Part shown: positions 1 to 64,000 of the stretch, in pieces
Layout of the letters: every line of letters begins with the position of its first letter
How positions within the stretch are numbered: the first letter of the stretch is position 1
Source of the DNA: Minisyncoccota bacterium
GTDB taxonomy: Bacteria; Patescibacteriota; Minisyncoccia; Phycocordibacterales; UBA9973
Direction: 5' to 3'
Length of the DNA stretch: 64,000 nucleotides
Assembly: GCA_041650615.1 (NCBI GenBank)
Contig: JBAZKU010000001.1
Span: 458,750 to 522,749 of the forward strand
Translations under genes and position numbers: made by a program
The notes under the pieces: model-generated
Told to the model about the DNA's origin: nothing
The model's database searches: none
Seen by the model: only the letters and a program-made list of their open reading frames with translations

Positions 1-7
1 ATCTGTA

Positions 8-511
8 TTGCTTTTGGTCATTATTTTAATAGCTATAATTATTATTGGTTATTGGGCGGTCGTCACCCTTGAACCTGGTAATGTAGGGGTAGAAAGACAA
101 AAGCAAGAACAACTCAAACAGCAAAATGAGGAGCTTCAAAATGAGATTAAAAAACTAACAGATGAAATTCAATCATTAAAAGACTCTCAAGTTGTAAAGG
201 AAGAACCAGAAATTGAATCTTCAGAGGTGGCTTCTCCCACTCCTTTAAAATACCAAAGTCTGATAGATGATTTGCAAAAACTTGTGGATGATAATATTTT
301 AATGAAAGAAAAATCTCAAGGCACTAGGGTTGGCACTGTCCAAACATTTTTAAACTTATATAATAAAACTTCTAAAAAGGTGGATAATGATTATGGAGTA
401 GGCACCAAAACGGATATAATAAACTTCCAAAAAGCTGTCTCATTAACTGCCGATGGTCAAGCTGGTTCCAGTACTTTTCTTAAAATGATTGAATGGCTAA
501 AGAAACAATAA
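8..511 (+). CDS. Membrane-anchored coiled-coil protein with C-terminal putative peptidoglycan-binding domain
   Basis: N-terminal TM helix, heptad-rich middle, C-terminal PG_binding_1-like segment (DNDYGVGTKTDIINFQKAVSLTADGQAGSSTFLKMIEW); may extend beyond the window start. Confidence 0.5.
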   Translation: MLLVIILIAIIIIGYWAVVTLEPGNVGVERQKQEQLKQQNEELQNEIKKLTDEIQSLKDSQVVKEEPEIESSEVASPTPLKYQSLIDDLQKLVDDNILMKEKSQGTRVGTVQTFLNLYNKTSKKVDNDYGVGTKTDIINFQKAVSLTADGQAGSSTFLKMIEWLKKQ

Positions 512-730
512 CTAAATTTATTTTCAACATAGCTACAAAAAAGTGTCGTACGCTTTTATAATGATAACGTAAGCAAGAAAAGAACTTATTATTGTAAAAA
601 TAAGTATAAAGATAATTGACCTATCAAAAGCAGACATGACTTTTTAAGTATATCATTTATTTGTTTTAGTAAATAAAAATCCCTTGATTTTTAGGCTTAT
701 TTGCTATATATTTGAGTTATTCTATTTTCC

Positions 731-803
731 CCGCCCGTAGCTCAGCTGGTAGAGCAGATCCCTTTTAAGGATAAGGTCCTCGGTTCGATCCCGAGCGGGC
801 GGA
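731..803 (+). tRNA. tRNA-Lys (anticodon TTT)
   Basis: Cloverleaf read by hand: acceptor CCGCCCG/CGGGCGG, D-arm GCTC..GAGC, anticodon loop CTTTTAA, T-arm CTCGG-TTCGATC-CCGAG, discriminator A; no encoded CCA. Confidence 0.85.
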
Positions 804-845
804 CAAACATAAAAATCCCCAGCAGGGGAATTTTATGTTTGTCCA
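803..845 (+). terminator. Long perfect hairpin immediately 3' of tRNA-Lys (GGACAAACATAAAAATCCCC-AGC-AGGGGAATTTTATGTTTGTCC)
   Basis: 15-nt arms that are exact reverse complements around a GC core; overlaps the tRNA 3' end. Confidence 0.5.
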
Positions 846-856
846 AAGTAGACTGA

Positions 857-1036
857 TTAGTTATAATTTTCTCTTTCTGCCCCTAATGCTTTCGTTAATT
901 CTTCAAGAGAATCAAAGACCCCGACTGAACCATCTCTAAAATTATATATAATTTTCCCTCTCATTTCTTTGGCAGTCTTTTTGGTTTCTAAGACTTCTTT
1001 ATTAATTTGTTGCCCTTCAATATTTGGTTTTTCCAT
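857..1036 (-). CDS. Hypothetical small protein (59 aa), below the ORF-track size cutoff
   Basis: ATG-to-TAA ORF read by hand (MEKPNIEGQQINKEVLETKKTAKEMRGKIIYNFRDGSVGVFDSLEELTKALGAERENYN) in the gap between tRNA-Lys and holA-like gene. Confidence 0.25.
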   Translation of the reverse strand: MEKPNIEGQQINKEVLETKKTAKEMRGKIIYNFRDGSVGVFDSLEELTKALGAERENYN

Positions 1037-1065
1037 ATCTTATATAATAGCACATAAAGCAATTT

Positions 1066-1713
1066 TTACAAAGCTTCAAGTAAAAACTGTTCAAATACGG
1101 ATTCGGCATCTTTTCCTTCTTTTCGAGCTTCTGGAAGAAGGTAAGAAAGCTTGCCAGCAAAATCTTTAAGTTCCGATTCGGAAAATTTACTAAAATTCTT
1201 TTTTAAAAGCATTTCTTTAACTTTCCAAAAAAGAATACCTATTAATTCCTCCATTACTGCTCCGTTTTCTATAGCCTGGCGGAAATAAATCCACAAATTT
1301 AATTTATCTTTATCCCCAAATGCATTGGCTAATAAAAAATTATTGAATTTTTCTGTTTTTTCTTTTGGCAGTTCAAAAACGTTGATTTCCGCCCGGGCTT
1401 TTTTAAAAGCATCCAACACTCCCTTATTCAGTTTCCCTTCCAAAAAAATAAAGTAGTTCTCCGACTCACTTATAAGACTTAATTTGCTTAAAATAAAATT
1501 TAGAGTTTCCTCTTTTTCAAAAATATTCGTAAAAACTACTGCACATTTTGTAAAAAAAAGTCCCGCTCCCGAGTAAAGGCTTTCCGCTTCCATCGGGTCA
1601 AAATCATTTTTCCCGATAAAAAATGTCTCTGTCTCCATTGGCAGGGATTTTATGAATTTTTCATAACTGAAATGCTTATTTTTAACGTCGTCTCCGCAAA
1701 AAAGATAAATCAT
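1066..1713 (-). CDS. holA: DNA polymerase III delta subunit-like (short)
   Basis: N-terminus MIYLFCGDD resembles the HolA start motif; size 215 aa is short, so assignment is tentative. Confidence 0.4.
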   Translation of the reverse strand: MIYLFCGDDVKNKHFSYEKFIKSLPMETETFFIGKNDFDPMEAESLYSGAGLFFTKCAVVFTNIFEKEETLNFILSKLSLISESENYFIFLEGKLNKGVLDAFKKARAEINVFELPKEKTEKFNNFLLANAFGDKDKLNLWIYFRQAIENGAVMEELIGILFWKVKEMLLKKNFSKFSESELKDFAGKLSYLLPEARKEGKDAESVFEQFLLEAL

Positions 1714-1714
1714 A

Positions 1715-2221
1715 TTAAAATTTAACTGATTTCTTATACTCTACATAAGAGGTACCATATTTTTGAGTTAAAATTTTTTCTTCTTTTTTAAGGAATATAG
1801 ATTTCGTAATAAAAAAAGAAATAATTGAAAAAATAACTATAAATAAAGCATTAATCATGATTCCAAAACCTAACATCATCAAAAAGAGTCCAAAATGTGT
1901 AGGACTTTTGGTATAACGATAGGGTCCGTGACTAAATGTTTCTTTAGTTATATTTTCTTTTTTAAAATTAAGAGAAGATTTCTGTGCCCAAAGAATTAAA
2001 AATGTGCCAAGAATCAAAAATAAGATACCGATTGACGCTATAGCATAATTATCGAAAACTTTAAGAGGAAATAAAAAATCCAAAAAAAGACCAAACAAAA
2101 ATAAAATAAAATAAAAAAGGTAGGAGTATGCTAAAATCCTATGCACTTTGTTTTTATGAGGATTCTCGTTCTCGAATTGCCCCGCTGTATTTTCCATTTC
2201 CATAACCTTATTATACCACAA
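1715..2221 (-). CDS. Isoprenylcysteine carboxyl methyltransferase (ICMT/PEMT) family membrane protein
   Basis: Multi-TM protein with GPYRYTKSPTHFGLFLMMLG motif matching the ICMT RHPxY-G signature. Confidence 0.55.
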   Translation of the reverse strand: MWYNKVMEMENTAGQFENENPHKNKVHRILAYSYLFYFILFLFGLFLDFLFPLKVFDNYAIASIGILFLILGTFLILWAQKSSLNFKKENITKETFSHGPYRYTKSPTHFGLFLMMLGFGIMINALFIVIFSIISFFITKSIFLKKEEKILTQKYGTSYVEYKKSVKF

Positions 2222-2230
2222 AATATACCG

Positions 2231-4672
2231 TTATTTAACCTCTCCAAAATTATTACCTGAACCGGAATGCACTATCAAAGGAATGTCAGTTTTATAATGC
2301 AAATATGACCGTTCAAGCACTGTCTGCATGGCATTTTTTATTATTTTTTCAGCTTCCGAAAGCTCTTTCCCCTCTACTTCATAAACTAATTCATCGTGTA
2401 TTTGGAGCACAAGATGAGTCTTATTCAACAGATCTGCTTTTTTTAAGTCTTCCTCCGCATATCTTATGGCTAACTTTATTATATCGGCGGTAGCTGTCCC
2501 CTGGACCGGCGCATTAGTAGCGGTACGTTCAGCCATATTTTTTAAAAATGGAATTCTAGAATTTATATTTGGGAAATATCTGCGTCTGCCAAATAATGTT
2601 TCCGTATAAAAATTTTTCATCGCAAATACTTTTACTTTCTCCAAATAATTTCGCACGCCGGAAAATTGGTTAAAATAATTATCATAGAATTTTTGCGCTT
2701 CGGGACGAGTTCCTCCCAAGCTTTTGCGCAAAGACGAGACTCCCATGCCATAGATAATGCCGAAGTTTATTACCTTGGCTTTGCGTCGCATTTCATTATC
2801 TACTTTTTCCATAGGTATGCCAAAAACAAACGAGGCTACCCCTGCGTGAATATCTTTGCCTTCACGAAATATCTGGGTCATTTTTTTATCTCCTGAAAGC
2901 ATCGCTATCACTCGAAGTTCAATTTGACTATAGTCAAAGGTCAAAAGTTTATATCCTTTTTCCGCGATAAAACCATTTCTTATTTTCTTGCCCAATTCTG
3001 TTTTTATCGGCAAATTTTGCAAATTTGGATCTTGGGAAGAAAATCTTCCCGTAGTTGTGCCATTTTGTAAAAATTTTGCATGTAAACGGCCATCTTCACT
3101 GACCATTTTAGGAATCACATCAATATAAGTAGAAAGCAGTTTTTGTAATTCTCTATAAGCCAAAATTTCTTTTATGATCGGATTATTTTCCTCCAATTCT
3201 TCCAGGACTGAAACTTTAGTGGAAAAAGATCCGTTTACTCCTTTTTTCTTGCCTGATTTCATTCCCATTTTGCCGAAAATTATTTCACCTAGCTGTTTGG
3301 GTGAGTTGATATTAAATTCTGTACCAGCTATTTTATATATTTTAGCCGTCAGTTTATCCAGCTCTTGGTGATATTCTTTTGACAAATTTTCAAAATATTT
3401 TTTATCTATCAAAATACCGTAATTCTGCATTTCTTTTACTGTATGTATTATCGGTTTTTCTATTTCTTCATACACTTTGTCTAGTTTTTTTTCTTTTAAT
3501 TGTTTAAAAATATATTCCTGAGCTCTTTCAAAATTATCAGTTCTGGAAAAATGTAAAATATCTTCCAAAGATGGGTTAGTTATATCTGAATTTAAGAGCC
3601 AAAGAGCGATAGAAGTTTCTTGAAGTTTTTCTTCGTCTACAAATGATGCCAGACGACCATGCTCGGAGGAGTATTCGCTGCGACCAGAAATATCTTGCCC
3701 TTCCAAGATAGTGTGCGAACGACGGAGAGCATGGTCGTCTGGCATTTCCCCCTGTTTATTCCCAAAGAAGTTTTTTAGCCGCGCAAATAAGCTTCTGAAT
3801 TCAAATTCGGAGAAAATATTTTCAATTTTTTTCAAATCCGCATTTTCCCAAAAAGTTTTTTTAGGCAATTCAAAATTTATCGGGGCATCTGTTCTTATTT
3901 TTGCCAAAGTTTTTGAAAACAGGGCTTCTTCTTCGTTATTTTTTATAAGTTCCAATATTCTAGGGGAAATGCCATTTTTTATAAATGCATTTTCATCTTT
4001 TTTTAATTTTTTATAAATTTCTTCTATGGTTCCGAAGTTTACAATTAAATTAGTTGCGGTTTTTTCACCAATACCTTTAATCCCAATAATATTATCAGAC
4101 GGATCTCCTCGCAATCCTTTATAATCCGGTAAAAGTTTCGGCTTAAAGCCAAATCTTTCAACCACTTTTTCTTCATCATATAAAATAGTGTCATTGATTC
4201 CTTTTTTTAATGTATATACTTGCACTTTTTTATCATCTATCAGTTGCATAGTATCCATATCGCCTGAAGCAATAATTATATTCATATTTTTGTCTTTCTT
4301 TAGTTCTTTTACTATGGTACCCAACACATCATCCGCTTCAAACCCCGGCGCATCATAAATAGGAATATTAAATGCTTCAAAAATTTGTCTGGAGTTTTTT
4401 AATTGTGCAATAAGACCTTCTTCTGCCTTCGCTCTCCCTGCTTTGTATCCTTCATAAACCTCATGTCTGAAAGTTTTTTGTGGCAAATCATAACAAGCTA
4501 CAATGTAGTCTGGTTTTAGGTCAGTAATTATTTTCATCAACATAGTAGAAAGCCCATATAAAGCCCCTGTCGGCTCGCCCTTGGATGATAAAAACTCCGG
4601 CAGGGCATGATAGGCGCGGTGTATTATCGCATGCGCATCCAGTAATACTAATGTCTTATTTTCCTTAGCCAT
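2231..4672 (-). CDS. polA: DNA polymerase I
   Basis: 5'-3' exonuclease N-terminus, DYSQIELRV and QIHDELV polymerase motifs; carries an in-frame palindromic insert at 3649-3742. Confidence 0.95.
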   Translation of the reverse strand: MAKENKTLVLLDAHAIIHRAYHALPEFLSSKGEPTGALYGLSTMLMKIITDLKPDYIVACYDLPQKTFRHEVYEGYKAGRAKAEEGLIAQLKNSRQIFEAFNIPIYDAPGFEADDVLGTIVKELKKDKNMNIIIASGDMDTMQLIDDKKVQVYTLKKGINDTILYDEEKVVERFGFKPKLLPDYKGLRGDPSDNIIGIKGIGEKTATNLIVNFGTIEEIYKKLKKDENAFIKNGISPRILELIKNNEEEALFSKTLAKIRTDAPINFELPKKTFWENADLKKIENIFSEFEFRSLFARLKNFFGNKQGEMPDDHALRRSHTILEGQDISGRSEYSSEHGRLASFVDEEKLQETSIALWLLNSDITNPSLEDILHFSRTDNFERAQEYIFKQLKEKKLDKVYEEIEKPIIHTVKEMQNYGILIDKKYFENLSKEYHQELDKLTAKIYKIAGTEFNINSPKQLGEIIFGKMGMKSGKKKGVNGSFSTKVSVLEELEENNPIIKEILAYRELQKLLSTYIDVIPKMVSEDGRLHAKFLQNGTTTGRFSSQDPNLQNLPIKTELGKKIRNGFIAEKGYKLLTFDYSQIELRVIAMLSGDKKMTQIFREGKDIHAGVASFVFGIPMEKVDNEMRRKAKVINFGIIYGMGVSSLRKSLGGTRPEAQKFYDNYFNQFSGVRNYLEKVKVFAMKNFYTETLFGRRRYFPNINSRIPFLKNMAERTATNAPVQGTATADIIKLAIRYAEEDLKKADLLNKTHLVLQIHDELVYEVEGKELSEAEKIIKNAMQTVLERSYLHYKTDIPLIVHSGSGNNFGEVK
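3649..3742. repeat. GC-rich palindromic element inserted in frame in polA (16-nt terminal inverted repeats CCAGACGACCATGCTC / GAGCATGGTCGTCTGG)
   Basis: Perfect 16-nt inverted repeat flanking ~62 nt of GC-rich sequence inside a ~33% GC gene; encodes ...DDHALRRSHTILEGQDISGRSEYSSEHGRLAS... with no stop. Confidence 0.7.
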
Positions 4673-4750
4673 TGTGTAAATTATAGCAATAAACGAGGAG
4701 CATAAACAAACATCTTAAACAGGCAAGGCCTGTTGAATATTAAATAATAA

Positions 4751-4786
4751 AAAAAATCCCTCGAACAAAGTGTCCAAGGGATTAAG
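4751..4786 (-). terminator. Hairpin plus T-run downstream of the 204-aa GC-rich gene
   Basis: AATCCCT...AGGGATT stem followed by a T8 run on the minus strand. Confidence 0.4.
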
Positions 4787-4811
4787 AAAATAAGTGTCAG
4801 CAACATAAGAT

Positions 4812-5426
4812 TCAAATGGTCTGTTGCGGGACCACAACACGAAGAGCGTACCGAGCGCACCACACACGGGCGTCCTCAAACCGGTCCACGAAGACATGCA
4901 AGCCGTCAGAGTTCACGATCACGCAGGCAACAAAGAATTGATCCTCAACCTTAAATAGGAAGAAGGTCGCATAACCATCAGGACGTAATCGGTTTGAATA
5001 CTTTTTGCAAAACATTTTTATTTGGTGTTGTGTTAGGCACAACTTGTCCAAATCAGTTCCGAGAGAACCGAATATTTGTGCAAATGTGGCATCTTTCACC
5101 ATTTCGTGAACAGCAACCGCAGTTTCTTTGGTTGCCTTGCCTGACTTGTCGGTATTCCAATTTTTAAAATCTGAGTCGATACCAGACTTAAAGATTTCGT
5201 TGGCGGTTGCTAGTATTTCTGATCCATCACATGCGTCAATGATAATAGTTTCCGTCTCAAAAAGACGACGGAGATAAGTCTTAACATCAGCAACTTCGTC
5301 AACGACACCTTGGAGGATTTCTGCAACCTTTTCGGGGTCACGAACTCCATCCATAATCATTTTGCAAATCATGGCCCAAAGTTTAAAGAGCCGTTCATAT
5401 TTATTTACATTTTTCTCGTTACTCAC
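4812..5426 (-). CDS. Hypothetical protein, compositionally atypical (GC ~45%)
   Basis: 204-aa ORF with no family I recognise; GC visibly higher than flanking genes. Confidence 0.5.
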
Positions 5427-5594
5427 GATATGCTCCTTTCAAAGAAATTATTTGCCTGTTACTCACAAGCATATTCTGGGTCCTGCCAGATCAGTTGCAA
5501 GGAATCCCTTGCCTATCTACATGCTAGTATATCACTTTAAATTAAAAAGTCAAGGGGGTAATGGGGAGAACAATGTTGTATTATTAAAGGATAA

Positions 5595-7292
5595 ATGGCG
5601 ACTTTTGACGAAGAAAAACAAAATAAGCAATTGGATGAATTGCACAAGCAGGAAGAGGAAGAACTGGTAGCAGTATTGGCAGAATCAAAATATAAACTTC
5701 CTTATATTGATTTGGCTCGTTTGGGAATAGATAATGAAGCACTTCGGGCAATATCCGAAAAAGATGCCCGCGAACTAAAGGTTGCGCCCTTTAAGCTTTT
5801 TGGAAAAAATATTTTTATAGCCGTCCGTTCTCCTTCAGATGACCTTCTGGCAAAACTTAAGGACCAGATAGAAAGGTTGGATTTAATTCCTACTTTTTAT
5901 ATGGTATCTCTGGCTTCCTTGGAAAAAGTTTGGGGTAGGTACAAAGAACTTTCCTTGGCGGAAAGTTCAAGAGTTGGGGGGGTAGATATCTCTGCGGAAG
6001 TTTTAAGGGAAGCAGCCAAAAATATTAAAACGACAAAAGACATAGAAAAATTAATTGGAGATACAATAGCAGGAAATTCAGTTCATAAAATTTCCCACAT
6101 GCTTGAAATAATATTAGCCGGAGCGATAGCGGTAAAAGCTTCCGATATACATATAGAACCTCAACAAGAAAGAAGCAGATTGAGACTTCGATTAGATGGC
6201 GTTCTCTACGATGTGATATTTTTCGAAAATAGTATTTATCACCTTCTTAATTCAAGAATTAAACTGCTCTCCGGAATGAAATTAACTTCAAAAATTGCGC
6301 AAGATGGCCGTTTTAGTATTATTGAGAAAGCTGAAGAATTAAGTATTCGTTCTTCTATGATTCCCGGCGCCTATGGGGAATCGATAGTGATGCGTATTTT
6401 GGACCCAAAATCTATTCAAGTAAAACTTGAAGAATTGGGGATAGAACCTTATCTTTTTTCCGTGGTAGAACAGGAAATTGCAAAACCAAACGGTTTAATT
6501 TTAGTTACTGGACCTACTGGTTCTGGAAAAACAACCACTCTTTATGCATTTTTGAGAAAAATTTATTCTCCGGAAATAAAAATAATAACCATTGAAGACC
6601 CAATTGAATATCACTTGACCGGGATAACTCAAACCCAAACAAATGACGAAAAAGGATACACGTTTTTGGAAGGATTACGTTCCGGGTTACGCCAAGACCC
6701 GGATGTGGTAATGGTCGGAGAAATTCGTGATGCGGAAACAGCCAAAACCGCAATAGAAGCAGCTTTAACCGGACATATGGTCTTCTCCACTCTCCACACC
6801 AACAACGCCGCTGGTGTTATCCCTCGTCTGATTGACCTTGACGCAAACCCAAAAATTATGGTTTCGGCATTATCTCTTTCTATTGCCCAACGATTGGTTC
6901 GCAAGCTCTGCCCCTTCTGTAAAACTGAAAAGCCTCCTATTGAAAATGAAATAAAAACTATGAAAATGGTAATGGATGGGATAAAAGAAGAAGGAAAAAG
7001 TCTTTCAAATTACAATATAAACCCGGACGCGCCGATTAAACTTTTCTCGCCTGTTGGCTGCGAAAAATGCAATATGACCGGATACAGCGGGCGAATAGGA
7101 ATTTTTGAAGCAATTAAAACCGATGAAGCTATAGAAAAAATAATGCTCCAAAATCCAAGCGAGCGAGAAATAAAAAAAGCAGCGCGAGTGCAAGGAATTC
7201 TCTCTATGCGCCAGGATGGTGTAGTAAAAATTTTAAATGGAATCACTTCTTTTGCCGAAGTACAAAGCGTGGTTGATTTAAATGAAGAATAA
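5595..7292 (+). CDS. Type II/IV secretion / type IV pilus assembly ATPase (PilB/GspE family)
   Basis: Walker A GPTGSGKTTTLYA, Asp/His boxes, C-terminal tetracysteine CPFC...CEKC. Confidence 0.9.
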   Translation: MATFDEEKQNKQLDELHKQEEEELVAVLAESKYKLPYIDLARLGIDNEALRAISEKDARELKVAPFKLFGKNIFIAVRSPSDDLLAKLKDQIERLDLIPTFYMVSLASLEKVWGRYKELSLAESSRVGGVDISAEVLREAAKNIKTTKDIEKLIGDTIAGNSVHKISHMLEIILAGAIAVKASDIHIEPQQERSRLRLRLDGVLYDVIFFENSIYHLLNSRIKLLSGMKLTSKIAQDGRFSIIEKAEELSIRSSMIPGAYGESIVMRILDPKSIQVKLEELGIEPYLFSVVEQEIAKPNGLILVTGPTGSGKTTTLYAFLRKIYSPEIKIITIEDPIEYHLTGITQTQTNDEKGYTFLEGLRSGLRQDPDVVMVGEIRDAETAKTAIEAALTGHMVFSTLHTNNAAGVIPRLIDLDANPKIMVSALSLSIAQRLVRKLCPFCKTEKPPIENEIKTMKMVMDGIKEEGKSLSNYNINPDAPIKLFSPVGCEKCNMTGYSGRIGIFEAIKTDEAIEKIMLQNPSEREIKKAARVQGILSMRQDGVVKILNGITSFAEVQSVVDLNEE

Positions 7293-7312
7293 AAAAACTA
7301 AAAATAAAAAAC

Positions 7313-7465
7313 ACTAATCTCTAAACAATCCTTTTAGGGCTAAGCCCCGAAAGTAACAAATCATTAGAGGATAGTTCCAGGAACTCGTGAAAGCACCAGA
7401 ACGTCCTATGCAAATTTATATAACCAAAGGCTGATTGCTTAGAGATTAGTGTCTTCTTTTTCAAA
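7313..7465 (+). ncRNA. Candidate structured RNA or MITE-like element (20-bp closing stem CACTAATCTCTAAACAATCC / GGCTGATTGCTTAGAGATTAGTG)
   Basis: Long-range inverted repeat enclosing ~110 nt with internal hairpins (GGGCTAAGCCC, GTTCCAGGAAC, GTGAAAGCAC), followed by a T-rich tract; no ORF. Confidence 0.35.
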
Positions 7466-7612
7466 AACAAAAGAGGTTATACCCCTTTGTAAAAACAATT
7501 ATACTATGGTTCCAAATCAAGCAATTGTTGTAAAAATGCTATAATGTGGATAGTATGTTGATAAGTGGCTTACTTATTAACACTTGGAGAAGTATAGCAT
7601 ATAATAAAACCA

Positions 7613-8653
7613 ATGTCAAGAGAAGAAGATAAAACAAAAAAGAAAACTTCTTTAGAAAAAACGTCCAATATTGGAGATTCTTTTCTAGATCAGACTCTTC
7701 GCCCTACCCGTTGGGAGGAGTATATTGGCCAAAAACATATAAAAGACAACGTTAAAATCCTATTGCGAGCGGCGGAAGAAAGAGGACATATTCCGGAACA
7801 CATTCTTTTTTATGGTCCCCCTGGTTTGGGAAAAACTACCCTGGCACACCTCATAGCTAAAGAAACGGGGAAACAGATGAAAATTACTTCGGGCCCGGCT
7901 ATTGAAAAAGTGGGTGATTTGGCCTCTATTCTTACCAATCTTTCTTCCGGAGACATACTTTTTATAGATGAAATCCACAGACTGAATAAAACAGTGGAAG
8001 AAATACTCTACCCCGCCATGGAATCCGGCGTTTTGGATATAATTATCGGTAAAGGACCATCGGCTAGGACCATTCAATTAGAACTTCCACCCTTTACCCT
8101 AATCGCGGCAACTACTCGTGTTGCACTTGTGTCTTCTCCTCTCCGTTCACGCTTTTCAGGTGGAGTTTTTAGATTGGAGTTTTACTCTGACGAAGAAATA
8201 GCCAAAATTATAGAAAGATCTAGTAGATTACTAAAAACAAAGTTGGATGAAGGAGCTTTGAAGGAAATTGCTAAGCGAAGTAGGTTTACTCCCCGCACGG
8301 CAAATTATTTTTTAAAGAGAGCGCGCGATTTTGCTCAAGTACATAAGAAAAATTTGGATCAAAAGACAGTCAGAGAAGCTTTGAATATGCTTGCCATTGA
8401 TGATATCGGTTTAAACTCCTCGGATAGAAAATTTTTGGAAATATTGATTGATAAATTTACTGGCGGGCCAGTAGGATTGAAAACAATAGGCGCTGCCATG
8501 TCCGAGGAAGAAGCTACGGTGGAAGAAGTAATAGAACCATATTTGATTCAGCTCGGCCTCTTGGAACGCACCCCTCGTGGACGGGTGGCTACTCCCAAAG
8601 CATACAAACATTTAGGTTTTGATTTAAAAGAGAAACAAAGTAAGCTTTTGTAA
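7613..8653 (+). CDS. ruvB: Holliday junction branch migration helicase RuvB
   Basis: GPPGLGKTTLA Walker A, RuvB sensor and winged-helix regions. Confidence 0.95.
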   Translation: MSREEDKTKKKTSLEKTSNIGDSFLDQTLRPTRWEEYIGQKHIKDNVKILLRAAEERGHIPEHILFYGPPGLGKTTLAHLIAKETGKQMKITSGPAIEKVGDLASILTNLSSGDILFIDEIHRLNKTVEEILYPAMESGVLDIIIGKGPSARTIQLELPPFTLIAATTRVALVSSPLRSRFSGGVFRLEFYSDEEIAKIIERSSRLLKTKLDEGALKEIAKRSRFTPRTANYFLKRARDFAQVHKKNLDQKTVREALNMLAIDDIGLNSSDRKFLEILIDKFTGGPVGLKTIGAAMSEEEATVEEVIEPYLIQLGLLERTPRGRVATPKAYKHLGFDLKEKQSKLL

Positions 8654-8655
8654 TT

Positions 8656-9195
8656 ATGTCCGGGCATAATAAATGGGCTCAAATAAAACACAAGAAAGCA
8701 ATTACTGATGCTAAAAAAAGTAAAATTTTTTCTAAGCTTGTGCGTTATATATCCGTGGAAGCAAAACTAGCTAAAGGTGATGTTAATGCGCCTGGGCTTC
8801 GTGCTGCCATAGAAAAAGCTAAAAAAGTTAATATGCCTTCTGAAAATATTGAAAGAGCTGTTAAAAAAGCTTCCGAGCCGGGCACCCAAATGGAATTAAT
8901 AACTTATGAAGCATATGGTCCCGGAGGAGTTGGAATTATTATAGAAACACTAACAGACAGTAAGAATAGAACCGTTCAAGACATAAAACACATTTTATCA
9001 AAAAATGGTTTTACTCTTGCCGATGTTGGGTCTGTCGTCTGGTCTTTCGTTAAAGAAAAAACTCTAGAAGGAATAATTTGGAAACCGAATATGTTTATCC
9101 CTGTTTCTGACGCCGATTTAGAATTATTAGACAAACTTGTAGACGAATTGGAAGAAAATGACGACGTACAAGATGTTTATACTAATGCAGAATAA
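8656..9195 (+). CDS. YebC/PmpR (TACO1) family protein (short form)
   Basis: N-terminus MSGHNKWAQIKHKKA is the YebC signature; 179 aa is shorter than typical. Confidence 0.7.
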   Translation: MSGHNKWAQIKHKKAITDAKKSKIFSKLVRYISVEAKLAKGDVNAPGLRAAIEKAKKVNMPSENIERAVKKASEPGTQMELITYEAYGPGGVGIIIETLTDSKNRTVQDIKHILSKNGFTLADVGSVVWSFVKEKTLEGIIWKPNMFIPVSDADLELLDKLVDELEENDDVQDVYTNAE

Positions 9196-9272
9196 AAAAA
9201 TACTTGTCCCGTTAAAAAATCAGCGGAATAAGTACTGTCGAAAAATTTTATTAGTTTAAATTTTTTAATGGG

Positions 9273-9752
9273 ATGAGAATTTTGGGGATAGATCCGGGAT
9301 ATGAGCGATTGGGAGTCGCCATCCTTGAAAAGAATAAAGGCAATAAAAAAGAAAAAGTGTTATTTTCCGAATGTTTCAAAACTTCCGCTAACTTAGAATT
9401 TTCTAAAAGGTTGTTTCTAATCGGAAAAGAAATAAAAAATATAATAAAAAAATTCAAACCGGAAGTTTTGGCCATTGAAACCCTTTTTTTAACTACCAAT
9501 CAAAAAACAGTAATGCGTGTGGCGGAAGTGCGTGGAGCTGTTATTTATGAAGCATCTTCAAACGGACTTAAAATTTTTGAAGCTTCCCCGCCCCAGATAA
9601 AAATAGCCACAACTGGTTATGGGAAGGCAAATAAAGAACAAGTGATGAAAATGGTGAAAATATTGGTCGAAATAGACAATAAAAAGAAGTCTGATGACGA
9701 ATTAGACGCTATTGCTATTGCCTTAACAGCCTTTGCTCATATGAAGGTGTAG
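9273..9752 (+). CDS. ruvC: Crossover junction endodeoxyribonuclease RuvC
   Basis: MRILGIDPGYERLGVAILE start, RNase H-like fold motifs. Confidence 0.9.
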   Translation: MRILGIDPGYERLGVAILEKNKGNKKEKVLFSECFKTSANLEFSKRLFLIGKEIKNIIKKFKPEVLAIETLFLTTNQKTVMRVAEVRGAVIYEASSNGLKIFEASPPQIKIATTGYGKANKEQVMKMVKILVEIDNKKKSDDELDAIAIALTAFAHMKV

Positions 9753-9890
9753 GGCTTCTCTCGCCATTGGATGGGTTATCCACATATTCTATTGCCAACT
9801 CTTTGTGTTTTTGATAGAACTAAAGAAAATAATTTTTATTTAAATAACTTTGGTCGATTAATATTTTTTAAAAAGTAAAAAATATTTTAT

Positions 9891-10031
9891 ATGGATGAAG
9901 AAGAAAAAGATGAAAATTTAATGATGGATGGTATGGGGAACGAAGATGAACCATTGGATTTGCCGGACGAACCACTTGAGGAAATTGCTGATGATGAAGG
10001 AGAATACGACCCGGACAGCAGATATCATTAA
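9891..10031 (+). CDS. Small highly acidic protein (~46 aa)
   Basis: Hand-read ORF MDEEEKDENLMMDGMGNEDEPLDLPDEPLEEIADDEGEYDPDSRYH, followed by an intrinsic terminator; coordinates +/-1. Confidence 0.25.
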   Translation: MDEEEKDENLMMDGMGNEDEPLDLPDEPLEEIADDEGEYDPDSRYH

Positions 10032-10033
10032 GT

Positions 10034-10063
10034 AAAAAAACCGCCCTGCCGGCGGTTTTTTTA
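10034..10063. terminator. Bidirectional intrinsic terminator between the acidic ORF and tyrS (A7-ACCGCC-CTGCC-GGCGGT-T7)
   Basis: 6-bp GC stem flanked by an A-run and a T-run between convergent genes. Confidence 0.7.
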
Positions 10064-10066
10064 CTT

Positions 10067-11239
10067 CTATTTAATTTTTATAAATCTTTTCTTCCCTATT
10101 TTAAATTTCATCCCGTTTTCTGGAATAAAATTCACATCTGTTATTTTTTTATTAGTATCAAGATTTGTTATTGCTCCTTCTTCCACTAATCTTCTGAACT
10201 CCCCCTTAGAAGAAAGAATTTTTGCTTCTACTAAAACATCCATTAATGTTTTTCCTTTTCCTTTCAACTCTGTCATTTCTTCCGGAATTTCTTTTTTTTG
10301 AAAGGTATTGATAAAATTTTCTTCGGCTTTTTGGGCTTCTTTTTCTCCGTGGTAAATTTTTACTATTTCATAAGCAAGTTTTGTTTTTTGGTCACGAGGA
10401 CTCTCTTTTATAAAATCATTAAAATCAAGATTTGTACAAATCTCAAAACCTGAGGCAATCATACTATCAGGCCAACTCATTACTTTGCCGAACATATTCT
10501 CAGCTGAGTCGTTTAAGGTTACCATATTTTCTTCGGTCTTTCCCATCTTTTTACCAGTTGGGTCCGTTAATAATTTTGTAGTTAAAACAAACATTTCTTT
10601 ATTTTTTTTCTTTTTCATTAAATCGCGCCCGGCAAGCATATTAAACATTTGATCATTCCCGCCAATTTGAAGATCAACATCCATGGTCACGGCATCATAT
10701 GCCTGGAAAATAGGATAAAGAAACTCGTGAGCATAAACTTCTCGGCCAGTTTTAATTCTTTCCTGAAACATGTTTCTAGTAAGTAAATTTGAAACGGTAA
10801 AATGAGCGGCTAACTCTAACATATCTTTTGGGGTAAGTTTATTTGTCCATTTTTCATTATAAACAAAACGAATATTTGATTTCTTTAAATTCAAAATTTT
10901 GCTAATTTGTTTTTTATATCCGCTCGCATTCTCTAAAACCTGTTTATGTGTTAAAGGTTTTCTGGTCGCTTGTTTATCTGTGGGATCTCCAATCTGTGCA
11001 GTAAAATCACCAATCAAAATAATAATTTCATGGCCAAGATCTTGAAATTTTTTTAATTTAAGAAACTGTACTAAATGACCAAGGTGTAAAGTATTGCCTG
11101 TCGGATCAATCCCAAAATAGAGTTTGATTTTTTTACCGGACATTAAAATTTTTTTCAGCGCATCTTTATTAGGGTAGACGTTCTCCACCCCACGGTTTAA
11201 AATTTCATTTATTTTTTCTTCATCTACGATGACTTTCAT
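10067..11239 (-). CDS. tyrS: Tyrosyl-tRNA synthetase
   Basis: Class I HIGH (HLGH) and KMSKS-like (KKMGKT) motifs, C-terminal S4 domain. Confidence 0.9.
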   Translation of the reverse strand: MKVIVDEEKINEILNRGVENVYPNKDALKKILMSGKKIKLYFGIDPTGNTLHLGHLVQFLKLKKFQDLGHEIIILIGDFTAQIGDPTDKQATRKPLTHKQVLENASGYKKQISKILNLKKSNIRFVYNEKWTNKLTPKDMLELAAHFTVSNLLTRNMFQERIKTGREVYAHEFLYPIFQAYDAVTMDVDLQIGGNDQMFNMLAGRDLMKKKKNKEMFVLTTKLLTDPTGKKMGKTEENMVTLNDSAENMFGKVMSWPDSMIASGFEICTNLDFNDFIKESPRDQKTKLAYEIVKIYHGEKEAQKAEENFINTFQKKEIPEEMTELKGKGKTLMDVLVEAKILSSKGEFRRLVEEGAITNLDTNKKITDVNFIPENGMKFKIGKKRFIKIK

Positions 11240-11278
11240 AGTTCGGATTATATCACATTTTTTGCTATAATTAGAAGG

Positions 11279-13804
11279 ATGGAAAAGGGATTCAGGGAAA
11301 TAGGAATTTCGAAAAATCTGCTAATGTTTATAGCTGGTTTCTTTATTTTAGCGATTAGTACTGGAATTATTTGGGCTTCTTCTTTAAAAATTCCTGATTT
11401 TCACTCTTTTGAAGACAGGAAAGTCGTAAATTCCACTAAAATATACGACCGTACTGGGCAAGTTTTGCTTTATAATATACACAATGATATAAAAAGAACA
11501 AATATCCCCTTTGAACAAATGGGCGCAAACATTAAGAATGCAACCGTAGCTATTGAAGATTCCGAATTTTATAATCATAGCGGGATACGAATAACCTCTA
11601 TTATTAGGGCGATTCTTTCAAATTTATTTCAAGTTGGAATAGGCGGTGGTGGTTCAACCATAACTCAACAGTTGGTTAAAAATACTCTTTTAACTCAAAA
11701 AGTAAGCTATGTCAGAAAAATAAAAGAATGGATATTGGCAATAAAAATAGATAATTCAATTCCAAAGGAAAAAATTTTGGAAGCTTATTTAAATGAAAAC
11801 CCTTACGGTGGGAATATTTATGGAATAGAAGAAGCGGCTAAGACTTATTTAAACAAAGATGCGGCAAGCTTGACTCTGGCCGAGGCTGCTTATTTAGCTT
11901 CTATCCCGCAATCTCCAACCATACTCTCCCCTTACGGGAAAAACAGAGAAAAATTAGATACCAGAAAAAATTTGGTTCTTTCTAGAATGTTAACTCTTAA
12001 TTTTATTACCCAAGAAGAATATGACATCGCTAAAAATGAAGTAGTAAATTTTGTCCCACAATCAACTGTTGGAATTAAAGCTCCCCACTTTGTCTTTTTT
12101 ATCAAAGATTATCTTGAGCAAAAATACGGAAGCGAAATAGTGGAACAAGGCGGGCTTAAGGTCACTACCACCCTTGATTACAATTTACAAGAAAAGGGGG
12201 AACAAATAGTAAAAGATGGAGCTCTCCAAAATGAAAAAGACTGGAACGGGAAAAATGCCGCACTCGTAGCAATAGATCCGAAAACCGGGCAAATTTTGAC
12301 CATGATAGGTTCAAGGGATTATTTTGATAAAACAGTGGATGGAAATTTTAATGTTGCTACCGCGGACAGCCCAGGTAGACAACCTGGCTCTTCTTTTAAG
12401 CCCTTTATATACGCTACAGCCTTCAATAAAGGGTTTACCCCCGACACAGTGCTATTCGACCTACCCACGGAATTTCAAACAACCTGTGACGCTTATGGAA
12501 AAGCTTTGCCCGGACACAACCAGAAAGATTGCTATAAACCAGAAAACTATGATAATAAATACCGCGGACCAATAAAATTAAAAGATGCCTTGGCTCAATC
12601 CATAAACATCCCGGCGGTAAAACTTTTTTATTTGTCTGGGCTTAGAAACTCGCTTAAAACAGCGGAAGACATGGGTATCAGCACTTTGACTGATGTAAAT
12701 CGTTACGGCCTTACTCTTGTTATTGGAGGTGGGGAAGTTTCTCTTCTTGATATGACTTCCGCCTATGGGGTTTTTGCCAATAATGGTGTAAGAAATCCAT
12801 ATACCGGAATCTTGAAAGTTGAAGATATGAATGGAAATATTTTGGAGGGGTATATTCCAAATGCTAAAGAAGTTTTGCCTAAAAACACTGCTTTAACTAT
12901 TTCAGATATCCTTTCCGATAATACAGCTAGATCACCAACCTTTGGCTTAACTTCTCCTCTTTTTATCCCTGGGAAAGATGTTGCGGTAAAAACAGGAACT
13001 ACAAATAATAATAAGGATGCTTGGACTATTGGTTACACCCCCTCAATAGTTGTCGGTGTTTGGGCAGGAAATAACGATAATGAGGTAATGAAAAAAGGGG
13101 GTTCGGCGGTAGCAGGACCAATTTGGAATAGTTTTATAAATGAAGCGTTAAAAACCTTGCCAAATGAAAAATTTGAAGCACCTAATTGGGAAAGTGATCC
13201 AAAAACAGTGAAACCGGTGCTTCGTGGGTATTGGCAAGGAAATGAAAACTTTTTTATAGATAAAATTTCTGGCAAGTTGGTAACCGAATTCACACCAAAA
13301 GAGACAACAATAGAGAAAGTGGTAACCAATGTACACTCTATTCTTTATTGGGTAAATAAAAACGATATTTTAGGACCACCACTTGCAGACCCAAGCGATG
13401 ATTCACAATTCAATCATTGGGAAATTCCGGTACAAAATTGGTGGGTGCAAAATAAAGGAAAATATTCAATAACGACATGGGCTGAAAAACCAACAATGGT
13501 TGATAATGTACATACTGCTACGTCTAAACCTATTATCTCAATAATTAAACCTGATACAACAACAATTTACTCCCCTGATCAAAAAATACAACTATTAGTA
13601 TCTAATTCCGGCAATTTCCCGCTTCAAAAAATAGATATATTCATAAATGACACTTTTATAGACACTATCAAACCACCTTTTAATTTTTCTTTTATCCCTG
13701 AGGAATTAGATAGTCTGAAATCTGAAAACACCTTAAAATTAATTTCTTATGATACCGCTTATAATAATATAGAAAATACTCTGATCTTTCGAGTAAAACA
13801 ATAA
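11279..13804 (+). CDS. Class A penicillin-binding protein (transglycosylase/transpeptidase, PBP1A-like)
   Basis: N-terminal TM, GT51 motif EDSEFYNHSGI, transpeptidase SSFKP and KTGT motifs, C-terminal extension. Confidence 0.9.
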   Translation: MEKGFREIGISKNLLMFIAGFFILAISTGIIWASSLKIPDFHSFEDRKVVNSTKIYDRTGQVLLYNIHNDIKRTNIPFEQMGANIKNATVAIEDSEFYNHSGIRITSIIRAILSNLFQVGIGGGGSTITQQLVKNTLLTQKVSYVRKIKEWILAIKIDNSIPKEKILEAYLNENPYGGNIYGIEEAAKTYLNKDAASLTLAEAAYLASIPQSPTILSPYGKNREKLDTRKNLVLSRMLTLNFITQEEYDIAKNEVVNFVPQSTVGIKAPHFVFFIKDYLEQKYGSEIVEQGGLKVTTTLDYNLQEKGEQIVKDGALQNEKDWNGKNAALVAIDPKTGQILTMIGSRDYFDKTVDGNFNVATADSPGRQPGSSFKPFIYATAFNKGFTPDTVLFDLPTEFQTTCDAYGKALPGHNQKDCYKPENYDNKYRGPIKLKDALAQSINIPAVKLFYLSGLRNSLKTAEDMGISTLTDVNRYGLTLVIGGGEVSLLDMTSAYGVFANNGVRNPYTGILKVEDMNGNILEGYIPNAKEVLPKNTALTISDILSDNTARSPTFGLTSPLFIPGKDVAVKTGTTNNNKDAWTIGYTPSIVVGVWAGNNDNEVMKKGGSAVAGPIWNSFINEALKTLPNEKFEAPNWESDPKTVKPVLRGYWQGNENFFIDKISGKLVTEFTPKETTIEKVVTNVHSILYWVNKNDILGPPLADPSDDSQFNHWEIPVQNWWVQNKGKYSITTWAEKPTMVDNVHTATSKPIISIIKPDTTTIYSPDQKIQLLVSNSGNFPLQKIDIFINDTFIDTIKPPFNFSFIPEELDSLKSENTLKLISYDTAYNNIENTLIFRVKQ

Positions 13805-13811
13805 TAAATAA

Positions 13812-14069
13812 TTACACTATATCTCGCGGAGTTTTTTTACCCAGAATTTCTTTTAATTTTAAAAAAATTTGATCTTTTTTTAAAAAAATCTCATTTTTAT
13901 AAATAGGTTTTATATTTAAATAAACCGTATTGTTTTTTATTTTTATATCTTCGGATTTTATTTTTACTCCAATAACCTGATATAAAATATCTATAATAGA
14001 ATTTTTTTTAATTTCTTCAGAAAAAAGAATTTTGTTAAAATGTAATAGTAAATCTTTTATTTCAATCAT
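13812..14069 (-). CDS. Small protein downstream of dnaN (possible DUF721-like)
   Basis: 85-aa ORF in the position DUF721 proteins usually occupy after dnaN; weak assignment. Confidence 0.3.
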   Translation of the reverse strand: MIEIKDLLLHFNKILFSEEIKKNSIIDILYQVIGVKIKSEDIKIKNNTVYLNIKPIYKNEIFLKKDQIFLKLKEILGKKTPRDIV

Positions 14070-15163
14070 TTATTCATTGGCATTATAAGATAAGTAAAAG
14101 AATTATCAGAATTTCCTGATATTACTATGGGTTTTGAGGGTTGGTTTAGCTTTATAGAGATACTATCTGTATTTATGGACTGGAAACAATCAAGAAAATA
14201 TTTGTAATTAAAACCAAGTGAAACATCTTCTCCTTTTATGGCGGCATCTAAATATGTTTTATTTTCTCCGATATCATTATTCTGAGACGATAATTCAAAT
14301 ATTTTTTCTTTCTGTGAAATTTTTAGATTTATTTGATTAAATTTATCCGAAAAGATATTTGAAATTTTGAGTGCATTTAATAGATCTTGTTTTAACACCA
14401 CGGCTTCAACCTTAAATTCTTTCGGAATAATTTGACGATAATCAGGGAAAACTCCATCTATAATCCTTGATGTTAAGTAAATATTATTAGAAGAAAAAGA
14501 AATTTGGTTTTTATTAAAACATACTTTTATAACATCCTGTATTTCCCCAAAAATTCTCAATATCTCGGGTATGTTCTTAAAGGGAATAAGTATTCCGGGA
14601 ATTTCTTCAGTATTTTTAATTTTAATTTTTTTCTCTGCTAATCTAAAAGAATCTGTTGAAACAAACACTAAATTATTTTCGTCAGAAAATATATAAACAC
14701 TTGATATTTCGGGTTTTATATCAGATGGAGACGAACTGTAATATACGGACTTTATGCCTTCTATTAATTTTTTTGATTCTATTTCAAAAGTTTCTCCTTC
14801 TACTGCAGGGATAGTGGGAAAATCATCATAAGTCTGGCCTTTTAGTTTTATTCTATTCTTTTTTGTTTTAATTAATAAATTTCCATCTTCACTCTCTAGG
14901 CGTACATTCTCATTTTGAAAAACATTAGAGAAAACACCAGCTAAAACTGCTCCAGAGATGGCAACAATTCCTTCTTTCTCAATTTTTGCAGGAATTTCAA
15001 TCTCTACCCCAATACTTAAATTAGTAGCGCGAAGTTTTAGAGATTTACCTTCTGCTATAAAAAGGATTGAATTCAAAATAGGGAGTGTTAAATTTTTCCC
15101 TGTGATTTTTTCCACTTGTAAAATTCCATTTTTAATTTGTTCAATTCCACATTCTAGTTTCAT
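14066..15163 (-). CDS. dnaN: DNA polymerase III beta sliding clamp
   Basis: 365 aa, three-domain clamp-like sequence, immediately downstream of dnaA. Confidence 0.8.
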   Translation of the reverse strand: MKLECGIEQIKNGILQVEKITGKNLTLPILNSILFIAEGKSLKLRATNLSIGVEIEIPAKIEKEGIVAISGAVLAGVFSNVFQNENVRLESEDGNLLIKTKKNRIKLKGQTYDDFPTIPAVEGETFEIESKKLIEGIKSVYYSSSPSDIKPEISSVYIFSDENNLVFVSTDSFRLAEKKIKIKNTEEIPGILIPFKNIPEILRIFGEIQDVIKVCFNKNQISFSSNNIYLTSRIIDGVFPDYRQIIPKEFKVEAVVLKQDLLNALKISNIFSDKFNQINLKISQKEKIFELSSQNNDIGENKTYLDAAIKGEDVSLGFNYKYFLDCFQSINTDSISIKLNQPSKPIVISGNSDNSFTYLIMPMNK

Positions 15164-15399
15164 ATGTTTATATTTTATATATTTAATTTATTAATACTAT
15201 TAATACTGTTGATAAGTGAATAAGTAATATGTGGGTTGTTTTTTATAGTTATTTTAATAATTTAATATTGATTATGTTTCTAATAATTTTTATTAATCAT
15301 TGGTCTTTTTTTAAAAAAAATATGTTTTTACTTTTTGTGTTTTTTTTATTAACAATTTTTACTTTAATTAATACTGCCTTTTACCCTTTTATTCAACAA
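15164..15399. promoter_or_regulatory. AT-rich dnaA-dnaN intergenic region with DnaA-box-like TGTTGATAA; candidate oriC / DNA unwinding element
   Basis: 236 nt with very low GC; contains TGTTGATAA (one mismatch from TGTGGATAA) at ~15209. Confidence 0.35.
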
Positions 15400-16743
15400 C
15401 TATTTAAACAGAATTCGTATTTGTTCTAGCTCCTGCAGTAATTGTGGGTCATTTTTTAGGTCCGCTTTTATTTTTAAATATGAATGTATTACTGTCGTAT
15501 GGTCTTTACCACCCAATTTTTGCCCAATTAAAGGATAAGACACATTAAAATCTTCCCTAAGTAAATACATTACCACTTGTCTTGCTTTTACTATTTCTTT
15601 TCTTCTGGTTTTTTCATAAACCAAAGACTCTTCCAGTGAATAATAATCACTCACTGTTTTTACTACGTCTTTTATAGCTATATTTTTCTTAGGCTTTATA
15701 TTATTTTTTAATAAATTTTTAACCTCAGGCACCGTAAGAGGTTTATTTTTTAAGCGATATTGGCAAACAATGGTATTTAAACTCCCCTCAAGCTCACGGA
15801 TATTACCTTGGATAGTTTCTGCGACATACTCTACCAAATCTTCTCCTAAATCAACATTGAGATCTCTTAATTTTACCTTTAAAATTGCAAGGCGAGATTC
15901 ATATTCCGGCTCGGAAACATCCACTATCATCCCAGCCGCAAAGCGCGATTTTAAACGATCTGCTAATTCTGGGATATAATTAGGGTGTTTATCTGAAGAG
16001 AATATAATTTGTTTATTGTTTTCATAAAAAGTGTTGAATGTATGAAAAAGTTCTTCTTGAATTTTTTCCATTTTGCCGATAAACTGAATGTCGTCTATAA
16101 TTAAAAGATCATATTTGCGATATTTTTCTTTAAAAGAATTTGCTTTATTGTTTTGTAGAGAATTTATAAAATCAGTGGCAAATTTTTCCAAAGTCAGATA
16201 ATACACCTTTTTATTCGGGTATTTATCTTTTATTGAGTTTCCTATTGCTTGAATCAGGTGTGTTTTACCAAGCCCAGTACCCCCATAAACAAAAAATGGA
16301 TTATATTTTGTTCCTGGGTTCTCTATTATTGCTTGAGAGGCGGCATAAGCAAGTTCATTAAAAGATCCCACAATAAAAGAATTAAAACGATAACGCGGGT
16401 TTAAATTATCTTCTGGATTTATATATAAATCTTTTAAAGGTAATTCCTTATTTATATAAACTTCATTTGTTTTAGGTAATTCCTGTTTCCCGGTTTCTAT
16501 TTTAGTGATAACATACTCCACCGCTCTCATGTTTTCGTATGCATCAGCTATGGTTTTAGTGATAAGTTTATGGTATTTATTTTTAAGCCAATCACGAACA
16601 AATTCGTTTGGCACTCCAACATAAACAATACCTACTTCCTCTTTTAGAATACAAGTGTTTTTAAACCAGGTGCTAAAGTTTGCCTTAGAAACCCCTGCCT
16701 CAATTTCCACCAAACAATTTTTCCAAAGTTGCTTTGTATCCAT
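15400..16743 (-). CDS. dnaA: Chromosomal replication initiator DnaA
   Basis: AAA+ Walker A GGTGLGKTHL, IDDIQF box, C-terminal DnaA-box binding domain. Confidence 0.95.
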   Translation of the reverse strand: MDTKQLWKNCLVEIEAGVSKANFSTWFKNTCILKEEVGIVYVGVPNEFVRDWLKNKYHKLITKTIADAYENMRAVEYVITKIETGKQELPKTNEVYINKELPLKDLYINPEDNLNPRYRFNSFIVGSFNELAYAASQAIIENPGTKYNPFFVYGGTGLGKTHLIQAIGNSIKDKYPNKKVYYLTLEKFATDFINSLQNNKANSFKEKYRKYDLLIIDDIQFIGKMEKIQEELFHTFNTFYENNKQIIFSSDKHPNYIPELADRLKSRFAAGMIVDVSEPEYESRLAILKVKLRDLNVDLGEDLVEYVAETIQGNIRELEGSLNTIVCQYRLKNKPLTVPEVKNLLKNNIKPKKNIAIKDVVKTVSDYYSLEESLVYEKTRRKEIVKARQVVMYLLREDFNVSYPLIGQKLGGKDHTTVIHSYLKIKADLKNDPQLLQELEQIRILFK

Positions 16744-16838
16744 AGGCTATAGATTATACTACACAAATTTTTAATACAATTTTAAAAAACTTATTAACCA
16801 TGTTGATAAACTGTTAATAATTTTTTATAACTTGGTTT

Positions 16839-16867
16839 TTGACTTAAGGCAAGTATTTTAGTATACT
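16839..16867 (+). promoter_or_regulatory. Sigma70-like promoter of rpmH (TTGACT-17nt-TATACT); ATG lies ~7 nt after the -10
   Basis: Consensus -35/-10 with a 17-nt spacer, then ctttaacATG, implying a leaderless rpmH mRNA. Confidence 0.5.
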
Positions 16868-16874
16868 CTTTAAC

Positions 16875-17015
16875 ATGTCACAAACATATCAACCCAAAAA
16901 GAGAAAAAGAGCAAAAGCTCACGGATTTTTAGTCAGGGCTAAAAGTAAAACAGGTCAAAAGGTGCTTTTAAGAAGAAGGAGAAAAGGACGTGCTAAACTC
17001 ACTGTTTCTTCATAG
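16875..17015 (+). CDS. rpmH: 50S ribosomal protein L34
   Basis: Hand translation [46 protein letters not shown] matches the L34 family; absent from the ORF track (too short). Confidence 0.9.
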
Positions 17016-17035
17016 TTTAAGTCTATATATAATTA

Positions 17036-17365
17036 ATGCTTCCTAAAAAAAATAGAGTTGATAGAAAAGGAGTAAACCTTATTTTTAGAAAGGGACGTTT
17101 TGTTACTTCTCCTAGTTTTGCTTTTAAATTTACCAAAATCAATACCGATAAAAATAAAAAACAGATTAGTTTTATTGCCCCAAAGAATATAGCTAAATTA
17201 GCTGTTAAAAGAAATTTACTAAGGAGAAGAGGATATTCTGCCCTAAAAAAATATATAGGTCAGTTCCCCTATGGAATTTTAGGGGTTTTTGTTTTTAAAA
17301 AATATCAAGATAATATTCTAACAATTGAAAATGAAATTAAAGACATTCTTAATAAACTTAATTAA
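17036..17365 (+). CDS. rnpA: RNase P protein component
   Basis: Basic 109-aa protein with RNRLKRR-like motif (KRNLLRRR) right after rpmH. Confidence 0.85.
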
Positions 17366-17546
17366 TTTTTACCAGAAATATATTTCTATTTTTAAAAAAA
17401 GAAGTTGCGTTTTTTACCCTACTTGTTCGGAATATACAAAAGAGGCCATAAAAAGATACGGAATTATAAAAGGTTCTTATTTGGGATTTTTACGCATTCT
17501 TCGTTGTCATCCTTGGCAAAAAAATCATATTGATCCCGTGAAGTAA
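17325..17546 (+). CDS. yidD: Membrane protein insertion efficiency factor YidD
   Basis: YPTCSEY...RCHPW motifs; conserved operon position. Confidence 0.85.
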
Positions 17547-17585
17547 AAACTTGGATTTTTGAGTGTTTTCGTATAAGATAAGATA

Positions 17586-18329
17586 ATGCTGTCAAATATT
17601 TGGAATACTATTTTATACGGGCCGCTTTTAAACGCATTGGCCTTTTTAGTTTCTATTATCCCAGGTGGAGATATCGGTATTGCCGTTATTATCCTTACTC
17701 TTTTTGTTAAAACTGTGTTATTTCCCCTTTCCCAGCGCTCTATTGAAAGTCAGATCAAAATGAATTTACTTGCTCCGGAACTTAAAAAAATAAAAGATAG
17801 TGGAGTTTCCAAAGAAGAACAGGCAAAACAAACTTTTGAACTTTATAAACACCATAAAACTAATCCTTTTTCCGGATGCCTATTGATTTTTATTCAAATC
17901 CCTATTATTTTTGCATTATATTATGTTTTTTTAAAGGGAATAAACTTAGAAAGCGGGCTGTATTCATTCATTCACGCTCCAGAACATATAAATATGCTTT
18001 TTTTGGGAATTCTGGATATCAGCCAAAAGAATATCTTAATTTTAGCAATACTGGCAGGGATCTCTCAATATTTTCAAGCGAGCCTTATGCCCAAACCGGC
18101 TATTTCAGAAAAAATCGACAAATCTTCTTTCCAAGAAAATATGACCAAAAGCATGCAGACACAAATGAAATATGTTTTCCCATTTATAATTGCCTTTATC
18201 GCTTATAGTGTTTCAGGCGCAGTTGCATTATATTGGATTACGAGTAATATATTTGCCATAGGTCAACAAATGTATGCCAACAAGAAAAAACGATTAGCCA
18301 TTGAAGCAGTAAATAATATTCATGAATAA
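17586..18329 (+). CDS. yidC: Membrane protein insertase YidC/Oxa1 (short form)
   Basis: Five-TM 60-kDa_IMP core, conserved operon position. Confidence 0.85.
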   Translation: MLSNIWNTILYGPLLNALAFLVSIIPGGDIGIAVIILTLFVKTVLFPLSQRSIESQIKMNLLAPELKKIKDSGVSKEEQAKQTFELYKHHKTNPFSGCLLIFIQIPIIFALYYVFLKGINLESGLYSFIHAPEHINMLFLGILDISQKNILILAILAGISQYFQASLMPKPAISEKIDKSSFQENMTKSMQTQMKYVFPFIIAFIAYSVSGAVALYWITSNIFAIGQQMYANKKKRLAIEAVNNIHE

Positions 18330-18864
18330 AATTGAAATGCAAAATTTAATAAAAGAGCTTATTGAAAAAACCACTATCCCAGTAAATAAAATTTCTACAG
18401 ATGAAGATAGGCCTGTTTCTCTCAACTCAAATGGAGACAAAACCACCTGGTTTTCAGTGGAAGTAAGTCAACCGCATTTTTTCTGGGAACGCGGAGGTGA
18501 AGCTCTTTTTGCTATTAATCATCTTGCTCGCAGAATGATTGAAGCCAAAACTCTCAAAATAGCCCCCAAGTCGGACTTAGGGGATTCCCCTAAGTCCGAC
18601 TTGGGGATACCACAAGAAGGATTGGGAATTTTGATTGACATTAATGGTTTTCAAAAAAAACGTATAGAAAATATCCATGCAATAGCGCATATGATGGCCG
18701 AAAGAGCTAGATATTTTAAATCAAACATAGAAGTTGATCCGATGCCAGCCTTTGAACGTAGAATAGTTCATGAATTTTTATCTAGTGCAACTGATTTAAA
18801 AACTGAATCACAAGGCGAAGGTTTTGCCCGCCGAGTAGTTATCAAGTATATAGGGGCTATATAA
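18322..18864 (+). CDS. jag: Jag/KhpB-like RNA-binding protein (KH + R3H)
   Basis: R3H motif RRIVHEFL; contains an in-frame 43-nt perfect palindrome. Confidence 0.8.
   Translation: MNKIEMQNLIKELIEKTTIPVNKISTDEDRPVSLNSNGDKTTWFSVEVSQPHFFWERGGEALFAINHLARRMIEAKTLKIAPKSDLGDSPKSDLGIPQEGLGILIDINGFQKKRIENIHAIAHMMAERARYFKSNIEVDPMPAFERRIVHEFLSSATDLKTESQGEGFARRVVIKYIGAI
18564..18606. repeat. Perfect 20/20 palindrome (CCCCAAGTCGGACTTAGGGG-ATT-CCCCTAAGTCCGACTTGGGG) inside the jag coding sequence
   Basis: Arms are exact reverse complements; encodes the duplicated peptide PKSDLGDSPKSDLG in frame. Confidence 0.75.
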
Positions 18865-18883
18865 TAAAAAATTATTTCTTAGC

Positions 18884-20209
18884 TTATTTTAATTGTAATT
18901 CCCAAAAGTATGAGTCTTTTTTGTTTATAAAGAATAAATAGTTTTGATTTTCATCCAAACTGAGTTTTATCCCATCTATTTCACCCCCCCCCACCGAAGC
19001 TGGGTCCAATAACATTGTTGTATTACCACTTATAACATCTATTTTCCATATTTCATCGATAAAAGAGACCTCTCCTTGATACCAAGAATCCGGGTACTGA
19101 ACTCGATCTATAAATTTTGGCACGGCGCAATAAACAACATCGCTTGCCTTCCCCCAAGCGCATTTTTCCGGCAAAGTTTTTACGCCAAGTAAAGTAGAAT
19201 TTCCTGTATTTATATTAAAGGCACTTAGCGATAAATTATTGTCACCATAAAGAACCATTTTACTGTCCGGACTGGCGAGAGTTGTTAATCCATTTATCCC
19301 GCCTAAAATTTTATTAAAGTCTTTTTTGTCTGGATTAATTACATACATAAACCCGGGAACATTCGCAGAAGGTTTAGTTGTAACCGTAATCATTTTGTTA
19401 TTGGGCCAAAAAGACAGCCATTCGGTAAAAGGAGAACCAAATACTTGAATTTTTGTATTGGTTCCCAAAGCAAGGGTTACTCCCACTGCGGTATTTTCTG
19501 TGTTGAATAAATAAAATATTTTTGAGGCATCAGATGACACACTCATATCTGAAATGTTTTCTGGGAGAAAAGAGCCTTTAATTTCATCTGTTCCAACTGA
19601 ATCCGCTCCCAAATATTCTTTTGGAAGAGTGCCAATAAAAGTTTCTATGGTTTTGTTGTCTTCTTTCAAATATCGCATAACCACGGATTCTCCTTTGTTT
19701 CCGAAATATGCCTCATAAACCTTTGGTATTACTGTGGAAGAAAATTGTCGTTCATCTATCCTGTCTGCAAAAGTTTGATAAATGTTTCCTGTGGCTTTAT
19801 TAACATATCTTAAAGCTGGCATAAACTCAGTTGGAGGAGCAGTTGGAGTTACGGTTTGTCCCCTTTGATCTATTTGTTCTGTTGATGTTGTGATAGGCAC
19901 ATCTTTAAATCTTTCTTTTGTAAAGATTCCGTAACCAGCAATAGGAAAACTGGAAATTTTTTTTAATTTTACGTTTTGAGTTTCCGTTTCTGAAGTTGGT
20001 GTATTTTCTGAAACATTAGTAGGTGTCGTCGTATCTACGGGAGTCGTGTTTTTACTTTTTCCAAAAGGTAAAAAGTCCGCTAGAAAATTAGTTCCCTGTG
20101 TGGTTTCTGCTAGCTGGCTCGCCGGTTGATAAAAAAAGAAAAATCCAAAAGCAATAACCACAATGATTGCCAGAATTATTATTAATAAGATAAGATTTCT
20201 TGTTGACAT
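18884..20209 (-). CDS. Secreted/membrane-anchored protein, last gene of the T4SS-like operon (possibly beta-propeller)
   Basis: N-terminal TM, Thr/Pro-rich linker, beta-rich C-terminal domain; contains a G9 homopolymer at ~18977-18985. Confidence 0.5.
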   Translation of the reverse strand: MSTRNLILLIIILAIIVVIAFGFFFFYQPASQLAETTQGTNFLADFLPFGKSKNTTPVDTTTPTNVSENTPTSETETQNVKLKKISSFPIAGYGIFTKERFKDVPITTSTEQIDQRGQTVTPTAPPTEFMPALRYVNKATGNIYQTFADRIDERQFSSTVIPKVYEAYFGNKGESVVMRYLKEDNKTIETFIGTLPKEYLGADSVGTDEIKGSFLPENISDMSVSSDASKIFYLFNTENTAVGVTLALGTNTKIQVFGSPFTEWLSFWPNNKMITVTTKPSANVPGFMYVINPDKKDFNKILGGINGLTTLASPDSKMVLYGDNNLSLSAFNINTGNSTLLGVKTLPEKCAWGKASDVVYCAVPKFIDRVQYPDSWYQGEVSFIDEIWKIDVISGNTTMLLDPASVGGGEIDGIKLSLDENQNYLFFINKKDSYFWELQLK

Positions 20210-20215
20210 AAAAAA

Positions 20216-21577
20216 TTAGTATACATTTATTAAATGTTTTAATGAATCGCCATAAAAAGTAAGTGAACGACCTGATTTTATAGCTCCATTTGTTCCTCCA
20301 CTTCCACTAACTTCTATAGTTTTTCCATCCCCAATATACATAACCACATGGCCTACATTAGGGAATATAGCGCTTTCCCCAATTTTCCAACCCAACAAAT
20401 CTCCAATCTTTAATTCTTTCCCGTTTACCGAATTGCCAGAAATACTTATTGAAGTGTTATCAAGGAACATGCTAGATGTACGGTCGCCCGAAAAGTCTAG
20501 TCCTGCGCATTTATATACTTGTTTCACAAAAGAAGAACAATCAAGATATAAAGTCGGGACGGTTTTATTAATTTTATTTCTGTTGTTTTGACTATAAGTT
20601 ACTTTCCCCTCAAAACTATTAGCTATTTTTAGAAGTTCAGAACTTCTATTATTAGCTGTTGAAGTACCGGGACAATAAATTTGTAAAAAATCCAAGTCTG
20701 TTTTACTCGCGGCTACGAAGGCTTCGTTTGATTCTGCAGCAGGGCCATTTATTTCTATTGTTGCTTGGGGCAAATTATTCAAACACACACTAAGCAACTG
20801 AGGATTTATGGTATTTAAAATAAGATAAGAACCCAAAGCTAAGAGAAGTCCCAATACTGCATGAACAATTCTTTCCTTCCCAGCTTCCTTGGAAGACACA
20901 AGCTCGCTAGTCATGTATTCTATTCCCCCCATTACAATCATCACCATGGCCATTACCGCCGCAAAACCGATAACCAGTTTAATTATTATATTTAAGTAGT
21001 TTCCAAAAGGGCACGGATTGCTGTCAGAGCTCTGAGTATCAATTGTTGTATCTACTCCAGGCAATGAGGCAAGTGGAGTATAGGTTGTATCTGTGGTAGA
21101 AGTGGTTGCAGAAGAGAGAATTACGGTATCATATGGATTTTTAACTACTACTGAAACACCTGTGGTATCAAAAATCAACGGATTATTAGGGATGTCCTCT
21201 TGTTTTTCAAAAGCTAACCCAGCTATATAATAAGTTCCTTCTTCGGTGTAAGAAGATGTAAAATAAACTGAGCAAGTATTGTAACTTCCGGTTGAATTTG
21301 GGATCATGGTGCATGTTCCCCCGTCAGAAAAAGAATAGTCCTGACTAGGCCCGGTATTAACGCTAAATTCAAATATATTATTATATGGAGATTCTGACTT
21401 AACCGTTATTTTTACTGTTTGCCCTGGAACTGAAGTTGATGGTTCCGCGGACAGAGTTATTTTAAGATTTTGTGCCAAGCTTTGATTAAACGGAATAAAT
21501 AAACCAAATGAAAACATCATTAAGAATATCAGAACTATGGTTTTTTTAAAAAGTTTTTGCATATTAAAATGATACAC
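20216..21577 (-). CDS. Cell-wall hydrolase: NlpC/P60 peptidase C-terminus fused to a pilin-like two-helix hydrophobic hairpin
   Basis: Signal peptide; two hydrophobic helices separated by a short polar loop; NlpC/P60 catalytic Cys motif LDCSSFV and His in GHVVMYIGDG. Confidence 0.7.
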   Translation of the reverse strand: MYHFNMQKLFKKTIVLIFLMMFSFGLFIPFNQSLAQNLKITLSAEPSTSVPGQTVKITVKSESPYNNIFEFSVNTGPSQDYSFSDGGTCTMIPNSTGSYNTCSVYFTSSYTEEGTYYIAGLAFEKQEDIPNNPLIFDTTGVSVVVKNPYDTVILSSATTSTTDTTYTPLASLPGVDTTIDTQSSDSNPCPFGNYLNIIIKLVIGFAAVMAMVMIVMGGIEYMTSELVSSKEAGKERIVHAVLGLLLALGSYLILNTINPQLLSVCLNNLPQATIEINGPAAESNEAFVAASKTDLDFLQIYCPGTSTANNRSSELLKIANSFEGKVTYSQNNRNKINKTVPTLYLDCSSFVKQVYKCAGLDFSGDRTSSMFLDNTSISISGNSVNGKELKIGDLLGWKIGESAIFPNVGHVVMYIGDGKTIEVSGSGGTNGAIKSGRSLTFYGDSLKHLINVY

Positions 21578-22553
21578 TAATTTGCTTTGTCATACTTTGG
21601 AAAAGCGTATTAACATTATTTATGGCGACTTTAATTAAAGCGCTTCCGGATTGTCCGGCTTCCGGTTTGATGGACAATATATTTTTAGGATCTGGTGTTT
21701 GTATTTTCTCTCCATTTAAAGACCAATCAAAGACAAGGTCGGATGAATTTATATTTTTAGGTGAAAAGAAATAAGGTTCTACTATGAAGATTTCTCCGTC
21801 CGAATTTATTTTAAATCCATCACTCAAGGCTGTTTCCCATTGTACGCCGAGTAATGGGTCATTTCTATAAAAAAGTATTTTAGGATTTGCCGTGCTTAAG
21901 GTTATTTTTCCGGAGGCATTAGTACTCCCGGTAATATCGGACACTTTTACTTCAACAACATTTCCTTTATCCAAATAACTATTTTGAAAAATAAAATAAT
22001 TTTTACCCCATCCGGAAGAATTAGATTGAGCACTTCCATCCTTGGTCCATATATAAGACAAATTGTTTATATTCACTTTCCCGTATTGATTTACTAAATT
22101 CGGTATTGCTACCACTTTAAAGGTTCCTTGACTGGGGACCAGTGCTTTCCCTCTATAAAAAGGCGGAGTGTAAGAATCAGGGGCTTCCCAGAGTATATCT
22201 ACTCCCGATGGCGTTAAAGTCAGAGTTTTTGATATGGTTTCCCCGTCAATTGTGTTTATTATTACAGATAAAATAGTAGACGATCCTGCACTTCCCACCT
22301 TAAAAGAAAAAGATTTTTTCCCAATTCCTGCGCTTGCCTCTTGGCCATTTACTGACCAAGAAATATTCGCCTTATCAAGATTGATAGCATAACTATTTAA
22401 AGTGGCATCTGTATTTTGATTTGGACTTGGGTATTGGGGGGAAACATTAAGAACAATGTCCGTATCTTGTACCTGAGCACTCGCAAAAGACCCAAAAAGG
22501 GTAAAAATAAGCATAAAAAGCAACACTGAATATTTTTTTGCCATTATTCTCAT
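21564..22553 (-). CDS. Secreted beta-rich protein of the T4SS-like operon
   Basis: Cleavable signal peptide (FASAQV); overlaps the downstream gene by 14 nt (translational coupling). Confidence 0.5.
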   Translation of the reverse strand: MRIMAKKYSVLLFMLIFTLFGSFASAQVQDTDIVLNVSPQYPSPNQNTDATLNSYAINLDKANISWSVNGQEASAGIGKKSFSFKVGSAGSSTILSVIINTIDGETISKTLTLTPSGVDILWEAPDSYTPPFYRGKALVPSQGTFKVVAIPNLVNQYGKVNINNLSYIWTKDGSAQSNSSGWGKNYFIFQNSYLDKGNVVEVKVSDITGSTNASGKITLSTANPKILFYRNDPLLGVQWETALSDGFKINSDGEIFIVEPYFFSPKNINSSDLVFDWSLNGEKIQTPDPKNILSIKPEAGQSGSALIKVAINNVNTLFQSMTKQISVSF

Positions 22554-22557
22554 TGTA

Positions 22558-24405
22558 TCATTTTTTTTCTTCCATCTCTATTCTCTCCATGTCTTGTTTT
22601 GCTTTCTTGATTGATAATATCTGAGATGGGTCGGAAGTAATAATTTGATCTTCCGTATAAGAAGATATAACCTTTATGGCGACATGTTTTAATCCGGCGA
22701 AGAATATTCCTTCCCCCACTTCGGATTCCAAAAGCAAATATTTTTCTTCATCTGTAAGATTGAAGGTTTTTTGCAAAGCGTCTATGGTAGTTGGGGACTG
22801 TTTTAAAAGGAGTTGGATGGAAGAGTTGGTAATAATTGGAATTCCATATGGAGATTTCATAAAATCTGCCGCATCTTGGGTGATGGTGGAAAGCCCCAAA
22901 TAATATTTTCTGCCTCGCTTGGCGATGGAATACAAGAAAGAGGCCGTATCTTCGGATTTCATCATCCACCATGCTTCATCAACAATCAAAAGACGTTTTT
23001 TCAAATTCTTGCGTATGGTTATCCAAATATAATGCATTACGATATACATTGCGACTGGTTTTAATTCGTCTTCCATGTCGCGAACAGAAAATACCACGAA
23101 TTTTTTATTAATATCCACATTTGATGGTCTGTTAAGGAAAGTAGACCAAGACCCTTTTGTATATTTGACCAATCTTTGCATTACTGAATCACTTCCTTCC
23201 ATTCCTCCCAGCACCATTTCAAAATCCGAAAGGAGTGGCGGTTCAATGTTTGAAAAATCCGAATCCGGAGTTATATCTTTCATCGCATAAGTTTCTGAAA
23301 TAGCGCGGTCTACCATAGAATCTTCCTCCGGAGTGAGGCCACCTAACATCAATCTGAAAAGTCCGACTAGATTAATAATATTTGATCGGAGAACATCTTC
23401 GGCTGATTCATCTTCGCGCGGAATTGGCAAGTCAAAAGGGTTTATGTGATGGTCCGAAGAAAGAGAAATATTAAAATATCGTCCTCCTACGGCTTCAGCT
23501 AAATATTCATATTCTCGTTCAGGGTCTATTACTATAATATCCACATCAAACATTAAGGACCTCAAAATTTCCAGTTTTGTAGCATAACTTTTTCCTGAAC
23601 CGGATTTGGCAAAAGTCACAGAATTATAGTTTTCCAGTGAAAACCTGTCAAAAATTACCAAACTTGAATTGTGCCTGTTAACACCATAAAGTATTCCCAT
23701 ATCGGAAGTTAAGTCAAAAGAAATAAAAGGAAAGACGCTTGAAAGCGGTTCTGAATTTAATTTTTGATGAATGTCCAATAAATCATTGCCGAGTGGCATG
23801 ACGCTCTTAAAACCTTCTTCTTGCTGGAAAAGAGCCGGTTTGATATAAATCAACTTTGATTCAAGTATTGATTTTATTTCATTTTCAACTTTATAAAGTT
23901 CCAAATCATTATCGGCATAAATCGTAATATAAATGCTAACGTCAAACATTTTTTGTTGTGCTTGGATGAGATTATCACGGAGCCCCTCCAGGTCCTGATA
24001 TGCGGTATCAAGCATCGGATCGCGAACCATCCCCTTTCCTTCGCGTACATTTATTTGGCTTTGAACTTCGGCAACTTTTTTCTGAAATTGTCTTAAGGCA
24101 AGCGATGTATCTATGGGATGGATAAAAATTGAAACATCAAAAACCTTATCTAAATTAATTATCGGAGAAAACCAGTTATCACTTAAGAATCTAGGGTAAG
24201 AAATTATAAAAAAAGTACGGGCGATTTTGTCACCCAGGTTTATGGTCTTGGATTCAATTTTTAAAGCGGATGGCGCAATAATATCTTGAAGTTCCAGTTT
24301 AGCGGATTCATATATTTCTTCTGGCAATACCGCTAAAACTGAAGCATTTGCTCCTTTGGCTTCATCCGTTTTATTTTTCCCGAGCAGTTTATCAAAAATT
24401 CCCAT
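22558..24405 (-). CDS. VirB4/TrbE/CagE-family type IV secretion ATPase
   Basis: N-terminal FFIISYPRF...VSIFIHPID region typical of VirB4; Walker A FAKSGSGKSY; Walker B LLIVDEAWWMM (the DEAW motif). Confidence 0.85.
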   Translation of the reverse strand: MGIFDKLLGKNKTDEAKGANASVLAVLPEEIYESAKLELQDIIAPSALKIESKTINLGDKIARTFFIISYPRFLSDNWFSPIINLDKVFDVSIFIHPIDTSLALRQFQKKVAEVQSQINVREGKGMVRDPMLDTAYQDLEGLRDNLIQAQQKMFDVSIYITIYADNDLELYKVENEIKSILESKLIYIKPALFQQEEGFKSVMPLGNDLLDIHQKLNSEPLSSVFPFISFDLTSDMGILYGVNRHNSSLVIFDRFSLENYNSVTFAKSGSGKSYATKLEILRSLMFDVDIIVIDPEREYEYLAEAVGGRYFNISLSSDHHINPFDLPIPREDESAEDVLRSNIINLVGLFRLMLGGLTPEEDSMVDRAISETYAMKDITPDSDFSNIEPPLLSDFEMVLGGMEGSDSVMQRLVKYTKGSWSTFLNRPSNVDINKKFVVFSVRDMEDELKPVAMYIVMHYIWITIRKNLKKRLLIVDEAWWMMKSEDTASFLYSIAKRGRKYYLGLSTITQDAADFMKSPYGIPIITNSSIQLLLKQSPTTIDALQKTFNLTDEEKYLLLESEVGEGIFFAGLKHVAIKVISSYTEDQIITSDPSQILSIKKAKQDMERIEMEEKK

Positions 24406-24410
24406 AATAT

Positions 24411-25079
24411 TTATACATTTACGCTGGGCGTGACTGCGCCCGGCTCTAATTCTATCTTTCCTTCTAATTCCCCTGGGTTGAAAACTTTATAAAATACCTC
24501 CACGACTTCTTCCGTTCCTAATTGAGCTGATTTTATGCCACAGCGCGAAAGTCCTTGCTGTATTACACTTACTCTTTCTTCCAGCTGTGATCTTTTTTCT
24601 TCAAAATCCAATTGATTTTTGATCTCCTCTTCCTTTGTATTTCCCTTTGAAAACAAATTTTTTAATATTCCGGATTTTGGCCCCAAATTTACGTGTGTAT
24701 AAGGCACTACAATAAAAAAGTTTTTTGTCATAATACTTACCGATTCGGTAAAATTTCTGATAAATTCTATATATTCTTTTGTCTGCAATTTAAGTAACGG
24801 TTCATTTTGCACTTTCATTCTGTTTTCTAAAAGCAAAAGGTACGGTCTAATGTCCAGCCTTCTTGATTGTACGGATATTTGAATGGAAAAATCCAAAGTA
24901 TTCAAGAAATTTTGGAATTGAAGTATTGTAGCTTGCTGTTCATCATTTGATTTTAAGGACAAGTTCACTGAATTAGCCAGCACTACCGCCCTAAGCCCCC
25001 CGTCTTTTAAGACAACAATACCATCACGGACTTCCTTGATCGGGACAAACTCTTGAGTTGCTTTTGCTTTTAATGCCAT
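24411..25079 (-). CDS. Hypothetical protein of the T4SS-like operon
   Basis: 222 aa, no TM; tightly packed between the VirB3-like and VirB4-like genes. Confidence 0.45.
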   Translation of the reverse strand: MALKAKATQEFVPIKEVRDGIVVLKDGGLRAVVLANSVNLSLKSNDEQQATILQFQNFLNTLDFSIQISVQSRRLDIRPYLLLLENRMKVQNEPLLKLQTKEYIEFIRNFTESVSIMTKNFFIVVPYTHVNLGPKSGILKNLFSKGNTKEEEIKNQLDFEEKRSQLEERVSVIQQGLSRCGIKSAQLGTEEVVEVFYKVFNPGELEGKIELEPGAVTPSVNV

Positions 25080-25086
25080 ATATTAA

Positions 25087-25536
25087 TTACGAATTATTCT
25101 CTTCCTTTTTCAAATCAAGAACATCCAAACTCCAAGCTAAATCTCGGAGTTTGCTTCCGCTGAGTCGAACCCCATTTTGATTCATCGTTTCATTTTTTAA
25201 TTCAACTGCTGCTCCTATCTCTTTTTGTTGTTCCCTTTTTACTTTAATTGTGTGCCTTTTCCAAATATAAAGCTTATTTTGCAGAGTATATTTTATTCCA
25301 GCTTCAACCATATTGATAAAAGGCTTGCCGTTTGGATGGTAAAAAGTGAGAGCTACTGATAATCCTGCTACAATCAAAATTGGTATGGCCCCCAACCACA
25401 ATCCTAATAATTTAAATAATATGTAACATATCCCTGCTCCCCCTACCAAATACACAAATTCCTTAAAGGTAAATGGGCCAAAAATTTTATCTTCTATTTC
25501 CAAAAATTGTGGGACTTTGAATTGCATATGAATCAA
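25087..25536 (-). CDS. Small two-TM membrane protein, VirB3-like
   Basis: 149 aa with two adjacent TM helices (GAGICYILFKLLGLWLGAIPILIVAGLSVALTF), placed just upstream of the VirB4 region as in Gram-positive T4SS. Confidence 0.45.
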   Translation of the reverse strand: MIHMQFKVPQFLEIEDKIFGPFTFKEFVYLVGGAGICYILFKLLGLWLGAIPILIVAGLSVALTFYHPNGKPFINMVEAGIKYTLQNKLYIWKRHTIKVKREQQKEIGAAVELKNETMNQNGVRLSGSKLRDLAWSLDVLDLKKEENNS

Positions 25537-25568
25537 TTATAAACTACAAACTATCGGCCACCTAGCGT

Positions 25569-26240
25569 CTAATCAATGGGCATTCTGTACGGGTCTACTT
25601 TTGGAATTTCAGTGCTTGGTTTTATTGGGATACCGGAATCTTTTGTCATATTAGTAAGAGAATGTTCGGTTTCAACTGTTGGAATTTGAAAAGACCCGGA
25701 AAGTTTTTGTGCCAGTATTGGATGTATTTCCTTACCTGTTTCTGAATCAATAGGAAGATGGGCAAGTTCCTCTTTTGAAGGAGCAGGAAGTTCTTTTTCA
25801 GCCAACAAATCGGGAGTTTCCAAGTGTTTCAACATTTCTTCCCGGCTTTCCAGGGGTTGCTCTTTTGATTCCTCTGATGTTTGTGTTTGTTTATTTTCAG
25901 ATATTTTTTTTATTTCAATATTTTTTACAAGTTCCTCGCGAATTTTTTTAAAAACTCTTTCATTCATTTCATTTACTAATATATCTACCTGAGCTCTTGG
26001 GATATTCATTCTCTTTTCCAGTTCCTTCGGATAATCTTCTGGATTAATAAGCCCGCAAAGTAACAATTCCGTCTCAATCTCAAGGTCTTCCAACTGTGTA
26101 TAGCTGTATCCTTTCTCTGCTCTCATCCCCAAAATTATTCCCTTCCAATCAATTGCATCAATAGCGTGTTGGCTTTCTTCTGATAGTCCTGTCTTCGCTT
26201 TTTCTATTTTTATTTTTAGTAAATCTACTGTGTTTTCCAT
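25569..26240 (-). CDS. Hypothetical acidic protein, paralog of 26249-26749
   Basis: N-terminal ~70 aa align with the neighbouring ORF (ESQ.AI.A.DW...L..E.L). Confidence 0.5.
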   Translation of the reverse strand: MENTVDLLKIKIEKAKTGLSEESQHAIDAIDWKGIILGMRAEKGYSYTQLEDLEIETELLLCGLINPEDYPKELEKRMNIPRAQVDILVNEMNERVFKKIREELVKNIEIKKISENKQTQTSEESKEQPLESREEMLKHLETPDLLAEKELPAPSKEELAHLPIDSETGKEIHPILAQKLSGSFQIPTVETEHSLTNMTKDSGIPIKPSTEIPKVDPYRMPID

Positions 26241-26248
26241 AATATTTA

Positions 26249-26749
26249 TTATATAACAAACTTATTTTTAATATCCGTAATTTTAGAACTATTATCTAAC
26301 GTAGTTGTTCTAGAATCCTTAGTAGGTATATTTGAATTATTTTCTTTTTTTATAAAAGCAGAATAATCTCCGCCAGAAACTATAAAATTAAGGGTTTGTT
26401 TCCAATTTAGGTTTTTGTTTTTTAAATTGTCTTCAATTGTTTTTCTTATCGTTTCACTTATTGGGCTAAATATCTTTTTATTTACTTCTTCTGCAATTTT
26501 TTCCGCTTCTTCCTTGCTTGTTCCTACATTATTCTCAATATTAAGTGCATATTCATCTACATCTACCAATCCCACTAAAACTAATCCAGTTTCTACTTGG
26601 AGATCGTTTACCTCACTTTCAGTGAGTAAATTTTTTTTACCAATTTCTTCTGAGATATTCCCCCAATCAAAAGCATTAATAGCATCTTGTGATTCTTTTG
26701 GCAAATTTATCATTTCTTCTTTTATTTTTTGTTTTAATTTTTCAGTCAT
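26249..26749 (-). CDS. Hypothetical acidic protein, paralog of 25569-26240
   Basis: Shared N-terminal motif (LPKESQDAINAFDWGNISEEIGKKNLLTESEVNDLQVETGLVLVGL). Confidence 0.5.
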   Translation of the reverse strand: MTEKLKQKIKEEMINLPKESQDAINAFDWGNISEEIGKKNLLTESEVNDLQVETGLVLVGLVDVDEYALNIENNVGTSKEEAEKIAEEVNKKIFSPISETIRKTIEDNLKNKNLNWKQTLNFIVSGGDYSAFIKKENNSNIPTKDSRTTTLDNSSKITDIKNKFVI

Positions 26750-26761
26750 AAATTTTTATTT

Positions 26762-28726
26762 TTAATGCGGTTTTTCTCCACTATCTAATTTTGTTCCAGT
26801 TCTTATTTTTCTGGCAGCCTCATCTGCTCCAGCTCGGCTATATGCACCTAATTTAAATATTTGATTTAAGGTTTTACTTGTATTCCCTGATATCTTTTTT
26901 GCGTAAGCAGTTGTAATTTGATCACTCTTTACATCTAATCTTTGTTTTGCTTCACGTACATCTTTTTCAAAATCTTTTATACTACCAGAGCCCCCACTTG
27001 CCAGACTCCCCGCGTCTCTTATTGTTTCCTTTCTGGCTTTTGCAGCATCTAAACTAGCTTTTGCAGTGGCCATAGCTACTATGTCGTTAGCATTTTTTGC
27101 TTCTTTTAGATCTATTCTAGCCTTATCTATTTCTTTATCTACTTGTGCTAGGTCAAGTTTTACTGGGAGAGTAGCTTCTTTTAATTTAATCTCTGCGTCA
27201 GCTACTTCATCTTTTTCCTTTCCAATCCCTCTTTTTTCTAATTCATCCGCTCTCTTTTGTCTTCTCTCTACTTGCTGTTTCTTCATTTCTGTCCACCCCC
27301 CCTTTAAGTTTTCAGTACTGCCAATTCCCCCAACTAAAAATCCTCTACCTAGATTTATACCAGTCTGTTTTTGAAATGCTTTTCCCGCTCCAGTTTGTCG
27401 TATATCCCAACTACTCTTTTGCGTAAACTTACCTACATCTTTAAATACACTAGCAGTACGTTTGAGCCCCAATCTTTCCGCACCCTTTGCTGCTTGACTA
27501 GCAAGATATCCCCCACCCCCACCCAAAGCTACTCTTCCTGCCAAAGCAGCTCCTCCCGTTGCTGCCCCCAGCGCCAATCCTCCTGCCATTGCGCCAATAC
27601 TTGTTATTGCCTTCCCCATTTTGCCAGAATATTCTACTGCTAATTTTTTGGCCATGGTCAGGAGCATAAAAATAATAGCGAAAGGAATTATTACACTCAT
27701 TAAATGTTGCATTATATTTTCCATACCGGTTAAATTTGGGTTGTCAGCATAACTTATAATATCTGTAAGAAATTTAGTAAACAATACAATAATATACAAA
27801 AAGAATATAAACAAAGGAGCGAGCATTGCGTTTTCTATCAAATTTTTCCACCATTCTTTGTGACCGAAACCCGGGATATCAAAAGGAACACTGTATGATA
27901 TAAAAGCAATAGGAGAAAAAATCATAGATATCCAAAGAGAAACCACTCTCCCTACAAAAAGAAGAGCCACTGAAAAGAATATATAGGTCATATAAAGAAG
28001 AATTGCGGCAATTATGAGGGTCATAAAAATAAAAGTATACGCATTGGCGTCATATACTGGTTGCGTAATAAGTTCTACAGGATTGAATTTATCAACTAAT
28101 CCAACTGAAATAGTTTTTTGTCCACCAACCCCAGCTTCTGAATCTTGTAATTCACCATTTACTTTTGGAGCACTTGCATCTTTTGAAGTTATATTATTGT
28201 AAAATACTTTTGCCAGAATATTTGAACCATCAATAACTAACTTTGTAGTGAATAAGCTGAAATTTATAACTAAAGCAACTATAATAACTGCGCTAATTAA
28301 TTTTTTATTATCTGTAACATTTAAGCCGAGGATTGTTTTGATTGCTACATACAGTAAGGCAATTATAAAAAATATATTTGCGACATCTCTCACCGCCCCC
28401 CAGCCTTGTTTTACAAAATCATTGGTATATGAGGAACTATTGGTGGAATAATATACAAAGAAGTCAAGAAATTCTCCAGCAACCCGAGCAATAGCGGCAG
28501 ATACTGACCAAATTATATAAGTTAACTGCGCAGTACAAGCTGAAAGACTAATAGAAGTAAAACTAGTACAACCTAAATCAAGTTCTGTTTGTGCCCTAGC
28601 TTCATTAATTTCCACTCTCAATGTAAACTGTTGTTTATAATTTATTTTAAATCCAGCTGAAATAGGCGCCATAAAAATAGCCACCATGATCACCGATATT
28701 AAAATTTTTGATAAATGTTTTTTCAT
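26762..28726 (-). CDS. Polytopic membrane protein with C-terminal coiled coil, VirB6/TrbL-like
   Basis: Signal peptide, >=6 TM helices in the N-terminal 400 aa, Gly-rich segment, long charged coiled-coil tail. Confidence 0.55.
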   Translation of the reverse strand: MKKHLSKILISVIMVAIFMAPISAGFKINYKQQFTLRVEINEARAQTELDLGCTSFTSISLSACTAQLTYIIWSVSAAIARVAGEFLDFFVYYSTNSSSYTNDFVKQGWGAVRDVANIFFIIALLYVAIKTILGLNVTDNKKLISAVIIVALVINFSLFTTKLVIDGSNILAKVFYNNITSKDASAPKVNGELQDSEAGVGGQKTISVGLVDKFNPVELITQPVYDANAYTFIFMTLIIAAILLYMTYIFFSVALLFVGRVVSLWISMIFSPIAFISYSVPFDIPGFGHKEWWKNLIENAMLAPLFIFFLYIIVLFTKFLTDIISYADNPNLTGMENIMQHLMSVIIPFAIIFMLLTMAKKLAVEYSGKMGKAITSIGAMAGGLALGAATGGAALAGRVALGGGGGYLASQAAKGAERLGLKRTASVFKDVGKFTQKSSWDIRQTGAGKAFQKQTGINLGRGFLVGGIGSTENLKGGWTEMKKQQVERRQKRADELEKRGIGKEKDEVADAEIKLKEATLPVKLDLAQVDKEIDKARIDLKEAKNANDIVAMATAKASLDAAKARKETIRDAGSLASGGSGSIKDFEKDVREAKQRLDVKSDQITTAYAKKISGNTSKTLNQIFKLGAYSRAGADEAARKIRTGTKLDSGEKPH

Positions 28727-30469
28727 TTATTTTTGAAAATAATATTCATAACTGGAAGCGTCTTTAAAGACAGTGGTTAAATTTCGGATATCCACTATTT
28801 TGTTGTCAAAATATTCATACACAGTTAATCTATTCCCGATTAGTTGAAGCTGATAAGCTGCTATATCCGGGAAGCTGACTCGTATTTCCTGACCATTGGA
28901 ATCAATATAACCGAAGGCTTTGGCAAAAGTATGAGAAAGGTCTTCCGCAAAAGTTTGTAGATTGGTCCCTTCTTGGTACCCATACGTTTTTGCAAATAAG
29001 GAATTTTTAATAATTTGTCTGGTGAAAACTGTTTCAATCCCTTCGTGGTAACGAACGATAGCATCCGAAGGGGGGGTGCTTGTCTGCCCCAAAACAAGAT
29101 TTGTCCATGTTCCTGTTCCTGTACTGCTTGTTCCCGAAGTAGTTGTCCAAGTTCCGGAACCTGTACTGCTTGTCCATGTTCCTAAACCATTTCCTAGTCC
29201 GACCCAAGTAACACTTCCTGTTCCTCCTGTTCCCGAAGTAGTTGTCCAAGTTCCGGAACCTGTTCCAGTTCCCCAAGTTCCGCTAGTTCCTTCATTGTCA
29301 GTTGTCCAAATTCCGGATTCATTAGTTGTAGTTGTAGTTGTTGTAGTGGTGGTGGTAGGAGTTGTAGTTGTTGTAGTGGTAGTGGTAGTAGAAGTTGTAG
29401 TATCCCTGCTCCCTCCTCCACTTGTGCTTGCACTAGAAGAATTTGTCGTAGTAAAATTTATTATTTGTGGCGCTGGAAATATTTTTTCTTCACCGCTAGT
29501 TGTAATATTTTTTACTGTAGCTCTGAATTGGTATTCTGTGTTTGGTTTTAATCCGGACAAGCCAAATTTTATGTCTCCATAAAGATTGGCATTATTATCC
29601 ATATTATAAGTTTGTTCTCCGGCTGAAACCCACGATGCGACACAAGCAGGATATACTCCGGTCCAACCGGTCGGGCATCCATTATTAACATTTTCTCCTG
29701 TAGGTATCACTAATTTTGCTTCTCTATATTGAAAGTAAGTTTTGACTTTTTCATTTGTGATTGTTCCATCAGAATTTGTTTTTGGAGAGCAATAGGAACC
29801 GCTCAATTGAGCAGAAGTTGATTTTATATTTTTTACGCTTTTTGTTTCTACAGTTGTGTCATAACAATTGGTATGAAAGCTTTTTACGGCACTTTCTCCG
29901 CCATAAGATATATTTTCTTTATTGGAAAGTATTGCGCAATAATAATATGTTGTATTTGGGCTTAAGCCGGTTATTTGTTGATAAAAAGAATTTGTTTCCT
30001 GGGTAGAATTGAAAAGAGAACCTAAACCTGGGGTGAAAAATGGAGCAGAAGTATAATTATTTCCTTTTCCATCTTTAGTAAAGCTTGCTCCTAAGTGAAT
30101 ATCCCCTGTTGAAACCATATTAGTGCCATAAATATCATTGCAGAAAATCGGTGAAATAACCGCTTTTGAATATCTAAAATATGCGGTAATTGGAGACATT
30201 TGGGTGACTCCGGTATTACACGGTATCCCTGTTCTTGTGCTATATCCTTCAAATGAGGTGCATCCCAACTGGTAAGTTGTAGTTATAGTGCCTGTCCCAT
30301 GTAATGTCGCAGTAGTTTGAGTAATATTGTTTGCGGAATCGGTAGAAAAAGAAAGAAAAGAAGGTGTATAGGCTTGCAAAATAAATGGAGCAAGAAATAA
30401 TGAGATTATTAGAATTTTTAATATATTTTTTTTCATTTCTTTTTTAATAAATTCCGATTGTATTTTCAA
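28727..30469 (-). CDS. Secreted Thr/Gly-rich repeat surface protein
   Basis: Signal peptide; poly-Thr tract (T10-P-T11) and repeated GTGSGTWTTTSG units; tandem ACN-codon repeats at DNA level. Confidence 0.6.
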   Translation of the reverse strand: MKIQSEFIKKEMKKNILKILIISLFLAPFILQAYTPSFLSFSTDSANNITQTTATLHGTGTITTTYQLGCTSFEGYSTRTGIPCNTGVTQMSPITAYFRYSKAVISPIFCNDIYGTNMVSTGDIHLGASFTKDGKGNNYTSAPFFTPGLGSLFNSTQETNSFYQQITGLSPNTTYYYCAILSNKENISYGGESAVKSFHTNCYDTTVETKSVKNIKSTSAQLSGSYCSPKTNSDGTITNEKVKTYFQYREAKLVIPTGENVNNGCPTGWTGVYPACVASWVSAGEQTYNMDNNANLYGDIKFGLSGLKPNTEYQFRATVKNITTSGEEKIFPAPQIINFTTTNSSSASTSGGGSRDTTTSTTTTTTTTTTPTTTTTTTTTTTNESGIWTTDNEGTSGTWGTGTGSGTWTTTSGTGGTGSVTWVGLGNGLGTWTSSTGSGTWTTTSGTSSTGTGTWTNLVLGQTSTPPSDAIVRYHEGIETVFTRQIIKNSLFAKTYGYQEGTNLQTFAEDLSHTFAKAFGYIDSNGQEIRVSFPDIAAYQLQLIGNRLTVYEYFDNKIVDIRNLTTVFKDASSYEYYFQK

Positions 30470-33218
30470 ACGGATAAGGATTTCCTAACCGTATGTATTT
30501 TGATCCTTGGGTTTCATGACCATAAGTATCAACTAAGTCACCTATGTATAACCTTTCTGGTCCTTCTCCAGGGAATTTAGAAAGATCAGTTGCATTTGAG
30601 AAAAAGGTAAAATTTAGAAATCCGGGGTCATAGATAAGATCATCGTTTAGATAAAGTGATGGTCGCCCCGATACCAAATTAGAATTAGCATCTGGCATTG
30701 TATTTAAATAACCGCTTCCCCATGGGTCTGGGAGTACTTGAAATCCATTATTAATCTTTTTTGTAAAATTATTATAATCATAAAGTATTGGATGTGGATA
30801 AGTCATCCTTTTAACGGAATTAACATTAAAGTCACTCCAGTCTGGATTGTACACTAGATTAACTCCTGGTCCCGCTGAAGAGAAATTTGTTATGTTTTGT
30901 GGGTTACTGAGAAAGGCCTCACAACCATAAGGTCCTTTCAAAAGATCATTATAGATGTAATTTTTTTTGTCAACGATTTGCTTATATAAGTTATCAGCGC
31001 TAGCTATATCATTTCCATTAACCATCTCTAAAGATAATCTTCCGAAAGCATTTATTTGAGTTTTTAATTCGTTTTCATATACGTCACCTCCGTCCGGGTA
31101 TTGCGCATTCAACAAATCAACAGCATCTTTTATTTGTCCTAATATATTTACAGTAGTTTTTAAAGAAATTATTTTATCTTCGTTGTTTTTTATCATCTGA
31201 GAATATCCAGTCAATTGATTAAAACTAGCGGCTGCTTCTTTAGAAACTGCAGGTAAAATTTCCGGACTGGAAAAATAAGTTTTATTCATTATTTCAATGT
31301 ATCTGCTTAATATTTTATTCAAAATCTGAGCTAATCCAGCTTGAGTTGATATATTATTATCCTGTGGATCCATAGAAGTATTGTTATGGGCATTACTTCC
31401 ACCATCATCACGAACTCGGAGTCCATAACCTGTTAACAAATAAAATAGATAAGAGTATTGCTTTCTGGCTTCGTAGGAAAGTTCCCCTGGATCATCAGAT
31501 TGTCCGAAGATTGAACCTAATATACCGCCAATGACAGGGATAGAACTGACAATATTAACAAAGGTGCTGTTCCCGGGCGCTGAATTTGCTCCGGGAATCA
31601 CTATATTTGTCAATGTTTCTTGCGCGTCTTGTTCCCAGCCCGGATGAGGTCCTGGAATACAATAATCCAATTGATAGATAGCTGGTATAAGTCCATATGC
31701 ATTGGAACGTCCTGTAACTACATCAATTTTATAAGGTTTTCCATCGGTGGTGGAATTGAGTTCTTTATTTTGTAGCGCGAGTTTATCAGAATAAGTTCTT
31801 TGCTCGTCTATTAAAGCTTGAGTAAGGTCTGTGCGGATATTGAAATCCGGATTGGCAGCTAGCCAAGAACTTGTAAGTTGAGAAGGCTCAAAATCCTTTT
31901 CTGTTTGGGTTTGAAATATAACGCCTGTGCTTACGTTGCTTGTGGTATACAAAGTTCCATCTGCCCCCTGATTTGAGAGACCAGCAAACCCTTTTTCCAT
32001 AATAGTGGAAGAGAATTGGCCTAAGAGGGCATCTGTAATAGCCGCAACAGCATCATTTAAATCTGTTGCATTTAGATATGCATTATTTTGATAATTAATT
32101 GCTGTCGTAGCCGCCTCGGATATTAATTTCCCCGGTGTAACATACTCCCATCTTTTACATATGCCTATTATGTTTCCTTCAGAATCCTTTTCTCCCGCTA
32201 TTAAAGCTTTATTATGTTCTTCCCTTGTAAGACCCACTGGGTCGGCGCAACGTTGGTCACCCAAAAATCCATTTGCCTGCGCTAGGGCTTCATGCACAGC
32301 CTCCGCTGTTGACTGTGTTGTTCCTTCTAATCTTTGCTGTAATTCATTGTCAGCCATTAATTTAAAACCAAGAGGATTATTAGCCGGGACTTGGGTCATG
32401 GCTGTCCAAGCGTTCCATCCGCCTTGGCTGAAATCTTCTTGAAAAGTTATCGCGGAATATTCTGGGTTGGTTTTTTGAATAAGTTCATTCAAAGAATAGC
32501 GTGCGTTATCTTGAAATTTATTATTGAAAGCTATAGCTGTATTTTGCATCCAAACTTTACCGAATGGAAATAATTGCGGGTCGCTTATTTCTAAACCAAA
32601 TTGCAATACTTCATTTTTGGCAATATCTCCAAAGAATTTACTTGAATCTTGGATGAAGGCAGGACTGCCGTCAAAACCGCTATTAATCCAATTAACCGTA
32701 CTGACAGTTAATTTTTGCAGAAGCATTTTTATAATTAATCGCCCGATGCTTTGGATGCAAGTAGAGTTTGCATTCATAGATTCAGTAGCCGTCTTCGTTG
32801 CCTGGGTATTTGCATTAATTGTATCTATTTTTTTTGCTGTTGCTGTTCCTTCAATATTAACCTTAATGGAATCACTTTCACTTGTTAATGAACCCGCTGT
32901 ATCATCTAGCATTTTAATTTCTCTTCCATTAAGATCAGAAATGCTAGAAATTTCCCCAAAATCTGTTATTGTTTCCCCTGAAAAATTTTCTGAACTAGAA
33001 TTTAATAAATTTCCAATCCCACTAAACAAGCTTTTTACTCCGCTATTTATTACATTTTTACATTGTGGTAATATGGCAATAGCTGGGGCCAGTCCGGTAG
33101 CATATCCTGTTAAACTTTGTGCTTCGGCCTTTTTAGGAATAAAACTCAAAGGCATCAATATTGTACTTATAATTAGGATGGGAGGGATTATTAAATTAGT
33201 AAGATATTTTTTCTTCAT
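30444..33218 (-). CDS. Large secreted protein (924 aa) of the T4SS-like operon
   Basis: Signal peptide/TM at the N-terminus, no recognisable catalytic motifs; 26-nt overlap with the downstream gene. Confidence 0.6.
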   Translation of the reverse strand: MKKKYLTNLIIPPILIISTILMPLSFIPKKAEAQSLTGYATGLAPAIAILPQCKNVINSGVKSLFSGIGNLLNSSSENFSGETITDFGEISSISDLNGREIKMLDDTAGSLTSESDSIKVNIEGTATAKKIDTINANTQATKTATESMNANSTCIQSIGRLIIKMLLQKLTVSTVNWINSGFDGSPAFIQDSSKFFGDIAKNEVLQFGLEISDPQLFPFGKVWMQNTAIAFNNKFQDNARYSLNELIQKTNPEYSAITFQEDFSQGGWNAWTAMTQVPANNPLGFKLMADNELQQRLEGTTQSTAEAVHEALAQANGFLGDQRCADPVGLTREEHNKALIAGEKDSEGNIIGICKRWEYVTPGKLISEAATTAINYQNNAYLNATDLNDAVAAITDALLGQFSSTIMEKGFAGLSNQGADGTLYTTSNVSTGVIFQTQTEKDFEPSQLTSSWLAANPDFNIRTDLTQALIDEQRTYSDKLALQNKELNSTTDGKPYKIDVVTGRSNAYGLIPAIYQLDYCIPGPHPGWEQDAQETLTNIVIPGANSAPGNSTFVNIVSSIPVIGGILGSIFGQSDDPGELSYEARKQYSYLFYLLTGYGLRVRDDGGSNAHNNTSMDPQDNNISTQAGLAQILNKILSRYIEIMNKTYFSSPEILPAVSKEAAASFNQLTGYSQMIKNNEDKIISLKTTVNILGQIKDAVDLLNAQYPDGGDVYENELKTQINAFGRLSLEMVNGNDIASADNLYKQIVDKKNYIYNDLLKGPYGCEAFLSNPQNITNFSSAGPGVNLVYNPDWSDFNVNSVKRMTYPHPILYDYNNFTKKINNGFQVLPDPWGSGYLNTMPDANSNLVSGRPSLYLNDDLIYDPGFLNFTFFSNATDLSKFPGEGPERLYIGDLVDTYGHETQGSKYIRLGNPYPFENTIGIY

Positions 33219-33243
33219 TTTTTGCTATTTTCCTTTTATTATA

Positions 33244-34179
33244 TCATTGTTTTGACAAAGTTGTTTCTAGGGCCCCCACTGCTTTTATTAAATCATCGCT
33301 ATATTTTTGATACTGAGAAAGTCCTGAGAGCCCAATAATAGGATCACTTACAATTTTCTCCATATTTAATACGCTTATGCCGGTGTTATTGGAGCTATTT
33401 GCTATTTGCAGATGATATTCAGCCAAACTTTGTGGAACATTCATTTCTATTACTTTTTTGGCAAAATTCTGATATGCGTTTCCTATTGTAGATAATTTAT
33501 CATATTGATTAGTATCATTTATTGTTTCACTGGTAGAATCTGTGGCAAGTCCGTTACTAATAATAATTAACTCGTCCCCTAATCCAACTTCCTGATAACT
33601 TTTGAATAGTTTTTGCATATCTTCATAATATTTTTGTTTTGAAACCAAGTTATCGGTAGTACTTATCTTTATATCTGCCTCCGAATAACGATCAATTAAA
33701 TTGGGATTCACTATATTTTGCCCGAGAGAGCTGGAAAAATTATTAATAGTGTCATTGTCAACTTGCCCGGAAGATTTCAATGCTGAATAACTGGCAAAAA
33801 ACTCTCTGGCAAACTTTTCGGTTTCCGTTAAATTTGCTTCATTGGCACTTGTGTTTTCTTCTATGTTCAATTCTTTCTTTTTATTTTCTATATAAGTGGC
33901 GTCGGGGGTATCATTAAAAGTTATTTTTTTGTTCGGATTTGTCCCCCAGAGAGATTCTTCCCAATCAGGGATGTTGTCATTATCTGTGTCTTTTTCTATT
34001 AAGCCTGTAATAGATTGATTCTCTACTTTCAGGGCAGTATCTTTTTCCCCTCCTATGTTAAAATTTTCTCCACTGGAGGACATAAAGAAAATCACAAAAA
34101 TAATTATCACTAAAACAATAATAACACTTGTTATTATTATAAATTTTTTACTCGGTAAGTATTTAAAATATTTTTCCAT
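33244..34179 (-). CDS. Bitopic membrane protein with DTDNDNIPD calcium-binding-like motif (possible VirB8-like scaffold)
   Basis: Single N-terminal TM then a soluble domain; thrombospondin-type-3-like Asp-rich motif. Confidence 0.5.
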   Translation of the reverse strand: MEKYFKYLPSKKFIIITSVIIVLVIIIFVIFFMSSSGENFNIGGEKDTALKVENQSITGLIEKDTDNDNIPDWEESLWGTNPNKKITFNDTPDATYIENKKKELNIEENTSANEANLTETEKFAREFFASYSALKSSGQVDNDTINNFSSSLGQNIVNPNLIDRYSEADIKISTTDNLVSKQKYYEDMQKLFKSYQEVGLGDELIIISNGLATDSTSETINDTNQYDKLSTIGNAYQNFAKKVIEMNVPQSLAEYHLQIANSSNNTGISVLNMEKIVSDPIIGLSGLSQYQKYSDDLIKAVGALETTLSKQ

Positions 34180-34220
34180 TTTTACTTTTCAATTTTATGA
34201 ACTTTTTACTTGATAACTTT

Positions 34221-34616
34221 TTAATATCTTGATGTTCCAAAAAGATTTATCGTATCTAAACTGACTATTTGGACATCTCCTGCCGGATTAGTACAGGTTA
34301 TCATTGTTTGCCCGCTATACCTGCCTAATATTAATTGACTCATTGTTGGAGTAGTTCTGGTTTTTGAGGTTATATAAGATGGAATGAAGTAGTCTGTTGG
34401 AGTACCAATAGGTGAACCAATTGGTGTGATTGAAATAGAAGTACCAGACATGGGACAAACATAACCAGTTGCTTCCAATATTGTTACTTCTGTGGCTTTA
34501 GTGTTAATTATTTTCCCCCCAAAGACTCCCCCCAAAAAAGAATAAGCAAAAACTATCTTGGCGCTAATAGATACCAAAAAAACTATTAGCAAAACAAAAA
34601 TGGTGCCTTTTTTCAT
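34221..34616 (-). CDS. Small secreted/membrane protein, first gene of the T4SS-like operon (pilin-like candidate)
   Basis: 131 aa, N-terminal hydrophobic helix, Thr/Ser/Gly-rich; TATAAT 6 nt upstream of its ATG. Confidence 0.45.
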   Translation of the reverse strand: MKKGTIFVLLIVFLVSISAKIVFAYSFLGGVFGGKIINTKATEVTILEATGYVCPMSGTSISITPIGSPIGTPTDYFIPSYITSKTRTTPTMSQLILGRYSGQTMITCTNPAGDVQIVSLDTINLFGTSRY

Positions 34617-34648
34617 ATCTATATTATAACAATATTAAGAGGTGAGGG

Positions 34649-35515
34649 CTATCCTTTTTTGTTAATATCTATGGCTTTGGCAAGATTTAACCAATCTTCC
34701 AACGTCAGTTCTTCTGCCCTTTTATTCCCAAGTATCCTGGCGGAAGCTATTCTTCCGTATTTTGAGAGAGTTTTTAAATTTGAAGAGAGTTTTTTTCTCT
34801 TATGCGCAAAACCAGCGTGAATTATTTCCCAAAATTTCTCTTCATTTATTTTATTTTTAATAAAATTTTTTCTGGAAATATTTTTAATAGCAATGACCAC
34901 TGAATTCACATTAGGAACGGGTGAAAAGTACCGTGCCGGTACCTTCATAATCGTTTCAGGATTTCCATATGCTTTTACCGAGATTGAAAGAATGCTTTCT
35001 TTTTTATCTCTAGCCATAATTCTTTTGGCGACTTCGTTTTGAACCATCAATATCATTCTTTCCGGCTGATTTTTCTCCGTCAGAAATTTTTTTAATATTG
35101 CGCCAGTGATATTGTAAGGTATGTTGGCAATAATTTTATATTCAAAATCTGGGTGTTTCTTTCGATTTTGAGCTTCCCGAGGGGCCCACTCGGTAATCCG
35201 AGAAGGGCGCAGGGACGAAAAATCGGAAGAAACATCCAGATTTAAGATATCGTCATTTATTAGGATCAATTTCTCATCTTTAATTTCCTTAGAAAATTTT
35301 TCTTGCAAAAATTTAAAAAGTTCATAGTCTTTCTCTATGGCAATTACACAGCCAGCTCTTTCTAAAAGTTTTTCTGTCAGTGCGCCTTTTCCAGGACCGA
35401 TTTCTAAAATAATATCTTCTTCAGAGATTTCCCCAGCTTCCACTATTTTTTTTAGCGCCAAAGCAGACTTTAAAAAATTTTGCCCTAATGATTTTTTTGC
35501 CTTGTATATTTTCAT
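34649..35515 (-). CDS. rsmA: 16S rRNA (adenine1518/1519-N6)-dimethyltransferase
   Basis: LGQNFL motif and SAM-binding EIGPGKGALT; carries an in-frame GC-rich repeat insert at 35170-35223. Confidence 0.9.
   Translation of the reverse strand: MKIYKAKKSLGQNFLKSALALKKIVEAGEISEEDIILEIGPGKGALTEKLLERAGCVIAIEKDYELFKFLQEKFSKEIKDEKLILINDDILNLDVSSDFSSLRPSRITEWAPREAQNRKKHPDFEYKIIANIPYNITGAILKKFLTEKNQPERMILMVQNEVAKRIMARDKKESILSISVKAYGNPETIMKVPARYFSPVPNVNSVVIAIKNISRKNFIKNKINEEKFWEIIHAGFAHKRKKLSSNLKTLSKYGRIASARILGNKRAEELTLEDWLNLAKAIDINKKG
35170..35223 (-). repeat. Family C GC-rich palindromic element inserted in frame in rsmA
   Basis: ~54 nt nearly identical (reverse complement) to the intergenic copy at 51432-51481; encodes SLRPSRITEWAPREAQNR. 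Confidence 0.75.
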
Positions 35516-37584
35516 ATATAAATTGTTTTTATTCCGCCCTTTTCCCTTTCTTTTTCTATAATATCACTGGGAATATCAGAAATGAATTCTGATGGAGTAT
35601 TTATTTGGCGCGAACCGAAAATAGTGCGGAAATTTACAAACGATAAAAATAATTTTTCTTTGGCGCGAGTAAGCGCGACATAAAAAAGTCTACGTTCTTC
35701 TTCCTTATCTTCGGCATTTTTTATTTCACCATCTCTTTGGTGCGGAAAAAGTCCGTCTTCTAATCCTGTGACAAAAACATATTTGAACTCAAGTCCTTTT
35801 GAAGCATGCACGGTCATTAATTTTACGGCATTTTTATTTTCTTTTTTTTCTTGATTAAACATCATTCCGTCTTGATCCGAAGCCAAAGAAGCATCTTCTA
35901 AAAGTTTTTCTATTCCTGTCCCATCCTTTAAATCATTATATTTTAAGGCTAAAGTAGCCAATTCCTTTATATTTTCCAACCTTTCCATGTCTTCTTCGGT
36001 GCCGGAAAGAAGTTCTTTCTCAATGTCGGATTTTTTTATCGTAAATCTTATAACATCAGACGCTTTTTCAGTTACTATTTTTTCTTTTATTTCTTCCAAT
36101 GTTTTATAGAAATTATCAACTTTTGTTTTTACTTTTATTGGTAATGTTTCTTTTTCGCCGGCGAAAATTTTAGCTAGAGTTACTTTTCCTATTCCCCTTG
36201 CAGGGAAGTTTATTATTCTTTTTATATCAGACAAACTTTCTCTGTTAAGTGCAGCCCGAAGATATGCGAGAGTGTCTTTTATTTCTTTTCTTTCAAAAAA
36301 TTTAACACCCAAAACTTGATATGGAATATTATATCGGAGCATTGCTTCTTCCAACGCGCGCGATTGAAAATTCGCGCGGTATAAAACTGCGACTTCGGAC
36401 ATAGATGCGGGTGTGCTTTGAGGGGGTGTCTCAGATGGCGAAAGGCGAGGTATTCTCGAGCGAACCCTTGGTAGGAGCGACGGCGACGGACAGAGAAAAT
36501 TTTCAGCAGAAAATTTTCGTGGTGAGTCCGAGAATACCTCACCTGAAGCCCTGTCCATAATCTCTAAAACTTTTGTCGCGACAAAATCCGCTTCGTCACT
36601 TTCATCCAATGCTTCGTAAAAACCGATTTTCTCACCGATTTTATTTTTGGTGAATAAATTTTTATCCGGCCTGTATTTATTTTTCTTTATTATTTCGTTG
36701 GCCGCCTCTAAGATGTTTTGAGTGGACCTGTAATTTTCTTCAAGCAAAATTATTTTCGCACTAGGGTAATCTTTCTCAAAACTCAAAATATTTTTTAAAT
36801 TGGCTCCGCGCCAAGAATAAATATTTTGATCGGCATCCCCTACCACGCAGATATTTCTATTTTTTTCAGAAAGCAAGCGCGACATTAAATATTGTACTTC
36901 ATTTGTATCTTGATATTCGTCAATGTGGATGTAATCCCATTTTTCTTGATAAATTTTTCTAATTTGTTCATTTTCTTTTAACAACTTGGTTGCTTTTAAA
37001 AGCAAATCGTCAAAATCCAAAGAATTTTCTTTGACTTTTTTCTTTTCATATAAATTCCAAACTTGCGCCACTATCCCCCCAAAAAAATCATGCGTTCTTT
37101 CTTTATAATCCGCCAGAGGAGTAAATTTCCCCTTTTCCCGGCTGATTATGTTGCCTATTTTCTTAGGATCGTATTGTTTCGGGTCCAACCCCAGCTCCTT
37201 TAATGATTCCTTTATAAGGGTTGTTGAATCTGATTCATCTAAAATAGTGAAATGTCTGGTTAATCCTAAAATTCTTGCATTTTCCTTTATTATATAAACT
37301 CCCAAGGAATGAAAAGTACTAATAAAAGGTATAGTATTTTGGCCTTTGGCATTTTCCTTAATTTCCGAGATAATTCGTTCACGCATTTCTTTAGCTGCTT
37401 TATTAGTAAAAGTGACAGCTAGAATTTTCTCCGGAGCGATCCCATTTTTGATTAAATTTAGTATTCTATGCGTTATTGTCTTTGTTTTCCCCGCGCCTGC
37501 TCCGGCAACAATAAGAAGCGGTCCGTCTATATGGATTGCTGCCTCTCTTTGTTTACTGTTGAGTCCCCTTAAATGTTCGTCCAT
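35512..37584 (-). CDS. uvrD: ATP-dependent DNA helicase UvrD/PcrA
   Basis: Walker A AGAGAGKTKTITHRI and SF1 helicase motifs; carries an in-frame ~95-nt repeat element. Confidence 0.9.
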   Translation of the reverse strand: MDEHLRGLNSKQREAAIHIDGPLLIVAGAGAGKTKTITHRILNLIKNGIAPEKILAVTFTNKAAKEMRERIISEIKENAKGQNTIPFISTFHSLGVYIIKENARILGLTRHFTILDESDSTTLIKESLKELGLDPKQYDPKKIGNIISREKGKFTPLADYKERTHDFFGGIVAQVWNLYEKKKVKENSLDFDDLLLKATKLLKENEQIRKIYQEKWDYIHIDEYQDTNEVQYLMSRLLSEKNRNICVVGDADQNIYSWRGANLKNILSFEKDYPSAKIILLEENYRSTQNILEAANEIIKKNKYRPDKNLFTKNKIGEKIGFYEALDESDEADFVATKVLEIMDRASGEVFSDSPRKFSAENFLCPSPSLLPRVRSRIPRLSPSETPPQSTPASMSEVAVLYRANFQSRALEEAMLRYNIPYQVLGVKFFERKEIKDTLAYLRAALNRESLSDIKRIINFPARGIGKVTLAKIFAGEKETLPIKVKTKVDNFYKTLEEIKEKIVTEKASDVIRFTIKKSDIEKELLSGTEEDMERLENIKELATLALKYNDLKDGTGIEKLLEDASLASDQDGMMFNQEKKENKNAVKLMTVHASKGLEFKYVFVTGLEDGLFPHQRDGEIKNAEDKEEERRLFYVALTRAKEKLFLSFVNFRTIFGSRQINTPSEFISDIPSDIIEKEREKGGIKTIYI
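36447..36540 (+). repeat. Family B MITE-like element inserted in frame (antisense) in uvrD
   Basis: 12-nt terminal inverted repeats GAGGTATTCTCG/CGAGAATACCTC; ~65-nt core near-identical to the intergenic copy at 43664-43766. Confidence 0.75.
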
Positions 37585-37963
37585 TCTTTGTTAATATTAG
37601 CACATAATAAAAATAGCCCAAATTTTAAGGCTTTTTGGTGTTTTCTCTAATTTGGTTGTCATGGTTATATAACACTAAAAATATAATGTCAATTAGTTTT
37701 CCACAGACTGGGTGGACTTAAAGCATGAAGTGAGCTACCCTTTAAATAATCCCGAATATGAAGCGAAGATTAAACTGTCTAAAAGAATAGAAATGTCAGT
37801 AACCATCGCGAGAGCCTTATTTTGCAGCACAATTCTGGTCGTTCTGTGATTCTGCCCTTAATTTTAAAGGGGCTGAGAGGAAAACTTGCGGTAATTAATT
37901 TGCCTTATAAAACCTCAATTTAAAATATACAGCTCTATTCTAGCCTTTTCCCTTGTATTTGGG

Positions 37964-38935
37964 GTGTTTTTTGTGTCTGTTGGCCTTGTAAATGCCCAAG
38001 ATGTCACAGAAGTTGCTTTGGATCCTAGAAATGTTTCCATTTCCCCTATTATCGGTCAAAATAAGGATGAAATTGACTTAAGTGCAAATATCAACATTTC
38101 GGGCAATGCTCTTCTTCCTGCAGTCAACCATGTAAGTATTCCGGGAGAAGCTGAGGCTGGAGATTCCTCTTCTGATCAGATAATTGTTTATGTGGTAAGA
38201 AAAGGTGACTCCATCTCTCAAATAGCAGAAATGTTTGGAGTTTCTACTAATACTATTCTTTGGGCAAATGATTTAAAAAAGGGAGCAGTCTTAAAAGAAG
38301 GTGACGTTTTACTTATTTTGCCAGTTTCTGGAGTTAAACATATTGTTCAAAAAGGCCAGACCTTAAAGGGTATTGCTCAAAAATATAACGCTGAGGTGTC
38401 AGATATTGCTGCATTTAACGGTATTTCTGAAAGTGCTATTTTGGCTATTGGTGAAGAATTAATTATTCCGGATGGAGAAATGTATATTGAAGGAGCAACA
38501 AGTAACGACAGTACAAATAAAAATATAAAGACACCGAGCAAGAACTTAGCTGGTTATTTCGTAAATCCAGCTCCAGGAGCTATTAGAACTCAAAACTTGC
38601 ATGGGAAGAATGCGGTTGATCTAGCTGCCCCAATTGGCACTCCAATTCGAGCTGCTGCAGCCGGAACTGTCTTAGTCGCTCGTATGGGTTGGAACGGAGG
38701 TTATGGAGGTTTGATAATTATTCAACATTCAAATGGAACCAAGACCCTTTATAGTCACTTATCTAGCTTAAATACTGGTACCGGTAAAAAAGTTTCTCAA
38801 GGAGAGGTAATTGCTAAGATGGGTAATACTGGACATGTCAGAGCTGTTCCAGGTGGGACTGGTTCACACTTACACTTTGAAGTTGACGGAGCAAAAAATC
38901 CTGGGGCAACAACTCCAATGTCCTGGGCAAACTAA
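37964..38935 (+). CDS. LysM-domain M23 family metallopeptidase (peptidoglycan hydrolase)
   Basis: Two LysM repeats and M23 motifs (HxxxD-like region, HLHFEV); GTG start; ~370-nt ORF-free leader upstream. Confidence 0.9.
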   Translation: MFFVSVGLVNAQDVTEVALDPRNVSISPIIGQNKDEIDLSANINISGNALLPAVNHVSIPGEAEAGDSSSDQIIVYVVRKGDSISQIAEMFGVSTNTILWANDLKKGAVLKEGDVLLILPVSGVKHIVQKGQTLKGIAQKYNAEVSDIAAFNGISESAILAIGEELIIPDGEMYIEGATSNDSTNKNIKTPSKNLAGYFVNPAPGAIRTQNLHGKNAVDLAAPIGTPIRAAAAGTVLVARMGWNGGYGGLIIIQHSNGTKTLYSHLSSLNTGTGKKVSQGEVIAKMGNTGHVRAVPGGTGSHLHFEVDGAKNPGATTPMSWAN

Positions 38936-38969
38936 AAATAAAGATGCACATGTATTTATTGTTTTCGTG

Positions 38970-39040
38970 TGCGGGATGGGAGAATCGAACTCCCAACCTC
39001 AGTTTGGAAAACTGACGTTTTACCATTAAACTAATCCCGC
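38970..39040 (-). tRNA. tRNA-Gly (anticodon TCC)
   Basis: Hand-folded cloverleaf on the reverse strand; anticodon loop TTTCCAA; T-loop TTCGATT. Confidence 0.8.
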
Positions 39041-39079
39041 TTTCCGCTCATAGTCGAAGACCCTGAGCTTACCGAAGGG

Positions 39080-39150
39080 TCGGGCTGCTGGGAATCGAAC
39101 CCAGTCTAAACGCTCCCAAAGCGCTTGTACTACCGGTATACTACAGCCCG
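39080..39150 (-). tRNA. tRNA-Pro (anticodon TGG)
   Basis: Acceptor CGGGCTG/CAGCCCG, anticodon loop TTTGGGA, T-arm CTGGG-TTCGATT-CCCAG. Confidence 0.8.
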
Positions 39151-39189
39151 ATAAACGATATGATCATAAAAAACAACATATAACGACAA

Positions 39190-39237
39190 CAGTCTAAACG
39201 CTCCCAAGGTGCTTGTACTACTGGTACATACAGCCCA
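39190..39237 (-). pseudogene. Truncated tRNA-Pro fragment (5' acceptor/D/anticodon portion only)
   Basis: ~48 nt with ~88% identity to the 5' two-thirds of the adjacent tRNA-Pro; lacks the T-arm. Confidence 0.6.
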
Positions 39238-39256
39238 TGAAAACTTTTTGAGTATA

Positions 39257-39670
39257 TCATAAAATAATATCGCTCACCACTTTTACCCTTGCCTTTTTTT
39301 CTTTTTGGCATATGTAAACAACCAATAAATCAACCTGCCACTCTTTTTCTTCTTCATTGATATTTTTATTTAAAAGATAAGTTTGAATTGTCCTTGATAA
39401 TCTCTTTAATTTCCAAGGGTGCATATTGTCTTCAGGATGGTAATTATCTAATGTTTCATGATTAACACTACCCAAAGTTTCACGCAAAACACTTTTTACT
39501 TCCACAAAATATAATTTATTATCCTTCTCAGCCACAATATCTATTTCTCCCCATTTTTTAGTGTAATTTCGGTCTAATATTAAAAAACCATGTTTCATGA
39601 GAAACCCTTCAGCTATATTTTCACCTATTTCCCCTGTTTTTTGCGTTTCTGATGTAAAAACTTTTGGCAT
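39257..39670 (-). CDS. UPF0102/YraN family predicted endonuclease
   Basis: GE..A..FL...G..IL.RN......GEIDIVA......L.FVEVK pattern typical of YraN. Confidence 0.7.
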   Translation of the reverse strand: MPKVFTSETQKTGEIGENIAEGFLMKHGFLILDRNYTKKWGEIDIVAEKDNKLYFVEVKSVLRETLGSVNHETLDNYHPEDNMHPWKLKRLSRTIQTYLLNKNINEEEKEWQVDLLVVYICQKEKKARVKVVSDIIL

Positions 39671-39911
39671 TCTCTGCTTGTTTCATGTAAAACATCTATA
39701 ATTATGTTTCACGTGAAACTTTTTACTTAATTTTTATGTCTTTTATTATAATATCCTTATTTTACAACGCATTTTTAACAAAAATACCTCTTAAAGACAA
39801 CATTTTTCTATGTCCTTTATAAACATTACCAACATAGTTATCCACAGTTTTTTACAAAACCCTTATAAAATGAAGATAAAATAAAGAAAGTATAAAGGAC
39901 AGGAAAATTTG

Positions 39912-39982
39912 TGCGGCTAGGGAGAATCGAACTCCCGTCTCATCCTTGGCAAGGACGTGTTCTACCACTAAACCATAACCGC
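39912..39982 (-). tRNA. tRNA-Gly (anticodon GCC)
   Basis: Reverse-strand cloverleaf; anticodon loop TTGCCAA; T-arm GGGAG-TTCGATT-CTCCC. Confidence 0.8.
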
Positions 39983-39990
39983 TTTTTATT

Positions 39991-40142
39991 ATGTAAAAAG
40001 ACCACCAAATATAACCACAATTTAAACAATGTAAAAAGACCACCAAATATAACCACAATTTAAACAATGTAATAAAGACCGTTAAATATAACCACAATTT
40101 AAACAATGTAAAAAGACCCTGAATATAATCGCAATTTTAAAT
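39991..40142. repeat. Tandem direct repeat, 4 copies of a ~38-bp unit (ATGTAAAAAGACCACCAAATATAACCACAATTTAAACA)
   Basis: Copies 1 and 2 identical, copies 3 and 4 degenerate; no spacers, so not CRISPR; sits between two tRNA genes. Confidence 0.85.
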
Positions 40143-40261
40143 ATATTTTTATTATAATATTTTAATTAAACTAATGCAATTCTGAATCAGCTTTTATTTT
40201 AAGCATTATTTGTTTCTTTATAAAAAAGGTGTAAAATAATATGTATTATTATAATAATTTT

Positions 40262-40333
40262 GCGCCCGTAGCTCAACGGATAGAGTACCGGTCTTCGGAA
40301 CCGTGGATGTGGGTTCGATTCCTACCGGGCGCA
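40262..40333 (+). tRNA. tRNA-Arg (anticodon TCG)
   Basis: Acceptor GCGCCCG/CGGGCGC, anticodon loop CTTCGGA, T-loop TTCGATT. Confidence 0.75.
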
Positions 40334-40340
40334 CAAAACA

Positions 40341-41831
40341 ATGAATACTATAAAAAGTTTAATGTCAAAAATTCCCAAAGAGGTTTCACATGTAACGAAC
40401 ACACTTGAAAAAGCGGGGTTTAAAGCATATTTAATTGGTGGATGTGTTCGAGATCTCCTAATGGACAGGGAACCTAAAGATTGGGATGTAACGACAAGTG
40501 CCAAACCGGAACAGATCATTGAACTCTTTGAAAAAACAGTATATGAAAACGAATTCGGAACGGTAATGGTTATTCAAGATGATGTTTCACAAGAAACATT
40601 ACGCCAAATAGAAGTTACTCCTTATAGAATTGAGGCAAGATATAGCGATTTTAGACACCCTGATGAAGTAAAGTTTAGCGATAAGCTAGAAGATGATTTA
40701 AAAAGGCGTGATTTTACAGTAAATGCTATGGCTTATAGAAATGGGCAATTAACGGACATGTTTAATGGATTAAAGGACATAGAAGATAAAATGTTAAAAG
40801 CGGTAGGAGAATCTGATGACCGTTTTAAAGAAGATGCGCTCAGAATGCTTCGGGCTGTCCGTATAGCTTTACAGCTTGGTTTTTCTGTGTCTTATGAAAG
40901 TAGTGAAAGTATTTTAAAAAATGCGAATTTAATAAAAAAAATATCACCGGAAAGAATTCGCGATGAACTTATAAAAATAATTTTGTCTAAAAATCCTTCC
41001 GTTGGAATTATAATGCTTCAAAAATTTGGATTATTAAAAAACATAATTCCAGAACTAGAAGAGGGAATTAATTGCGAACAAGGAGGCGAGCATATTTATG
41101 ATGTTTTTAACCATTTACTTCATGCCTTGCAACACTCTGCAGATAAAAATTGGCCTTTAGAAGTAAGGCTCGCAGCGCTTTTTCATGATATAGGAAAGCC
41201 AAAAAGTAGAAGATTAGCAGAGAGCGCTGGTTCGGCTAATAAAAAGAAATTTACCTTCTATGGTCATGAAGTTTTGAGTGCACGAATGGCAAAAAAAATA
41301 ATGGAACGATTGAAATTTTCCAAAAAAGAAATTGAACTGGTTGAAAAACTTATTCGCAATCATATGTTTTTTTCCGATACGGAGTTAATCACACTTTCTG
41401 CAGTACGAAGAATTATTACCAAAGTTGGTCAGGAAAATATTTGGTTGCTAATGGACGTCCGTGAGTGCGATAGGGTAGGAATGAAGAAAAAAGAAGCACC
41501 TTATCGCCTGCGAAAGTATTTTGCCATGATAGAAGAAGCGTTACATGACCCGATTTCTGTCGGGCAGCTTAAAATTAACGGAGAATTTATGATAAAAGAA
41601 TTAGGAATAATTCCAGGTCCGCGAATGGGGTGGATTTTACACGCGCTTCTTGAAGAAGTTTTAGATGATCCGAAGAAAAATACGAAAGAACATCTTTCGG
41701 AGCTAGTTAAATCACTAAATATTCTTCCAGATGATGCATTAAGAACTTTAGGTGAGCGCGGGAAAGAAAAAAAAGAGGAATTGGAGGAAAAAGAAATAGA
41801 AAAACTGCACACAAAACATGGGGTGAGATAA
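40341..41831 (+). CDS. cca: CCA-adding tRNA nucleotidyltransferase with HD domain
   Basis: Pol-beta-type head GGCVRDLLM...DWD, HD domain HDIGK; starts 8 nt after tRNA-Arg. Confidence 0.85.
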   Translation: MNTIKSLMSKIPKEVSHVTNTLEKAGFKAYLIGGCVRDLLMDREPKDWDVTTSAKPEQIIELFEKTVYENEFGTVMVIQDDVSQETLRQIEVTPYRIEARYSDFRHPDEVKFSDKLEDDLKRRDFTVNAMAYRNGQLTDMFNGLKDIEDKMLKAVGESDDRFKEDALRMLRAVRIALQLGFSVSYESSESILKNANLIKKISPERIRDELIKIILSKNPSVGIIMLQKFGLLKNIIPELEEGINCEQGGEHIYDVFNHLLHALQHSADKNWPLEVRLAALFHDIGKPKSRRLAESAGSANKKKFTFYGHEVLSARMAKKIMERLKFSKKEIELVEKLIRNHMFFSDTELITLSAVRRIITKVGQENIWLLMDVRECDRVGMKKKEAPYRLRKYFAMIEEALHDPISVGQLKINGEFMIKELGIIPGPRMGWILHALLEEVLDDPKKNTKEHLSELVKSLNILPDDALRTLGERGKEKKEELEEKEIEKLHTKHGVR

Positions 41832-41851
41832 AAATATGTTAAGATAAAATT

Positions 41852-42778
41852 ATGAGAATTGGAATTTTTGATTCGGGGGTGGGAGGGCTGATTATTGCCA
41901 AAGCGATAAGAAAAATGATGTCGGAATATGATTATGTATATTTAGGAGACACCAAAAGAGTGCCTTATGGTAATCGCTCATATGAGGCAGTTTTTGAATT
42001 CACTAAAGAAGCGATGAATTATCTATTTAAGAAAGAAAATTGCGCCATTGTCATTATTGCTTGTAATACAGCCTCTGCTAGAGCTCTCCGAAGAATTCAG
42101 CGGGAATATTTGGTTGATTACAATGCTACTCGCAGAGTAATGGGGGAGTCTGTTGAAAGAAAAATATTGGGAGTTTTGATTCCAACGGCGGAAGAATGCA
42201 CTAAATATAAAAGAGTGGGGATATTGGGAACTGCGGGAACAATAAATTCGAATACTTTTCCGAAGGAGATAAAAAAAGTAAATTCACAAAAGAAGAAAAG
42301 TTTGCTGCTTTTTCACGGCTCGCACTCGAACTTGGATGCGGTTAACGAGAGTAATCTTGCGTATGCCGAAAAAAGCACAAACTTTTCTTCTTTTACAACA
42401 GTTTTCCAAAATCCTGCGCCGATGCTTGTGCCTTTGATTGAAGAAGGGGAGAGAGTTTTAGCCAAAGAATTTCTTAAAAAATATTTAAAGCCATTTTTAA
42501 ATAAAAAACTGGATGCAGTAGCGCTTGGTTGCACTCATTATCCGTTTTATAAAAGTGAAATCAAAAAAATTCTTGGTCCAAAAGTAAAAATTATTTCTCA
42601 AGACGAAATTATTCCTAAAAAACTAAAAGAATATTTTGCGAGACATCCGGAGGTCACAAAAAAATTAACCCAAAACAGTAAAGCTCAAATACTTGTCACA
42701 GACTTAACTCCCAATATCCTGAAACTTTCAAAAAAATGGTTTGGAGGGAAGATAAAACCAAAACTGATTAGCCTATAA
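41852..42778 (+). CDS. murI: Glutamate racemase
   Basis: GIFDSGVGGL and ACNTAS catalytic Cys motifs; contains a ~35-aa insertion relative to typical MurI. Confidence 0.85.
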   Translation: MRIGIFDSGVGGLIIAKAIRKMMSEYDYVYLGDTKRVPYGNRSYEAVFEFTKEAMNYLFKKENCAIVIIACNTASARALRRIQREYLVDYNATRRVMGESVERKILGVLIPTAEECTKYKRVGILGTAGTINSNTFPKEIKKVNSQKKKSLLLFHGSHSNLDAVNESNLAYAEKSTNFSSFTTVFQNPAPMLVPLIEEGERVLAKEFLKKYLKPFLNKKLDAVALGCTHYPFYKSEIKKILGPKVKIISQDEIIPKKLKEYFARHPEVTKKLTQNSKAQILVTDLTPNILKLSKKWFGGKIKPKLISL

Positions 42779-42783
42779 TTTTG

Positions 42784-42867
42784 TGCCGTGGGGGAGACTC
42801 GAACTCCCAAGGAATTGCTTCCACTAGTACCTGAAACTAGCGCGTCTACCAATTTCGCCACCACGGC
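42784..42867 (-). tRNA. tRNA-Leu (anticodon CAG), class II with long variable arm
   Basis: Acceptor GCCGTGG/CCACGGC, anticodon loop TTCAGGT, long variable arm, T-arm GGGAG-TTCGAGT-CTCCC. Confidence 0.8.
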
Positions 42868-42873
42868 ATTTAT

Positions 42874-43641
42874 TTAAATCTCCAGCCAAATAGGACAGTG
42901 ATCGGAACCGTAATAATCAGATAATATGCCTGTGCCTTTTATTTTAGCAATGATTTCGGAACTGGCGAAAAAGTAGTCGAAACGCCAGCCAACATTTCTG
43001 TCTCTGGCAAAAGTTTTCATATCCCAATAAGTATAAGCACCGATTTTATTGGGATAAAATTTTCTAAAGACATCTATAAAGTTATTTTTTATTACTTTAT
43101 CTATCCAAGCGCGTTCAATAGGCAAGAATCCGGTATTTTCTTCATTTGCTTTTGGGCGAGCGAGGTCTATTTCTTTATGGGAAGTGTTCACATCTCCGCA
43201 GAAAATAACATGTTCACCATTCTTTCGTAATCTCAGGATAAATTTCAAAAAAGTTTCGTAAAATTCAAGCTTGTATTTTAATCGATGAGGGCCTTGTCCG
43301 CCATTTGGAAAATAAGCAGTGATGATAGTAAAATTTTCAAATTTTGCGCCAACTATTCTTCCTTCACCGTCAAATTTTTTAATGCCCATGCCGTAAAAAA
43401 TTTCTTTTGGTTTTTCTTTTGAATAAATTGCTACCCCACTATATCCTTTTCTTAATTTTGAATATGAAAAATATGAATAATAGCCGGGGACATTGCGCGT
43501 TTCTTCTGTAAGTTGGTCTGGCTCTGCTTTTGTTTCCTGCAGACATAGAATATCGGGCTTCTCTTCTTTAAATAAAGGCATGAAAAAACCTTGTTTTACT
43601 GTTGCTCTTAGTCCATTTGTATTCCAAGAAATTATCTTCAT
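42874..43641 (-). CDS. xth: Exodeoxyribonuclease III (AP endonuclease)
   Basis: MKIISWNTNGLRA start and EEP-fold motifs. Confidence 0.9.
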   Translation of the reverse strand: MKIISWNTNGLRATVKQGFFMPLFKEEKPDILCLQETKAEPDQLTEETRNVPGYYSYFSYSKLRKGYSGVAIYSKEKPKEIFYGMGIKKFDGEGRIVGAKFENFTIITAYFPNGGQGPHRLKYKLEFYETFLKFILRLRKNGEHVIFCGDVNTSHKEIDLARPKANEENTGFLPIERAWIDKVIKNNFIDVFRKFYPNKIGAYTYWDMKTFARDRNVGWRFDYFFASSEIIAKIKGTGILSDYYGSDHCPIWLEI

Positions 43642-43663
43642 ACATTATTATGATAACATAAAG

Positions 43664-43766
43664 TCGTGAAACTAAGATTTTTTCACCACGAAAATTTTCT
43701 GCTGAAAATTTTCTCTGTCCGTCGCCGTCGCTCCTCCCAAGGGTTCAAAAATCTTAGTTTCACGAC
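43664..43766 (-). repeat. Family B MITE-like element, intergenic copy, with 20-nt terminal inverted repeats GTCGTGAAACTAAGATTTTT / AAAAATCTTAGTTTCACGAC
   Basis: Perfect TIRs flank a GC-rich core (GAACCCTTGGGAGGAGCGACGGCGACGGACAGAGAAAATTTTCAGCAGAAAATTTTCGTGGTGA) shared with the uvrD insert. Confidence 0.8.
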
Positions 43767-43767
43767 T

Positions 43768-44682
43768 TTATTTGTGACTGTGAAACTTTTTATGTACATC
43801 TAGTAATTGCCTGTCAGTAACGTGAGTATAAATTTGAGTTGTGGCGATATTGGAATGTCCAAGCATCATTTGAACAGAACGGATGTCTGCGCCGTTTTGC
43901 AATAAATCCGTAGCGAAACAATGCCTAATTATGTGCGGGGTAACTTTTTTTGAAATACCGGCCTTAATCGCATATTGTTTCACAATTCTTTCAATAGACC
44001 TCTTGGTTAATGGACCAGTTTCTTTTTGAGAAGTTTCCTTTCCCACTTTTACAAAGAGCGCATCATCCATATCTTTTCGCAATGCCAGGTATTTTTTAAT
44101 GGCATCTTTCGCTTCGGGAGATATAAAAACCACTCTGATTTTTCCCCCCTTGCCACGAATGGAAAATTGTTCAGATCCGAGATCAATATCATTAGTTAAA
44201 CTACAGAGCTCAGAAACACGAAGACCGGTGGAAAAAAGGAGTTCCAATATAGCTTTATCTCGCAATGATTTTATGTCATTTCCTTTAGGTGCATCAAGCA
44301 GGCGGCGAAGTTCTGTTTGGGTGATTAAATCAAGAGATCTTTCCGTGATTTTAGCCAATTCTATTCTTTCAGCTGGCATTGATTTTATTCCTTGTCGTGC
44401 AAGATATTTCAGAAAGGCTCTTATGGCTATCAGATAATAATTTTGGGTTTTTTTAGACAAAGTTTCGCCTGTAGCTTTATTATTACCGGTGGATTGGCGA
44501 TTAAGCCAAAGACGAAATTCCCGCACGGTGTTGTCGTTTATATTTGTTGGATTATCATTTTTTACGAAATCTAAAAAGCGAGTAAGGTAATGGTCATAAT
44601 TTCTAACCGTATTAAGCGCTCGGCCTCTTTCTATTTCTACATATTCCAAAAATTGAGTTTTAAGCTGTTTGAGGGATGCCAT
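43768..44682 (-). CDS. xerC: Tyrosine site-specific recombinase XerC/XerD family
   Basis: R..HxxR..Y catalytic region HIIRHCFATDLL...LGHSNIATTQIYTHV. Confidence 0.9.
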   Translation of the reverse strand: MASLKQLKTQFLEYVEIERGRALNTVRNYDHYLTRFLDFVKNDNPTNINDNTVREFRLWLNRQSTGNNKATGETLSKKTQNYYLIAIRAFLKYLARQGIKSMPAERIELAKITERSLDLITQTELRRLLDAPKGNDIKSLRDKAILELLFSTGLRVSELCSLTNDIDLGSEQFSIRGKGGKIRVVFISPEAKDAIKKYLALRKDMDDALFVKVGKETSQKETGPLTKRSIERIVKQYAIKAGISKKVTPHIIRHCFATDLLQNGADIRSVQMMLGHSNIATTQIYTHVTDRQLLDVHKKFHSHK

Positions 44683-44720
44683 AATCTAATTTTACCATGT
44701 CGCACAATATTTTAGAAGGA

Positions 44721-44812
44721 AAATCGTTGCCTATGAAGAATTTAAGAAACGTGTGGGTTCCCTGTCCTTTTGACTCCGAGGGCGCAATTTCGAAATTCTT
44801 CATAGGCAACGA
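44721..44812 (+). repeat. Family F structured element in the rpsO 5' region (21-bp closing stem ATCGTTGCCTATGAAGAATTT / AAATTCTTCATAGGCAACGAT around a GC core GTGGGTTCCCTGTCCTTTTGACTCCGAGGGCG)
   Basis: Perfect long inverted repeat; core is near-identical to the copy at 63621-63713. Confidence 0.7.
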
Positions 44813-44855
44813 TAAAACCTTGCAATTTCAACGACTTTATGCTAATGTGAAGTAC

Positions 44856-45119
44856 ATGTTAACCACAAAGAAAAAGCAAACAATTATAAAGAAAAATCAA
44901 ATTCATGAGAAAGATACTGGCTCTTCTGAGGTTCAGGTAGCTGTTTTATCCACTCAAATAGAAGAATTGGCAAAACATTTAAAAAAACACAAAAAAGACA
45001 ACAGTTCTCGCAGGGGGCTTATTAAAATGGTAGCTGATAGGCGTACTCATTTGAAGTATTTAGAACGCAAAAACAAGCCTCGTTATAATGCACTCATGAA
45101 AAAGATGAATCTCGTCTAG
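44856..45119 (+). CDS. rpsO: 30S ribosomal protein S15
   Basis: 87 aa, GSSEVQVAVLSTQIEELAKHLKKHKKDNSSRRGL matches the S15 family; the upstream part of the 44697 ORF is a spurious extension. Confidence 0.9.
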   Translation: MLTTKKKQTIIKKNQIHEKDTGSSEVQVAVLSTQIEELAKHLKKHKKDNSSRRGLIKMVADRRTHLKYLERKNKPRYNALMKKMNLV

Positions 45120-45139
45120 TCTTTTGCTATAATCTATTT

Positions 45140-45646
45140 ATGACAGTAATAAAAAATAAAGAACAAAGAGTTGGAGTTTTTATTGATACACAAAATTTAT
45201 ATCATTCGGCTCGCAATTTATATAATGCGCGAGTAAATTTTGGCGCGGTTTTGAAAGAAGCAGTAGCGGGAAGAAAACTTGTTCGCGCTGTGGCTTATGT
45301 TATTACTTCCGAAGCGGGTGATGAAAAGAATTTTTTTGAAGCGCTTAGTAAACTGGGCATTGAAACAAAGACAAAGGATTTACAGGTTTATGGTGGGTTT
45401 AAAAAAGGCGATTGGGATGTCGGTTTGGCGGTGGATGCTATTAAATTTGCGCCGAAACTGGATGCGGTTGTATTGGTTGCCGGTGATGGCGATTATGTGC
45501 CGATGGTTGAATATATTCAGAACATAGGCACGCAAGTGGAAGCTATTTCTTTTGGAAAATCAACCTCCGGCAAACTTCGCGAAGCCGTGGATGATTTTAT
45601 TGACCTTTCTCTGAACCCAAAGAAATATTTGATAAATGCGAGATAA
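45140..45646 (+). CDS. NYN-domain (LabA-like) predicted ribonuclease
   Basis: VGVFIDTQNLYHSAR...VLVAGDGDYVPMV NYN signature; inserted between rpsO and pnp. Confidence 0.75.
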   Translation: MTVIKNKEQRVGVFIDTQNLYHSARNLYNARVNFGAVLKEAVAGRKLVRAVAYVITSEAGDEKNFFEALSKLGIETKTKDLQVYGGFKKGDWDVGLAVDAIKFAPKLDAVVLVAGDGDYVPMVEYIQNIGTQVEAISFGKSTSGKLREAVDDFIDLSLNPKKYLINAR

Positions 45647-45659
45647 GATTTTATAAGTT

Positions 45660-45765
45660 AACCGGTTCGCGTTCGGACAAAAAGTAGTGTTCTCAAAAAT
45701 ATTGAGGAACAATACTGTAGTCTGAACACGAACTATAGTCCCGACCTAGGTCGGGATAAAAATAT
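45660..45765 (+). promoter_or_regulatory. Structured pnp leader (nested stems GTTCGCGTTCGGAC/GTCTGAACACGAAC, and palindrome TCCCGACCTAGGTCGGGA)
   Basis: 13/14-bp long-range stem and an 18-nt perfect palindrome directly upstream of the pnp start. Confidence 0.4.
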
Positions 45766-45768
45766 TTT

Positions 45769-47880
45769 ATGAAGAAAAAAGAGTATTCAGTTGAAATCGG
45801 CGGCAAGACATTGACTGCTATTTTCTCGGATTTAACAGAGCAAGCACATGGGTCCGTGATTTTAAAATACGGTGAAACAATTGTGTTGGCAACAGCTTGT
45901 ATGTCCAAAGACAGACAAGAAGGTTTGGGATTTTTTAATTTGACAGTAGATTATTTGGAAAAATTTTATGCTACCGGAAAAATTTTAGGGTCGCGCTTTA
46001 TGCACAGAGAAGGGAAACCATCAGAAGATGCAATTCTAGCTTGCCGAGTGATTGACAGAACTCTCCGTCCGCTTTTTAACCAATCTATCCGTCATGCTGT
46101 GCAAGTTATCACCACGGTCATTTCTTTAGACCAAGACGACCCGACAATTTTGGCCATCAACGCTGCTTCTCTTGCTTTGGCGGTATCTAATATTCCTTGG
46201 GCAGGACCAATCGGCGCAGTGCGTATTGGAAAATACGACGATGATAATTTGAAAATAAACCCCGCGCAGGGATTGCGACAAGATGATACAAAATATAAAT
46301 TTGACTTAACTATTTGCGGGAAAGATGGCAACTTGAATATGATTGAAGCCTCGGCTCATCAGGCCAAGGAAGAAGAATTGGAGGAAGCATTTAAAGTAGC
46401 AAGTGAGGAAATAACCAAATTAGAAAATTTTCAGAAAAAAATAGTGGCTGAAATAGGTATTCCAAAAAGGGTAATAGAAGAAGAAAAAATATCAGATGAA
46501 TCAGTAAAATTATTTAATGAAAATATATTACCGAAAATGAAAAGCGCCCTATTTGCCGGAGCCGGAAAAAAGAAAATAGACGAACTACATAATGTTTGGA
46601 ATAAAATGGTGGCAGAAAAATACCCGGACAGGGATGATTTCACTTTAGAGGATAATCTTTTTGATAACACGGAAAATAATATGCTACACGAAAAGGCTAT
46701 AAAAGAGAACAAGCGCGCCGATGGCCGGGCGATGGATGAAATTCGGGACCTTTATGTTCAAGCTGGAGGAATTTCTTCAATTTTGCATGGTAGCGGAATT
46801 TTTTATCGCGGAGGAACGCATGTGCTTTCTATCCTTACTCTCGCTGGCCCCGAAGAAAAACTTTTAGTTGACGGCATGGAAACAAAAGAAGAAAAAAGAT
46901 TTATGCATCATTATAATTTCCCGCCTTATTCCAGTGGGGAAGTTGGTCGTATAGGCACTACTAATCGCAGGGAAATCGGTCACGGGGCATTGGCTGAAAA
47001 AGCTTTAGCGATGGTTTTGCCGAGCGTGGAAGATTTTCCTTACACTATGCGCCTGGTTTCCGAATCAATGGCATCAAATGGTTCTACTTCTCAAGCTTCA
47101 ATCTGTGCATCCTCTATTGCCCTAATGGATGGAGGGGTTCCGATTAAAGCGCCGGTTGCTGGCATTGCTATGGGGCTGATGTATAAGAATAACAACGAGT
47201 ATAAAATTTTAACCGATATTCAGGGACCGGAAGACCATCATGGTGATATGGATTTTAAAGTTGCAGGGACAAAAGAAGGAATTACAGCCATTCAACTTGA
47301 TGTAAAAGTGGAAGGAGTGCCGATAAAAATATTAGCTGAAGCGATGGAACAATCCAAGAAAGCAAGAATCGCAATTTTGGATAAAATTGAAAAAGAAATT
47401 CCTACACCAAGAGCTCATATTTCTCCTAATGCACCAAAGATTCTGATTATCAGAATTAAGCAAGACCAAATCGGTATGGTTATCGGAAGTGGAGGAAAAA
47501 CTATTAAAGACATAAAAGATAAAACAGGGGCGGAAATAACTATTGAAGATGATGGCACAGTGTATTTAACTGGAAAAGATGATATGGCGGAAAAAGCTAA
47601 AGCTATTATAGAAGAAATGACTCATGAATTTAAAGTTGGAGAAGTGTTGAAAGGGGAAGTGGTTAAATTGGCGGATTTTGGAGTGTTTGTCAGATTAAAT
47701 CCTTTTACCGACGGGATGGTGCATATTTCCGAAATGGCTCCGTTTCGCGTAGAACGAGTTAGCGATATAATAAGAGAAGGGACAATTGTGCCAGTGAAGG
47801 TTATAAAGATTGATGAGGAAAGAGGGAAAATCAGCTTATCAATAAAAGAAGCAGATAAGAATTTTTTTAAGAAGCCTTAA
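45769..47880 (+). CDS. pnp: Polyribonucleotide nucleotidyltransferase (PNPase)
   Basis: Two RNase PH domains, KH and S1 C-terminal domains. Confidence 0.95.
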   Translation: MKKKEYSVEIGGKTLTAIFSDLTEQAHGSVILKYGETIVLATACMSKDRQEGLGFFNLTVDYLEKFYATGKILGSRFMHREGKPSEDAILACRVIDRTLRPLFNQSIRHAVQVITTVISLDQDDPTILAINAASLALAVSNIPWAGPIGAVRIGKYDDDNLKINPAQGLRQDDTKYKFDLTICGKDGNLNMIEASAHQAKEEELEEAFKVASEEITKLENFQKKIVAEIGIPKRVIEEEKISDESVKLFNENILPKMKSALFAGAGKKKIDELHNVWNKMVAEKYPDRDDFTLEDNLFDNTENNMLHEKAIKENKRADGRAMDEIRDLYVQAGGISSILHGSGIFYRGGTHVLSILTLAGPEEKLLVDGMETKEEKRFMHHYNFPPYSSGEVGRIGTTNRREIGHGALAEKALAMVLPSVEDFPYTMRLVSESMASNGSTSQASICASSIALMDGGVPIKAPVAGIAMGLMYKNNNEYKILTDIQGPEDHHGDMDFKVAGTKEGITAIQLDVKVEGVPIKILAEAMEQSKKARIAILDKIEKEIPTPRAHISPNAPKILIIRIKQDQIGMVIGSGGKTIKDIKDKTGAEITIEDDGTVYLTGKDDMAEKAKAIIEEMTHEFKVGEVLKGEVVKLADFGVFVRLNPFTDGMVHISEMAPFRVERVSDIIREGTIVPVKVIKIDEERGKISLSIKEADKNFFKKP

Positions 47881-47918
47881 TGTTATTTAAAAACTCTTTC
47901 TCGGTATATCTTTTTCTA

Positions 47919-47985
47919 GGGTACGGATTTTTTGAAGCTTAAAAAATCCTGAAGTTCTCGGCTCGTCAGCCTCGAAACCCCCTAA
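47919..47985 (+). repeat. Family A REP-like element (copy 1), 39 nt downstream of the pnp stop
   Basis: GGTACGGATTTTTTGAAGCTTAAAAAATCCTGAAGTTCTCGGCTCGTCAGCCTCGAAACCCC; contains a 9-bp hairpin GGATTTTTT/AAAAAATCC. Confidence 0.8.
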
Positions 47986-48021
47986 AAAAGATACACCTTC
48001 AACGAGTTTTTAAAATCAATT

Positions 48022-48894
48022 ATGGAAAACGAAAATAAATTTAAAAATAAAAATGTGGAAACCTATACCAGAGATATGGTAAAGGCTATTGAAAATGATA
48101 AAGGAGGATTGATAAAAAAAATAATTCACGAAGAAGAAGAGCATGAGGCTCAAAAGAAAAATTTATCTCCCGGCTCAAAGAAAAACAGGATATTTATGTT
48201 TATAAGCGTAGCACTTATATTTATAGCTTTAGCTGCTTTGTTTTTTTTGATATTTTTAAATAAAAAAATCGGCACCGTTTCAATTGTGCCACAAATGACT
48301 TCAATTATTTTTACCGATAAAAGTGATTTTAAAGCAATTGACGGACTTAATAAAGATAAAATAGAACAGACTGTTTTAAATCAGGTTAATGATACTGGAA
48401 CGAAGATAGGGGGAATAGATGGCATCTATCTTACGGAAAATAAAGAAACCGTAGGTTTTAAAGAATTTATAAAAATTATAAAAGGCAGTTTGATTGCTGA
48501 CCAGACGAGCTTAATTAGCGACAATTTTCTATTAGGAGCGTATGTAAGCGGCATAAAACAGACATCGCCCTCAGCAGGAGATTTTTTCATCTTGCTCAAT
48601 GTTCGTTCTTTCTCCGATATATTCCCAGTAATGCAAGCTTGGGAGAACAAAATGTTATATGACTTGGGTGGATTTTTCGGAATAGAAATAACTCCCAATA
48701 CCAATTATTTATTTACGAAAAATTTTGAGGATGGCATAGTGGCAAACAAAAATGCGCGAATTCTTTATGATAATAATGGGGGTATTGTTTTGATGTATAT
48801 ATTCGCCGACGATAATTTCATTATCATTTCCAATTCCGAATTAGCTACCCAGGAAGTAATCCTTCGACTGAATTCCAGTAAGATAAAAAAATAA
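48022..48894 (+). CDS. Hypothetical membrane-anchored protein
   Basis: 290 aa with one TM helix after a charged N-terminus. Confidence 0.5.
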   Translation: MENENKFKNKNVETYTRDMVKAIENDKGGLIKKIIHEEEEHEAQKKNLSPGSKKNRIFMFISVALIFIALAALFFLIFLNKKIGTVSIVPQMTSIIFTDKSDFKAIDGLNKDKIEQTVLNQVNDTGTKIGGIDGIYLTENKETVGFKEFIKIIKGSLIADQTSLISDNFLLGAYVSGIKQTSPSAGDFFILLNVRSFSDIFPVMQAWENKMLYDLGGFFGIEITPNTNYLFTKNFEDGIVANKNARILYDNNGGIVLMYIFADDNFIIISNSELATQEVILRLNSSKIKK

Positions 48895-48958
48895 AAAAGA
48901 TTTTTCTGCTTCTTTTGTCTGGCTATTTATTTGCCTTTTTGGGTGAAAGTGCTAGTAT

Positions 48959-49321
48959 TTGGGTATGTTAGACAAGAAAAAAATTAAAGAAAAATTGGAA
49001 AAGGAAAAAGAAGTTCTTCTTGAACAGCTTCGTGATATTGGAAAATTGAATCCGGAAACAAATGAATGGGAAGCAATTCCAGAAGAAAGAGATTCCAGAG
49101 AATCAGACCAAAATGACATGGCGGACAGATTTGAAGATTTTGAAGCAAGAAGCATTATGATAAAAGCCTTAGAAGGAAGAATGAATAGTGTTTTAAGCGC
49201 GCTTAAAGGATTGAATAGGGAGTCTTTTGGCAGATGTGAAGTATGCAAAAAAGATATTGAAATGGATAGAATGGAAGTCAACCCTGCAGCCAAAACCTGC
49301 AAGAAACATTTGAATGGGTAA
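48959..49321 (+). CDS. DksA/TraR-family C4 zinc-finger protein
   Basis: Coiled-coil N-terminus and CEVC-x17-CKKH zinc finger. Confidence 0.6.
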   Translation: MGMLDKKKIKEKLEKEKEVLLEQLRDIGKLNPETNEWEAIPEERDSRESDQNDMADRFEDFEARSIMIKALEGRMNSVLSALKGLNRESFGRCEVCKKDIEMDRMEVNPAAKTCKKHLNG

Positions 49322-49366
49322 TTAAAAAATAATATAAAATTAATGACAAAAGTAAAAAATTTTGTC

Positions 49367-49434
49367 GGTACGGATTTTTTGAAGCTTAAAAAATCCTGAA
49401 ATTGGCTCGCCGTCGCTCGCCAAACCCCTTAAAA
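49367..49434 (+). repeat. Family A REP-like element (copy 2), 46 nt downstream of the stop
   Basis: Near-identical to copies 1, 3 and 4 (GGTACGGATTTTTTGAAGCTTAAAAAATCCTGAAATTGGCTCGCCGTCGCTCGCCAAACCCC). Confidence 0.8.
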
Positions 49435-49466
49435 TCTTTTCTTTTGCCATTAATTTTTTAATAATC

Positions 49467-51008
49467 ATGAGTTTTGCAAAAGTTTATTCAGCACAAGTAA
49501 ACCTCCTTTCCGGTCAAATCGTAACCATAGAGGTTGATTTATCGCGTGGGTTGCACACTTTTAACGTGGTAGGACTTCCGGATAATGCCGTAAATGAATC
49601 AAAAGACAGAGTAAGTTCGGCTATAAAAAATTCCGGTTTTAAATCTCCCAAAGCCAAGAACCAAAAAATAATCGTCTCCCTTTCACCGGCCGACTTGAAA
49701 AAAGAAGGGCCGTTTTTTGATCTGGCTATTGCCCTCGCCTATATGCTGGCGTCGGAGGATTTAAAATTTGATTCTGAGAAGAAGATTTTTCTTGGGGAAC
49801 TGGGTTTAGACGGAACGCTGCGACGTATCAGGGGAGCGTTGCCCCTCGTTCAAGAAGCCAAGCGAGCCGGATATGAAGAAATCTTTTTGCCGAAAGAAAA
49901 TGCGGTTGAGGCGGCATTAGTGGAAGGGGTAAAAATTTTTGGCGCAAGCAGTTTAAAGGAAGTGGTGGAACATATTAATGAAGAAAAAAACAAGGAAAAT
50001 AAAAAAATAAAAATTCAACCGAAAACAGAAGTAAATTTTAAAAAAGAAAGAAAAAATTCCGACTTTTCTGATATTAGAGGACAAGAAGGCGCGAAAAGAG
50101 GATTGGAAATAGCGGCTGCCGGCGGACACAATATTGCTATGTACGGTCCTCCTGGTACGGGGAAAACAATGTTGGCGAGAGCCTTCTCTCAATTATTGCC
50201 GGACTTAGGGTTGGAAGAAGTTTTAGAGATCACCGGAATACACTCTGTTGCTGGAGTAACGCGAGGGGAATTAATTTCCACTCCGCCGTTTCGCTCTCCG
50301 CATCACACTTCTTCTTATGTCTCAATTATTGGCGGAGGAACTTATCCGAAGCCTGGGGAAGTGACCTTGGCACACAGAGGCGTTTTATTTTTAGATGAAT
50401 TCCCGGAATTTGAAAAAAGAGTAATTGAATCTCTACGACAACCATTGGAAGATAATGTTGTTTCAATTTCTAGAGCCAAAGGAACAGCTTCTTTCCCATC
50501 AAATTTTATTTTAGTGGCGGCAATGAATCCTTGCCCATGCGGGAATACCGGTTCAAAACAAAAAGTTTGTATTTGTAGGCCGTCTGATTTGGATAGATAT
50601 AAAAGAAAATTGTCGGGGCCGATAATGGATCGTATTGATTTGTGGGTTTCTGTCGGTAATGTTGATTATAAAAAGTTGGGGGAGGAGGGAAATGGGGAGA
50701 AAAGCGAAAAAATAAAATACAGAGTGACAAAAGCGCGGGAAATTCAAAAGAAAAGATTTGAAAAATTTGGTAGAAAAATACAAACAAATAGCGAAATGAA
50801 TGTGAAAGATTTATCCGGAATGATAAAACTGAAAGAAGAAGTAAGAAATCTACTGGATGATAGCGCCGAACGTTTGGCCCTCTCCGCTCGTGCTTATCAT
50901 CGGGTTATCAAAATCGCCCGCACTATTGCTGACCTGGAAAATTCAGAGGAAATTAACTCAAATCATATCTTAGAGGCTATACAATACAGACCGAAAGTGA
51001 ATAGTTAA
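49467..51008 (+). CDS. comM: Mg-chelatase-like AAA+ ATPase YifB/ComM
   Basis: N-terminal Lon-like domain, AAA+ Walker A GPPGTGKTMLA, C-terminal Mg_chelatase_C. Confidence 0.9.
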   Translation: MSFAKVYSAQVNLLSGQIVTIEVDLSRGLHTFNVVGLPDNAVNESKDRVSSAIKNSGFKSPKAKNQKIIVSLSPADLKKEGPFFDLAIALAYMLASEDLKFDSEKKIFLGELGLDGTLRRIRGALPLVQEAKRAGYEEIFLPKENAVEAALVEGVKIFGASSLKEVVEHINEEKNKENKKIKIQPKTEVNFKKERKNSDFSDIRGQEGAKRGLEIAAAGGHNIAMYGPPGTGKTMLARAFSQLLPDLGLEEVLEITGIHSVAGVTRGELISTPPFRSPHHTSSYVSIIGGGTYPKPGEVTLAHRGVLFLDEFPEFEKRVIESLRQPLEDNVVSISRAKGTASFPSNFILVAAMNPCPCGNTGSKQKVCICRPSDLDRYKRKLSGPIMDRIDLWVSVGNVDYKKLGEEGNGEKSEKIKYRVTKAREIQKKRFEKFGRKIQTNSEMNVKDLSGMIKLKEEVRNLLDDSAERLALSARAYHRVIKIARTIADLENSEEINSNHILEAIQYRPKVNS

Positions 51009-51032
51009 AAAGCAAAGAACAATATTTTTGCC

Positions 51033-51100
51033 GGTACGGATTTTTTGAAGCTTAAAAAATCCTGAAATTGGCTCGCCGTCGCTCGCCAAACCCCTTAAAA
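51033..51100 (+). repeat. Family A REP-like element (copy 3), 25 nt downstream of the comM stop
   Basis: Same sequence as copy 2. Confidence 0.8.
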
Positions 51101-51140
51101 ACATTGTTTTTTGCTTTTTAGGTTATCCACAGGTGGGTTG

Positions 51141-51169
51141 TTGACAGTGAACGCTCGTTCACTTATACT
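51141..51169 (+). promoter_or_regulatory. Consensus sigma70 promoter (TTGACA-17-TATACT) whose spacer is a Cheo-type LexA box GAACGCTCGTTC; TTATCCACA just upstream
   Basis: Palindrome GTGAACGCTCGTTCAC (GAAC-N4-GTTC) lies exactly between the -35 and -10; a LexA homolog is encoded 350 nt downstream. Confidence 0.6.
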
Positions 51170-51209
51170 TTAGGTAGGTCATTTATAAACAATTTAACCT
51201 ATATAAAAT

Positions 51210-51407
51210 ATGTCACAAAAACAATATATTAAAACTGTTGAAAGAGAAATCCAAAGAATCAATAGAATAATTGATTTGAAAATTCTTCGCGGGGAAGAAT
51301 ATTTTAGGGAAGCTAGAGACCATAAGCTTCTCTTGAAAAAAATACGCTTTTATAACAGGCAGAATTTTTTCAGAAAATTATTTCCAACTTTTTCTGTCCT
51401 TTTTTAA
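51210..51407 (+). CDS. Hypothetical small basic protein (65 aa) in the lexA operon
   Basis: ORF directly downstream of the SOS-box promoter; no recognisable family. Confidence 0.3.
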   Translation: MSQKQYIKTVEREIQRINRIIDLKILRGEEYFREARDHKLLLKKIRFYNRQNFFRKLFPTFSVLF

Positions 51408-51431
51408 ATTTCGCTCCGTTTCTTCAAATTT

Positions 51432-51481
51432 TTCGTCCCTGCGCCCTTCTCGGAGTACCGAGTGGGACCCTCGGGAAGCTC
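51432..51481 (+). repeat. Family C GC-rich palindromic element, intergenic copy
   Basis: TTCGTCCCTGCGCCCTTCTCGGAGTACCGAGTGGGACCCTCGGGAAGCTC; matches the rsmA in-gene copy. Confidence 0.75.
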
Positions 51482-51511
51482 AAAATTTAAAGAAACTTCG
51501 CTCAGATAAAA

Positions 51512-52078
51512 ATGAAAAACATTTATCAGACAAAACTGGAAAATTTCTACGGGAAAAATAAAAGAATGCCCACCTATTCTGAAATGCTGGAGCTTTTCAA
51601 TTTCAAATCCAAGAATGCTGTTTTTAAGATTGTAAATAAGCTGATTGAAGCGGGAATTGTTGCTAAGGACCATCTAGGAAGGTTGATGCCGACCGAGATT
51701 TTTAGTGAAATACCAAAACTCGGTTTTGTTACCGCTGGATTCCCAGCTACGGTAGAAGAAGAATTGACCGATACAGTAAATTTGGATGATTTTCTAATAA
51801 AAAATAAACCATTAACTTATATGTTAGAAGTGGATGGGGATTCTATGATTGATGCGCACATAGAAAAAGGGGATATGGTTCTCGTAGAAAAAACAAATCA
51901 AGCCAAAGACGGGCAAATTGTTATCGCGGAAGTGGATGGAGATTTTACAATGAAATATTTTAAAAAAAATGGTTCCAGGGTTTGGCTAGAACCAGCCAAT
52001 AAAAATTATAAACCAATTTATCCAACTCAAAGCTTGAATGTGATTGCGATATTAAAAGCTGTAGTTAGAAAATATTAA
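51512..52078 (+). CDS. lexA: LexA-like repressor (S24 peptidase)
   Basis: N-terminal winged-helix HTH, C-terminal S24 domain with GDSM Ser and MKYF Lys. Confidence 0.8.
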   Translation: MKNIYQTKLENFYGKNKRMPTYSEMLELFNFKSKNAVFKIVNKLIEAGIVAKDHLGRLMPTEIFSEIPKLGFVTAGFPATVEEELTDTVNLDDFLIKNKPLTYMLEVDGDSMIDAHIEKGDMVLVEKTNQAKDGQIVIAEVDGDFTMKYFKKNGSRVWLEPANKNYKPIYPTQSLNVIAILKAVVRKY

Positions 52079-52080
52079 AC

Positions 52081-52112
52081 AGAACAAAATAAAAAGCCCC
52101 TAAGGGGCTTTT
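52081..52112. terminator. Bidirectional intrinsic terminator between lexA and hup (AAAAAGCCCC-TAA-GGGGCTTTTT)
   Basis: Perfect 10-bp stem with an A-run and a T-run. Confidence 0.8.
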
Positions 52113-52136
52113 TATTTTTTATCTCGAGATAAAAGA

Positions 52137-52409
52137 TTAAGCAACTGCGTCTTTTAGGGCCTTGGCAGCTCTGAATTTTGGAACTTTCTTAGCAGCTACT
52201 TTGACTTGCTCTCCGGTCTTTGGATTGCGAGCTGTTCTAGCAGCGCGTGCCTTTACGGAAAAGATTCCGAAGCCGGCGATTGATACTTCGCCACCTTTCT
52301 TCATGGTGCCGATGATAGCGTCAAACAAACTGTCAACAATTTCTTCAGCTTGTACTTTTGTACCACCAAGCTTTCCATGTACTAACTCAGCTAATGCTTG
52401 TTTATTCAT
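52137..52409 (-). CDS. hup: DNA-binding protein HU
   Basis: 90 aa, GFGIFSVKARAARTARNPKTGE beta-arm motif. Confidence 0.9.
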   Translation of the reverse strand: MNKQALAELVHGKLGGTKVQAEEIVDSLFDAIIGTMKKGGEVSIAGFGIFSVKARAARTARNPKTGEQVKVAAKKVPKFRAAKALKDAVA

Positions 52410-52603
52410 ATTTTTAAAGGTTATTTTTATAATGCTTTCGACCGTTTGCTTATATAAATACTATCCATACATTATATATCAAGGGTTTTTTAAGGCAAGC
52501 TCCCACACTTTCTTCTCTGAAGCGCTAAAAAGCGTATTGTTATCAATATCAGGGAAGATAGTGTGGGGGCAAGTGTGTCTAAAATAGAAAAAGAATAATT
52601 TTT

Positions 52604-52669
52604 AAAGGGGTTTGGCGAGCGACGGCGAGCCAATTTCAGGAAATTTTAAGCTTAAAAATTTCCGTACCG
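52604..52669 (-). repeat. Family A REP-like element (copy 4, reverse orientation), 28 nt downstream of the rny stop on the minus strand
   Basis: Reverse complement matches copies 1-3, so it is sense to the upstream minus-strand gene. Confidence 0.8.
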
Positions 52670-52696
52670 ACTAAAAATTGATTCTTTTTCTATTTT

Positions 52697-54226
52697 TTAC
52701 CTCGCATATTCAATAATTCTGGTCTCTCTTATCATTGTAACCTTGATTTCGCCAGGGTATTTCAATTCTTGTTCTATTTTTACGGCAATATCATGAGCCA
52801 TTATCTTAGCTTCAGCGTCGGATACTTTTTCCGGAGTAACAAAGATGCGAATTTCACGGCCAGCCTGAAGCGCATACGATTTTTCCACTCCCGGAAAAGC
52901 ATTTACCAATCCTTCAAGTTCCTGTAATCTCTTCAAGTAATTTTCCACTGAATCACGGCGAGCTCCGGGTCTGCCACCGGAGATAGCGTCAGCTGTTTGG
53001 ACGATTACCGCTTCTATTGTTTCATACGGATAATCTTCATGGTGGGATTTCATTGCGGTGATAATGCGTTCGTCCGCTCCGAATTTCTGTAAAATTCTTA
53101 TCCCTATTTCAATATGTGTGCCTTGTACTTCGTGGTCCAACGCTTTACCGATATCATGTACCAGTGCCCCGGCTTTAGCTATCGCCACATCTGCGCCTAA
53201 TTCCTCGGCAATCATTCCAGCGATGTGCGCCATTTCAATGGAATGCTGAAGCACATTTTGTCCGTAACTGGTGCGGAAATATAATCGTCCAATAATAGCA
53301 ACAATACGTGGGTCAAAATTAAATATTCCGCATTCATATACCGCTTGTTCTCCTTTTTCTTTAATGATTTTATTTATTTCTTCTTTTGCTTTTTCTACTA
53401 GCTCTTCAATCTTGGCTGGTTGAATGCGCCCGTCTAAAATCAAGTTTTCAAGCGCAAGACGGGCAACCTGGCGTCTAATTGGGTCAAAGGAAGAAATAAT
53501 TATTGATCCTGGAGTATCATCCACAATAAGTTCAACCCCGGAAGCTCGTTCAAAAGCCCTTATATTTCGGCCTTCTTTTCCAATAACTTTGCCCTTAATT
53601 TCATTGTTTGGAATATTCACTATGGTTGTCATTAATTCAGAGGCGGTGCTTGAAGCAAGACGCTGGATAGAAGTGGCTAAAATGTCTTTTGCCCTGTTAT
53701 CTAGCTTTTCTTCATTGCTATTTTCAAGTTTTTGAATTCTGATCAAAAGATCTTCCTCGTATTTCTTTTCAATGTCTCTCATTAGCTCTCCTTTTGCTTC
53801 TTCTTCCGTTAGTTTTGATACCCTTTCTAATTCAATTATCTTTTCCGCTTCTATTCCCGAGACCTTTTCCTGAATTTTTTTTACTTCTTCTACCTTAAGT
53901 TTAATATTTTCAGTTTCTTTATTTATTTCCACTTGCCGAGCATCCAAAAACTCATCTTTTTTTATAAGTCTTTTTTCTGTTTCTTTATATTCCTCTTCTT
54001 TCTTTTTCTCTTCCTCTTTTAGCTCAGCAAGCCTTTTCTCTACTTTATTTTTAGCTTCATCTATAAGTTTCTGCGCTTCTTCTTTAGCGCCAACCAACAT
54101 CTGCTTTATATCTATTTCTATGGATTTTCTCTTTCCCAGCGCAACAACCATTCGCAAATAGTATCCGATTCCCGCGCCCAAAAGGAGCACTCCGACTCCG
54201 ATTAGAATTATTGTTAATAAGCTCAT
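52697..54226 (-). CDS. rny: Ribonuclease Y
   Basis: N-terminal TM, coiled coil, KH domain, HD domain HDIGK. Confidence 0.9.
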   Translation of the reverse strand: MSLLTIILIGVGVLLLGAGIGYYLRMVVALGKRKSIEIDIKQMLVGAKEEAQKLIDEAKNKVEKRLAELKEEEKKKEEEYKETEKRLIKKDEFLDARQVEINKETENIKLKVEEVKKIQEKVSGIEAEKIIELERVSKLTEEEAKGELMRDIEKKYEEDLLIRIQKLENSNEEKLDNRAKDILATSIQRLASSTASELMTTIVNIPNNEIKGKVIGKEGRNIRAFERASGVELIVDDTPGSIIISSFDPIRRQVARLALENLILDGRIQPAKIEELVEKAKEEINKIIKEKGEQAVYECGIFNFDPRIVAIIGRLYFRTSYGQNVLQHSIEMAHIAGMIAEELGADVAIAKAGALVHDIGKALDHEVQGTHIEIGIRILQKFGADERIITAMKSHHEDYPYETIEAVIVQTADAISGGRPGARRDSVENYLKRLQELEGLVNAFPGVEKSYALQAGREIRIFVTPEKVSDAEAKIMAHDIAVKIEQELKYPGEIKVTMIRETRIIEYAR

Positions 54227-54529
54227 AAGCCTTGTGTCGGCTTATAAAAACAAACCACTATATTTGCGATCCTATTTCTTTACTAGCAATTCTTGCAAAG
54301 ATTTGATTTATCCCGCTAAAGCGCGGGAATTTTCTCTTTAAAAACTTCATAAATATATGGAATATTCCTATAAACCAATCGAAAATAAATTTGTAAAATT
54401 CAACGGATATAGTATAACAAATTGCACTTATTTTGTCTACGGGTTGCATTTTTTCGTAATACGTGCTATGATTTTGGCAAATAAAAATGTTCTTAATGCA
54501 CTAATTCACTCATCTATTTTCAGGAGATT

Positions 54530-54820
54530 TTGATGAAAAAAACCCGAAAGTCTAAGAGAAAAAGAAATTCACTTGAAAAAGACATTGACGCGATAATCAG
54601 TTTTCTTGAAAAAGAAAAAATTAAGAGACTAATAATCAGAAGAGAGATGGATAAAGCCAGAATGGCCTTCTTAAAAGTTGCAGAAAAACTCACTACTCCT
54701 GATTTTAGAGAATTGGATAAATTAATTTCAAGAATTGGTCGGTGTTCTATGACGAGAATTAGCAATCCTCCCCGTTGCAGTAATAGGTATAGTCGTCGTT
54801 CAGGCCACGGGGCGAGATAG
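54530..54820 (+). CDS. Hypothetical basic protein
   Basis: 96-aa ORF with an AGGAG SD; no recognisable family. Confidence 0.35.
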   Translation: MMKKTRKSKRKRNSLEKDIDAIISFLEKEKIKRLIIRREMDKARMAFLKVAEKLTTPDFRELDKLISRIGRCSMTRISNPPRCSNRYSRRSGHGAR

Positions 54821-54833
54821 TTTTTAATACACA

Positions 54834-54873
54834 AAGCCTCATCAATAATATTGATGAGGCTTTTATTTTTCCT
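54834..54873. terminator. Bidirectional intrinsic terminator (AAAGCCTCATCAATA-ATA-TTGATGAGGCTTT + T-run)
   Basis: 13-bp stem between convergent genes. Confidence 0.75.
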
Positions 54874-54881
54874 TTTTAAAA

Positions 54882-55481
54882 CTAGGATTTGGAGAGAGGA
54901 GTTTTTGACTTAGTAACTATTTCATCAATAATCCCATATTTTTTAGCTTCTTCGGCATCCATAAAGAAATCTCTTTCTACATCTTTTTCTATTTGAGGTA
55001 GAGGCTTGCCCGTGTTTTTAGCTAAAATTTTATTTAAATTGTCTTTTGTTTTTAAAATATGTTTTGCGGTAATAGCAATATCCGTAGCTTGCCCTTCCAC
55101 TCCGCCCAATGGCTGATGAATCATTATTTCCGCATTCGGCAAAATAAATCTTTTACCTTTTTTCCCTGCGGATAAAATAATGGCCGCGCCGGACGCTGCT
55201 ACTCCCACACAGAAAGTGGAAATATCGGGGCGGACATGATTCATGGTGTCTACTATCGCCAAAGTGGAAGTGACAGATCCTCCAGGAGAATTTATATACA
55301 AAGCTATATCTTTTTTTGCGTCTTCGGATTCAAGGAAAAGAAGCTGAGCAATGACAATATTCGCCACATTATCGTCAATCGGACCGGCTAAAAAAACTAT
55401 TCTTTCTCGTAAAAGACGAGAATATATATCATAAGCTCTTTCTCCAAATTGTGATTTTTCTATGACTGTGGGTATCAACAT
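54882..55481 (-). CDS. clpP: ATP-dependent Clp protease proteolytic subunit
   Basis: Ser-His-Asp catalytic triad context ([17 protein letters not shown]). Confidence 0.95.
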
Positions 55482-55496
55482 ACAACTATTATAGCA

Positions 55497-56654
55497 CTAT
55501 TTTTGATTTTCTAGAAATTGAAAAACTTTTTCGTTTGTGAGAACATTTTCGGCATGAAGGGTGGCTCGTTCCGGGTCAGCATCTTTATAATGTTCCAATA
55601 TTTTTGCCACCTCATTGGCCACTTGTTCTTTATCTGCTTCAATTTTTTCTATTTCAGCAATTTTATTCAGAATAAGTCCAAGTTTTGCTTTCTTTTCCGC
55701 ATCGATCCTGAATTCTTTTCTTAAATCAGGGACTGTTTTATTCAGATGTTTCAAATAATCTTCAAATTTTAATCCCATTTGAGTGATGTCAGATTCCATC
55801 CTATACAAAATCTTATCCAATTCCACTTCAATCAAAACTTCCGGCATTTCAACTTTTAAGTCATCAATTATTTTTTCGACGATTTTCAATCTGGTTTTCT
55901 CTTTTGCTTGATTTACTTTTTCCAGCTTTATATTTTCCTTTAGTTTTTCTTTGAAATCTACGACATTCTTAAAGGGTCCAAGCGCTTGCACAAATTCATC
56001 ATTAAATTCAGGTAATTCCTGCTTTATTTCCTCTTTCTCTTTTTCGTTATCGTGTTCTTCTCCCTCTTTATGTATATGTTCCTCTGCCTTATCCGCCATA
56101 TGTATTTTAGGAGCGCGAGATTTTCTGATATCCGTGATGGTATCTTCTACTTCTTTTTCTGTTACCTCTGTGTTTTTTTCGGCATCCGTTGTTTCGGAAA
56201 TTATTTTTTTAGCAATCTGTTTGTAATCGGGAAGTTTCATTTCCGGCATAGTGGCTGTTTTAATTTTAAATCCCAATGGGTTTTTGCGGGCAAGTTTGGT
56301 AATAGAAATTTCCGGACGGCTTATAGCGTCAATCCCGTTAGAGGCAGAGGATCGCTGCGAGCCCTCGCGGCCTCTAACGGGATCAATTTTATTTTCTGTT
56401 ATCTCTCCGCTAAGAATTTTAGGGTAAATATCTGAGATAGCCATTTCTGCCATTTCTCCTAAAATTTGTGACTCGGGCACTTTGGAAAGCAAAATATTCT
56501 CTGGAACTTTTCCTTTTCTAAACCCATCTATTTCCAAATTATCCCCGATTCTTTTTAAGGCCTTGTTGAAATATGTTTCAAAAGCATCAGCTTCAATTTC
56601 ACCTTCAATTTCCACTTCGCTTTTTGGAAGTTTTTTAATACTTATCTTTGGCAT
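55497..56654 (-). CDS. tig: Trigger factor
   Basis: N-terminal ribosome-binding domain GFRKGKVP; carries an in-frame palindromic insert. Confidence 0.85.
   Translation of the reverse strand: MPKISIKKLPKSEVEIEGEIEADAFETYFNKALKRIGDNLEIDGFRKGKVPENILLSKVPESQILGEMAEMAISDIYPKILSGEITENKIDPVRGREGSQRSSASNGIDAISRPEISITKLARKNPLGFKIKTATMPEMKLPDYKQIAKKIISETTDAEKNTEVTEKEVEDTITDIRKSRAPKIHMADKAEEHIHKEGEEHDNEKEKEEIKQELPEFNDEFVQALGPFKNVVDFKEKLKENIKLEKVNQAKEKTRLKIVEKIIDDLKVEMPEVLIEVELDKILYRMESDITQMGLKFEDYLKHLNKTVPDLRKEFRIDAEKKAKLGLILNKIAEIEKIEADKEQVANEVAKILEHYKDADPERATLHAENVLTNEKVFQFLENQK
56332..56383. repeat. GC-rich palindromic element inserted in frame in tig (14-nt arms ATCCCGTTAGAGGC / GCCTCTAACGGGAT)
   Basis: Perfect inverted repeat around a GCGAGCCCTCGC palindromic core; encodes VRGREGSQRSSASNGID. 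Confidence 0.75.
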
Positions 56655-56896
56655 TAGTTTATAGCATTTACATCAACATCAATATTTGTGTCTATCGCGT
56701 TTAAATCTTGTTCCAGTATGTCTAGTTCATTAACATCTGTCTCCGCAGGGGTCATGTTTTCTGATTGAAGGTTTTTCTGTTCCAACGCGCTTTTTACTTT
56801 TGATTGCCAAATGTAAATCCCGCCGATAATAAGAATAATAACAATAATTATTGAGCCAAGGAGCGCTCCGTTTGATTTTTTTTCTTCTAGTTCCAT
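56654..56896 (-). CDS. Small membrane protein
   Basis: 80 aa with a single TM helix; stop overlaps the tig start. Confidence 0.35.
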   Translation of the reverse strand: MELEEKKSNGALLGSIIIVIILIIGGIYIWQSKVKSALEQKNLQSENMTPAETDVNELDILEQDLNAIDTNIDVDVNAIN

Positions 56897-56923
56897 ATAT
56901 ATTTATTTTAATTTATTTATAAT

Positions 56924-57664
56924 TTACTGAGTGGTTTCGACGTTACCATTTGTTTCTATTTCTGCCTCCATTTTGATCTTGAGATTGTCTTTCAATGATT
57001 TAACAGCATCATTAAGCGTTTGATGAATTTCTTTTATAAGGGTTTGTATTTCTCCCGCTAGCGTTTTTAATTTAGTTTTATCTTCTGTTGAAAGTTGATT
57101 GGTTGATTCGGCAAGCAAAACGTTTATCTCCGTGATTTTTATATTAACTTCAGCCAATTTCGTTTCAGTATTTGCTATAAGACTTTCTGCCTTTGCAACG
57201 TCAACACCCTTTGCTTTAAGTTTTGTTATCTGGGAATTAATTTTATCTTTTAAATTACTTATTCTCTCCACCGCGTTATCAAATCTTTCTAAAGCTTTTT
57301 CTCGGCCCTCAATCCTCGCCTCTTCTATTTTTGCCTTAACTTCATCCTTTTCATTTTTTAAAGCTTCTTTTAAAGCCTCCATTTTATTTTTTGCTTCTTC
57401 TCGTAAAGTTTTTACCCCTTCTTTTAATTTTTCAATTCGGGTATTGACTTCAGCCCTTACCGTAGCATTAACTTCAGTTTTTGTCTCAGTATTAACTTCA
57501 TTTCTTAACTTTACTTCTTCTCTTATATTTTTTATTTCTTGTCCTAAATTTTGTACGGAAATTGATGCAGCTGTATTAAGTTTAGCTGCCTGTGCTATTG
57601 AAAACGATCCTAAAGACGAAAGAACTAATGTACCTATAATAAACAAATTTAAATATTTTTTCAT
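56924..57664 (-). CDS. Secreted coiled-coil protein
   Basis: Signal peptide then heptad-rich Lys/Glu sequence. Confidence 0.5.
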   Translation of the reverse strand: MKKYLNLFIIGTLVLSSLGSFSIAQAAKLNTAASISVQNLGQEIKNIREEVKLRNEVNTETKTEVNATVRAEVNTRIEKLKEGVKTLREEAKNKMEALKEALKNEKDEVKAKIEEARIEGREKALERFDNAVERISNLKDKINSQITKLKAKGVDVAKAESLIANTETKLAEVNIKITEINVLLAESTNQLSTEDKTKLKTLAGEIQTLIKEIHQTLNDAVKSLKDNLKIKMEAEIETNGNVETTQ

Positions 57665-57751
57665 AATTTTACGACGTTAAATTGATAATCAAACTAAACT
57701 AGATTATAGCAAAAAATCAGGACAATTGCTATTCTCGTATGCTTGTTTGTT

Positions 57752-57780
57752 TTGACTTTTAATAAGTGTTCGGGTATAGT
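57752..57780 (+). promoter_or_regulatory. Sigma70-like promoter upstream of the H+-PPase gene (TTGACT-17-TATAGT)
   Basis: Consensus hexamers with a 17-nt spacer. Confidence 0.45.
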
Positions 57781-57852
57781 CATTTACAGTCAATAAATTA
57801 TAGAAAGTCGAAGATCTATAATCTTTTATTATTAATAATTTTAAAAAAAATT

Positions 57853-59883
57853 ATGTTATTAACTTCGTTTATCATTTCTATTCTTGCTTTGTTTTTTGCC
57901 GGCTATCTTGTTTTTTGGATTAAGAAAAACGATATGGGAACAGCAAAAATGCAAGAAATATATGAGGCAATTAAAAAAGGGGCAAACGCATTTTTAAAAA
58001 GACAATACAAAACAATTGGAATTATCACGATTGTTTTAGCCTTGATTCTTTTTGGGGTCTACGCTCTTAACGGAAAGCCAATTTCAGGTTTCCAGGTCAG
58101 TCTCGCTTTTATTTTGGGCGCTTTGTGTTCCTGTCTTTCCGGTCTTGTCGGCATGTGGATTTCTGTTCGTTCAAATATCAGAACGGCTTCCGCAGCTCAA
58201 ACAAGTTTCAGTAAAGCGTTAACTATCGCTTTAAGAGCCGGAGCGGTTTCCGGTATTACGATAGTGGCATTGAGTTTGATTGGCATTACTGGACTTTATT
58301 ATATTTATGGCGTTTTAGGATATACAGCTGTGGAAATACCCGCTTTGCTCGTTGGTTTTGGATTCGGAGCCAGCTTGGTAGCTTTATTTGCCCAACTTGG
58401 AGGAGGAATTTACACCAAAGCGGCGGATGTCGGAGCAGACTTGGTTGGTAAAGTAGAAAAAGATATTCCTGAAGACGATCCTCGCAATCCTGCCGTTATT
58501 GCTGATTTGGTTGGGGATAATGTTGGAGACTGCGCTGGTAGAGGAGCGGACCTTTTTGAATCAACAGCGGCGGAAAATATTGGAGCAATGATAATAGGGG
58601 TTGCTCTTTTCCCTCATTTTGGCATTAGTGGAATTATTTTTCCCTTAGTTATCAGAGGATTTGGATTACTTGCGGCAATGATTGGAGTTTTGTCAGCAAA
58701 AGCAAAAGAAGAAGATGAACCTCTAAAAGCATTAAACAAAGGATACTTTGTGACTTCTGTTTTAGTGACTATTGCTTTTTATTTTGTGACAATGAACATG
58801 CTAGGCAATATTTTATATTTCTTTGCAGGATTAGTCGGTTTATTGGCCAGTATCGCTTTCGTATTTATTACTCAATATTATACGGAACATAAATACAAAC
58901 CGGTGCAATCAATAGCAAATGCTTCAAAAACTGGACACGCTACGAATATAATTGCCGGACTTTCCGTAGGATTTGAATGTACCTTTGCAACAGTAGTAAC
59001 AATTTCAGCAGCTTTGCTTGCTTCTTTTAAATTAGGAGCCATGACCGGTTTTGCTTCCGGCGGACTTTATGGAACAGCAGTAGCTACGATGGGAATGTTG
59101 GCTACCGCCGCTTATGTTTTAGCTATGGATACTTTCGGACCGATTACCGATAATGCCGGTGGAATTGTGGAAATGTCTGGAGCTTCAGAGCAAGTCAGGG
59201 AGAGAACGGACAAACTTGATGCTGCCGGAAATACAACCAAAGCTTTGACTAAGGGATATGCAATGGGTAGCGCGGCCTTAGCGGCTTTCTTGCTTTTCTC
59301 TTCATATTTACAAGAAGCGGGAATAACAACCGTTGATTTGGCAAAAGTGGAAGTTTTCGTGGCCGCTTTGATAGGGGCAATGTTAATCTTTTTCTTCTCC
59401 GGTTTCACTATGAGAGCGGTAGGAAAAGCGGCTGGAAAGATTGTGGATGAAGTTAGGCGTCAATTTAAAGCAGACCCCGGACTGATGGCGGGGACCAGCA
59501 AGCCTGATTATGCAGCTTGCGTTGATATCACCACCAAAGCGGCTTTGAGAGAAATGATTTTGCCTGGATTATTGGCAGTGGTAGTTCCAATCCTTGTTGG
59601 AGTCTTTTTGAAAGCGGAAGCGGAAGCGGGACTGATAATGGTTGGCACTATTGCCGGCATCCTCTTGGCTACTCTAATGAACAATGCTGGTGGCGCTTGG
59701 GATAATGCTAAGAAATATATTGAAATGGGAAATCTGGGTGGAAAGGGAAGCGATGCTCACAAAGCAGCCGTCACAGGAGACACTGTTGGCGATCCGTTCA
59801 AAGACACAGCTGGGCCATCCTTACACGTGTTAGTAAAATTACTCGGAACTCTTTCTCTGGCCCTGGTTGCGTTGTTTATGTAA
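57853..59883 (+). CDS. hppA: K+/H+-translocating inorganic pyrophosphatase
   Basis: Multi-TM protein with GDNVGDCAGRGADLFES motif; likely start at the internal ATG 57853 rather than the track start 57766. Confidence 0.9.
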   Translation: MLLTSFIISILALFFAGYLVFWIKKNDMGTAKMQEIYEAIKKGANAFLKRQYKTIGIITIVLALILFGVYALNGKPISGFQVSLAFILGALCSCLSGLVGMWISVRSNIRTASAAQTSFSKALTIALRAGAVSGITIVALSLIGITGLYYIYGVLGYTAVEIPALLVGFGFGASLVALFAQLGGGIYTKAADVGADLVGKVEKDIPEDDPRNPAVIADLVGDNVGDCAGRGADLFESTAAENIGAMIIGVALFPHFGISGIIFPLVIRGFGLLAAMIGVLSAKAKEEDEPLKALNKGYFVTSVLVTIAFYFVTMNMLGNILYFFAGLVGLLASIAFVFITQYYTEHKYKPVQSIANASKTGHATNIIAGLSVGFECTFATVVTISAALLASFKLGAMTGFASGGLYGTAVATMGMLATAAYVLAMDTFGPITDNAGGIVEMSGASEQVRERTDKLDAAGNTTKALTKGYAMGSAALAAFLLFSSYLQEAGITTVDLAKVEVFVAALIGAMLIFFFSGFTMRAVGKAAGKIVDEVRRQFKADPGLMAGTSKPDYAACVDITTKAALREMILPGLLAVVVPILVGVFLKAEAEAGLIMVGTIAGILLATLMNNAGGAWDNAKKYIEMGNLGGKGSDAHKAAVTGDTVGDPFKDTAGPSLHVLVKLLGTLSLALVALFM

Positions 59884-59953
59884 GAAAAACACCTTGTCTT
59901 TTAAAGATAAAGTTATTCACACATAAAATTCATAGTTATGTTAGAATAAAAAA

Positions 59954-60529
59954 ATGGGAAATAAAAAACCACATTTGATTTTCATTTACGGATTTGTAGC
60001 CGTTGGAAAGCTTACTGTTGCCAAAGAACTTGCGAAATTAACTAAATATAAAATTTTACATAATCATATGATTGTTGATCTTTTCGGTGATCTTTTTGGC
60101 CATGAAAGGCCAGGAACTGTCGAGAAAGCTGAAATTAAAGAATGGTTTTATTTTGAATTAACAAAAAAATTAATAGGTACAGGAGATAATTTTATTTTTA
60201 CTCATACGTATTCAGACTCATATGTTTCTAAAACTGGAATGACTGATTTAGATTTTGTAAAAAAAATTAAAGAAATAGTAACTGAATTAGGAGGTATTTT
60301 TTGTCCAGTGTATCTCTTTTGTTCCGAACAAGAAATGCTTAAAAGATTAAAAAATAAATCACGTAAGTCGCATAAAAAATTAAGATCCTTGAAAATTATG
60401 AAAGAATTAATGAAAAGAGAAAATTTTAAAACACCAGCACCACTTAGAAATAATTTTTTAATGGATACAACTGAAAATTCTCCTAAAAAAGTTGCAAAAA
60501 TGATAAAAGAACATTTTAAATTAGATTAA
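59954..60529 (+). CDS. P-loop NTPase / small kinase-like protein
   Basis: Degenerate Walker A GFVAVGKLT at the N-terminus. Confidence 0.45.
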   Translation: MGNKKPHLIFIYGFVAVGKLTVAKELAKLTKYKILHNHMIVDLFGDLFGHERPGTVEKAEIKEWFYFELTKKLIGTGDNFIFTHTYSDSYVSKTGMTDLDFVKKIKEIVTELGGIFCPVYLFCSEQEMLKRLKNKSRKSHKKLRSLKIMKELMKRENFKTPAPLRNNFLMDTTENSPKKVAKMIKEHFKLD

Positions 60530-60541
60530 GTTTTTTAATAT

Positions 60542-60578
60542 AAAAAAGCCGAACATATTTCTATGTCCGGCTTTTGTC
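60542..60578. terminator. Bidirectional intrinsic terminator (AAAAAAGCCGAACATA-TTTC-TATGTCCGGCTTTTG)
   Basis: ~10-bp stem with one mismatch, A/T runs on both sides, between convergent genes. Confidence 0.7.
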
Positions 60579-60655
60579 TTGACGGGTTAGTTAAATTAAT
60601 TAACTTCCCCATCCGTTTTTTAGTACCATAGTAATCACCTCCTTTCTTTGTAAAA

Positions 60656-61792
60656 TTAATCTATCATTGCCTTTACATTATTTTCGTTGATATTGGGGTA
60701 TGTTCCTTCTTGATCTATTAAACTAGAAAAAGCTAATCTTTCACCGTCTCCCAATAGAGGCAAGATAACTTTTTCTACCCTAGGCATTATACAACATGAG
60801 TTAGGATCAATAACATTTATTTTCCCTAACCACCTAAATGGAGTAGCGCGACAGCCCCCACCACATATTTTTATATATCGACAATTGCCGCAACCAAGAG
60901 AATTTACTGTTATTTTTTTGAAATCAGTAAGCCAATCAGAATCTTTTATTGCATCCTTTATGGATTTGTTCTTTACTGATCCGTATTTGATGTTTAATGC
61001 TGGACAGAATATCAAATCACCATTTGCATTAATGCAAATATTTGCAAAATTATACTCACAAGAGTGACCAGAAAGATTCATTGGAGCATAATCTTCTTTT
61101 TCTATCCAAGAATAATAAACATTATCTATCCTTAGAAGAAAAGGTTTGGCATCTAATTGATGATTTTTTATAACATCAACATACACATTGAACAACCTAT
61201 CATAATCAGAGAAATTTACAATATGGCTGTTTTTTTGTGTTCTGATTGTTTTCCAGAGCTGGCTTAAACGCCAGCAATAAATTCCAGTTTCTTTTAGCTC
61301 TTTATATAAAGGTAATAATTCTGAAACATTTTGCTCATAAACAACCGTTTGAATCATGATTTTACATCCTGGTAGAAACGATTTTAAATTCTTAATGTTT
61401 TTTATGGAAGACAAATAACTACTACCTTCGCGTATTATATCGTTAGTTGCCAACCCATCTAAACTAGTTCTAAACTCTTTTACCTGAGAGAGTTCAGAAA
61501 TAATATTAAGATTTTTTTGAGAAAAATGTTTCCCATTGGTTGATATTATTACTCTTGATTCTTGACCACAGGCCTCTATTATTTCAGGCCAACGAAGGTA
61601 GCGGAAAGGTTCTCCGCCAGTGAGTGTAAAATTTACCACTCCAAGTTCTTTACATTCAGCAATAATTTCCAGCCATCTTTGATGAGATAATTCATCTTTG
61701 CGATATAGAACTGAATTTTTTTCTCCAGCATGACAGTAAAGACACTGCATATCACAATCCCCAGTCAATTCTAATCTAACTGAATTAAACAT
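60656..61792 (-). CDS. Radical SAM enzyme with C-terminal SPASM domain (peptide/protein maturase family)
   Basis: CDMQCLYC (Cx3Cx2C) radical SAM cluster motif; C-terminal CxxC...CGNCRYIKICGGGCRA auxiliary-cluster Cys array; AAGGAG SD. Confidence 0.8.
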   Translation of the reverse strand: MFNSVRLELTGDCDMQCLYCHAGEKNSVLYRKDELSHQRWLEIIAECKELGVVNFTLTGGEPFRYLRWPEIIEACGQESRVIISTNGKHFSQKNLNIISELSQVKEFRTSLDGLATNDIIREGSSYLSSIKNIKNLKSFLPGCKIMIQTVVYEQNVSELLPLYKELKETGIYCWRLSQLWKTIRTQKNSHIVNFSDYDRLFNVYVDVIKNHQLDAKPFLLRIDNVYYSWIEKEDYAPMNLSGHSCEYNFANICINANGDLIFCPALNIKYGSVKNKSIKDAIKDSDWLTDFKKITVNSLGCGNCRYIKICGGGCRATPFRWLGKINVIDPNSCCIMPRVEKVILPLLGDGERLAFSSLIDQEGTYPNINENNVKAMID

Positions 61793-61924
61793 TTTTGTTC
61801 TCCTTATTTTGTTTTCAATGAATTAGTTATTTATTTATAAAATAACAAATTAAATTGATTTTGTCAATACTAAAATATTTTTAATATTTTTTTATGTTAT
61901 TTTAATAAGTGATATACTTTTTAT

Positions 61925-62446
61925 ATGAAAAAATTAACAATAGCTGTTGGAACAACTTCTCTTCAAAAAATTAGCTATCTTAAAGAAGTTTTAAAAGAAC
62001 TTGGGATAAAAGCAGTTATTAAGTCTATTGAAGTAAAAAGTGGAATTTCTACTCAGCCGATAACATCAAAAGAAACTAAAATAGGTTCCATTAATAGAGC
62101 AAAAAATGCGTTAAAGAAAGTTGAGAATGCTGATTTTGCTTTGGGAGTGGAAGTTGGGTATCACAAATATTTAAAAAATAAATATGAAATTTTTTGCTGG
62201 GCTACTATTATTGATAAACATAGTCACCAGATATCAGGACAGTCATATAAATTTTCATTACCGGAATATCATCAAAAAATCTTAAAAAGTGGCAAATATC
62301 TGGGTGATAATTTAGATGGATATTCAAAAAAAGTAAAAGATTCTATTGGTGTATATATAGATAATGCGATTCGTCATCGTAAGCCTTTTATAATAAGCGC
62401 CCTAAAAGACACCCTGGTTAGATATTTAAGAAAAGAAGATTTTTAA
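61925..62446 (+). CDS. Inosine/xanthosine triphosphatase (YjjX/DUF84 family)
   Basis: VKSGISTQPITSKETKIGSINRAKNA and DSIGVYIDNAIRHRKPFIISAL align with YjjX motifs. Confidence 0.65.
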   Translation: MKKLTIAVGTTSLQKISYLKEVLKELGIKAVIKSIEVKSGISTQPITSKETKIGSINRAKNALKKVENADFALGVEVGYHKYLKNKYEIFCWATIIDKHSHQISGQSYKFSLPEYHQKILKSGKYLGDNLDGYSKKVKDSIGVYIDNAIRHRKPFIISALKDTLVRYLRKEDF

Positions 62447-62448
62447 TT

Positions 62449-63609
62449 TTATTCCTCCTTCACTTCCACTTTTTCGCCGTCGGTGGAGGCGACTTCTTTG
62501 CCGTCGCCTTTGATGTCTATTCTCCAGCCAGTGAGCTTGGCAGCCAGGCGCACATTTTGTCCACCTTTGCCGATAGCTAGAGAAAGCTGGTCATCAGCGA
62601 CTTCTATAATAGCTTTATGTTCTTTTTCATCTATTTCTATGGAAAGGACTTTAGCCGGAGAAAGAGAATTGGAAACAAATTGTTTTGGGTCTTCGGACCA
62701 AGGAATAATATCTATCTTTTCACCCAAAAGTTCTTGAGTAATGGTATTTACCCGAGTGCCTTTTTGTCCGACACATGAACCAACCGGGTCAATATGTTCA
62801 TCATTTGAATGCACGGCTATTTTTGAACGAGCGCCCGCTTCTCGAGCCACCGATTTTATTTCTACAATTCCATTTTCCACTTCCGGCGCTTCAATAGCAA
62901 AAAGTTTTTCTATAAATTTAGGATGAGTACGAGAAAGACGAAGATTGATGCCTCTGACTGTGTCTTCCACTGAATATAAATAAGCTCGCACGCGCTGGCC
63001 TCTTTGGAAAAATTCTCCCGGAATTTGCTCTTCCGCAGGCAGAATTCCAGTGGCGCGGTTAAAATCAACATAAACATTTCCTCTTTCTATTTTCTGCACG
63101 ATGCCTGAGACTATTTCTCCTTCTTTTGTTCCATATTCATCTATAATAGATGTTCGTTCCGCTTCTCGAATTCTCTGAATAATAACTTGTTTGGCGGTCT
63201 GGGCAGCAATACGTCCATAATCTTCCTTGGCTTCAAGCGGGAAAACAACTTCATCGTTCAATTCCACATCTTTTTTTATTTTTTTTGCGTCCTCCAGCAT
63301 TATATGATGCTCTCCATTGAAGCGAACACGCTCATCGCCTTCATCTTTCACCGAATATTCCTCGTCTGTTTCATTTTCTTCTCCTATTTTTGCGATAGTA
63401 TCATCCACCACTATTTTTATTTGAAAAAAATCCGTTTTGCCGGTTTCCAAATCAAACTTTGCTCGGATGATTTGTCCTTTTTTACCATAATCTTTTTTAT
63501 AAGCGGCGGCCATAGCTTGCTCTATGGCGTCTAATATTTTTTCTTTTGGAATTTTCTTCTCCTCCTCTAATTGTTCCAAGGCTGATTTGAATGTTTTTAT
63601 ATCTAACAT
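62449..63609 (-). CDS. nusA: Transcription termination/antitermination factor NusA
   Basis: N-terminal domain, S1 and two KH domains. Confidence 0.9.
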   Translation of the reverse strand: MLDIKTFKSALEQLEEEKKIPKEKILDAIEQAMAAAYKKDYGKKGQIIRAKFDLETGKTDFFQIKIVVDDTIAKIGEENETDEEYSVKDEGDERVRFNGEHHIMLEDAKKIKKDVELNDEVVFPLEAKEDYGRIAAQTAKQVIIQRIREAERTSIIDEYGTKEGEIVSGIVQKIERGNVYVDFNRATGILPAEEQIPGEFFQRGQRVRAYLYSVEDTVRGINLRLSRTHPKFIEKLFAIEAPEVENGIVEIKSVAREAGARSKIAVHSNDEHIDPVGSCVGQKGTRVNTITQELLGEKIDIIPWSEDPKQFVSNSLSPAKVLSIEIDEKEHKAIIEVADDQLSLAIGKGGQNVRLAAKLTGWRIDIKGDGKEVASTDGEKVEVKEE

Positions 63610-63620
63610 AATGATTTAAA

Positions 63621-63713
63621 ATTATGAAAATTAAAAAATTTAAGGCGTCGTGGGTTCCCTGTCCTGTTGACTCCGAGGGCGAAGGCGCAAAAATTTTTTG
63701 AATTTTTATAATT
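63621..63713 (+). repeat. Family F structured element upstream of nusA (antisense to it), with imperfect ~21-bp flanking stem
   Basis: Core GTGGGTTCCCTGTCCTGTTGACTCCGAGGGCG near-identical to the rpsO-leader copy; flanked by ATTATGAAAATTAAAAAATTT / AAAATTTTTTGAATTTTTATAAT. Confidence 0.7.
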
Positions 63714-64000
63714 TATATTAAATTTTTAAATTAAAAAGCCCTGTTTCGACAGGACTTGTACAATTCATAGAGTATCACAAGCTATATTAAAATGCAAGGA
63801 CTTTAGAAAAAGTAATAAAAATGTTGGAATTAGAAAAACAAGAAAGGTTAGTCCATAATTATTGGCATTTGTTTAAAGATTATAAGAAGGCTAATAATTT
63901 AGTTGGAGAAGATATAGTTTTTTAAAAATAAATTTAGAAGCTTTGCTAGATCTTTTCCCGCGGTGATAAAAACAAAGTCTGAGTTTTTTTTATTTGTTTA

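Follow-up and report, generated by a model that had tools for sequence, protein, structure and literature searches.

Autoregulation of LexA is textbook biology. In the Gram-positive (DinR-type) form of this circuit, an operator with the core GAAC-N4-GTTC overlaps the core promoter of lexA, and the repressor carries the S24 Ser-Lys dyad and an Ala-Gly cleavage site. Small genes beside lexA are known from the division inhibitors of the SOS response: yneA, sosA, divS and chiZ are divergent from lexA, and in Pseudomonas sulA lies downstream of lexA and is co-transcribed with it. In Bacillus subtilis, a DnaA box lies upstream of the promoter of sda, which encodes a helical hairpin of about 50-65 residues linked to replication and DNA damage; sda has several DnaA boxes and is not repressed by LexA. 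Finally, some small proteins act on the repressor itself. In Acinetobacter, the small protein DdrR acts with the LexA-type repressor UmuDAb, and in phage GIL01, gp7 strengthens DNA binding by LexA and blocks its RecA-mediated cleavage (PMC4551915).

The locus described here lies in a 64,000-nucleotide stretch of DNA (the window) and, judged from its sequence, is a self-repressed lexA promoter of a member of the Patescibacteria with a tiny genome, Paceibacteria- or Nomurabacteria-like. It has the GAAC-N4-GTTC core, the overlap of operator and lexA core promoter, the Ser-Lys dyad and the Ala-Gly site in common with the DinR-type system. In contrast to that system, the palindrome is longer, very uniform (GTGAACG-N2-CGTTCAC) and fitted precisely between -35 and -10, lexA comes second in a bicistronic operon, and the recognition helix (SKNAVFK) appears, by inspection, closer to that of E. 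coli LexA (SPNAAEE) than to that of Bacillus LexA. The first gene of the operon encodes a protein of 65 residues. Like the division inhibitors, it is a small lexA neighbour under a LexA operator; unlike them, it has no SulA, LysM or transmembrane likeness, lies upstream of lexA and coupled to it, and is far more conserved. The likeness to sda is one of layout: the 65-residue protein has no Pfam Sda match, and we know of no sporulation in Patescibacteria. We take gp7 and the DdrR/UmuDAb pair as the model for a small protein that acts as a partner of LexA; PDB profile and fold searches found no homology to gp7, in libraries that may not include it. Our overall explanation, to which we give a probability of about 0.7, is an autoregulated lexA operon that is modulated by DnaA and in which the small protein is preferably a partner of LexA.

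A search of the literature for lexA promoters with a DnaA box, or for small ORFs that precede lexA on a shared transcript, returned nothing relevant; its scope did not extend to the 2017 work of Sanchez-Osuna et al. on the SOS response of Patescibacteria, which is probably where LexA motifs and regulons of the same superphylum are described.

Layout of the locus

All of the elements named in the original prediction (DnaA box, promoter, palindrome, ORF, GC-rich repeat and LexA homolog) were located in the window. Between 51123 and 51169 the DnaA box, the -35 hexamer, the palindrome filling the spacer and the -10 hexamer follow one another, and then come the 65-residue ORF, a repeat, lexA and a terminator (Table 1). 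Two details of the prediction change. The DnaA box is indeed upstream of the -35 hexamer, but it ends 9 nt before it, not 10; and the GAAC-N4-GTTC palindrome does occupy the 17-nt spacer, but its shape is that of two 7-nt arms around two unpaired central bases, CT (8 nt per arm if the flanking A and T are counted). Transcription is predicted to begin near 51173-51177. On its upstream side the regulatory region is bounded by an intergenic repeat of the families D1, I1 and I2; in one relative (L001), the comM stop codon is followed immediately by the DnaA box.

Table 1. Features of the lexA locus, in coordinates of the window.
Feature	Position	Strand	Remarks
Palindromic repeat copy, ~90-106 nt, intergenic	51014-51119	+	Between comM stop codon (51008) and DnaA box
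Perfect DnaA box TTATCCACA	51123-51131	+	~-53 to -45 from predicted transcription start
-35 hexamer TTGACA	51141-51146	+	TTGACA in 78/80 relatives
17-nt promoter spacer GTGAACGCTCGTTCACT	51147-51163		
Predicted LexA operator GTGAACG-CT-CGTTCAC, SOS/Cheo-type, core GAAC-N4-GTTC	51147-51162	.	Within promoter spacer
-10 hexamer TATACT	51164-51169	+	TATACT in 74/80 relatives
65-aa ORF, first operon gene	51210-51407	+	8.2 kDa, pI 10.5; uncharacterised lexA-linked family
GC-rich palindromic repeat, 79 nt, between both genes	51418-51496	+	92% inverted copy at 35155-35233
lexA, 188 aa	51512-52078	+	N-terminal winged-helix domain and C-terminal S24 autoprotease domain
Bidirectional intrinsic terminator	52086-52118	.	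15-bp stem between A and T runs; common to lexA (+) and convergent HU gene
HU gene, convergent to lexA	52137-52409	-	Pfam assignment

Promoter and predicted operator

The promoter agrees with the consensus at 11 of 12 positions, more closely than any other in the scan of 50900-52700. The core of the palindrome is not significant by itself: GAAC-N4-GTTC occurs once in the 64 kb where 0.51 occurrences are expected, and at least one was present in 34 of 100 shuffled sequences. The full palindrome, with its 14 specified bases, is expected only ~7e-5 times per window from base composition, and the site at 51148 is the sole match in the window to TGAACGNNCGTTCA with fewer than three mismatches. A GAAC-N4-GTTC palindrome overlapping the lexA promoter, which characterises a box of the SOS/Cheo type, is thus present at 51147-51162.

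The decisive evidence that the operator block is real is comparative. The order DnaA box, -35, palindrome, -10 is kept as a whole block in 81 of 83 orthologous loci from Patescibacteria; at the other two, the contig ends inside the promoter or the leader exceeds the 160 nt that were examined. In the loci examined, repeats have been inserted before the box, within the leader and at the junction of the two genes, but none lies between the box and the -10. Among 80 relatives, the -35/-10 spacer is 17 nt long in 53 loci and 18 nt in 27, and in 553 kb of Patescibacteria loci, 109 of the 114 GAAC-N4-GTTC sites lie at the promoter of the lexA operon. The central dinucleotide of the operator is CT or AG across loci, so both orientations of the non-palindromic centre occur, as would be expected of a site for a symmetric dimer.

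These comparisons also assign the operator to LexA rather than to the small ORF. Among 120 metagenomic stretches with the 16-mer, it immediately precedes genes for a LexA of the same type or for the small protein in 32, of which seven have no small ORF (two further matches were cut by contig ends); a lexA that lacks the small ORF can therefore still be preceded by the palindrome. In one lineage (L203), a symmetric change of both operator arms from GAAC to GTAC is accompanied by a change in the recognition helix of LexA, helix 3, from SKNAV to SINSV. The proposal that the palindrome is a LexA operator built into the promoter agrees with its presence in the spacer of essentially every relative and with the way that it tracks lexA.

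LexA

By its sequence, the second gene of the operon is a canonical lexA, whose product has a predicted self-cleavage site and a Ser-Lys dyad. It scores 117 bits against TIGR00498, for which the cutoff is 110.95 (residues 13-187 on model positions 19-201), and matches Peptidase_S24 with E = 3.7e-29. When its residues are aligned against E. coli LexA structures, Ala75-Gly76 (VTAGFP), Ser111 (GDSM) and Lys148 (TMKYF) fall on E. coli Ala84-Gly85, Ser119 and Lys156. For the N-terminal domain, Pfam PF01726 alone gave no match at E below 0.01; residues 18-50 align with residues 24-56 of E. coli LexA, helix 3 included (SKNAVFKIVNKL and SPNAAEEHLKAL, respectively). The identification as LexA was therefore sound, and the finding that would have spoken against it, loss of the DNA-binding residues and of the S24 Ser and Lys, was not made: helix 3 aligns and the dyad is present.

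Linkage of the small ORF and lexA

The small ORF adjoins lexA, on the same strand, in all 83 related loci. The distance between the two ranges from -8 to +124 nt and is mostly 0-6 nt or an 8-nt overlap, with the stop codon of one gene overlapping or touching the start codon of the next (ATGCGTAA, TAAATG). Promoter prediction gave none between the small ORF and lexA, and a terminator was predicted only after lexA. By these sequence features the two genes form a conserved unit, translationally coupled in most relatives, as expected of the two-gene operon that had been proposed, and we hold a bicistronic operon autoregulated by LexA to be very probable.

The order of the genes is reversed, with lexA first, in L131, L205, L206 and the P0258 contig, and distant members of the small-protein family also adjoin lexA. 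The linkage thus exceeds a shared promoter, since even these distant members are adjacent to lexA, in either order.

In the source genome itself, a 104-nt insertion separates the genes and breaks the coupling. The same intergenic repeat insertion is found in L004 and L007, and comparison among relatives identifies the 79-nt repeat as a clade-specific insertion outside the ancestral operon. The repeat folds at -29.2 kcal/mol (z = -2.15). We rejected it as a terminator or an internal promoter, as no U-tract follows the stem, no promoter match was found, it is confined to the closest relatives, and unrelated insertions occupy the same junction in other relatives.

A pair of small genes whose frames overlap, an autoregulated promoter and repeats on either side (51014-51119 and 52582-52687) could also point to a mobile or accessory module, such as a toxin-antitoxin system or a phage S24 repressor cassette, rather than to a chromosomal SOS regulator, and in L205 a PemK/PhdYeFM toxin-antitoxin pair does adjoin the gene pair. 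We find this very improbable. The chromosomal order comM, small ORF, lexA, HU gene, RNase Y gene is kept in the window and in the two close relatives with gene maps; the LexA product passes the equivalog model; a scan of viral contigs returned no relatives and the PHROG profiles no meaningful match; and the repeats on either side belong to dispersed intergenic elements with further copies in the window and do not delimit a mobile element.

The DnaA box

The perfect box occurs four times in the window, where 0.46 occurrences are expected, a count reached by 1 of 100 shuffled sequences. It is kept without mismatch in 72 of 80 genome loci, and the 374 kb of flanking DNA contain only one more, which places 72 of 73 perfect boxes at the promoter of the lexA operon. 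The box that the original prediction had placed at this promoter is thus as conserved as the operator, and specific to the promoter of the lexA operon. Its placement is tolerant of change: it is inverted in L120, shifted in L132 and L144, at a variable distance also in L169, and retained in L205 despite the reversed gene order. The DnaA protein encoded in the window (15400-16743, minus strand) matches B. subtilis DnaA (8btg) with E = 1.4e-109, and its domain IV is intact, with the DNA-binding signature GGKDHTTVIHS.

The element TTATCCACAG might instead be the target of another factor, such as the small protein or a complex of the small protein with LexA, or an upstream promoter element. It tends to accompany the small ORF: five higher-GC loci in which lexA stands alone (L096, L114, L172, L178 and L188) have neither, the exception being L160, a short contig with lexA alone and a DnaA box with one mismatch. 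Conservation extends to the flanking bases, (A)G...G, and the boxes before dnaA and dnaN in the window read TTATCAACA, which is not the perfect consensus. Nevertheless, the 9-mer is the exact universal consensus of DnaA boxes, and the DnaA of this organism retains the base-contacting signature. A single asymmetric 9-mer that tolerates inversion and a variable distance is more in keeping with the monomeric domain IV of DnaA than with a symmetric dimer or with an AT-rich UP element. Phylogeny confounds the joint occurrence of box and small ORF, which could stem from shared ancestry or from another factor that binds there. We therefore regard a factor other than DnaA, or an upstream element, as unlikely, and lean towards DnaA as the protein that binds the box. 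DnaA, and hence replication status, would then most likely modulate the operon. As the core promoter is already near consensus, we would guess that the effect is modulatory or negative rather than activating.

Search for further LexA sites

No second LexA site was found in the window and ~18 kb of extensions, obtained by widening it by 10 kb on either side, together ~82 kb of the source genome. Within these ~82 kb, no LexA site accompanies polA, ruvA, ruvB, ruvC, a uvrD-like gene, xth, fpg or udg; the same sequence also holds dnaA and dnaN, and recA, uvrA, uvrB and genes for translesion polymerases were not among the genes identified there. The 553 kb of relatives' loci likewise contain no second site at other DNA-damage genes, and relaxed matching of the operator in the window gave counts at or below chance. 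The scan of metagenomes with the 16-mer revealed no second recurring target in Patescibacteria: the matches were lexA promoters and unrelated high-GC sequences, among the latter TetR-type operators in L108, L113 and L164.

The 65-residue protein

The small ORF is a real gene: it evolves under purifying selection, with differences of 0.23, 0.18 and 0.52 at the first, second and third codon positions, so that third positions differ most, and its structure model is confident. We found 267 close homologs, and a profile search of 1.84 billion representatives extended the family to 311 clusters at 50% identity, all stand-alone proteins of 34-133 residues, with no fusion to LexA or to any other domain. 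Members were found solely beside lexA, in either gene order. Among 64 aligned representatives drawn from the 311 clusters, N18, I21, D22 and H38 are invariant.

Homology searches and structure prediction, both proposed along with the original prediction, placed the protein in no known family and modelled it as a helical hairpin. In the AlphaFold2 model (pLDDT 87), helices span residues 3-27 and 32-57, and the protein is predicted to be a basic, soluble hairpin without a transmembrane segment. Pfam returned weak HisKA matches only (E = 0.002-0.01), NCBIfam no match and PHROGs no meaningful one; profile searches against PDB sequences gave unrelated matches, all above E = 0.1, and Foldseek against the PDB gave nothing at E ≤ 0.001 (best ~1), the matches being generic hairpins. 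Neither SulA homology nor the LysM or transmembrane architecture of YneA, SosA and SidA was found by Pfam, NCBIfam or the structure model. The C-terminal tail, FFRKLFPTF, is amphipathic (hydrophobic moment 0.66).

One role that the protein might have is that of principal SOS effector in a minimal regulon, where it would be induced by damage and inhibit division or replication initiation; it would lie in the lexA operon because the genome has no other promoter under strong LexA control. A tiny regulon would favour such a role: the sole LexA site in the available sequence is that of the lexA operon, the full 16-nt palindrome precedes no other recurring gene of Patescibacteria, and a repressor that regulates just itself would need a payload. 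SOS division inhibitors are typically neighbours of lexA, the tail resembles a membrane-targeting motif of the MinD type, and the DnaA box would suit a link to the replication cycle. However, the inhibitors linked to lexA evolve fast and are mostly membrane proteins, whereas this family is strongly conserved and has no transmembrane segment. A small ORF upstream of lexA and coupled to it implies amounts at least equal to those of LexA in the uninduced state, which would be awkward for a toxic inhibitor, and the amphipathic signal of the tail is barely above that of shuffled tails (0.566 against 0.511). We consider an effector of this kind possible but tentative. A dedicated partner of LexA is the role that we prefer, itself at somewhat short of even odds; the linkage of the genes is only suggestive of a physical partnership.

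Proposed mechanism and significance

From these elements we infer the following sequence of events. A LexA dimer on the operator that fills the spacer of this near-consensus sigma-70 promoter would exclude RNA polymerase. On DNA damage, RecA-stimulated self-cleavage of LexA would de-repress the operon, and one transcript would yield the basic helical-hairpin protein of 65 residues and then LexA. The single high-affinity DnaA box at ~-49 would supply a second input, the status of replication, and the small protein may act with LexA as its dedicated partner, for example as a co-repressor or as a modulator of cleavage.

Much of this is ordinary for a lexA gene. Less ordinary are the conserved family of small proteins linked to lexA, the conserved DnaA box of the lexA promoter and the absence of another LexA target from the sequence examined. 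In its most far-reaching form, the explanation would be a two-protein SOS switch, in which the hairpin is an obligate, co-translated partner of LexA, DnaA gates the operon, and the operon is possibly the sole strong target of LexA. We regard this as a rather doubtful proposition. If it were true, the signals of replication status and of DNA damage would meet at a single promoter in reduced genomes, and the hairpin would be a chromosomally encoded analogue of gp7 from the phage or of DdrR from Acinetobacter, tuning either the binding of the operator or RecA-dependent cleavage.

The Patescibacteria make up a very large and mostly uncultured share of bacterial diversity, and to our knowledge almost nothing has been established experimentally about the control of their cell cycle. 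The module is compact, a promoter of ~50 bp and two small proteins, and is open to reconstitution in vitro or in a surrogate host, while an orphan protein family gains a genomic context and with it a candidate role. Together, these features suggest a stripped-down and differently wired checkpoint for DNA damage and replication in the ultra-small Patescibacteria.

Architecture of the lexA operon

On reading positions 50700-52700, every element listed in the original prediction was found, and the observation of the promoter and operon elements is confirmed; its interpretation is supported in the parts that can be tested. Two details are corrected: the DnaA box lies 9 nt from the -35 hexamer rather than 10 nt, and the palindrome, described as 16 nt long, is GTGAACG-CT-CGTTCAC, in which arms of 7 nt surround an unpaired CT (the arms reach 8 nt when the A and T on either side are included). 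At 11 of 12 positions the promoter agrees with the consensus. GAAC-N4-GTTC alone is not above chance in the window (1 observed vs 0.51 expected), base composition predicts about 7e-5 copies of the full palindrome per window, and TGAACGNNCGTTCA has no other window site within two mismatches. Perfect copies of the DnaA box number four in the window, vs 0.46 expected.

Features of the lexA operon and of repeats in the window
Feature	Position	Remarks
DnaA box TTATCCACA	51123-51131	sequence reading of 50700-52700
-35 TTGACA	51141-51146	sequence reading of 50700-52700
17-nt spacer GTGAACGCTCGTTCACT	51147-51163	sequence reading of 50700-52700
-10 TATACT	51164-51169	sequence reading of 50700-52700
65-aa ORF	51210-51407	sequence reading of 50700-52700
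GC-rich repeat	51418-51496	sequence reading of 50700-52700
188-aa ORF (lexA)	51512-52078	sequence reading of 50700-52700
Bidirectional terminator	52086-52118	common to lexA and the convergent HU gene
Intergenic repeat family, ~90-106 nt	47908-47998, 49355-49445, 51021-51111 (+); 52582-52687 (-)	
Repeat in ksgA/rsmA-like ORF 34649-35515 (-)	35155-35233	frame intact, ~27 residues apparently added
Repeat in uvrD/pcrA-like ORF 35512-37584 (-)	36462-36525	frame intact, ~22 residues apparently added

The downstream gene, which had been called a LexA homolog, encodes a canonical LexA. Its product matches Peptidase_S24 (E = 3.7e-29) and passes the NCBI LexA equivalog model (117 bits, cutoff 110.95), and alignment with E. 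coli LexA structures places the cleavage site at Ala75-Gly76, with catalytic Ser111 and Lys148 present and an N-terminal recognition helix, SKNAVFKIVNKL.

The operator across relatives

A one-genome-per-species scan returned 184 stretches encoding a relative, all from Patescibacteria labelled Nomurabacteria or Paceibacterota (some records are evidently mislabelled), and the best 80 of the 184 were analysed. GAAC-N4-GTTC stands at the same promoter position in 81 of 83 loci; in the two loci not judged, either the contig ends within the promoter or the leader is longer than the 160 nt examined. The promoter consensus is (A)GTTATCCACAG-N8-10-TTGACA(G)GT-GAACG[CA][TG]CGTTC-AC[TC]TATACT, with TTGACA in 78/80 loci, TATACT in 74/80 and spacers of 17 or 18 nt. 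The two central bases are CT or AG, so the operator is found either way round, as a site for a symmetric dimer should be. GAAC-N4-GTTC occurs 114 times in the Patescibacteria loci (553 kb); 109 of these occurrences belong to the lexA-operon promoter, the remaining five being at chance level. Scanning metagenomes for GTGAACGNNCGTTCAC gave at least 120 stretches; among the 120 listed, 32 encode this LexA type or the small protein and have the 16-mer immediately 5' of the gene pair. Seven of these 32 have no small ORF, which indicates that the palindrome tracks lexA and not the small ORF, and two further matches are cut at contig ends.

In one lineage (loci L203 and L204) the operator reads GTGTACG-AG-CGTACAC, both arms having changed from GAAC to GTAC within the same promoter frame (L203 2430-2480, arranged alike in L204; L203 LexA at 2703-3269), and helix 3 of LexA has changed from SKNAV to SINSV. 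Such a paired change is what one would expect of a repressor and its operator and, in this single lineage, looks like a natural switch of LexA specificity. We infer with high confidence that the palindrome is the LexA operator, as originally proposed, and that LexA bound there would occlude RNA polymerase.

The search for further sites covered the window, which belongs to a 147-kb contig, and 10 kb on either side. No operator was found in the extensions, which include ruvA, fpg, udg and pilus genes, nor within the window at polA, ruvB, ruvC, the uvrD-like gene, xth, dnaA or dnaN; the genes identified in this sequence include no recA, uvrA or translesion polymerase gene. Judging from the sequence searched, the full palindrome can be said to belong almost exclusively to the lexA operon of these genomes.

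The DnaA box

The predicted DnaA box proved to be a fixture of this promoter: the 80 genome loci, 374 kb in all, hold 73 perfect boxes, and 72 of them are found here. The nearby comM, HU and RNase Y promoters have none, so the box is no general promoter feature. It is kept where lexA comes first (L205), inverted in L120, placed at a greater distance upstream in L132 and L144, and immediately adjacent to the operator in L169, L085 and L140. Repeat insertions occur 5' of the box (51014-51119 in the window), within the leader and at the junction of the two genes, and never between the box and the -10 hexamer in any locus examined. The window encodes a full-length DnaA with the domain IV signature GGKDHTTVIHS, and the simplest reading is that DnaA would bind the box, at about -49. 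As a caveat, five higher-GC loci with lexA alone have neither box nor small ORF, and some other factor, connected with the small protein, may bind there instead.

A small protein linked to lexA

The 65-aa protein, presented originally as of unknown function, finds no counterpart in Pfam, NCBIfam, PHROGs or PDB sequences, yet its ORF is a real gene. Close homologs number 267 (64-88 aa), and a profile search extends the family to 311 clusters at 50% identity, every one small and stand-alone. Differences per codon position among 79 orthologs (0.23, 0.18 and 0.52) indicate purifying selection on a protein. The protein (8.2 kDa, pI 10.5) is modelled with confidence by AlphaFold2 as a helical hairpin (pLDDT 87; helices 3-27 and 32-57), for which fold searches returned generic hairpins only; N18, I21, D22 and H38 are invariant in 64 aligned members. 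Its variable C-terminal tail, NFFRKLFPTFSVLF (51356-51404, residues ~50-65), keeps the pattern F-F/L-x-R/K-L/F-F in 44/64 members. The tail, with a hydrophobic moment of 0.66, is amphipathic and resembles MinD-type membrane-targeting sequences. The amphipathic signal is weak, little above that of shuffled tails.

The proposed two-gene operon is borne out in 83/83 loci (window counted), where lexA lies 3' of the small ORF in the same orientation, with a gap of -8 to +124 nt, mostly 0-6 nt. The stop codon of the first gene overlaps or adjoins the start codon of the second (ATGCGTAA, TAAATG), implying translational coupling. The 104-nt gap in the window is due to a clade-specific palindromic-repeat insertion, common to L004 and L007, and unrelated insertions occupy the junction in other relatives; the window's repeat folds as a hairpin (-29 kcal/mol, z = -2.15), with no U-tract after it and no promoter predicted inside. 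Distant family members likewise adjoin lexA. The order is reversed in L131 (2920-3755), L205 (2421-3189, with DnaA box and operator upstream of lexA), L206 (1-328) and the P0258 contig, so the linkage survives rearrangement. A leaderless mRNA is implied in L012, L019, L021 and L035, where the small ORF's ATG lies 6 nt past the -10 (~2474-2503 in each); in other relatives the leader measures 39-112 nt and frequently carries inserted repeats.

Other repeats and elements in the window

The two in-ORF repeats represent two GC-rich palindromic families, with partner copies at 51418-51496 and 43683-43746, are flanked by inverted repeats (AAATCTGG...CCAGATTT; GTATTCTCG...CGAGAATAC) and resemble Rickettsia palindromic elements. 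The ~90-106-nt repeats fill successive intergenic gaps and bracket the small ORF-lexA-HU block in inverted orientation; a member lies between small ORF and lexA in L052 (2702-2825), and different elements with terminal inverted repeats occur at this junction and in the leader in other relatives.

A perfect DnaA box, agTTATCCACAg, at 39838 lies between tRNA genes, beside three 38-39-nt direct repeats (39997-40118) that each hold TATAACCACA, and the cumulative GC skew has its minimum near 38-40 kb. Positions 39838-40118 could be the replication origin, ~23 kb from dnaA (15400-16743); the boxes preceding dnaA and dnaN are TTATCAACA. A gene-free 320 nt (7293-7612) has a minus-strand consensus promoter (first hexamer 7619), tandem DnaA-like boxes (7545-7564, -) and an inverted repeat whose arms lie at 7302-7330 and 7433-7461; it has no Rfam match and may encode an unannotated small transcript. 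Finally, the 32-nt GTGGGTTCCCTGTCC(T/G)TTTGACTCCGAGGGCG occurs at 44753-44784, within a 140-aa ORF (44697-45119), and at 63650-63681, just upstream of a nusA-like gene, the two copies being 97% identical and ~19 kb apart.

Role of the small protein

We give a probability of about 0.4 to the small protein being a LexA partner. In support of this reading, the two genes are strictly adjacent whichever comes first and are translationally coupled, the protein is about as conserved as LexA, and it does not occur away from lexA in the loci found. Acinetobacter DdrR, with UmuDAb, is a precedent for a small partner of a LexA-type protein. Phage GIL01 gp7 is another for LexA itself (PMC4551915).

The first gene had also been suggested to encode a SulA-like or other SOS-induced inhibitor; by every sequence and fold test run, the protein falls outside the SulA, YneA, gp7 and Sda families. 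That it is the SOS effector of a minimal regulon is a tentative alternative, supported by finding no further LexA sites in the sequence searched and with the weakly amphipathic, MinD-like tail. Division inhibitors are, moreover, typically encoded next to lexA.

LexA self-repression through a promoter GAAC-N4-GTTC palindrome is already known biology, and LexA in Patescibacteria has been studied (Sanchez-Osuna et al. 2017, as cited in PMC8565304 and PMC7739468). In the literature we found no description of a lexA-linked orphan protein family or of a DnaA box in a lexA promoter; relative to known LexA autoregulation, what appears to be new is the strictly lexA-linked orphan family together with the invariant DnaA box.

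Follow-up and report, generated by a model that had tools for sequence, protein, structure and literature searches.

What does a radical SAM/SPASM enzyme act upon when no conventional precursor peptide is encoded beside it? The question is raised by a 378 amino acid protein, recognised from its ORF and its profile matches and lacking an N-terminal RRE domain, whose gene occupies nucleotides 60656–61792 of the window (the whole 64-kb stretch of DNA analysed here). It is followed by a nine-codon ORF, MVLKNGWGS plus a TAA stop codon, at nucleotides 60600–60629 (stop codon included), which is proposed here to specify a leaderless substrate. Both genes, and all of the signals described below, are on the complementary strand. 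A preliminary description of this DNA had picked out the mini-ORF correctly but set its start at 60603, which is its last sense base.

The radical SAM/SPASM enzyme

The enzyme contains a Cx3Cx2C radical SAM cluster motif (C13, C17 and C20; nucleotides 61733–61756), identified both as a motif and in the alignment, where C17 and C20 are invariant and C13 is nearly so, its exceptions being gene calls that start too late. The GGEP SAM-binding motif (residues 59–62) is invariant in the alignment. Together with a score of 53.6 bits for Pfam Radical_SAM (PF04055; cut-off 29.5), the Cx3Cx2C motif makes the protein a member of the radical SAM superfamily. Its SPASM domain (nucleotides 60791–61060), delimited by alignment, possesses the spacing C245-x12-G258-x4-C263, C301-x2-C304-x5-C310-x3-C314, C333, as well as two family-specific cysteines, C253 and C334. 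All seven SPASM cysteines are invariant in 22 aligned sequences, down to 27% identity. The Pfam SPASM model (PF13186) is below threshold for the window enzyme (17.3 versus 21.5 bits) and relatives carry a precomputed PF13186 match; membership of the SPASM subgroup (PF13186/TIGR04085) is assigned on the seven-Cys pattern and on the structural matches, which are to SPASM enzymes. The preliminary description had reported both cysteine motifs in this protein, and both are present. Beyond the SPASM domain the alignment and the structural model indicate a helical C-terminal extension (residues 335–378; nucleotides 60659–60790) with E340, I343, P345 and L347 conserved, which may contribute to peptide binding. 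The radical SAM motif begins at residue 13, which leaves no room for an N-terminal RRE domain. Among the weaker matches of the profile search are many proteins of 440–490 amino acids in which the match begins about 100 residues in; their N-terminal extensions may be RRE domains.

The AlphaFold2 model of the enzyme (pLDDT 92.6) has SuiB as its best structural match in Foldseek (E-value=7e-16, TM 0.68), and SuiB is also the second-best PDB match by sequence. Considering structure and sequence, the nearest PDB entries are SuiB, SkfB, CteB, PqqE and anSME, which agrees with the earlier suggestion that the enzyme is of a peptide-modifying kind. In NCBI it is 100% identical to a "radical SAM protein" of a Candidatus Paceibacterota MAG.

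With the exception of the generic Radical_SAM, none of the curated family models (NCBIfam, Pfam, PADLOC) was matched above its cut-off. The top NCBIfam score was to AhbD (TIGR04545), yet this reached 89.9 bits against a cut-off of 500, and NirJ2 (TIGR04055) reached 72.5 against 500. MftC (TIGR03962; 62.2 versus 265), the streptide-type KxxxW maturase StrB/SuiB (TIGR04080; 54.8 versus 500), viperin (51 versus 180), PqqE (TIGR02109; 50.5 versus 381) and anSME (TIGR03942; 48 versus 349) were likewise rejected. Neither a PqqD/MftB RRE partner nor downstream cofactor genes adjoin the pair in the window. The StrB/SuiB type, with its RRE and a leader-bearing KxxxW precursor, does not describe a pair in which a nine-residue peptide has K4-x-x-W7. 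The peptide lacks the sulfatase C/S-x-P-x-R motif, and no sulfatase was identified among the scanned window ORFs of at least about 310 amino acids. A sulfatase or surface protein encoded elsewhere, earlier put forward as the substrate, is not needed, and the low anSME score offers it no support. Profile placement had also been expected to reveal any kinship with cofactor biosynthesis enzymes; the enzyme does not cluster with these, and the AhbD-like homologues are distinct from it.

The mini-ORF and its expression signals

The codons of the mini-ORF are ATG GTA CTA AAA AAC GGA TGG GGA AGT TAA, and its ATG lies 26 nt from the enzyme stop codon. It is preceded by a Shine-Dalgarno sequence of 11 nt, AAGGAGGTGAT (nucleotides 60634–60644), which matches the canonical anti-SD complement and has its GGAGG core 8 nt 5' of the ATG. 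A perfect SD had been noted before, but as a 9-mer 15 nt past the enzyme stop; the match covers 11 nt and the AAAGGAGGTGATTACT block begins 10 nt past that stop. No stronger SD exists in the 64-kb window, where only two of the 49 ORFs of at least 150 amino acids have an SD match of at least 6 nt, so that the description of this SD as unusually strong for the genome was justified. One of these two ORFs is the radical SAM gene itself, for which the SD scan found TAAGGAG (7-nt match; nucleotides 61800–61806). Further upstream, at nucleotides 61839–61867, is a promoter-like site, identified by consensus match only, consisting of TTGACA, a 17-nt spacer, TATTTT and an extended TG; it agrees with 10 of 12 consensus positions and is the top-scoring site in the interval 60300–62100.

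Downstream of the mini-ORF there is, as previously reported, a strong intrinsic terminator (nucleotides 60544–60575) with a 14-bp stem, a 4-nt loop and a T-run (fold z-score −5.9), which is shared with a convergent gene ending at 60529. The SD and AUG of the mini-ORF are unpaired in the predicted fold. No same-strand ORF of at least 40 amino acids, the size from which ORFs were listed, exists in the 132 nt that separate the enzyme gene from the divergent DUF84 gene, confirming that a conventional precursor gene is missing upstream. Nor is the arrangement that of an attenuation-type leader peptide, the mini-ORF being the last gene before the terminator and the convergent gene.

Conservation of the mini-ORF

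A homologous nine-codon ORF was found at the equivalent place in all 39 loci whose enzyme shares 44% identity or more with that of the window, starting 24–66 nt past the end of the enzyme match. The commonest peptide is M-[V/A/C/T]-L-K-N-K-Q-P-S, which has no Trp. Neither M1 nor K4 ever varies, position 2 is restricted to V, A, C or T and position 3 to L or I, and every copy has the same length. These peptides are specified by 28 distinct DNA versions, which employ CTA, CTC, CTG, CTT and TTA for Leu, AGC, AGT and TCA for Ser, variable start codons (ATG, GTG, TTG) and all three stop codons (TAA 9, TAG 11, TGA 8). Entropy at codon positions 1, 2 and 3 is 0.66, 0.54 and 1.33 bits, and DNA entropy is 0.76 bits within the mini-ORF versus 1.42 and 1.86 bits in its flanks. 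By these comparisons of aligned DNA, the mini-ORF is a real gene that is selected at the amino acid level. In the preliminary description the ORF was considered a possible regulator or a coincidence, and lack of conservation in syntenic relatives was named as part of what would refute a link to the enzyme. The ORF is retained in every one of these relatives; this conservation and the coding pattern of substitution exclude coincidence and make the peptide a conserved partner of the enzyme.

A terminator hairpin also follows the mini-ORF in the related loci, except in L003. The mini-ORF always travels with its radical SAM enzyme family. In locus L029 the enzyme has been cut to a 41-residue stub and the mini-ORF is gone as well, the prolyl-tRNA synthetase (ProRS) gene being kept. 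In some Falkowbacteria-type loci the enzyme is internally deleted or truncated and the mini-ORF is still intact, which could reflect recent decay or a role of the peptide without the enzyme.

Distant relatives and longer precursors

The family is found in Patescibacteria, DPANN archaea and MAGs of uncultured gut Clostridia, and in these groups enzymes of 27–47% identity are accompanied by tiny ORFs with the same core, among them MVLKGHWCDS, MKAPIVLKGHCSD and MTLKGHCTDG. These ORFs lie upstream of, downstream of or convergent to the enzyme gene and range from 9–14 up to 24–45 amino acids. In the deeper branches they specify leader-bearing precursors of 24–45 residues with the C-terminus ...ELKGHLADCGPSD, and locus L120 has three tandem copies of the peptide gene. 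The tiny peptide ORFs are absent among the called genes of the loci examined. The x-[L/I]-K block of the short peptides corresponds to the conserved ...LKGH... core of the longer precursors, and because of this match the window 9-mer looks like a precursor minus its leader, i.e., a leaderless derivative of a RiPP-type precursor. In the broad sense the pair has the properties of RiPP genes: a precursor beside a modifying enzyme, the two being co-inherited in close and distant loci and lost together in L029.

Some of the relative loci have a RiPP-like setting with additional genes, namely a second, PapB/QhpD-like radical SAM gene, an ABC transporter gene or, in some deep-branching loci, a GNAT fusion and an E1/ThiF-like gene, the E1-like gene occurring only in L072 and L126. 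One relative has an S66 (MccF/LdcA-family) peptidase. Three loci with enzymes about 31–36% identical to that of L019 were rejected as members. L123 and L124 have no LK core and represent other RiPP clusters with multiple radical SAM genes; L128 (radical SAM, radical SAM, TyrRS) has no LKGH peptide, and only a 33-residue Tyr-containing ORF was found, inside a flanking inverted repeat.

Association with aminoacyl-tRNA synthetase genes

The enzyme and its peptide constitute an undescribed family of tiny-genome bacteria and archaea which occurs unusually often beside aminoacyl-tRNA synthetase genes, a linkage that is invisible without tools and escaped the preliminary description. In most architectures, and in several gene orders, a ProRS, AspRS, CysRS, TrpRS or LeuRS gene (NCBIfam-verified) is adjacent or in the same operon. 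The peptide tail holds the amino acid of the neighbouring synthetase: Pro with ProRS, Cys with CysRS, Trp with TrpRS and Asp with AspRS, Leu also being counted. The forecast that a locus with TrpRS as its neighbour would specify a peptide containing Trp was borne out at L127, a locus looked up later, in which TrpRS was recognised by Pfam PF00579 and by 64% identity to the verified TrpRS of L018. This co-variation represents only some four to five independent evolutionary transitions and was noticed post hoc.

No synthetase gene lies beside the window copy, tblastn with ProRS, CysRS, TrpRS, AspRS and AlaRS being empty across the 64 kb; among 20 further large window ORFs scanned with Pfam the only synthetase was a TyrRS, about 50 kb away. 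The window copy nests within the ProRS/NKQPS clade and has neither ProRS nor Pro. On this placement it is best described as a derived variant from which both the linkage to ProRS and the Pro residue have been lost. Among the best 120 ProRS matches, the ProRS of the window genome itself did not appear.

Since tail and neighbouring synthetase have an amino acid in common, the product probably acts on or with the synthetase. Gene context suggests that it is either a growth regulator or an antimetabolite or inhibitor whose target or immunity gene is linked to it. The adjacent ProRS proteins are 58–80% identical to ordinary Patescibacteria ProRS, with one copy per contig seen in the homologue search. 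On this per-contig view they resemble the ordinary ProRS of the lineage, which favours a housekeeping gene over a second, resistance copy; the reading as inhibitor plus immunity is thereby weakened. More speculatively, and with considerable doubt on our part, the system may be "addressable" to different synthetases, the constant x-L-K serving as a handle, the tail naming the amino acid and the radical SAM enzyme making a mimic or antimetabolite. Such a product could be a Trojan-horse weapon with the linked synthetase as its co-evolving immune target, or, in ultra-small symbionts, it could restrain the producer's own charging and growth. A conceptual parallel, and no more than that, is offered by a 2026 paper on tRNA-deacylase-guided genome mining.

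Proposed function and alternatives

We consider it likely, taking the explanation as a whole, that the locus is a two-gene unit in which the radical SAM/SPASM enzyme acts on a leaderless 9-mer and the modified product is tied to a synthetase. Within it, the peptide of the mini-ORF is most likely the leaderless substrate of the enzyme, a view that we infer from the comparisons above. Transcription would run from the promoter-like site through the enzyme gene, the very strong SD and the nine-codon peptide gene to the terminator. The enzyme would recognise the x-L-K block of the peptide directly, because it possesses no RRE domain. SuiB attacks the Lys C-beta; by analogy, SAM would be reductively cleaved and a hydrogen atom abstracted in or next to Leu-Lys, after which the two auxiliary clusters may complete a cross-link to one of the five variable tail residues, or modify it in some other way. 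For the window peptide, K4 and W7 would be the obvious pair to be linked. The residues common to all variants (x-L-K) give no obvious shared partner, and a fixed "K+3 partner" rule, which fits C, W and D, fails for the commonest tail, NKQPS. The product would be a small modified peptide, possibly of eight residues after Met removal, given the residues that occur at position 2 (V, A, C or T). The window pair has no gene for a protease, transporter or immunity protein beside it.

Four other explanations were weighed. The mini-ORF might be a translational sensor or regulator, in which ribosome transit at the cognate codon tunes mRNA fate or operon expression and only translation or the nascent chain matters. 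This is unlikely in our judgement, even though it would account for the cognate amino acid of the adjacent synthetase (Pro, Cys, Trp, Asp, Leu) in the peptide tail, for the loss of Pro from the window peptide along with the ProRS linkage, and for loci L018, L067 and L122, where the ORF precedes enzyme and synthetase, or directly the synthetase with a hairpin between. In the window and the whole ProRS clade the ORF closes the unit at its 3' end, and past it come a terminator and genes that are unrelated or convergent, which leaves nothing downstream to attenuate. There is one cognate codon and no run, and the x-L-K block and the fixed length are kept whichever synthetase is near. The ORF tracks the enzyme and not the synthetase, since the window, L057, L069 and L118 have enzyme and peptide without a synthetase and L029 has ProRS only, and a search of 15 loci and of the surroundings of the window locus revealed neither a T-box nor any other Rfam element. 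We give still less credence to the peptide as an accessory subunit or activator which binds the enzyme, the true substrate being another protein, a tRNA- or synthetase-related molecule or a metabolite. Strict co-inheritance, the missing RRE, persistence of the ORF beside truncated enzymes and the synthetase neighbourhood, which hints at a translation-related target, are all compatible with such a subunit. What argues for a substrate instead are the precursor-like traits of the peptides, i.e., the tandem copies in L120, the leader-bearing forms of 24–45 residues with a C-terminal core and the fast-evolving tail next to an invariant block. The very strong SD is expected of a product needed in excess over the enzyme, and the nearest structural relatives all modify peptides.

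The two remaining explanations deny any relationship between the genes. An enzyme of a non-peptide family, whether of AhbD/NirJ-type tetrapyrrole biosynthesis or a prokaryotic viperin, with an unrelated mini-ORF nearby, is very improbable and has been largely refuted. AhbD is the top NCBIfam match (90 bits) and NirJ2 is also listed, the PADLOC pVip models give weak matches (best 54 bits) and a kinase-like AAA gene is next door; but the scores are far under the cut-offs (500 for AhbD, 180 for viperin), and the pVip matches cover only residues 5–185, the N-terminal radical SAM part, viperins having no SPASM domain such as is present here. The true AhbD-like homologues (L076–L097) are only 24–26% identical, lie beside HemB and AhbC-like genes and have no mini-ORF; at the window locus no tetrapyrrole genes were found, its neighbours being the AAA-kinase-like gene and the DUF84 NTPase, and the kinase-like neighbour is convergent and common to only one relative. 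The probability that the mini-ORF arose by chance behind a string that merely resembles an SD, e.g., as a relic of ancestral C-terminal coding sequence, is negligible. In the relatives GGAGG sits within the C-terminal K-K-G-G codons of the enzyme, so the SD-like string alone could be such a relic. The ORF itself is at odds with this, being present in 39 of 39 loci, always with nine codons, synonymous substitutions, three stop codons and ATG, GTG or TTG starts, and having homologous peptides that, in distant relatives, are specified from different positions and from the opposite strand.

Comparison with known systems

Streptide (StrA/SuiA with StrB/SuiB, Lys-Trp cross-link) resembles the proposed two-gene unit in pairing a SPASM-type radical SAM enzyme with a short ribosomal peptide; the Lys of the family peptides is invariant and in the window variant a Trp follows three residues later. 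It differs in that here the enzyme lacks an N-terminal RRE and the peptide a leader, the motif is KxxW and not KxxxW, most family members have no Trp, and neither a dedicated transporter or protease nor a quorum-sensing context is present. The streptide-like K-x-x-W spacing to which the preliminary description drew attention does not hold as the general chemistry of the family, given that the usual peptide lacks Trp, TIGR04080 scores 55 against 500 bits and the RRE is missing; for the window variant a Lys-Trp link is possible.

Microcin C, a Trojan-horse inhibitor of AspRS made from the seven-residue leaderless MccA by the adenylyltransferase MccB, shares with the window pair a gene of one of the shortest kinds known, which specifies a leaderless peptide, has a strong SD to itself and is next to a hairpin terminator. 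It also shares a genetic or functional tie to an aminoacyl-tRNA synthetase, inhibition of which is hypothetical for the window family, and the E1/ThiF-like and GNAT genes of deep-branching relatives and the S66 (MccF/LdcA-family) peptidase of one relative recall it. Assignment to this class was rejected: the modifying enzyme is a radical SAM/SPASM protein and not an E1-like adenylyltransferase, no E1-like gene lying beside the window pair; the enzyme gene comes first, before that of the peptide; the last residue of the peptide is Ser, where Asn is required; and mccC, mccD, mccE and mccF are all absent from the window.

anSME, PqqE, MftC and YydG/EpeE are comparable in fold, in auxiliary-cluster architecture and in having no fused RRE. 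In anSME and EpeE recognition is direct, by way of short core motifs. Unlike in anSME, PqqE and MftC, the models of which fail here, there is no PqqD/MftB-like partner and there are no downstream cofactor genes; the putative substrate is far shorter than PqqA or MftA, and it has no sulfatase C/S-x-P-x-R motif as in anSME systems. AhbD and NirJ gave the highest NCBIfam scores and have a SPASM-like C-terminal domain, but these scores are far under 500, tetrapyrrole genes are missing here and true AhbD-like loci have no mini-ORF.

Significance

Searches of the full-text literature with the peptide cores LKNKQPS, LKGHC and KGHLAD returned nothing relevant, as did those combining radical SAM with Patescibacteria, tRNA synthetase or leaderless themes. 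To our knowledge, and in line with these empty searches, no earlier leaderless substrate is known for a radical SAM/SPASM maturase. Few conserved protein-coding genes with a modifying enzyme as partner would be as short as this mini-ORF of nine codons, and in the loci examined annotation misses the peptide genes of this family. The graded series from a leader-bearing precursor of 45 residues to a bare 9-mer bears on how RiPP enzymes dispense with leader recognition. The repeated linkage between synthetase and tail residue provides a concrete functional hypothesis, that of synthetase-directed effectors, and it is easily testable as the system comprises only two genes and the substrate can be purchased as a synthetic peptide. 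If true, a radical-SAM counterpart of microcin C arising from a nine-residue gene would represent a novel class of natural product, and it would bring to light a new principle of regulation or antagonism in CPR and DPANN organisms.

Gene organization and expression signals

The radical SAM/SPASM enzyme, of 378 amino acids, is encoded on the minus strand (60656..61792; stop codon 60656..60658) behind a promoter-like site, TTGACA-17-TGnTATTTT (61839..61867, minus strand). Twenty-six nucleotides separate its stop codon from the start of the mini-ORF, ATG GTA CTA AAA AAC GGA TGG GGA AGT TAA (60600..60629, minus strand), which specifies MVLKNGWGS and is followed by a 14-bp terminator hairpin (60544..60575, minus strand). 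This order of enzyme gene, Shine-Dalgarno (SD) sequence and nine-codon ORF had been noted in the preliminary description and was confirmed; the strong SD reported there is also present, but it begins 10 rather than 15 nucleotides past the enzyme stop codon and extends over 11 nucleotides rather than 9 (AAGGAGGTGAT, 60634..60644, minus strand, the GGAGG core lying 8 nucleotides from the ATG). It is the strongest match across the 64-kb window, where just two of 49 ORFs of at least 150 amino acids, the radical SAM gene being one, possess an SD match of six or more nucleotides. Folding of the mini-ORF/terminator region gave a z-score of -5.9, with the SD and AUG unpaired. Since its neighbours are an AAA/dNK-like gene in convergent orientation (59954..60529) and a DUF84 NTPase gene in divergent orientation (61925..62446), the pair looks like a self-contained two-gene unit.

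Most long ORFs of the window lack an SD, those of at least six nucleotides being confined to the radical SAM gene, the mini-ORF and the gene at 4812..5426. Many carry a TATAAT-like hexamer just 6–12 nucleotides before the start (e.g. upstream of 2231..4672, 11279..13804, 45140..45646 and 54882..55481), which suggests leaderless or very short-leader mRNAs in this genome. Adjacent dnaN (14066..15163) and dnaA (15400..16743) genes, both on the minus strand, make it probable that the replication origin region lies within the window. Between 18884 and 33218 large ORFs follow one another on the minus strand, possibly as a gene cluster for type IV secretion or a conjugation-like process: five of these ORFs (329–924 amino acids) had no Pfam match, one had only a weak NlpC/P60 match, and one specifies a TraG-like P-loop ATPase (22558..24405).

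The radical SAM/SPASM enzyme

The enzyme possesses a C13-x3-C17-x2-C20 radical SAM motif, a GGEP SAM-binding motif and the SPASM cysteines C245...G258-x4-C263, C301-x2-C304-x5-C310-x3-C314 and C333. None of the NCBIfam models matched it at cut-off, the best scores being 90 bits for AhbD (cut-off 500), 89 for TIGR04053 (395), 85 for ScmE (400), 55 for the KxxxW maturase (500) and 48 for anSME (349). Among Pfam domains only Radical_SAM and Fer4_12 exceeded the threshold; SPASM fell below it (17.3 versus 21.5 bits). PADLOC returned weak pVip matches only, none reaching beyond the radical SAM part at the N-terminus. AlphaFold2 gave a high-confidence model (pLDDT 92.6, pTM 0.90), and a Foldseek search of the PDB placed SuiB first (E 7e-16, TM 0.68), followed by SkfB, PqqE, BlsE and CteB, with anSME lower. 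A profile search of PDB sequences returned SkfB, SuiB, CteB and PqqE, and with these as nearest neighbours the earlier assignment to the peptide-modifying class was right.

With its radical SAM motif starting as early as residue 13, the enzyme has no N-terminal RRE domain. Among 1.84 billion representative proteins, a profile search found about 35 full-length clusters (~360–390 amino acids, at least 310 bits); many weaker matches were proteins of 440–490 amino acids aligning from about residue 100, whose N-terminal extensions we infer to be RRE domains of leader-dependent maturases. The sub-threshold family scores, the SuiB-type structural matches and the missing RRE place the enzyme among the SPASM enzymes that modify peptides, in a branch that is uncurated and lacks the RRE.

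Conservation of the mini-ORF

A 'radical SAM protein' from a MAG of Candidatus Paceibacterota matches the window enzyme at 100% identity. The enzyme's close relatives (44–74% identity) number about 58, and all of those with a named source are Patescibacteria. Loci from genomes (37) and metagenomes (79) were retrieved and are referred to by L numbers. In the 39 loci, window included, whose enzyme is at least 44% identical, the nine-codon ORF was found in every one (39/39), starting 24–66 nucleotides past the end of the enzyme match; that of L041 (MVIKNKQPS) was spotted by eye. The usual peptide is M-[V/A/C/T]-L-K-N-K-Q-P-S, with the variants MVLKDKQPS, MVLKNKEGS, MVLKCRDGS, MVLKSRGWN and, in the window, MVLKNGWGS. 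In L003 the peptide reads MTLKNKQFF and the terminator is lost; this gene is probably damaged. A terminator hairpin follows the ORF at every other locus, and a GGAGG-type SD is present at each of the 39, in many relatives within the C-terminal K-K-G-G codons of the enzyme. Some of the ORFs overlap the enzyme stop codon.

The 28 distinct 30-nucleotide versions of the ORF show a coding-type substitution pattern. Leucine is specified by CTA, CTC, CTG, CTT or TTA, serine by AGC, AGT or TCA and proline by all four of its codons, while the stop (TAA 9, TAG 11, TGA 8) is at codon 10 every time. Entropy at codon positions 1, 2 and 3 is 0.66, 0.54 and 1.33 bits (0.21, 0.06 and 1.16 bits in the majority class only), and that of the ORF is 0.76 bits versus 1.42 in the upstream and 1.86 in the downstream flank. 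These substitutions, the fixed stop and the SD/terminator pattern indicate selection for the encoded amino acids and for the exact length of nine codons. A chance ORF or 'SD relic' is excluded by the conservation and the coding-type pattern in these 39 loci and 28 versions.

The enzyme of L013, L058–L060 (Falkowbacteria-type) and L055 is missing either residues 34–157, through an internal deletion, or its N-terminal half, and yet the nine-codon ORF is intact; a prolyl-tRNA synthetase (ProRS) gene is still upstream in L013 and L058–L060. The deleted form was found on 20 contigs. In L029, deletion has reduced the enzyme to a 41-residue stub behind ProRS, and the mini-ORF is also gone.

The peptide core in distant relatives

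Tiny ORFs also accompany homologues 27–35% identical to the window enzyme, at varying positions. They lie upstream in L014–L016 and L062 (Clostridia; MAIKGHCTDD), L067 (MVLKGHWCDS), L018 and L065 ((M)LKGHWCDI), L020 (MSAPVVLKGHCSD) and L066 (MKKAKIVLKGHCSD), downstream in L019/L075, L064, L069 and L068 (MKAPIVLKGHCSD and near variants), and downstream and convergent in L017 and L063 (M(M)TLKGHCTDD). Nucleotide comparison revealed mostly synonymous substitutions. A second homologue search and twelve context look-ups added M[T/A]LKGHCTDG, MVLKGHCCSG, MVLKGHWCGD, MLKGHLCEP, a 24-residue peptide ending in ...EILKGHLADCAPD, and precursors of 27 and 45–49 residues with the C-terminus ...ELKGHLADTQ or ...ELKGHLADCGPSD. 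The core in common is x-[L/I]-K; the two residues after it are G-H in most clades, and N/D/C/S and then K/R/G in that of the window. This gradation in length, from 45–49 residues with leader and core down to nine, suggests that in the window peptide only the core of a precursor is left. From about 26% identity downwards the homologues proved to be true AhbD-like enzymes; their genes adjoin HemB and one for an AhbC-like radical SAM protein, and no LK-type mini-ORF was found near them.

Some loci have further features. In L120 (2620..2840) the MALKGHCTDG gene occurs as three tandem copies, every one behind a GGAGGAG SD of its own; then follow a small radical SAM gene, the family enzyme, a U32-family gene, an unknown gene and a cysteinyl-tRNA synthetase (CysRS). 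The deep-branching L072 (833..4524) and L126 (1782..5473) contain a 577-residue ThiF/E1-like gene, a 45-residue precursor (MAREY...ELKGHLADCGPSD) and a radical SAM enzyme with a fused GNAT acetyltransferase domain; in microcin C an E1-like function is the synthetase and a GNAT function the immunity. In L128 an inverted repeat (3500..3900 and 7470..7870) flanks two radical SAM genes and a TyrRS, each arm holding a near-identical 33-residue ORF, MRKKNLKTRKNQKKDLCM[G/D]YDRKVAMKNNYIND; the arrangement might represent a mobile cassette, or else another type of precursor.

Association with aminoacyl-tRNA synthetases

A link to aminoacyl-tRNA synthetase genes emerged unexpectedly. In the window's clade an archaeal-type ProRS (TIGR00408, 535 bits) lies directly upstream on the same strand in 21 of 27 clustered representative loci, and downstream and convergent in L052. 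A non-discriminating AspRS (504 bits) lies upstream in L012 and L054, where the peptide is MVLKCRDGS. The KGHC(S/T)D clades adjoin CysRS in at least five gene orders: cysS then enzyme; enzyme, peptide, cysS; peptide, enzyme, cysS; divergent; and with a second radical SAM or U32-family gene between module and cysS. The KGHW clade adjoins TrpRS in two orders (L018, L067, L073, L127), L122 (tail ...LMAHWNNDSGCRL) is upstream of TrpRS (338 bits), and L119 (...KGHLADCAPD) is upstream of LeuRS (981 bits). In every case the tail contains the amino acid of the adjacent synthetase, a co-variation noticed post hoc and comprising about four or five independent transitions; the LeuRS match is weak evidence because all of the peptides contain leucine. 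The prediction that a TrpRS neighbour goes with a tryptophan-containing peptide held in L127, examined afterwards. The background in the window is about one synthetase per roughly 50–60 genes, with a single TyrRS (10067..11239).

No synthetase adjoins the module in the window, L057, L069, L118 or L125. A neighbour-joining tree puts the window enzyme within the ProRS/NKQPS clade, where L001 and L002 are its sisters; it has neither a ProRS neighbour nor a proline in its peptide, so linkage and residue were lost together. L055, with the tail NKEGS, shares the AAA-kinase neighbour of the window.

In our reading the peptide product acts on or with the cognate synthetase, the closest precedent in concept being microcin C. 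The ProRS next to the module is similar to the lineage's usual enzyme, with one copy seen per contig, which argues against a dedicated resistance paralogue. The main rival is that the mini-ORF is purely a translational sensor, a role that does not fit its 3'-terminal position in the window's clade; no T-box was found in the 15 loci searched. The preliminary description had rightly flagged the mini-ORF, but of the two explanations offered coincidence is excluded and a regulator is not the best one.

Other translation and stringent-response genes occur near the module. In L061 (844..2123) Fmt and Def, identified by visual inspection of the N-terminal sequences, follow the mini-ORF in convergent orientation; in L122 (2497..3942) a RelA/SpoT homologue is directly upstream of the enzyme; and in L118 (756..1367) a small RelA_SpoT-domain gene is three genes away. 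In L015 (5230..8113) and L016 (6227..9110) about 2.9 kb 3' of the second radical SAM gene contains no ORF of at least 70 amino acids (at least 90 in L015) when read with genetic code 11; in the related L014 the corresponding position is occupied by CysRS. This stretch could reflect an alternative genetic code, decay or non-coding DNA.

Proposed mechanism and relation to known systems

Enzyme and peptide are co-inherited partners, the peptide consisting of an invariant x-L-K block and a variable five-residue tail. It would be the substrate of the enzyme, bound directly through the x-L-K block. With SuiB, which acts at the lysine C-beta, as the model, the 5'-deoxyadenosyl radical would take a hydrogen in or near Leu-Lys, and the auxiliary clusters would then finish a cross-link or other modification involving the tail; candidate chemistries are cross-linking, epimerisation or adenosylation. 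K4 and W7 would be an obvious pair in the window peptide, but such a link cannot be the general reaction, since most relatives lack tryptophan. In the 9- and 10-mers that start Met-x-[L/I]-K, only V, A, C or T occurs at position 2; these residues allow removal of the methionine, and the mature peptide may therefore have eight residues.

Gene context in relatives favours the substrate mechanism. It includes a second, PapB/QhpD-like radical SAM gene (150–162 bits, below cut-off) in L014–L017 and L063, an ABC transporter in L057, and the GNAT fusion with its E1/ThiF-like neighbour in L072 and L126. Directly 3' of the MVLKCRDGS mini-ORF, L012 (3561..4313) and L053 (1403..2161) carry a SAM-dependent methyltransferase gene, its best NCBIfam match being the daptide-type RiPP methyltransferase (91 bits versus a cut-off of 175).

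The module works like a RiPP enzyme-precursor pair, resembling streptide in enzyme fold and microcin C in gene size, and of the named families considered there is none whose defining tests it passes. No relevant paper was found in full-text searches with the peptide sequences. What is new is that an RRE-less radical SAM/SPASM enzyme has a leaderless peptide of nine residues as its partner; its association with synthetase genes offers a new lead, and the two-gene system is directly testable with a synthetic peptide.
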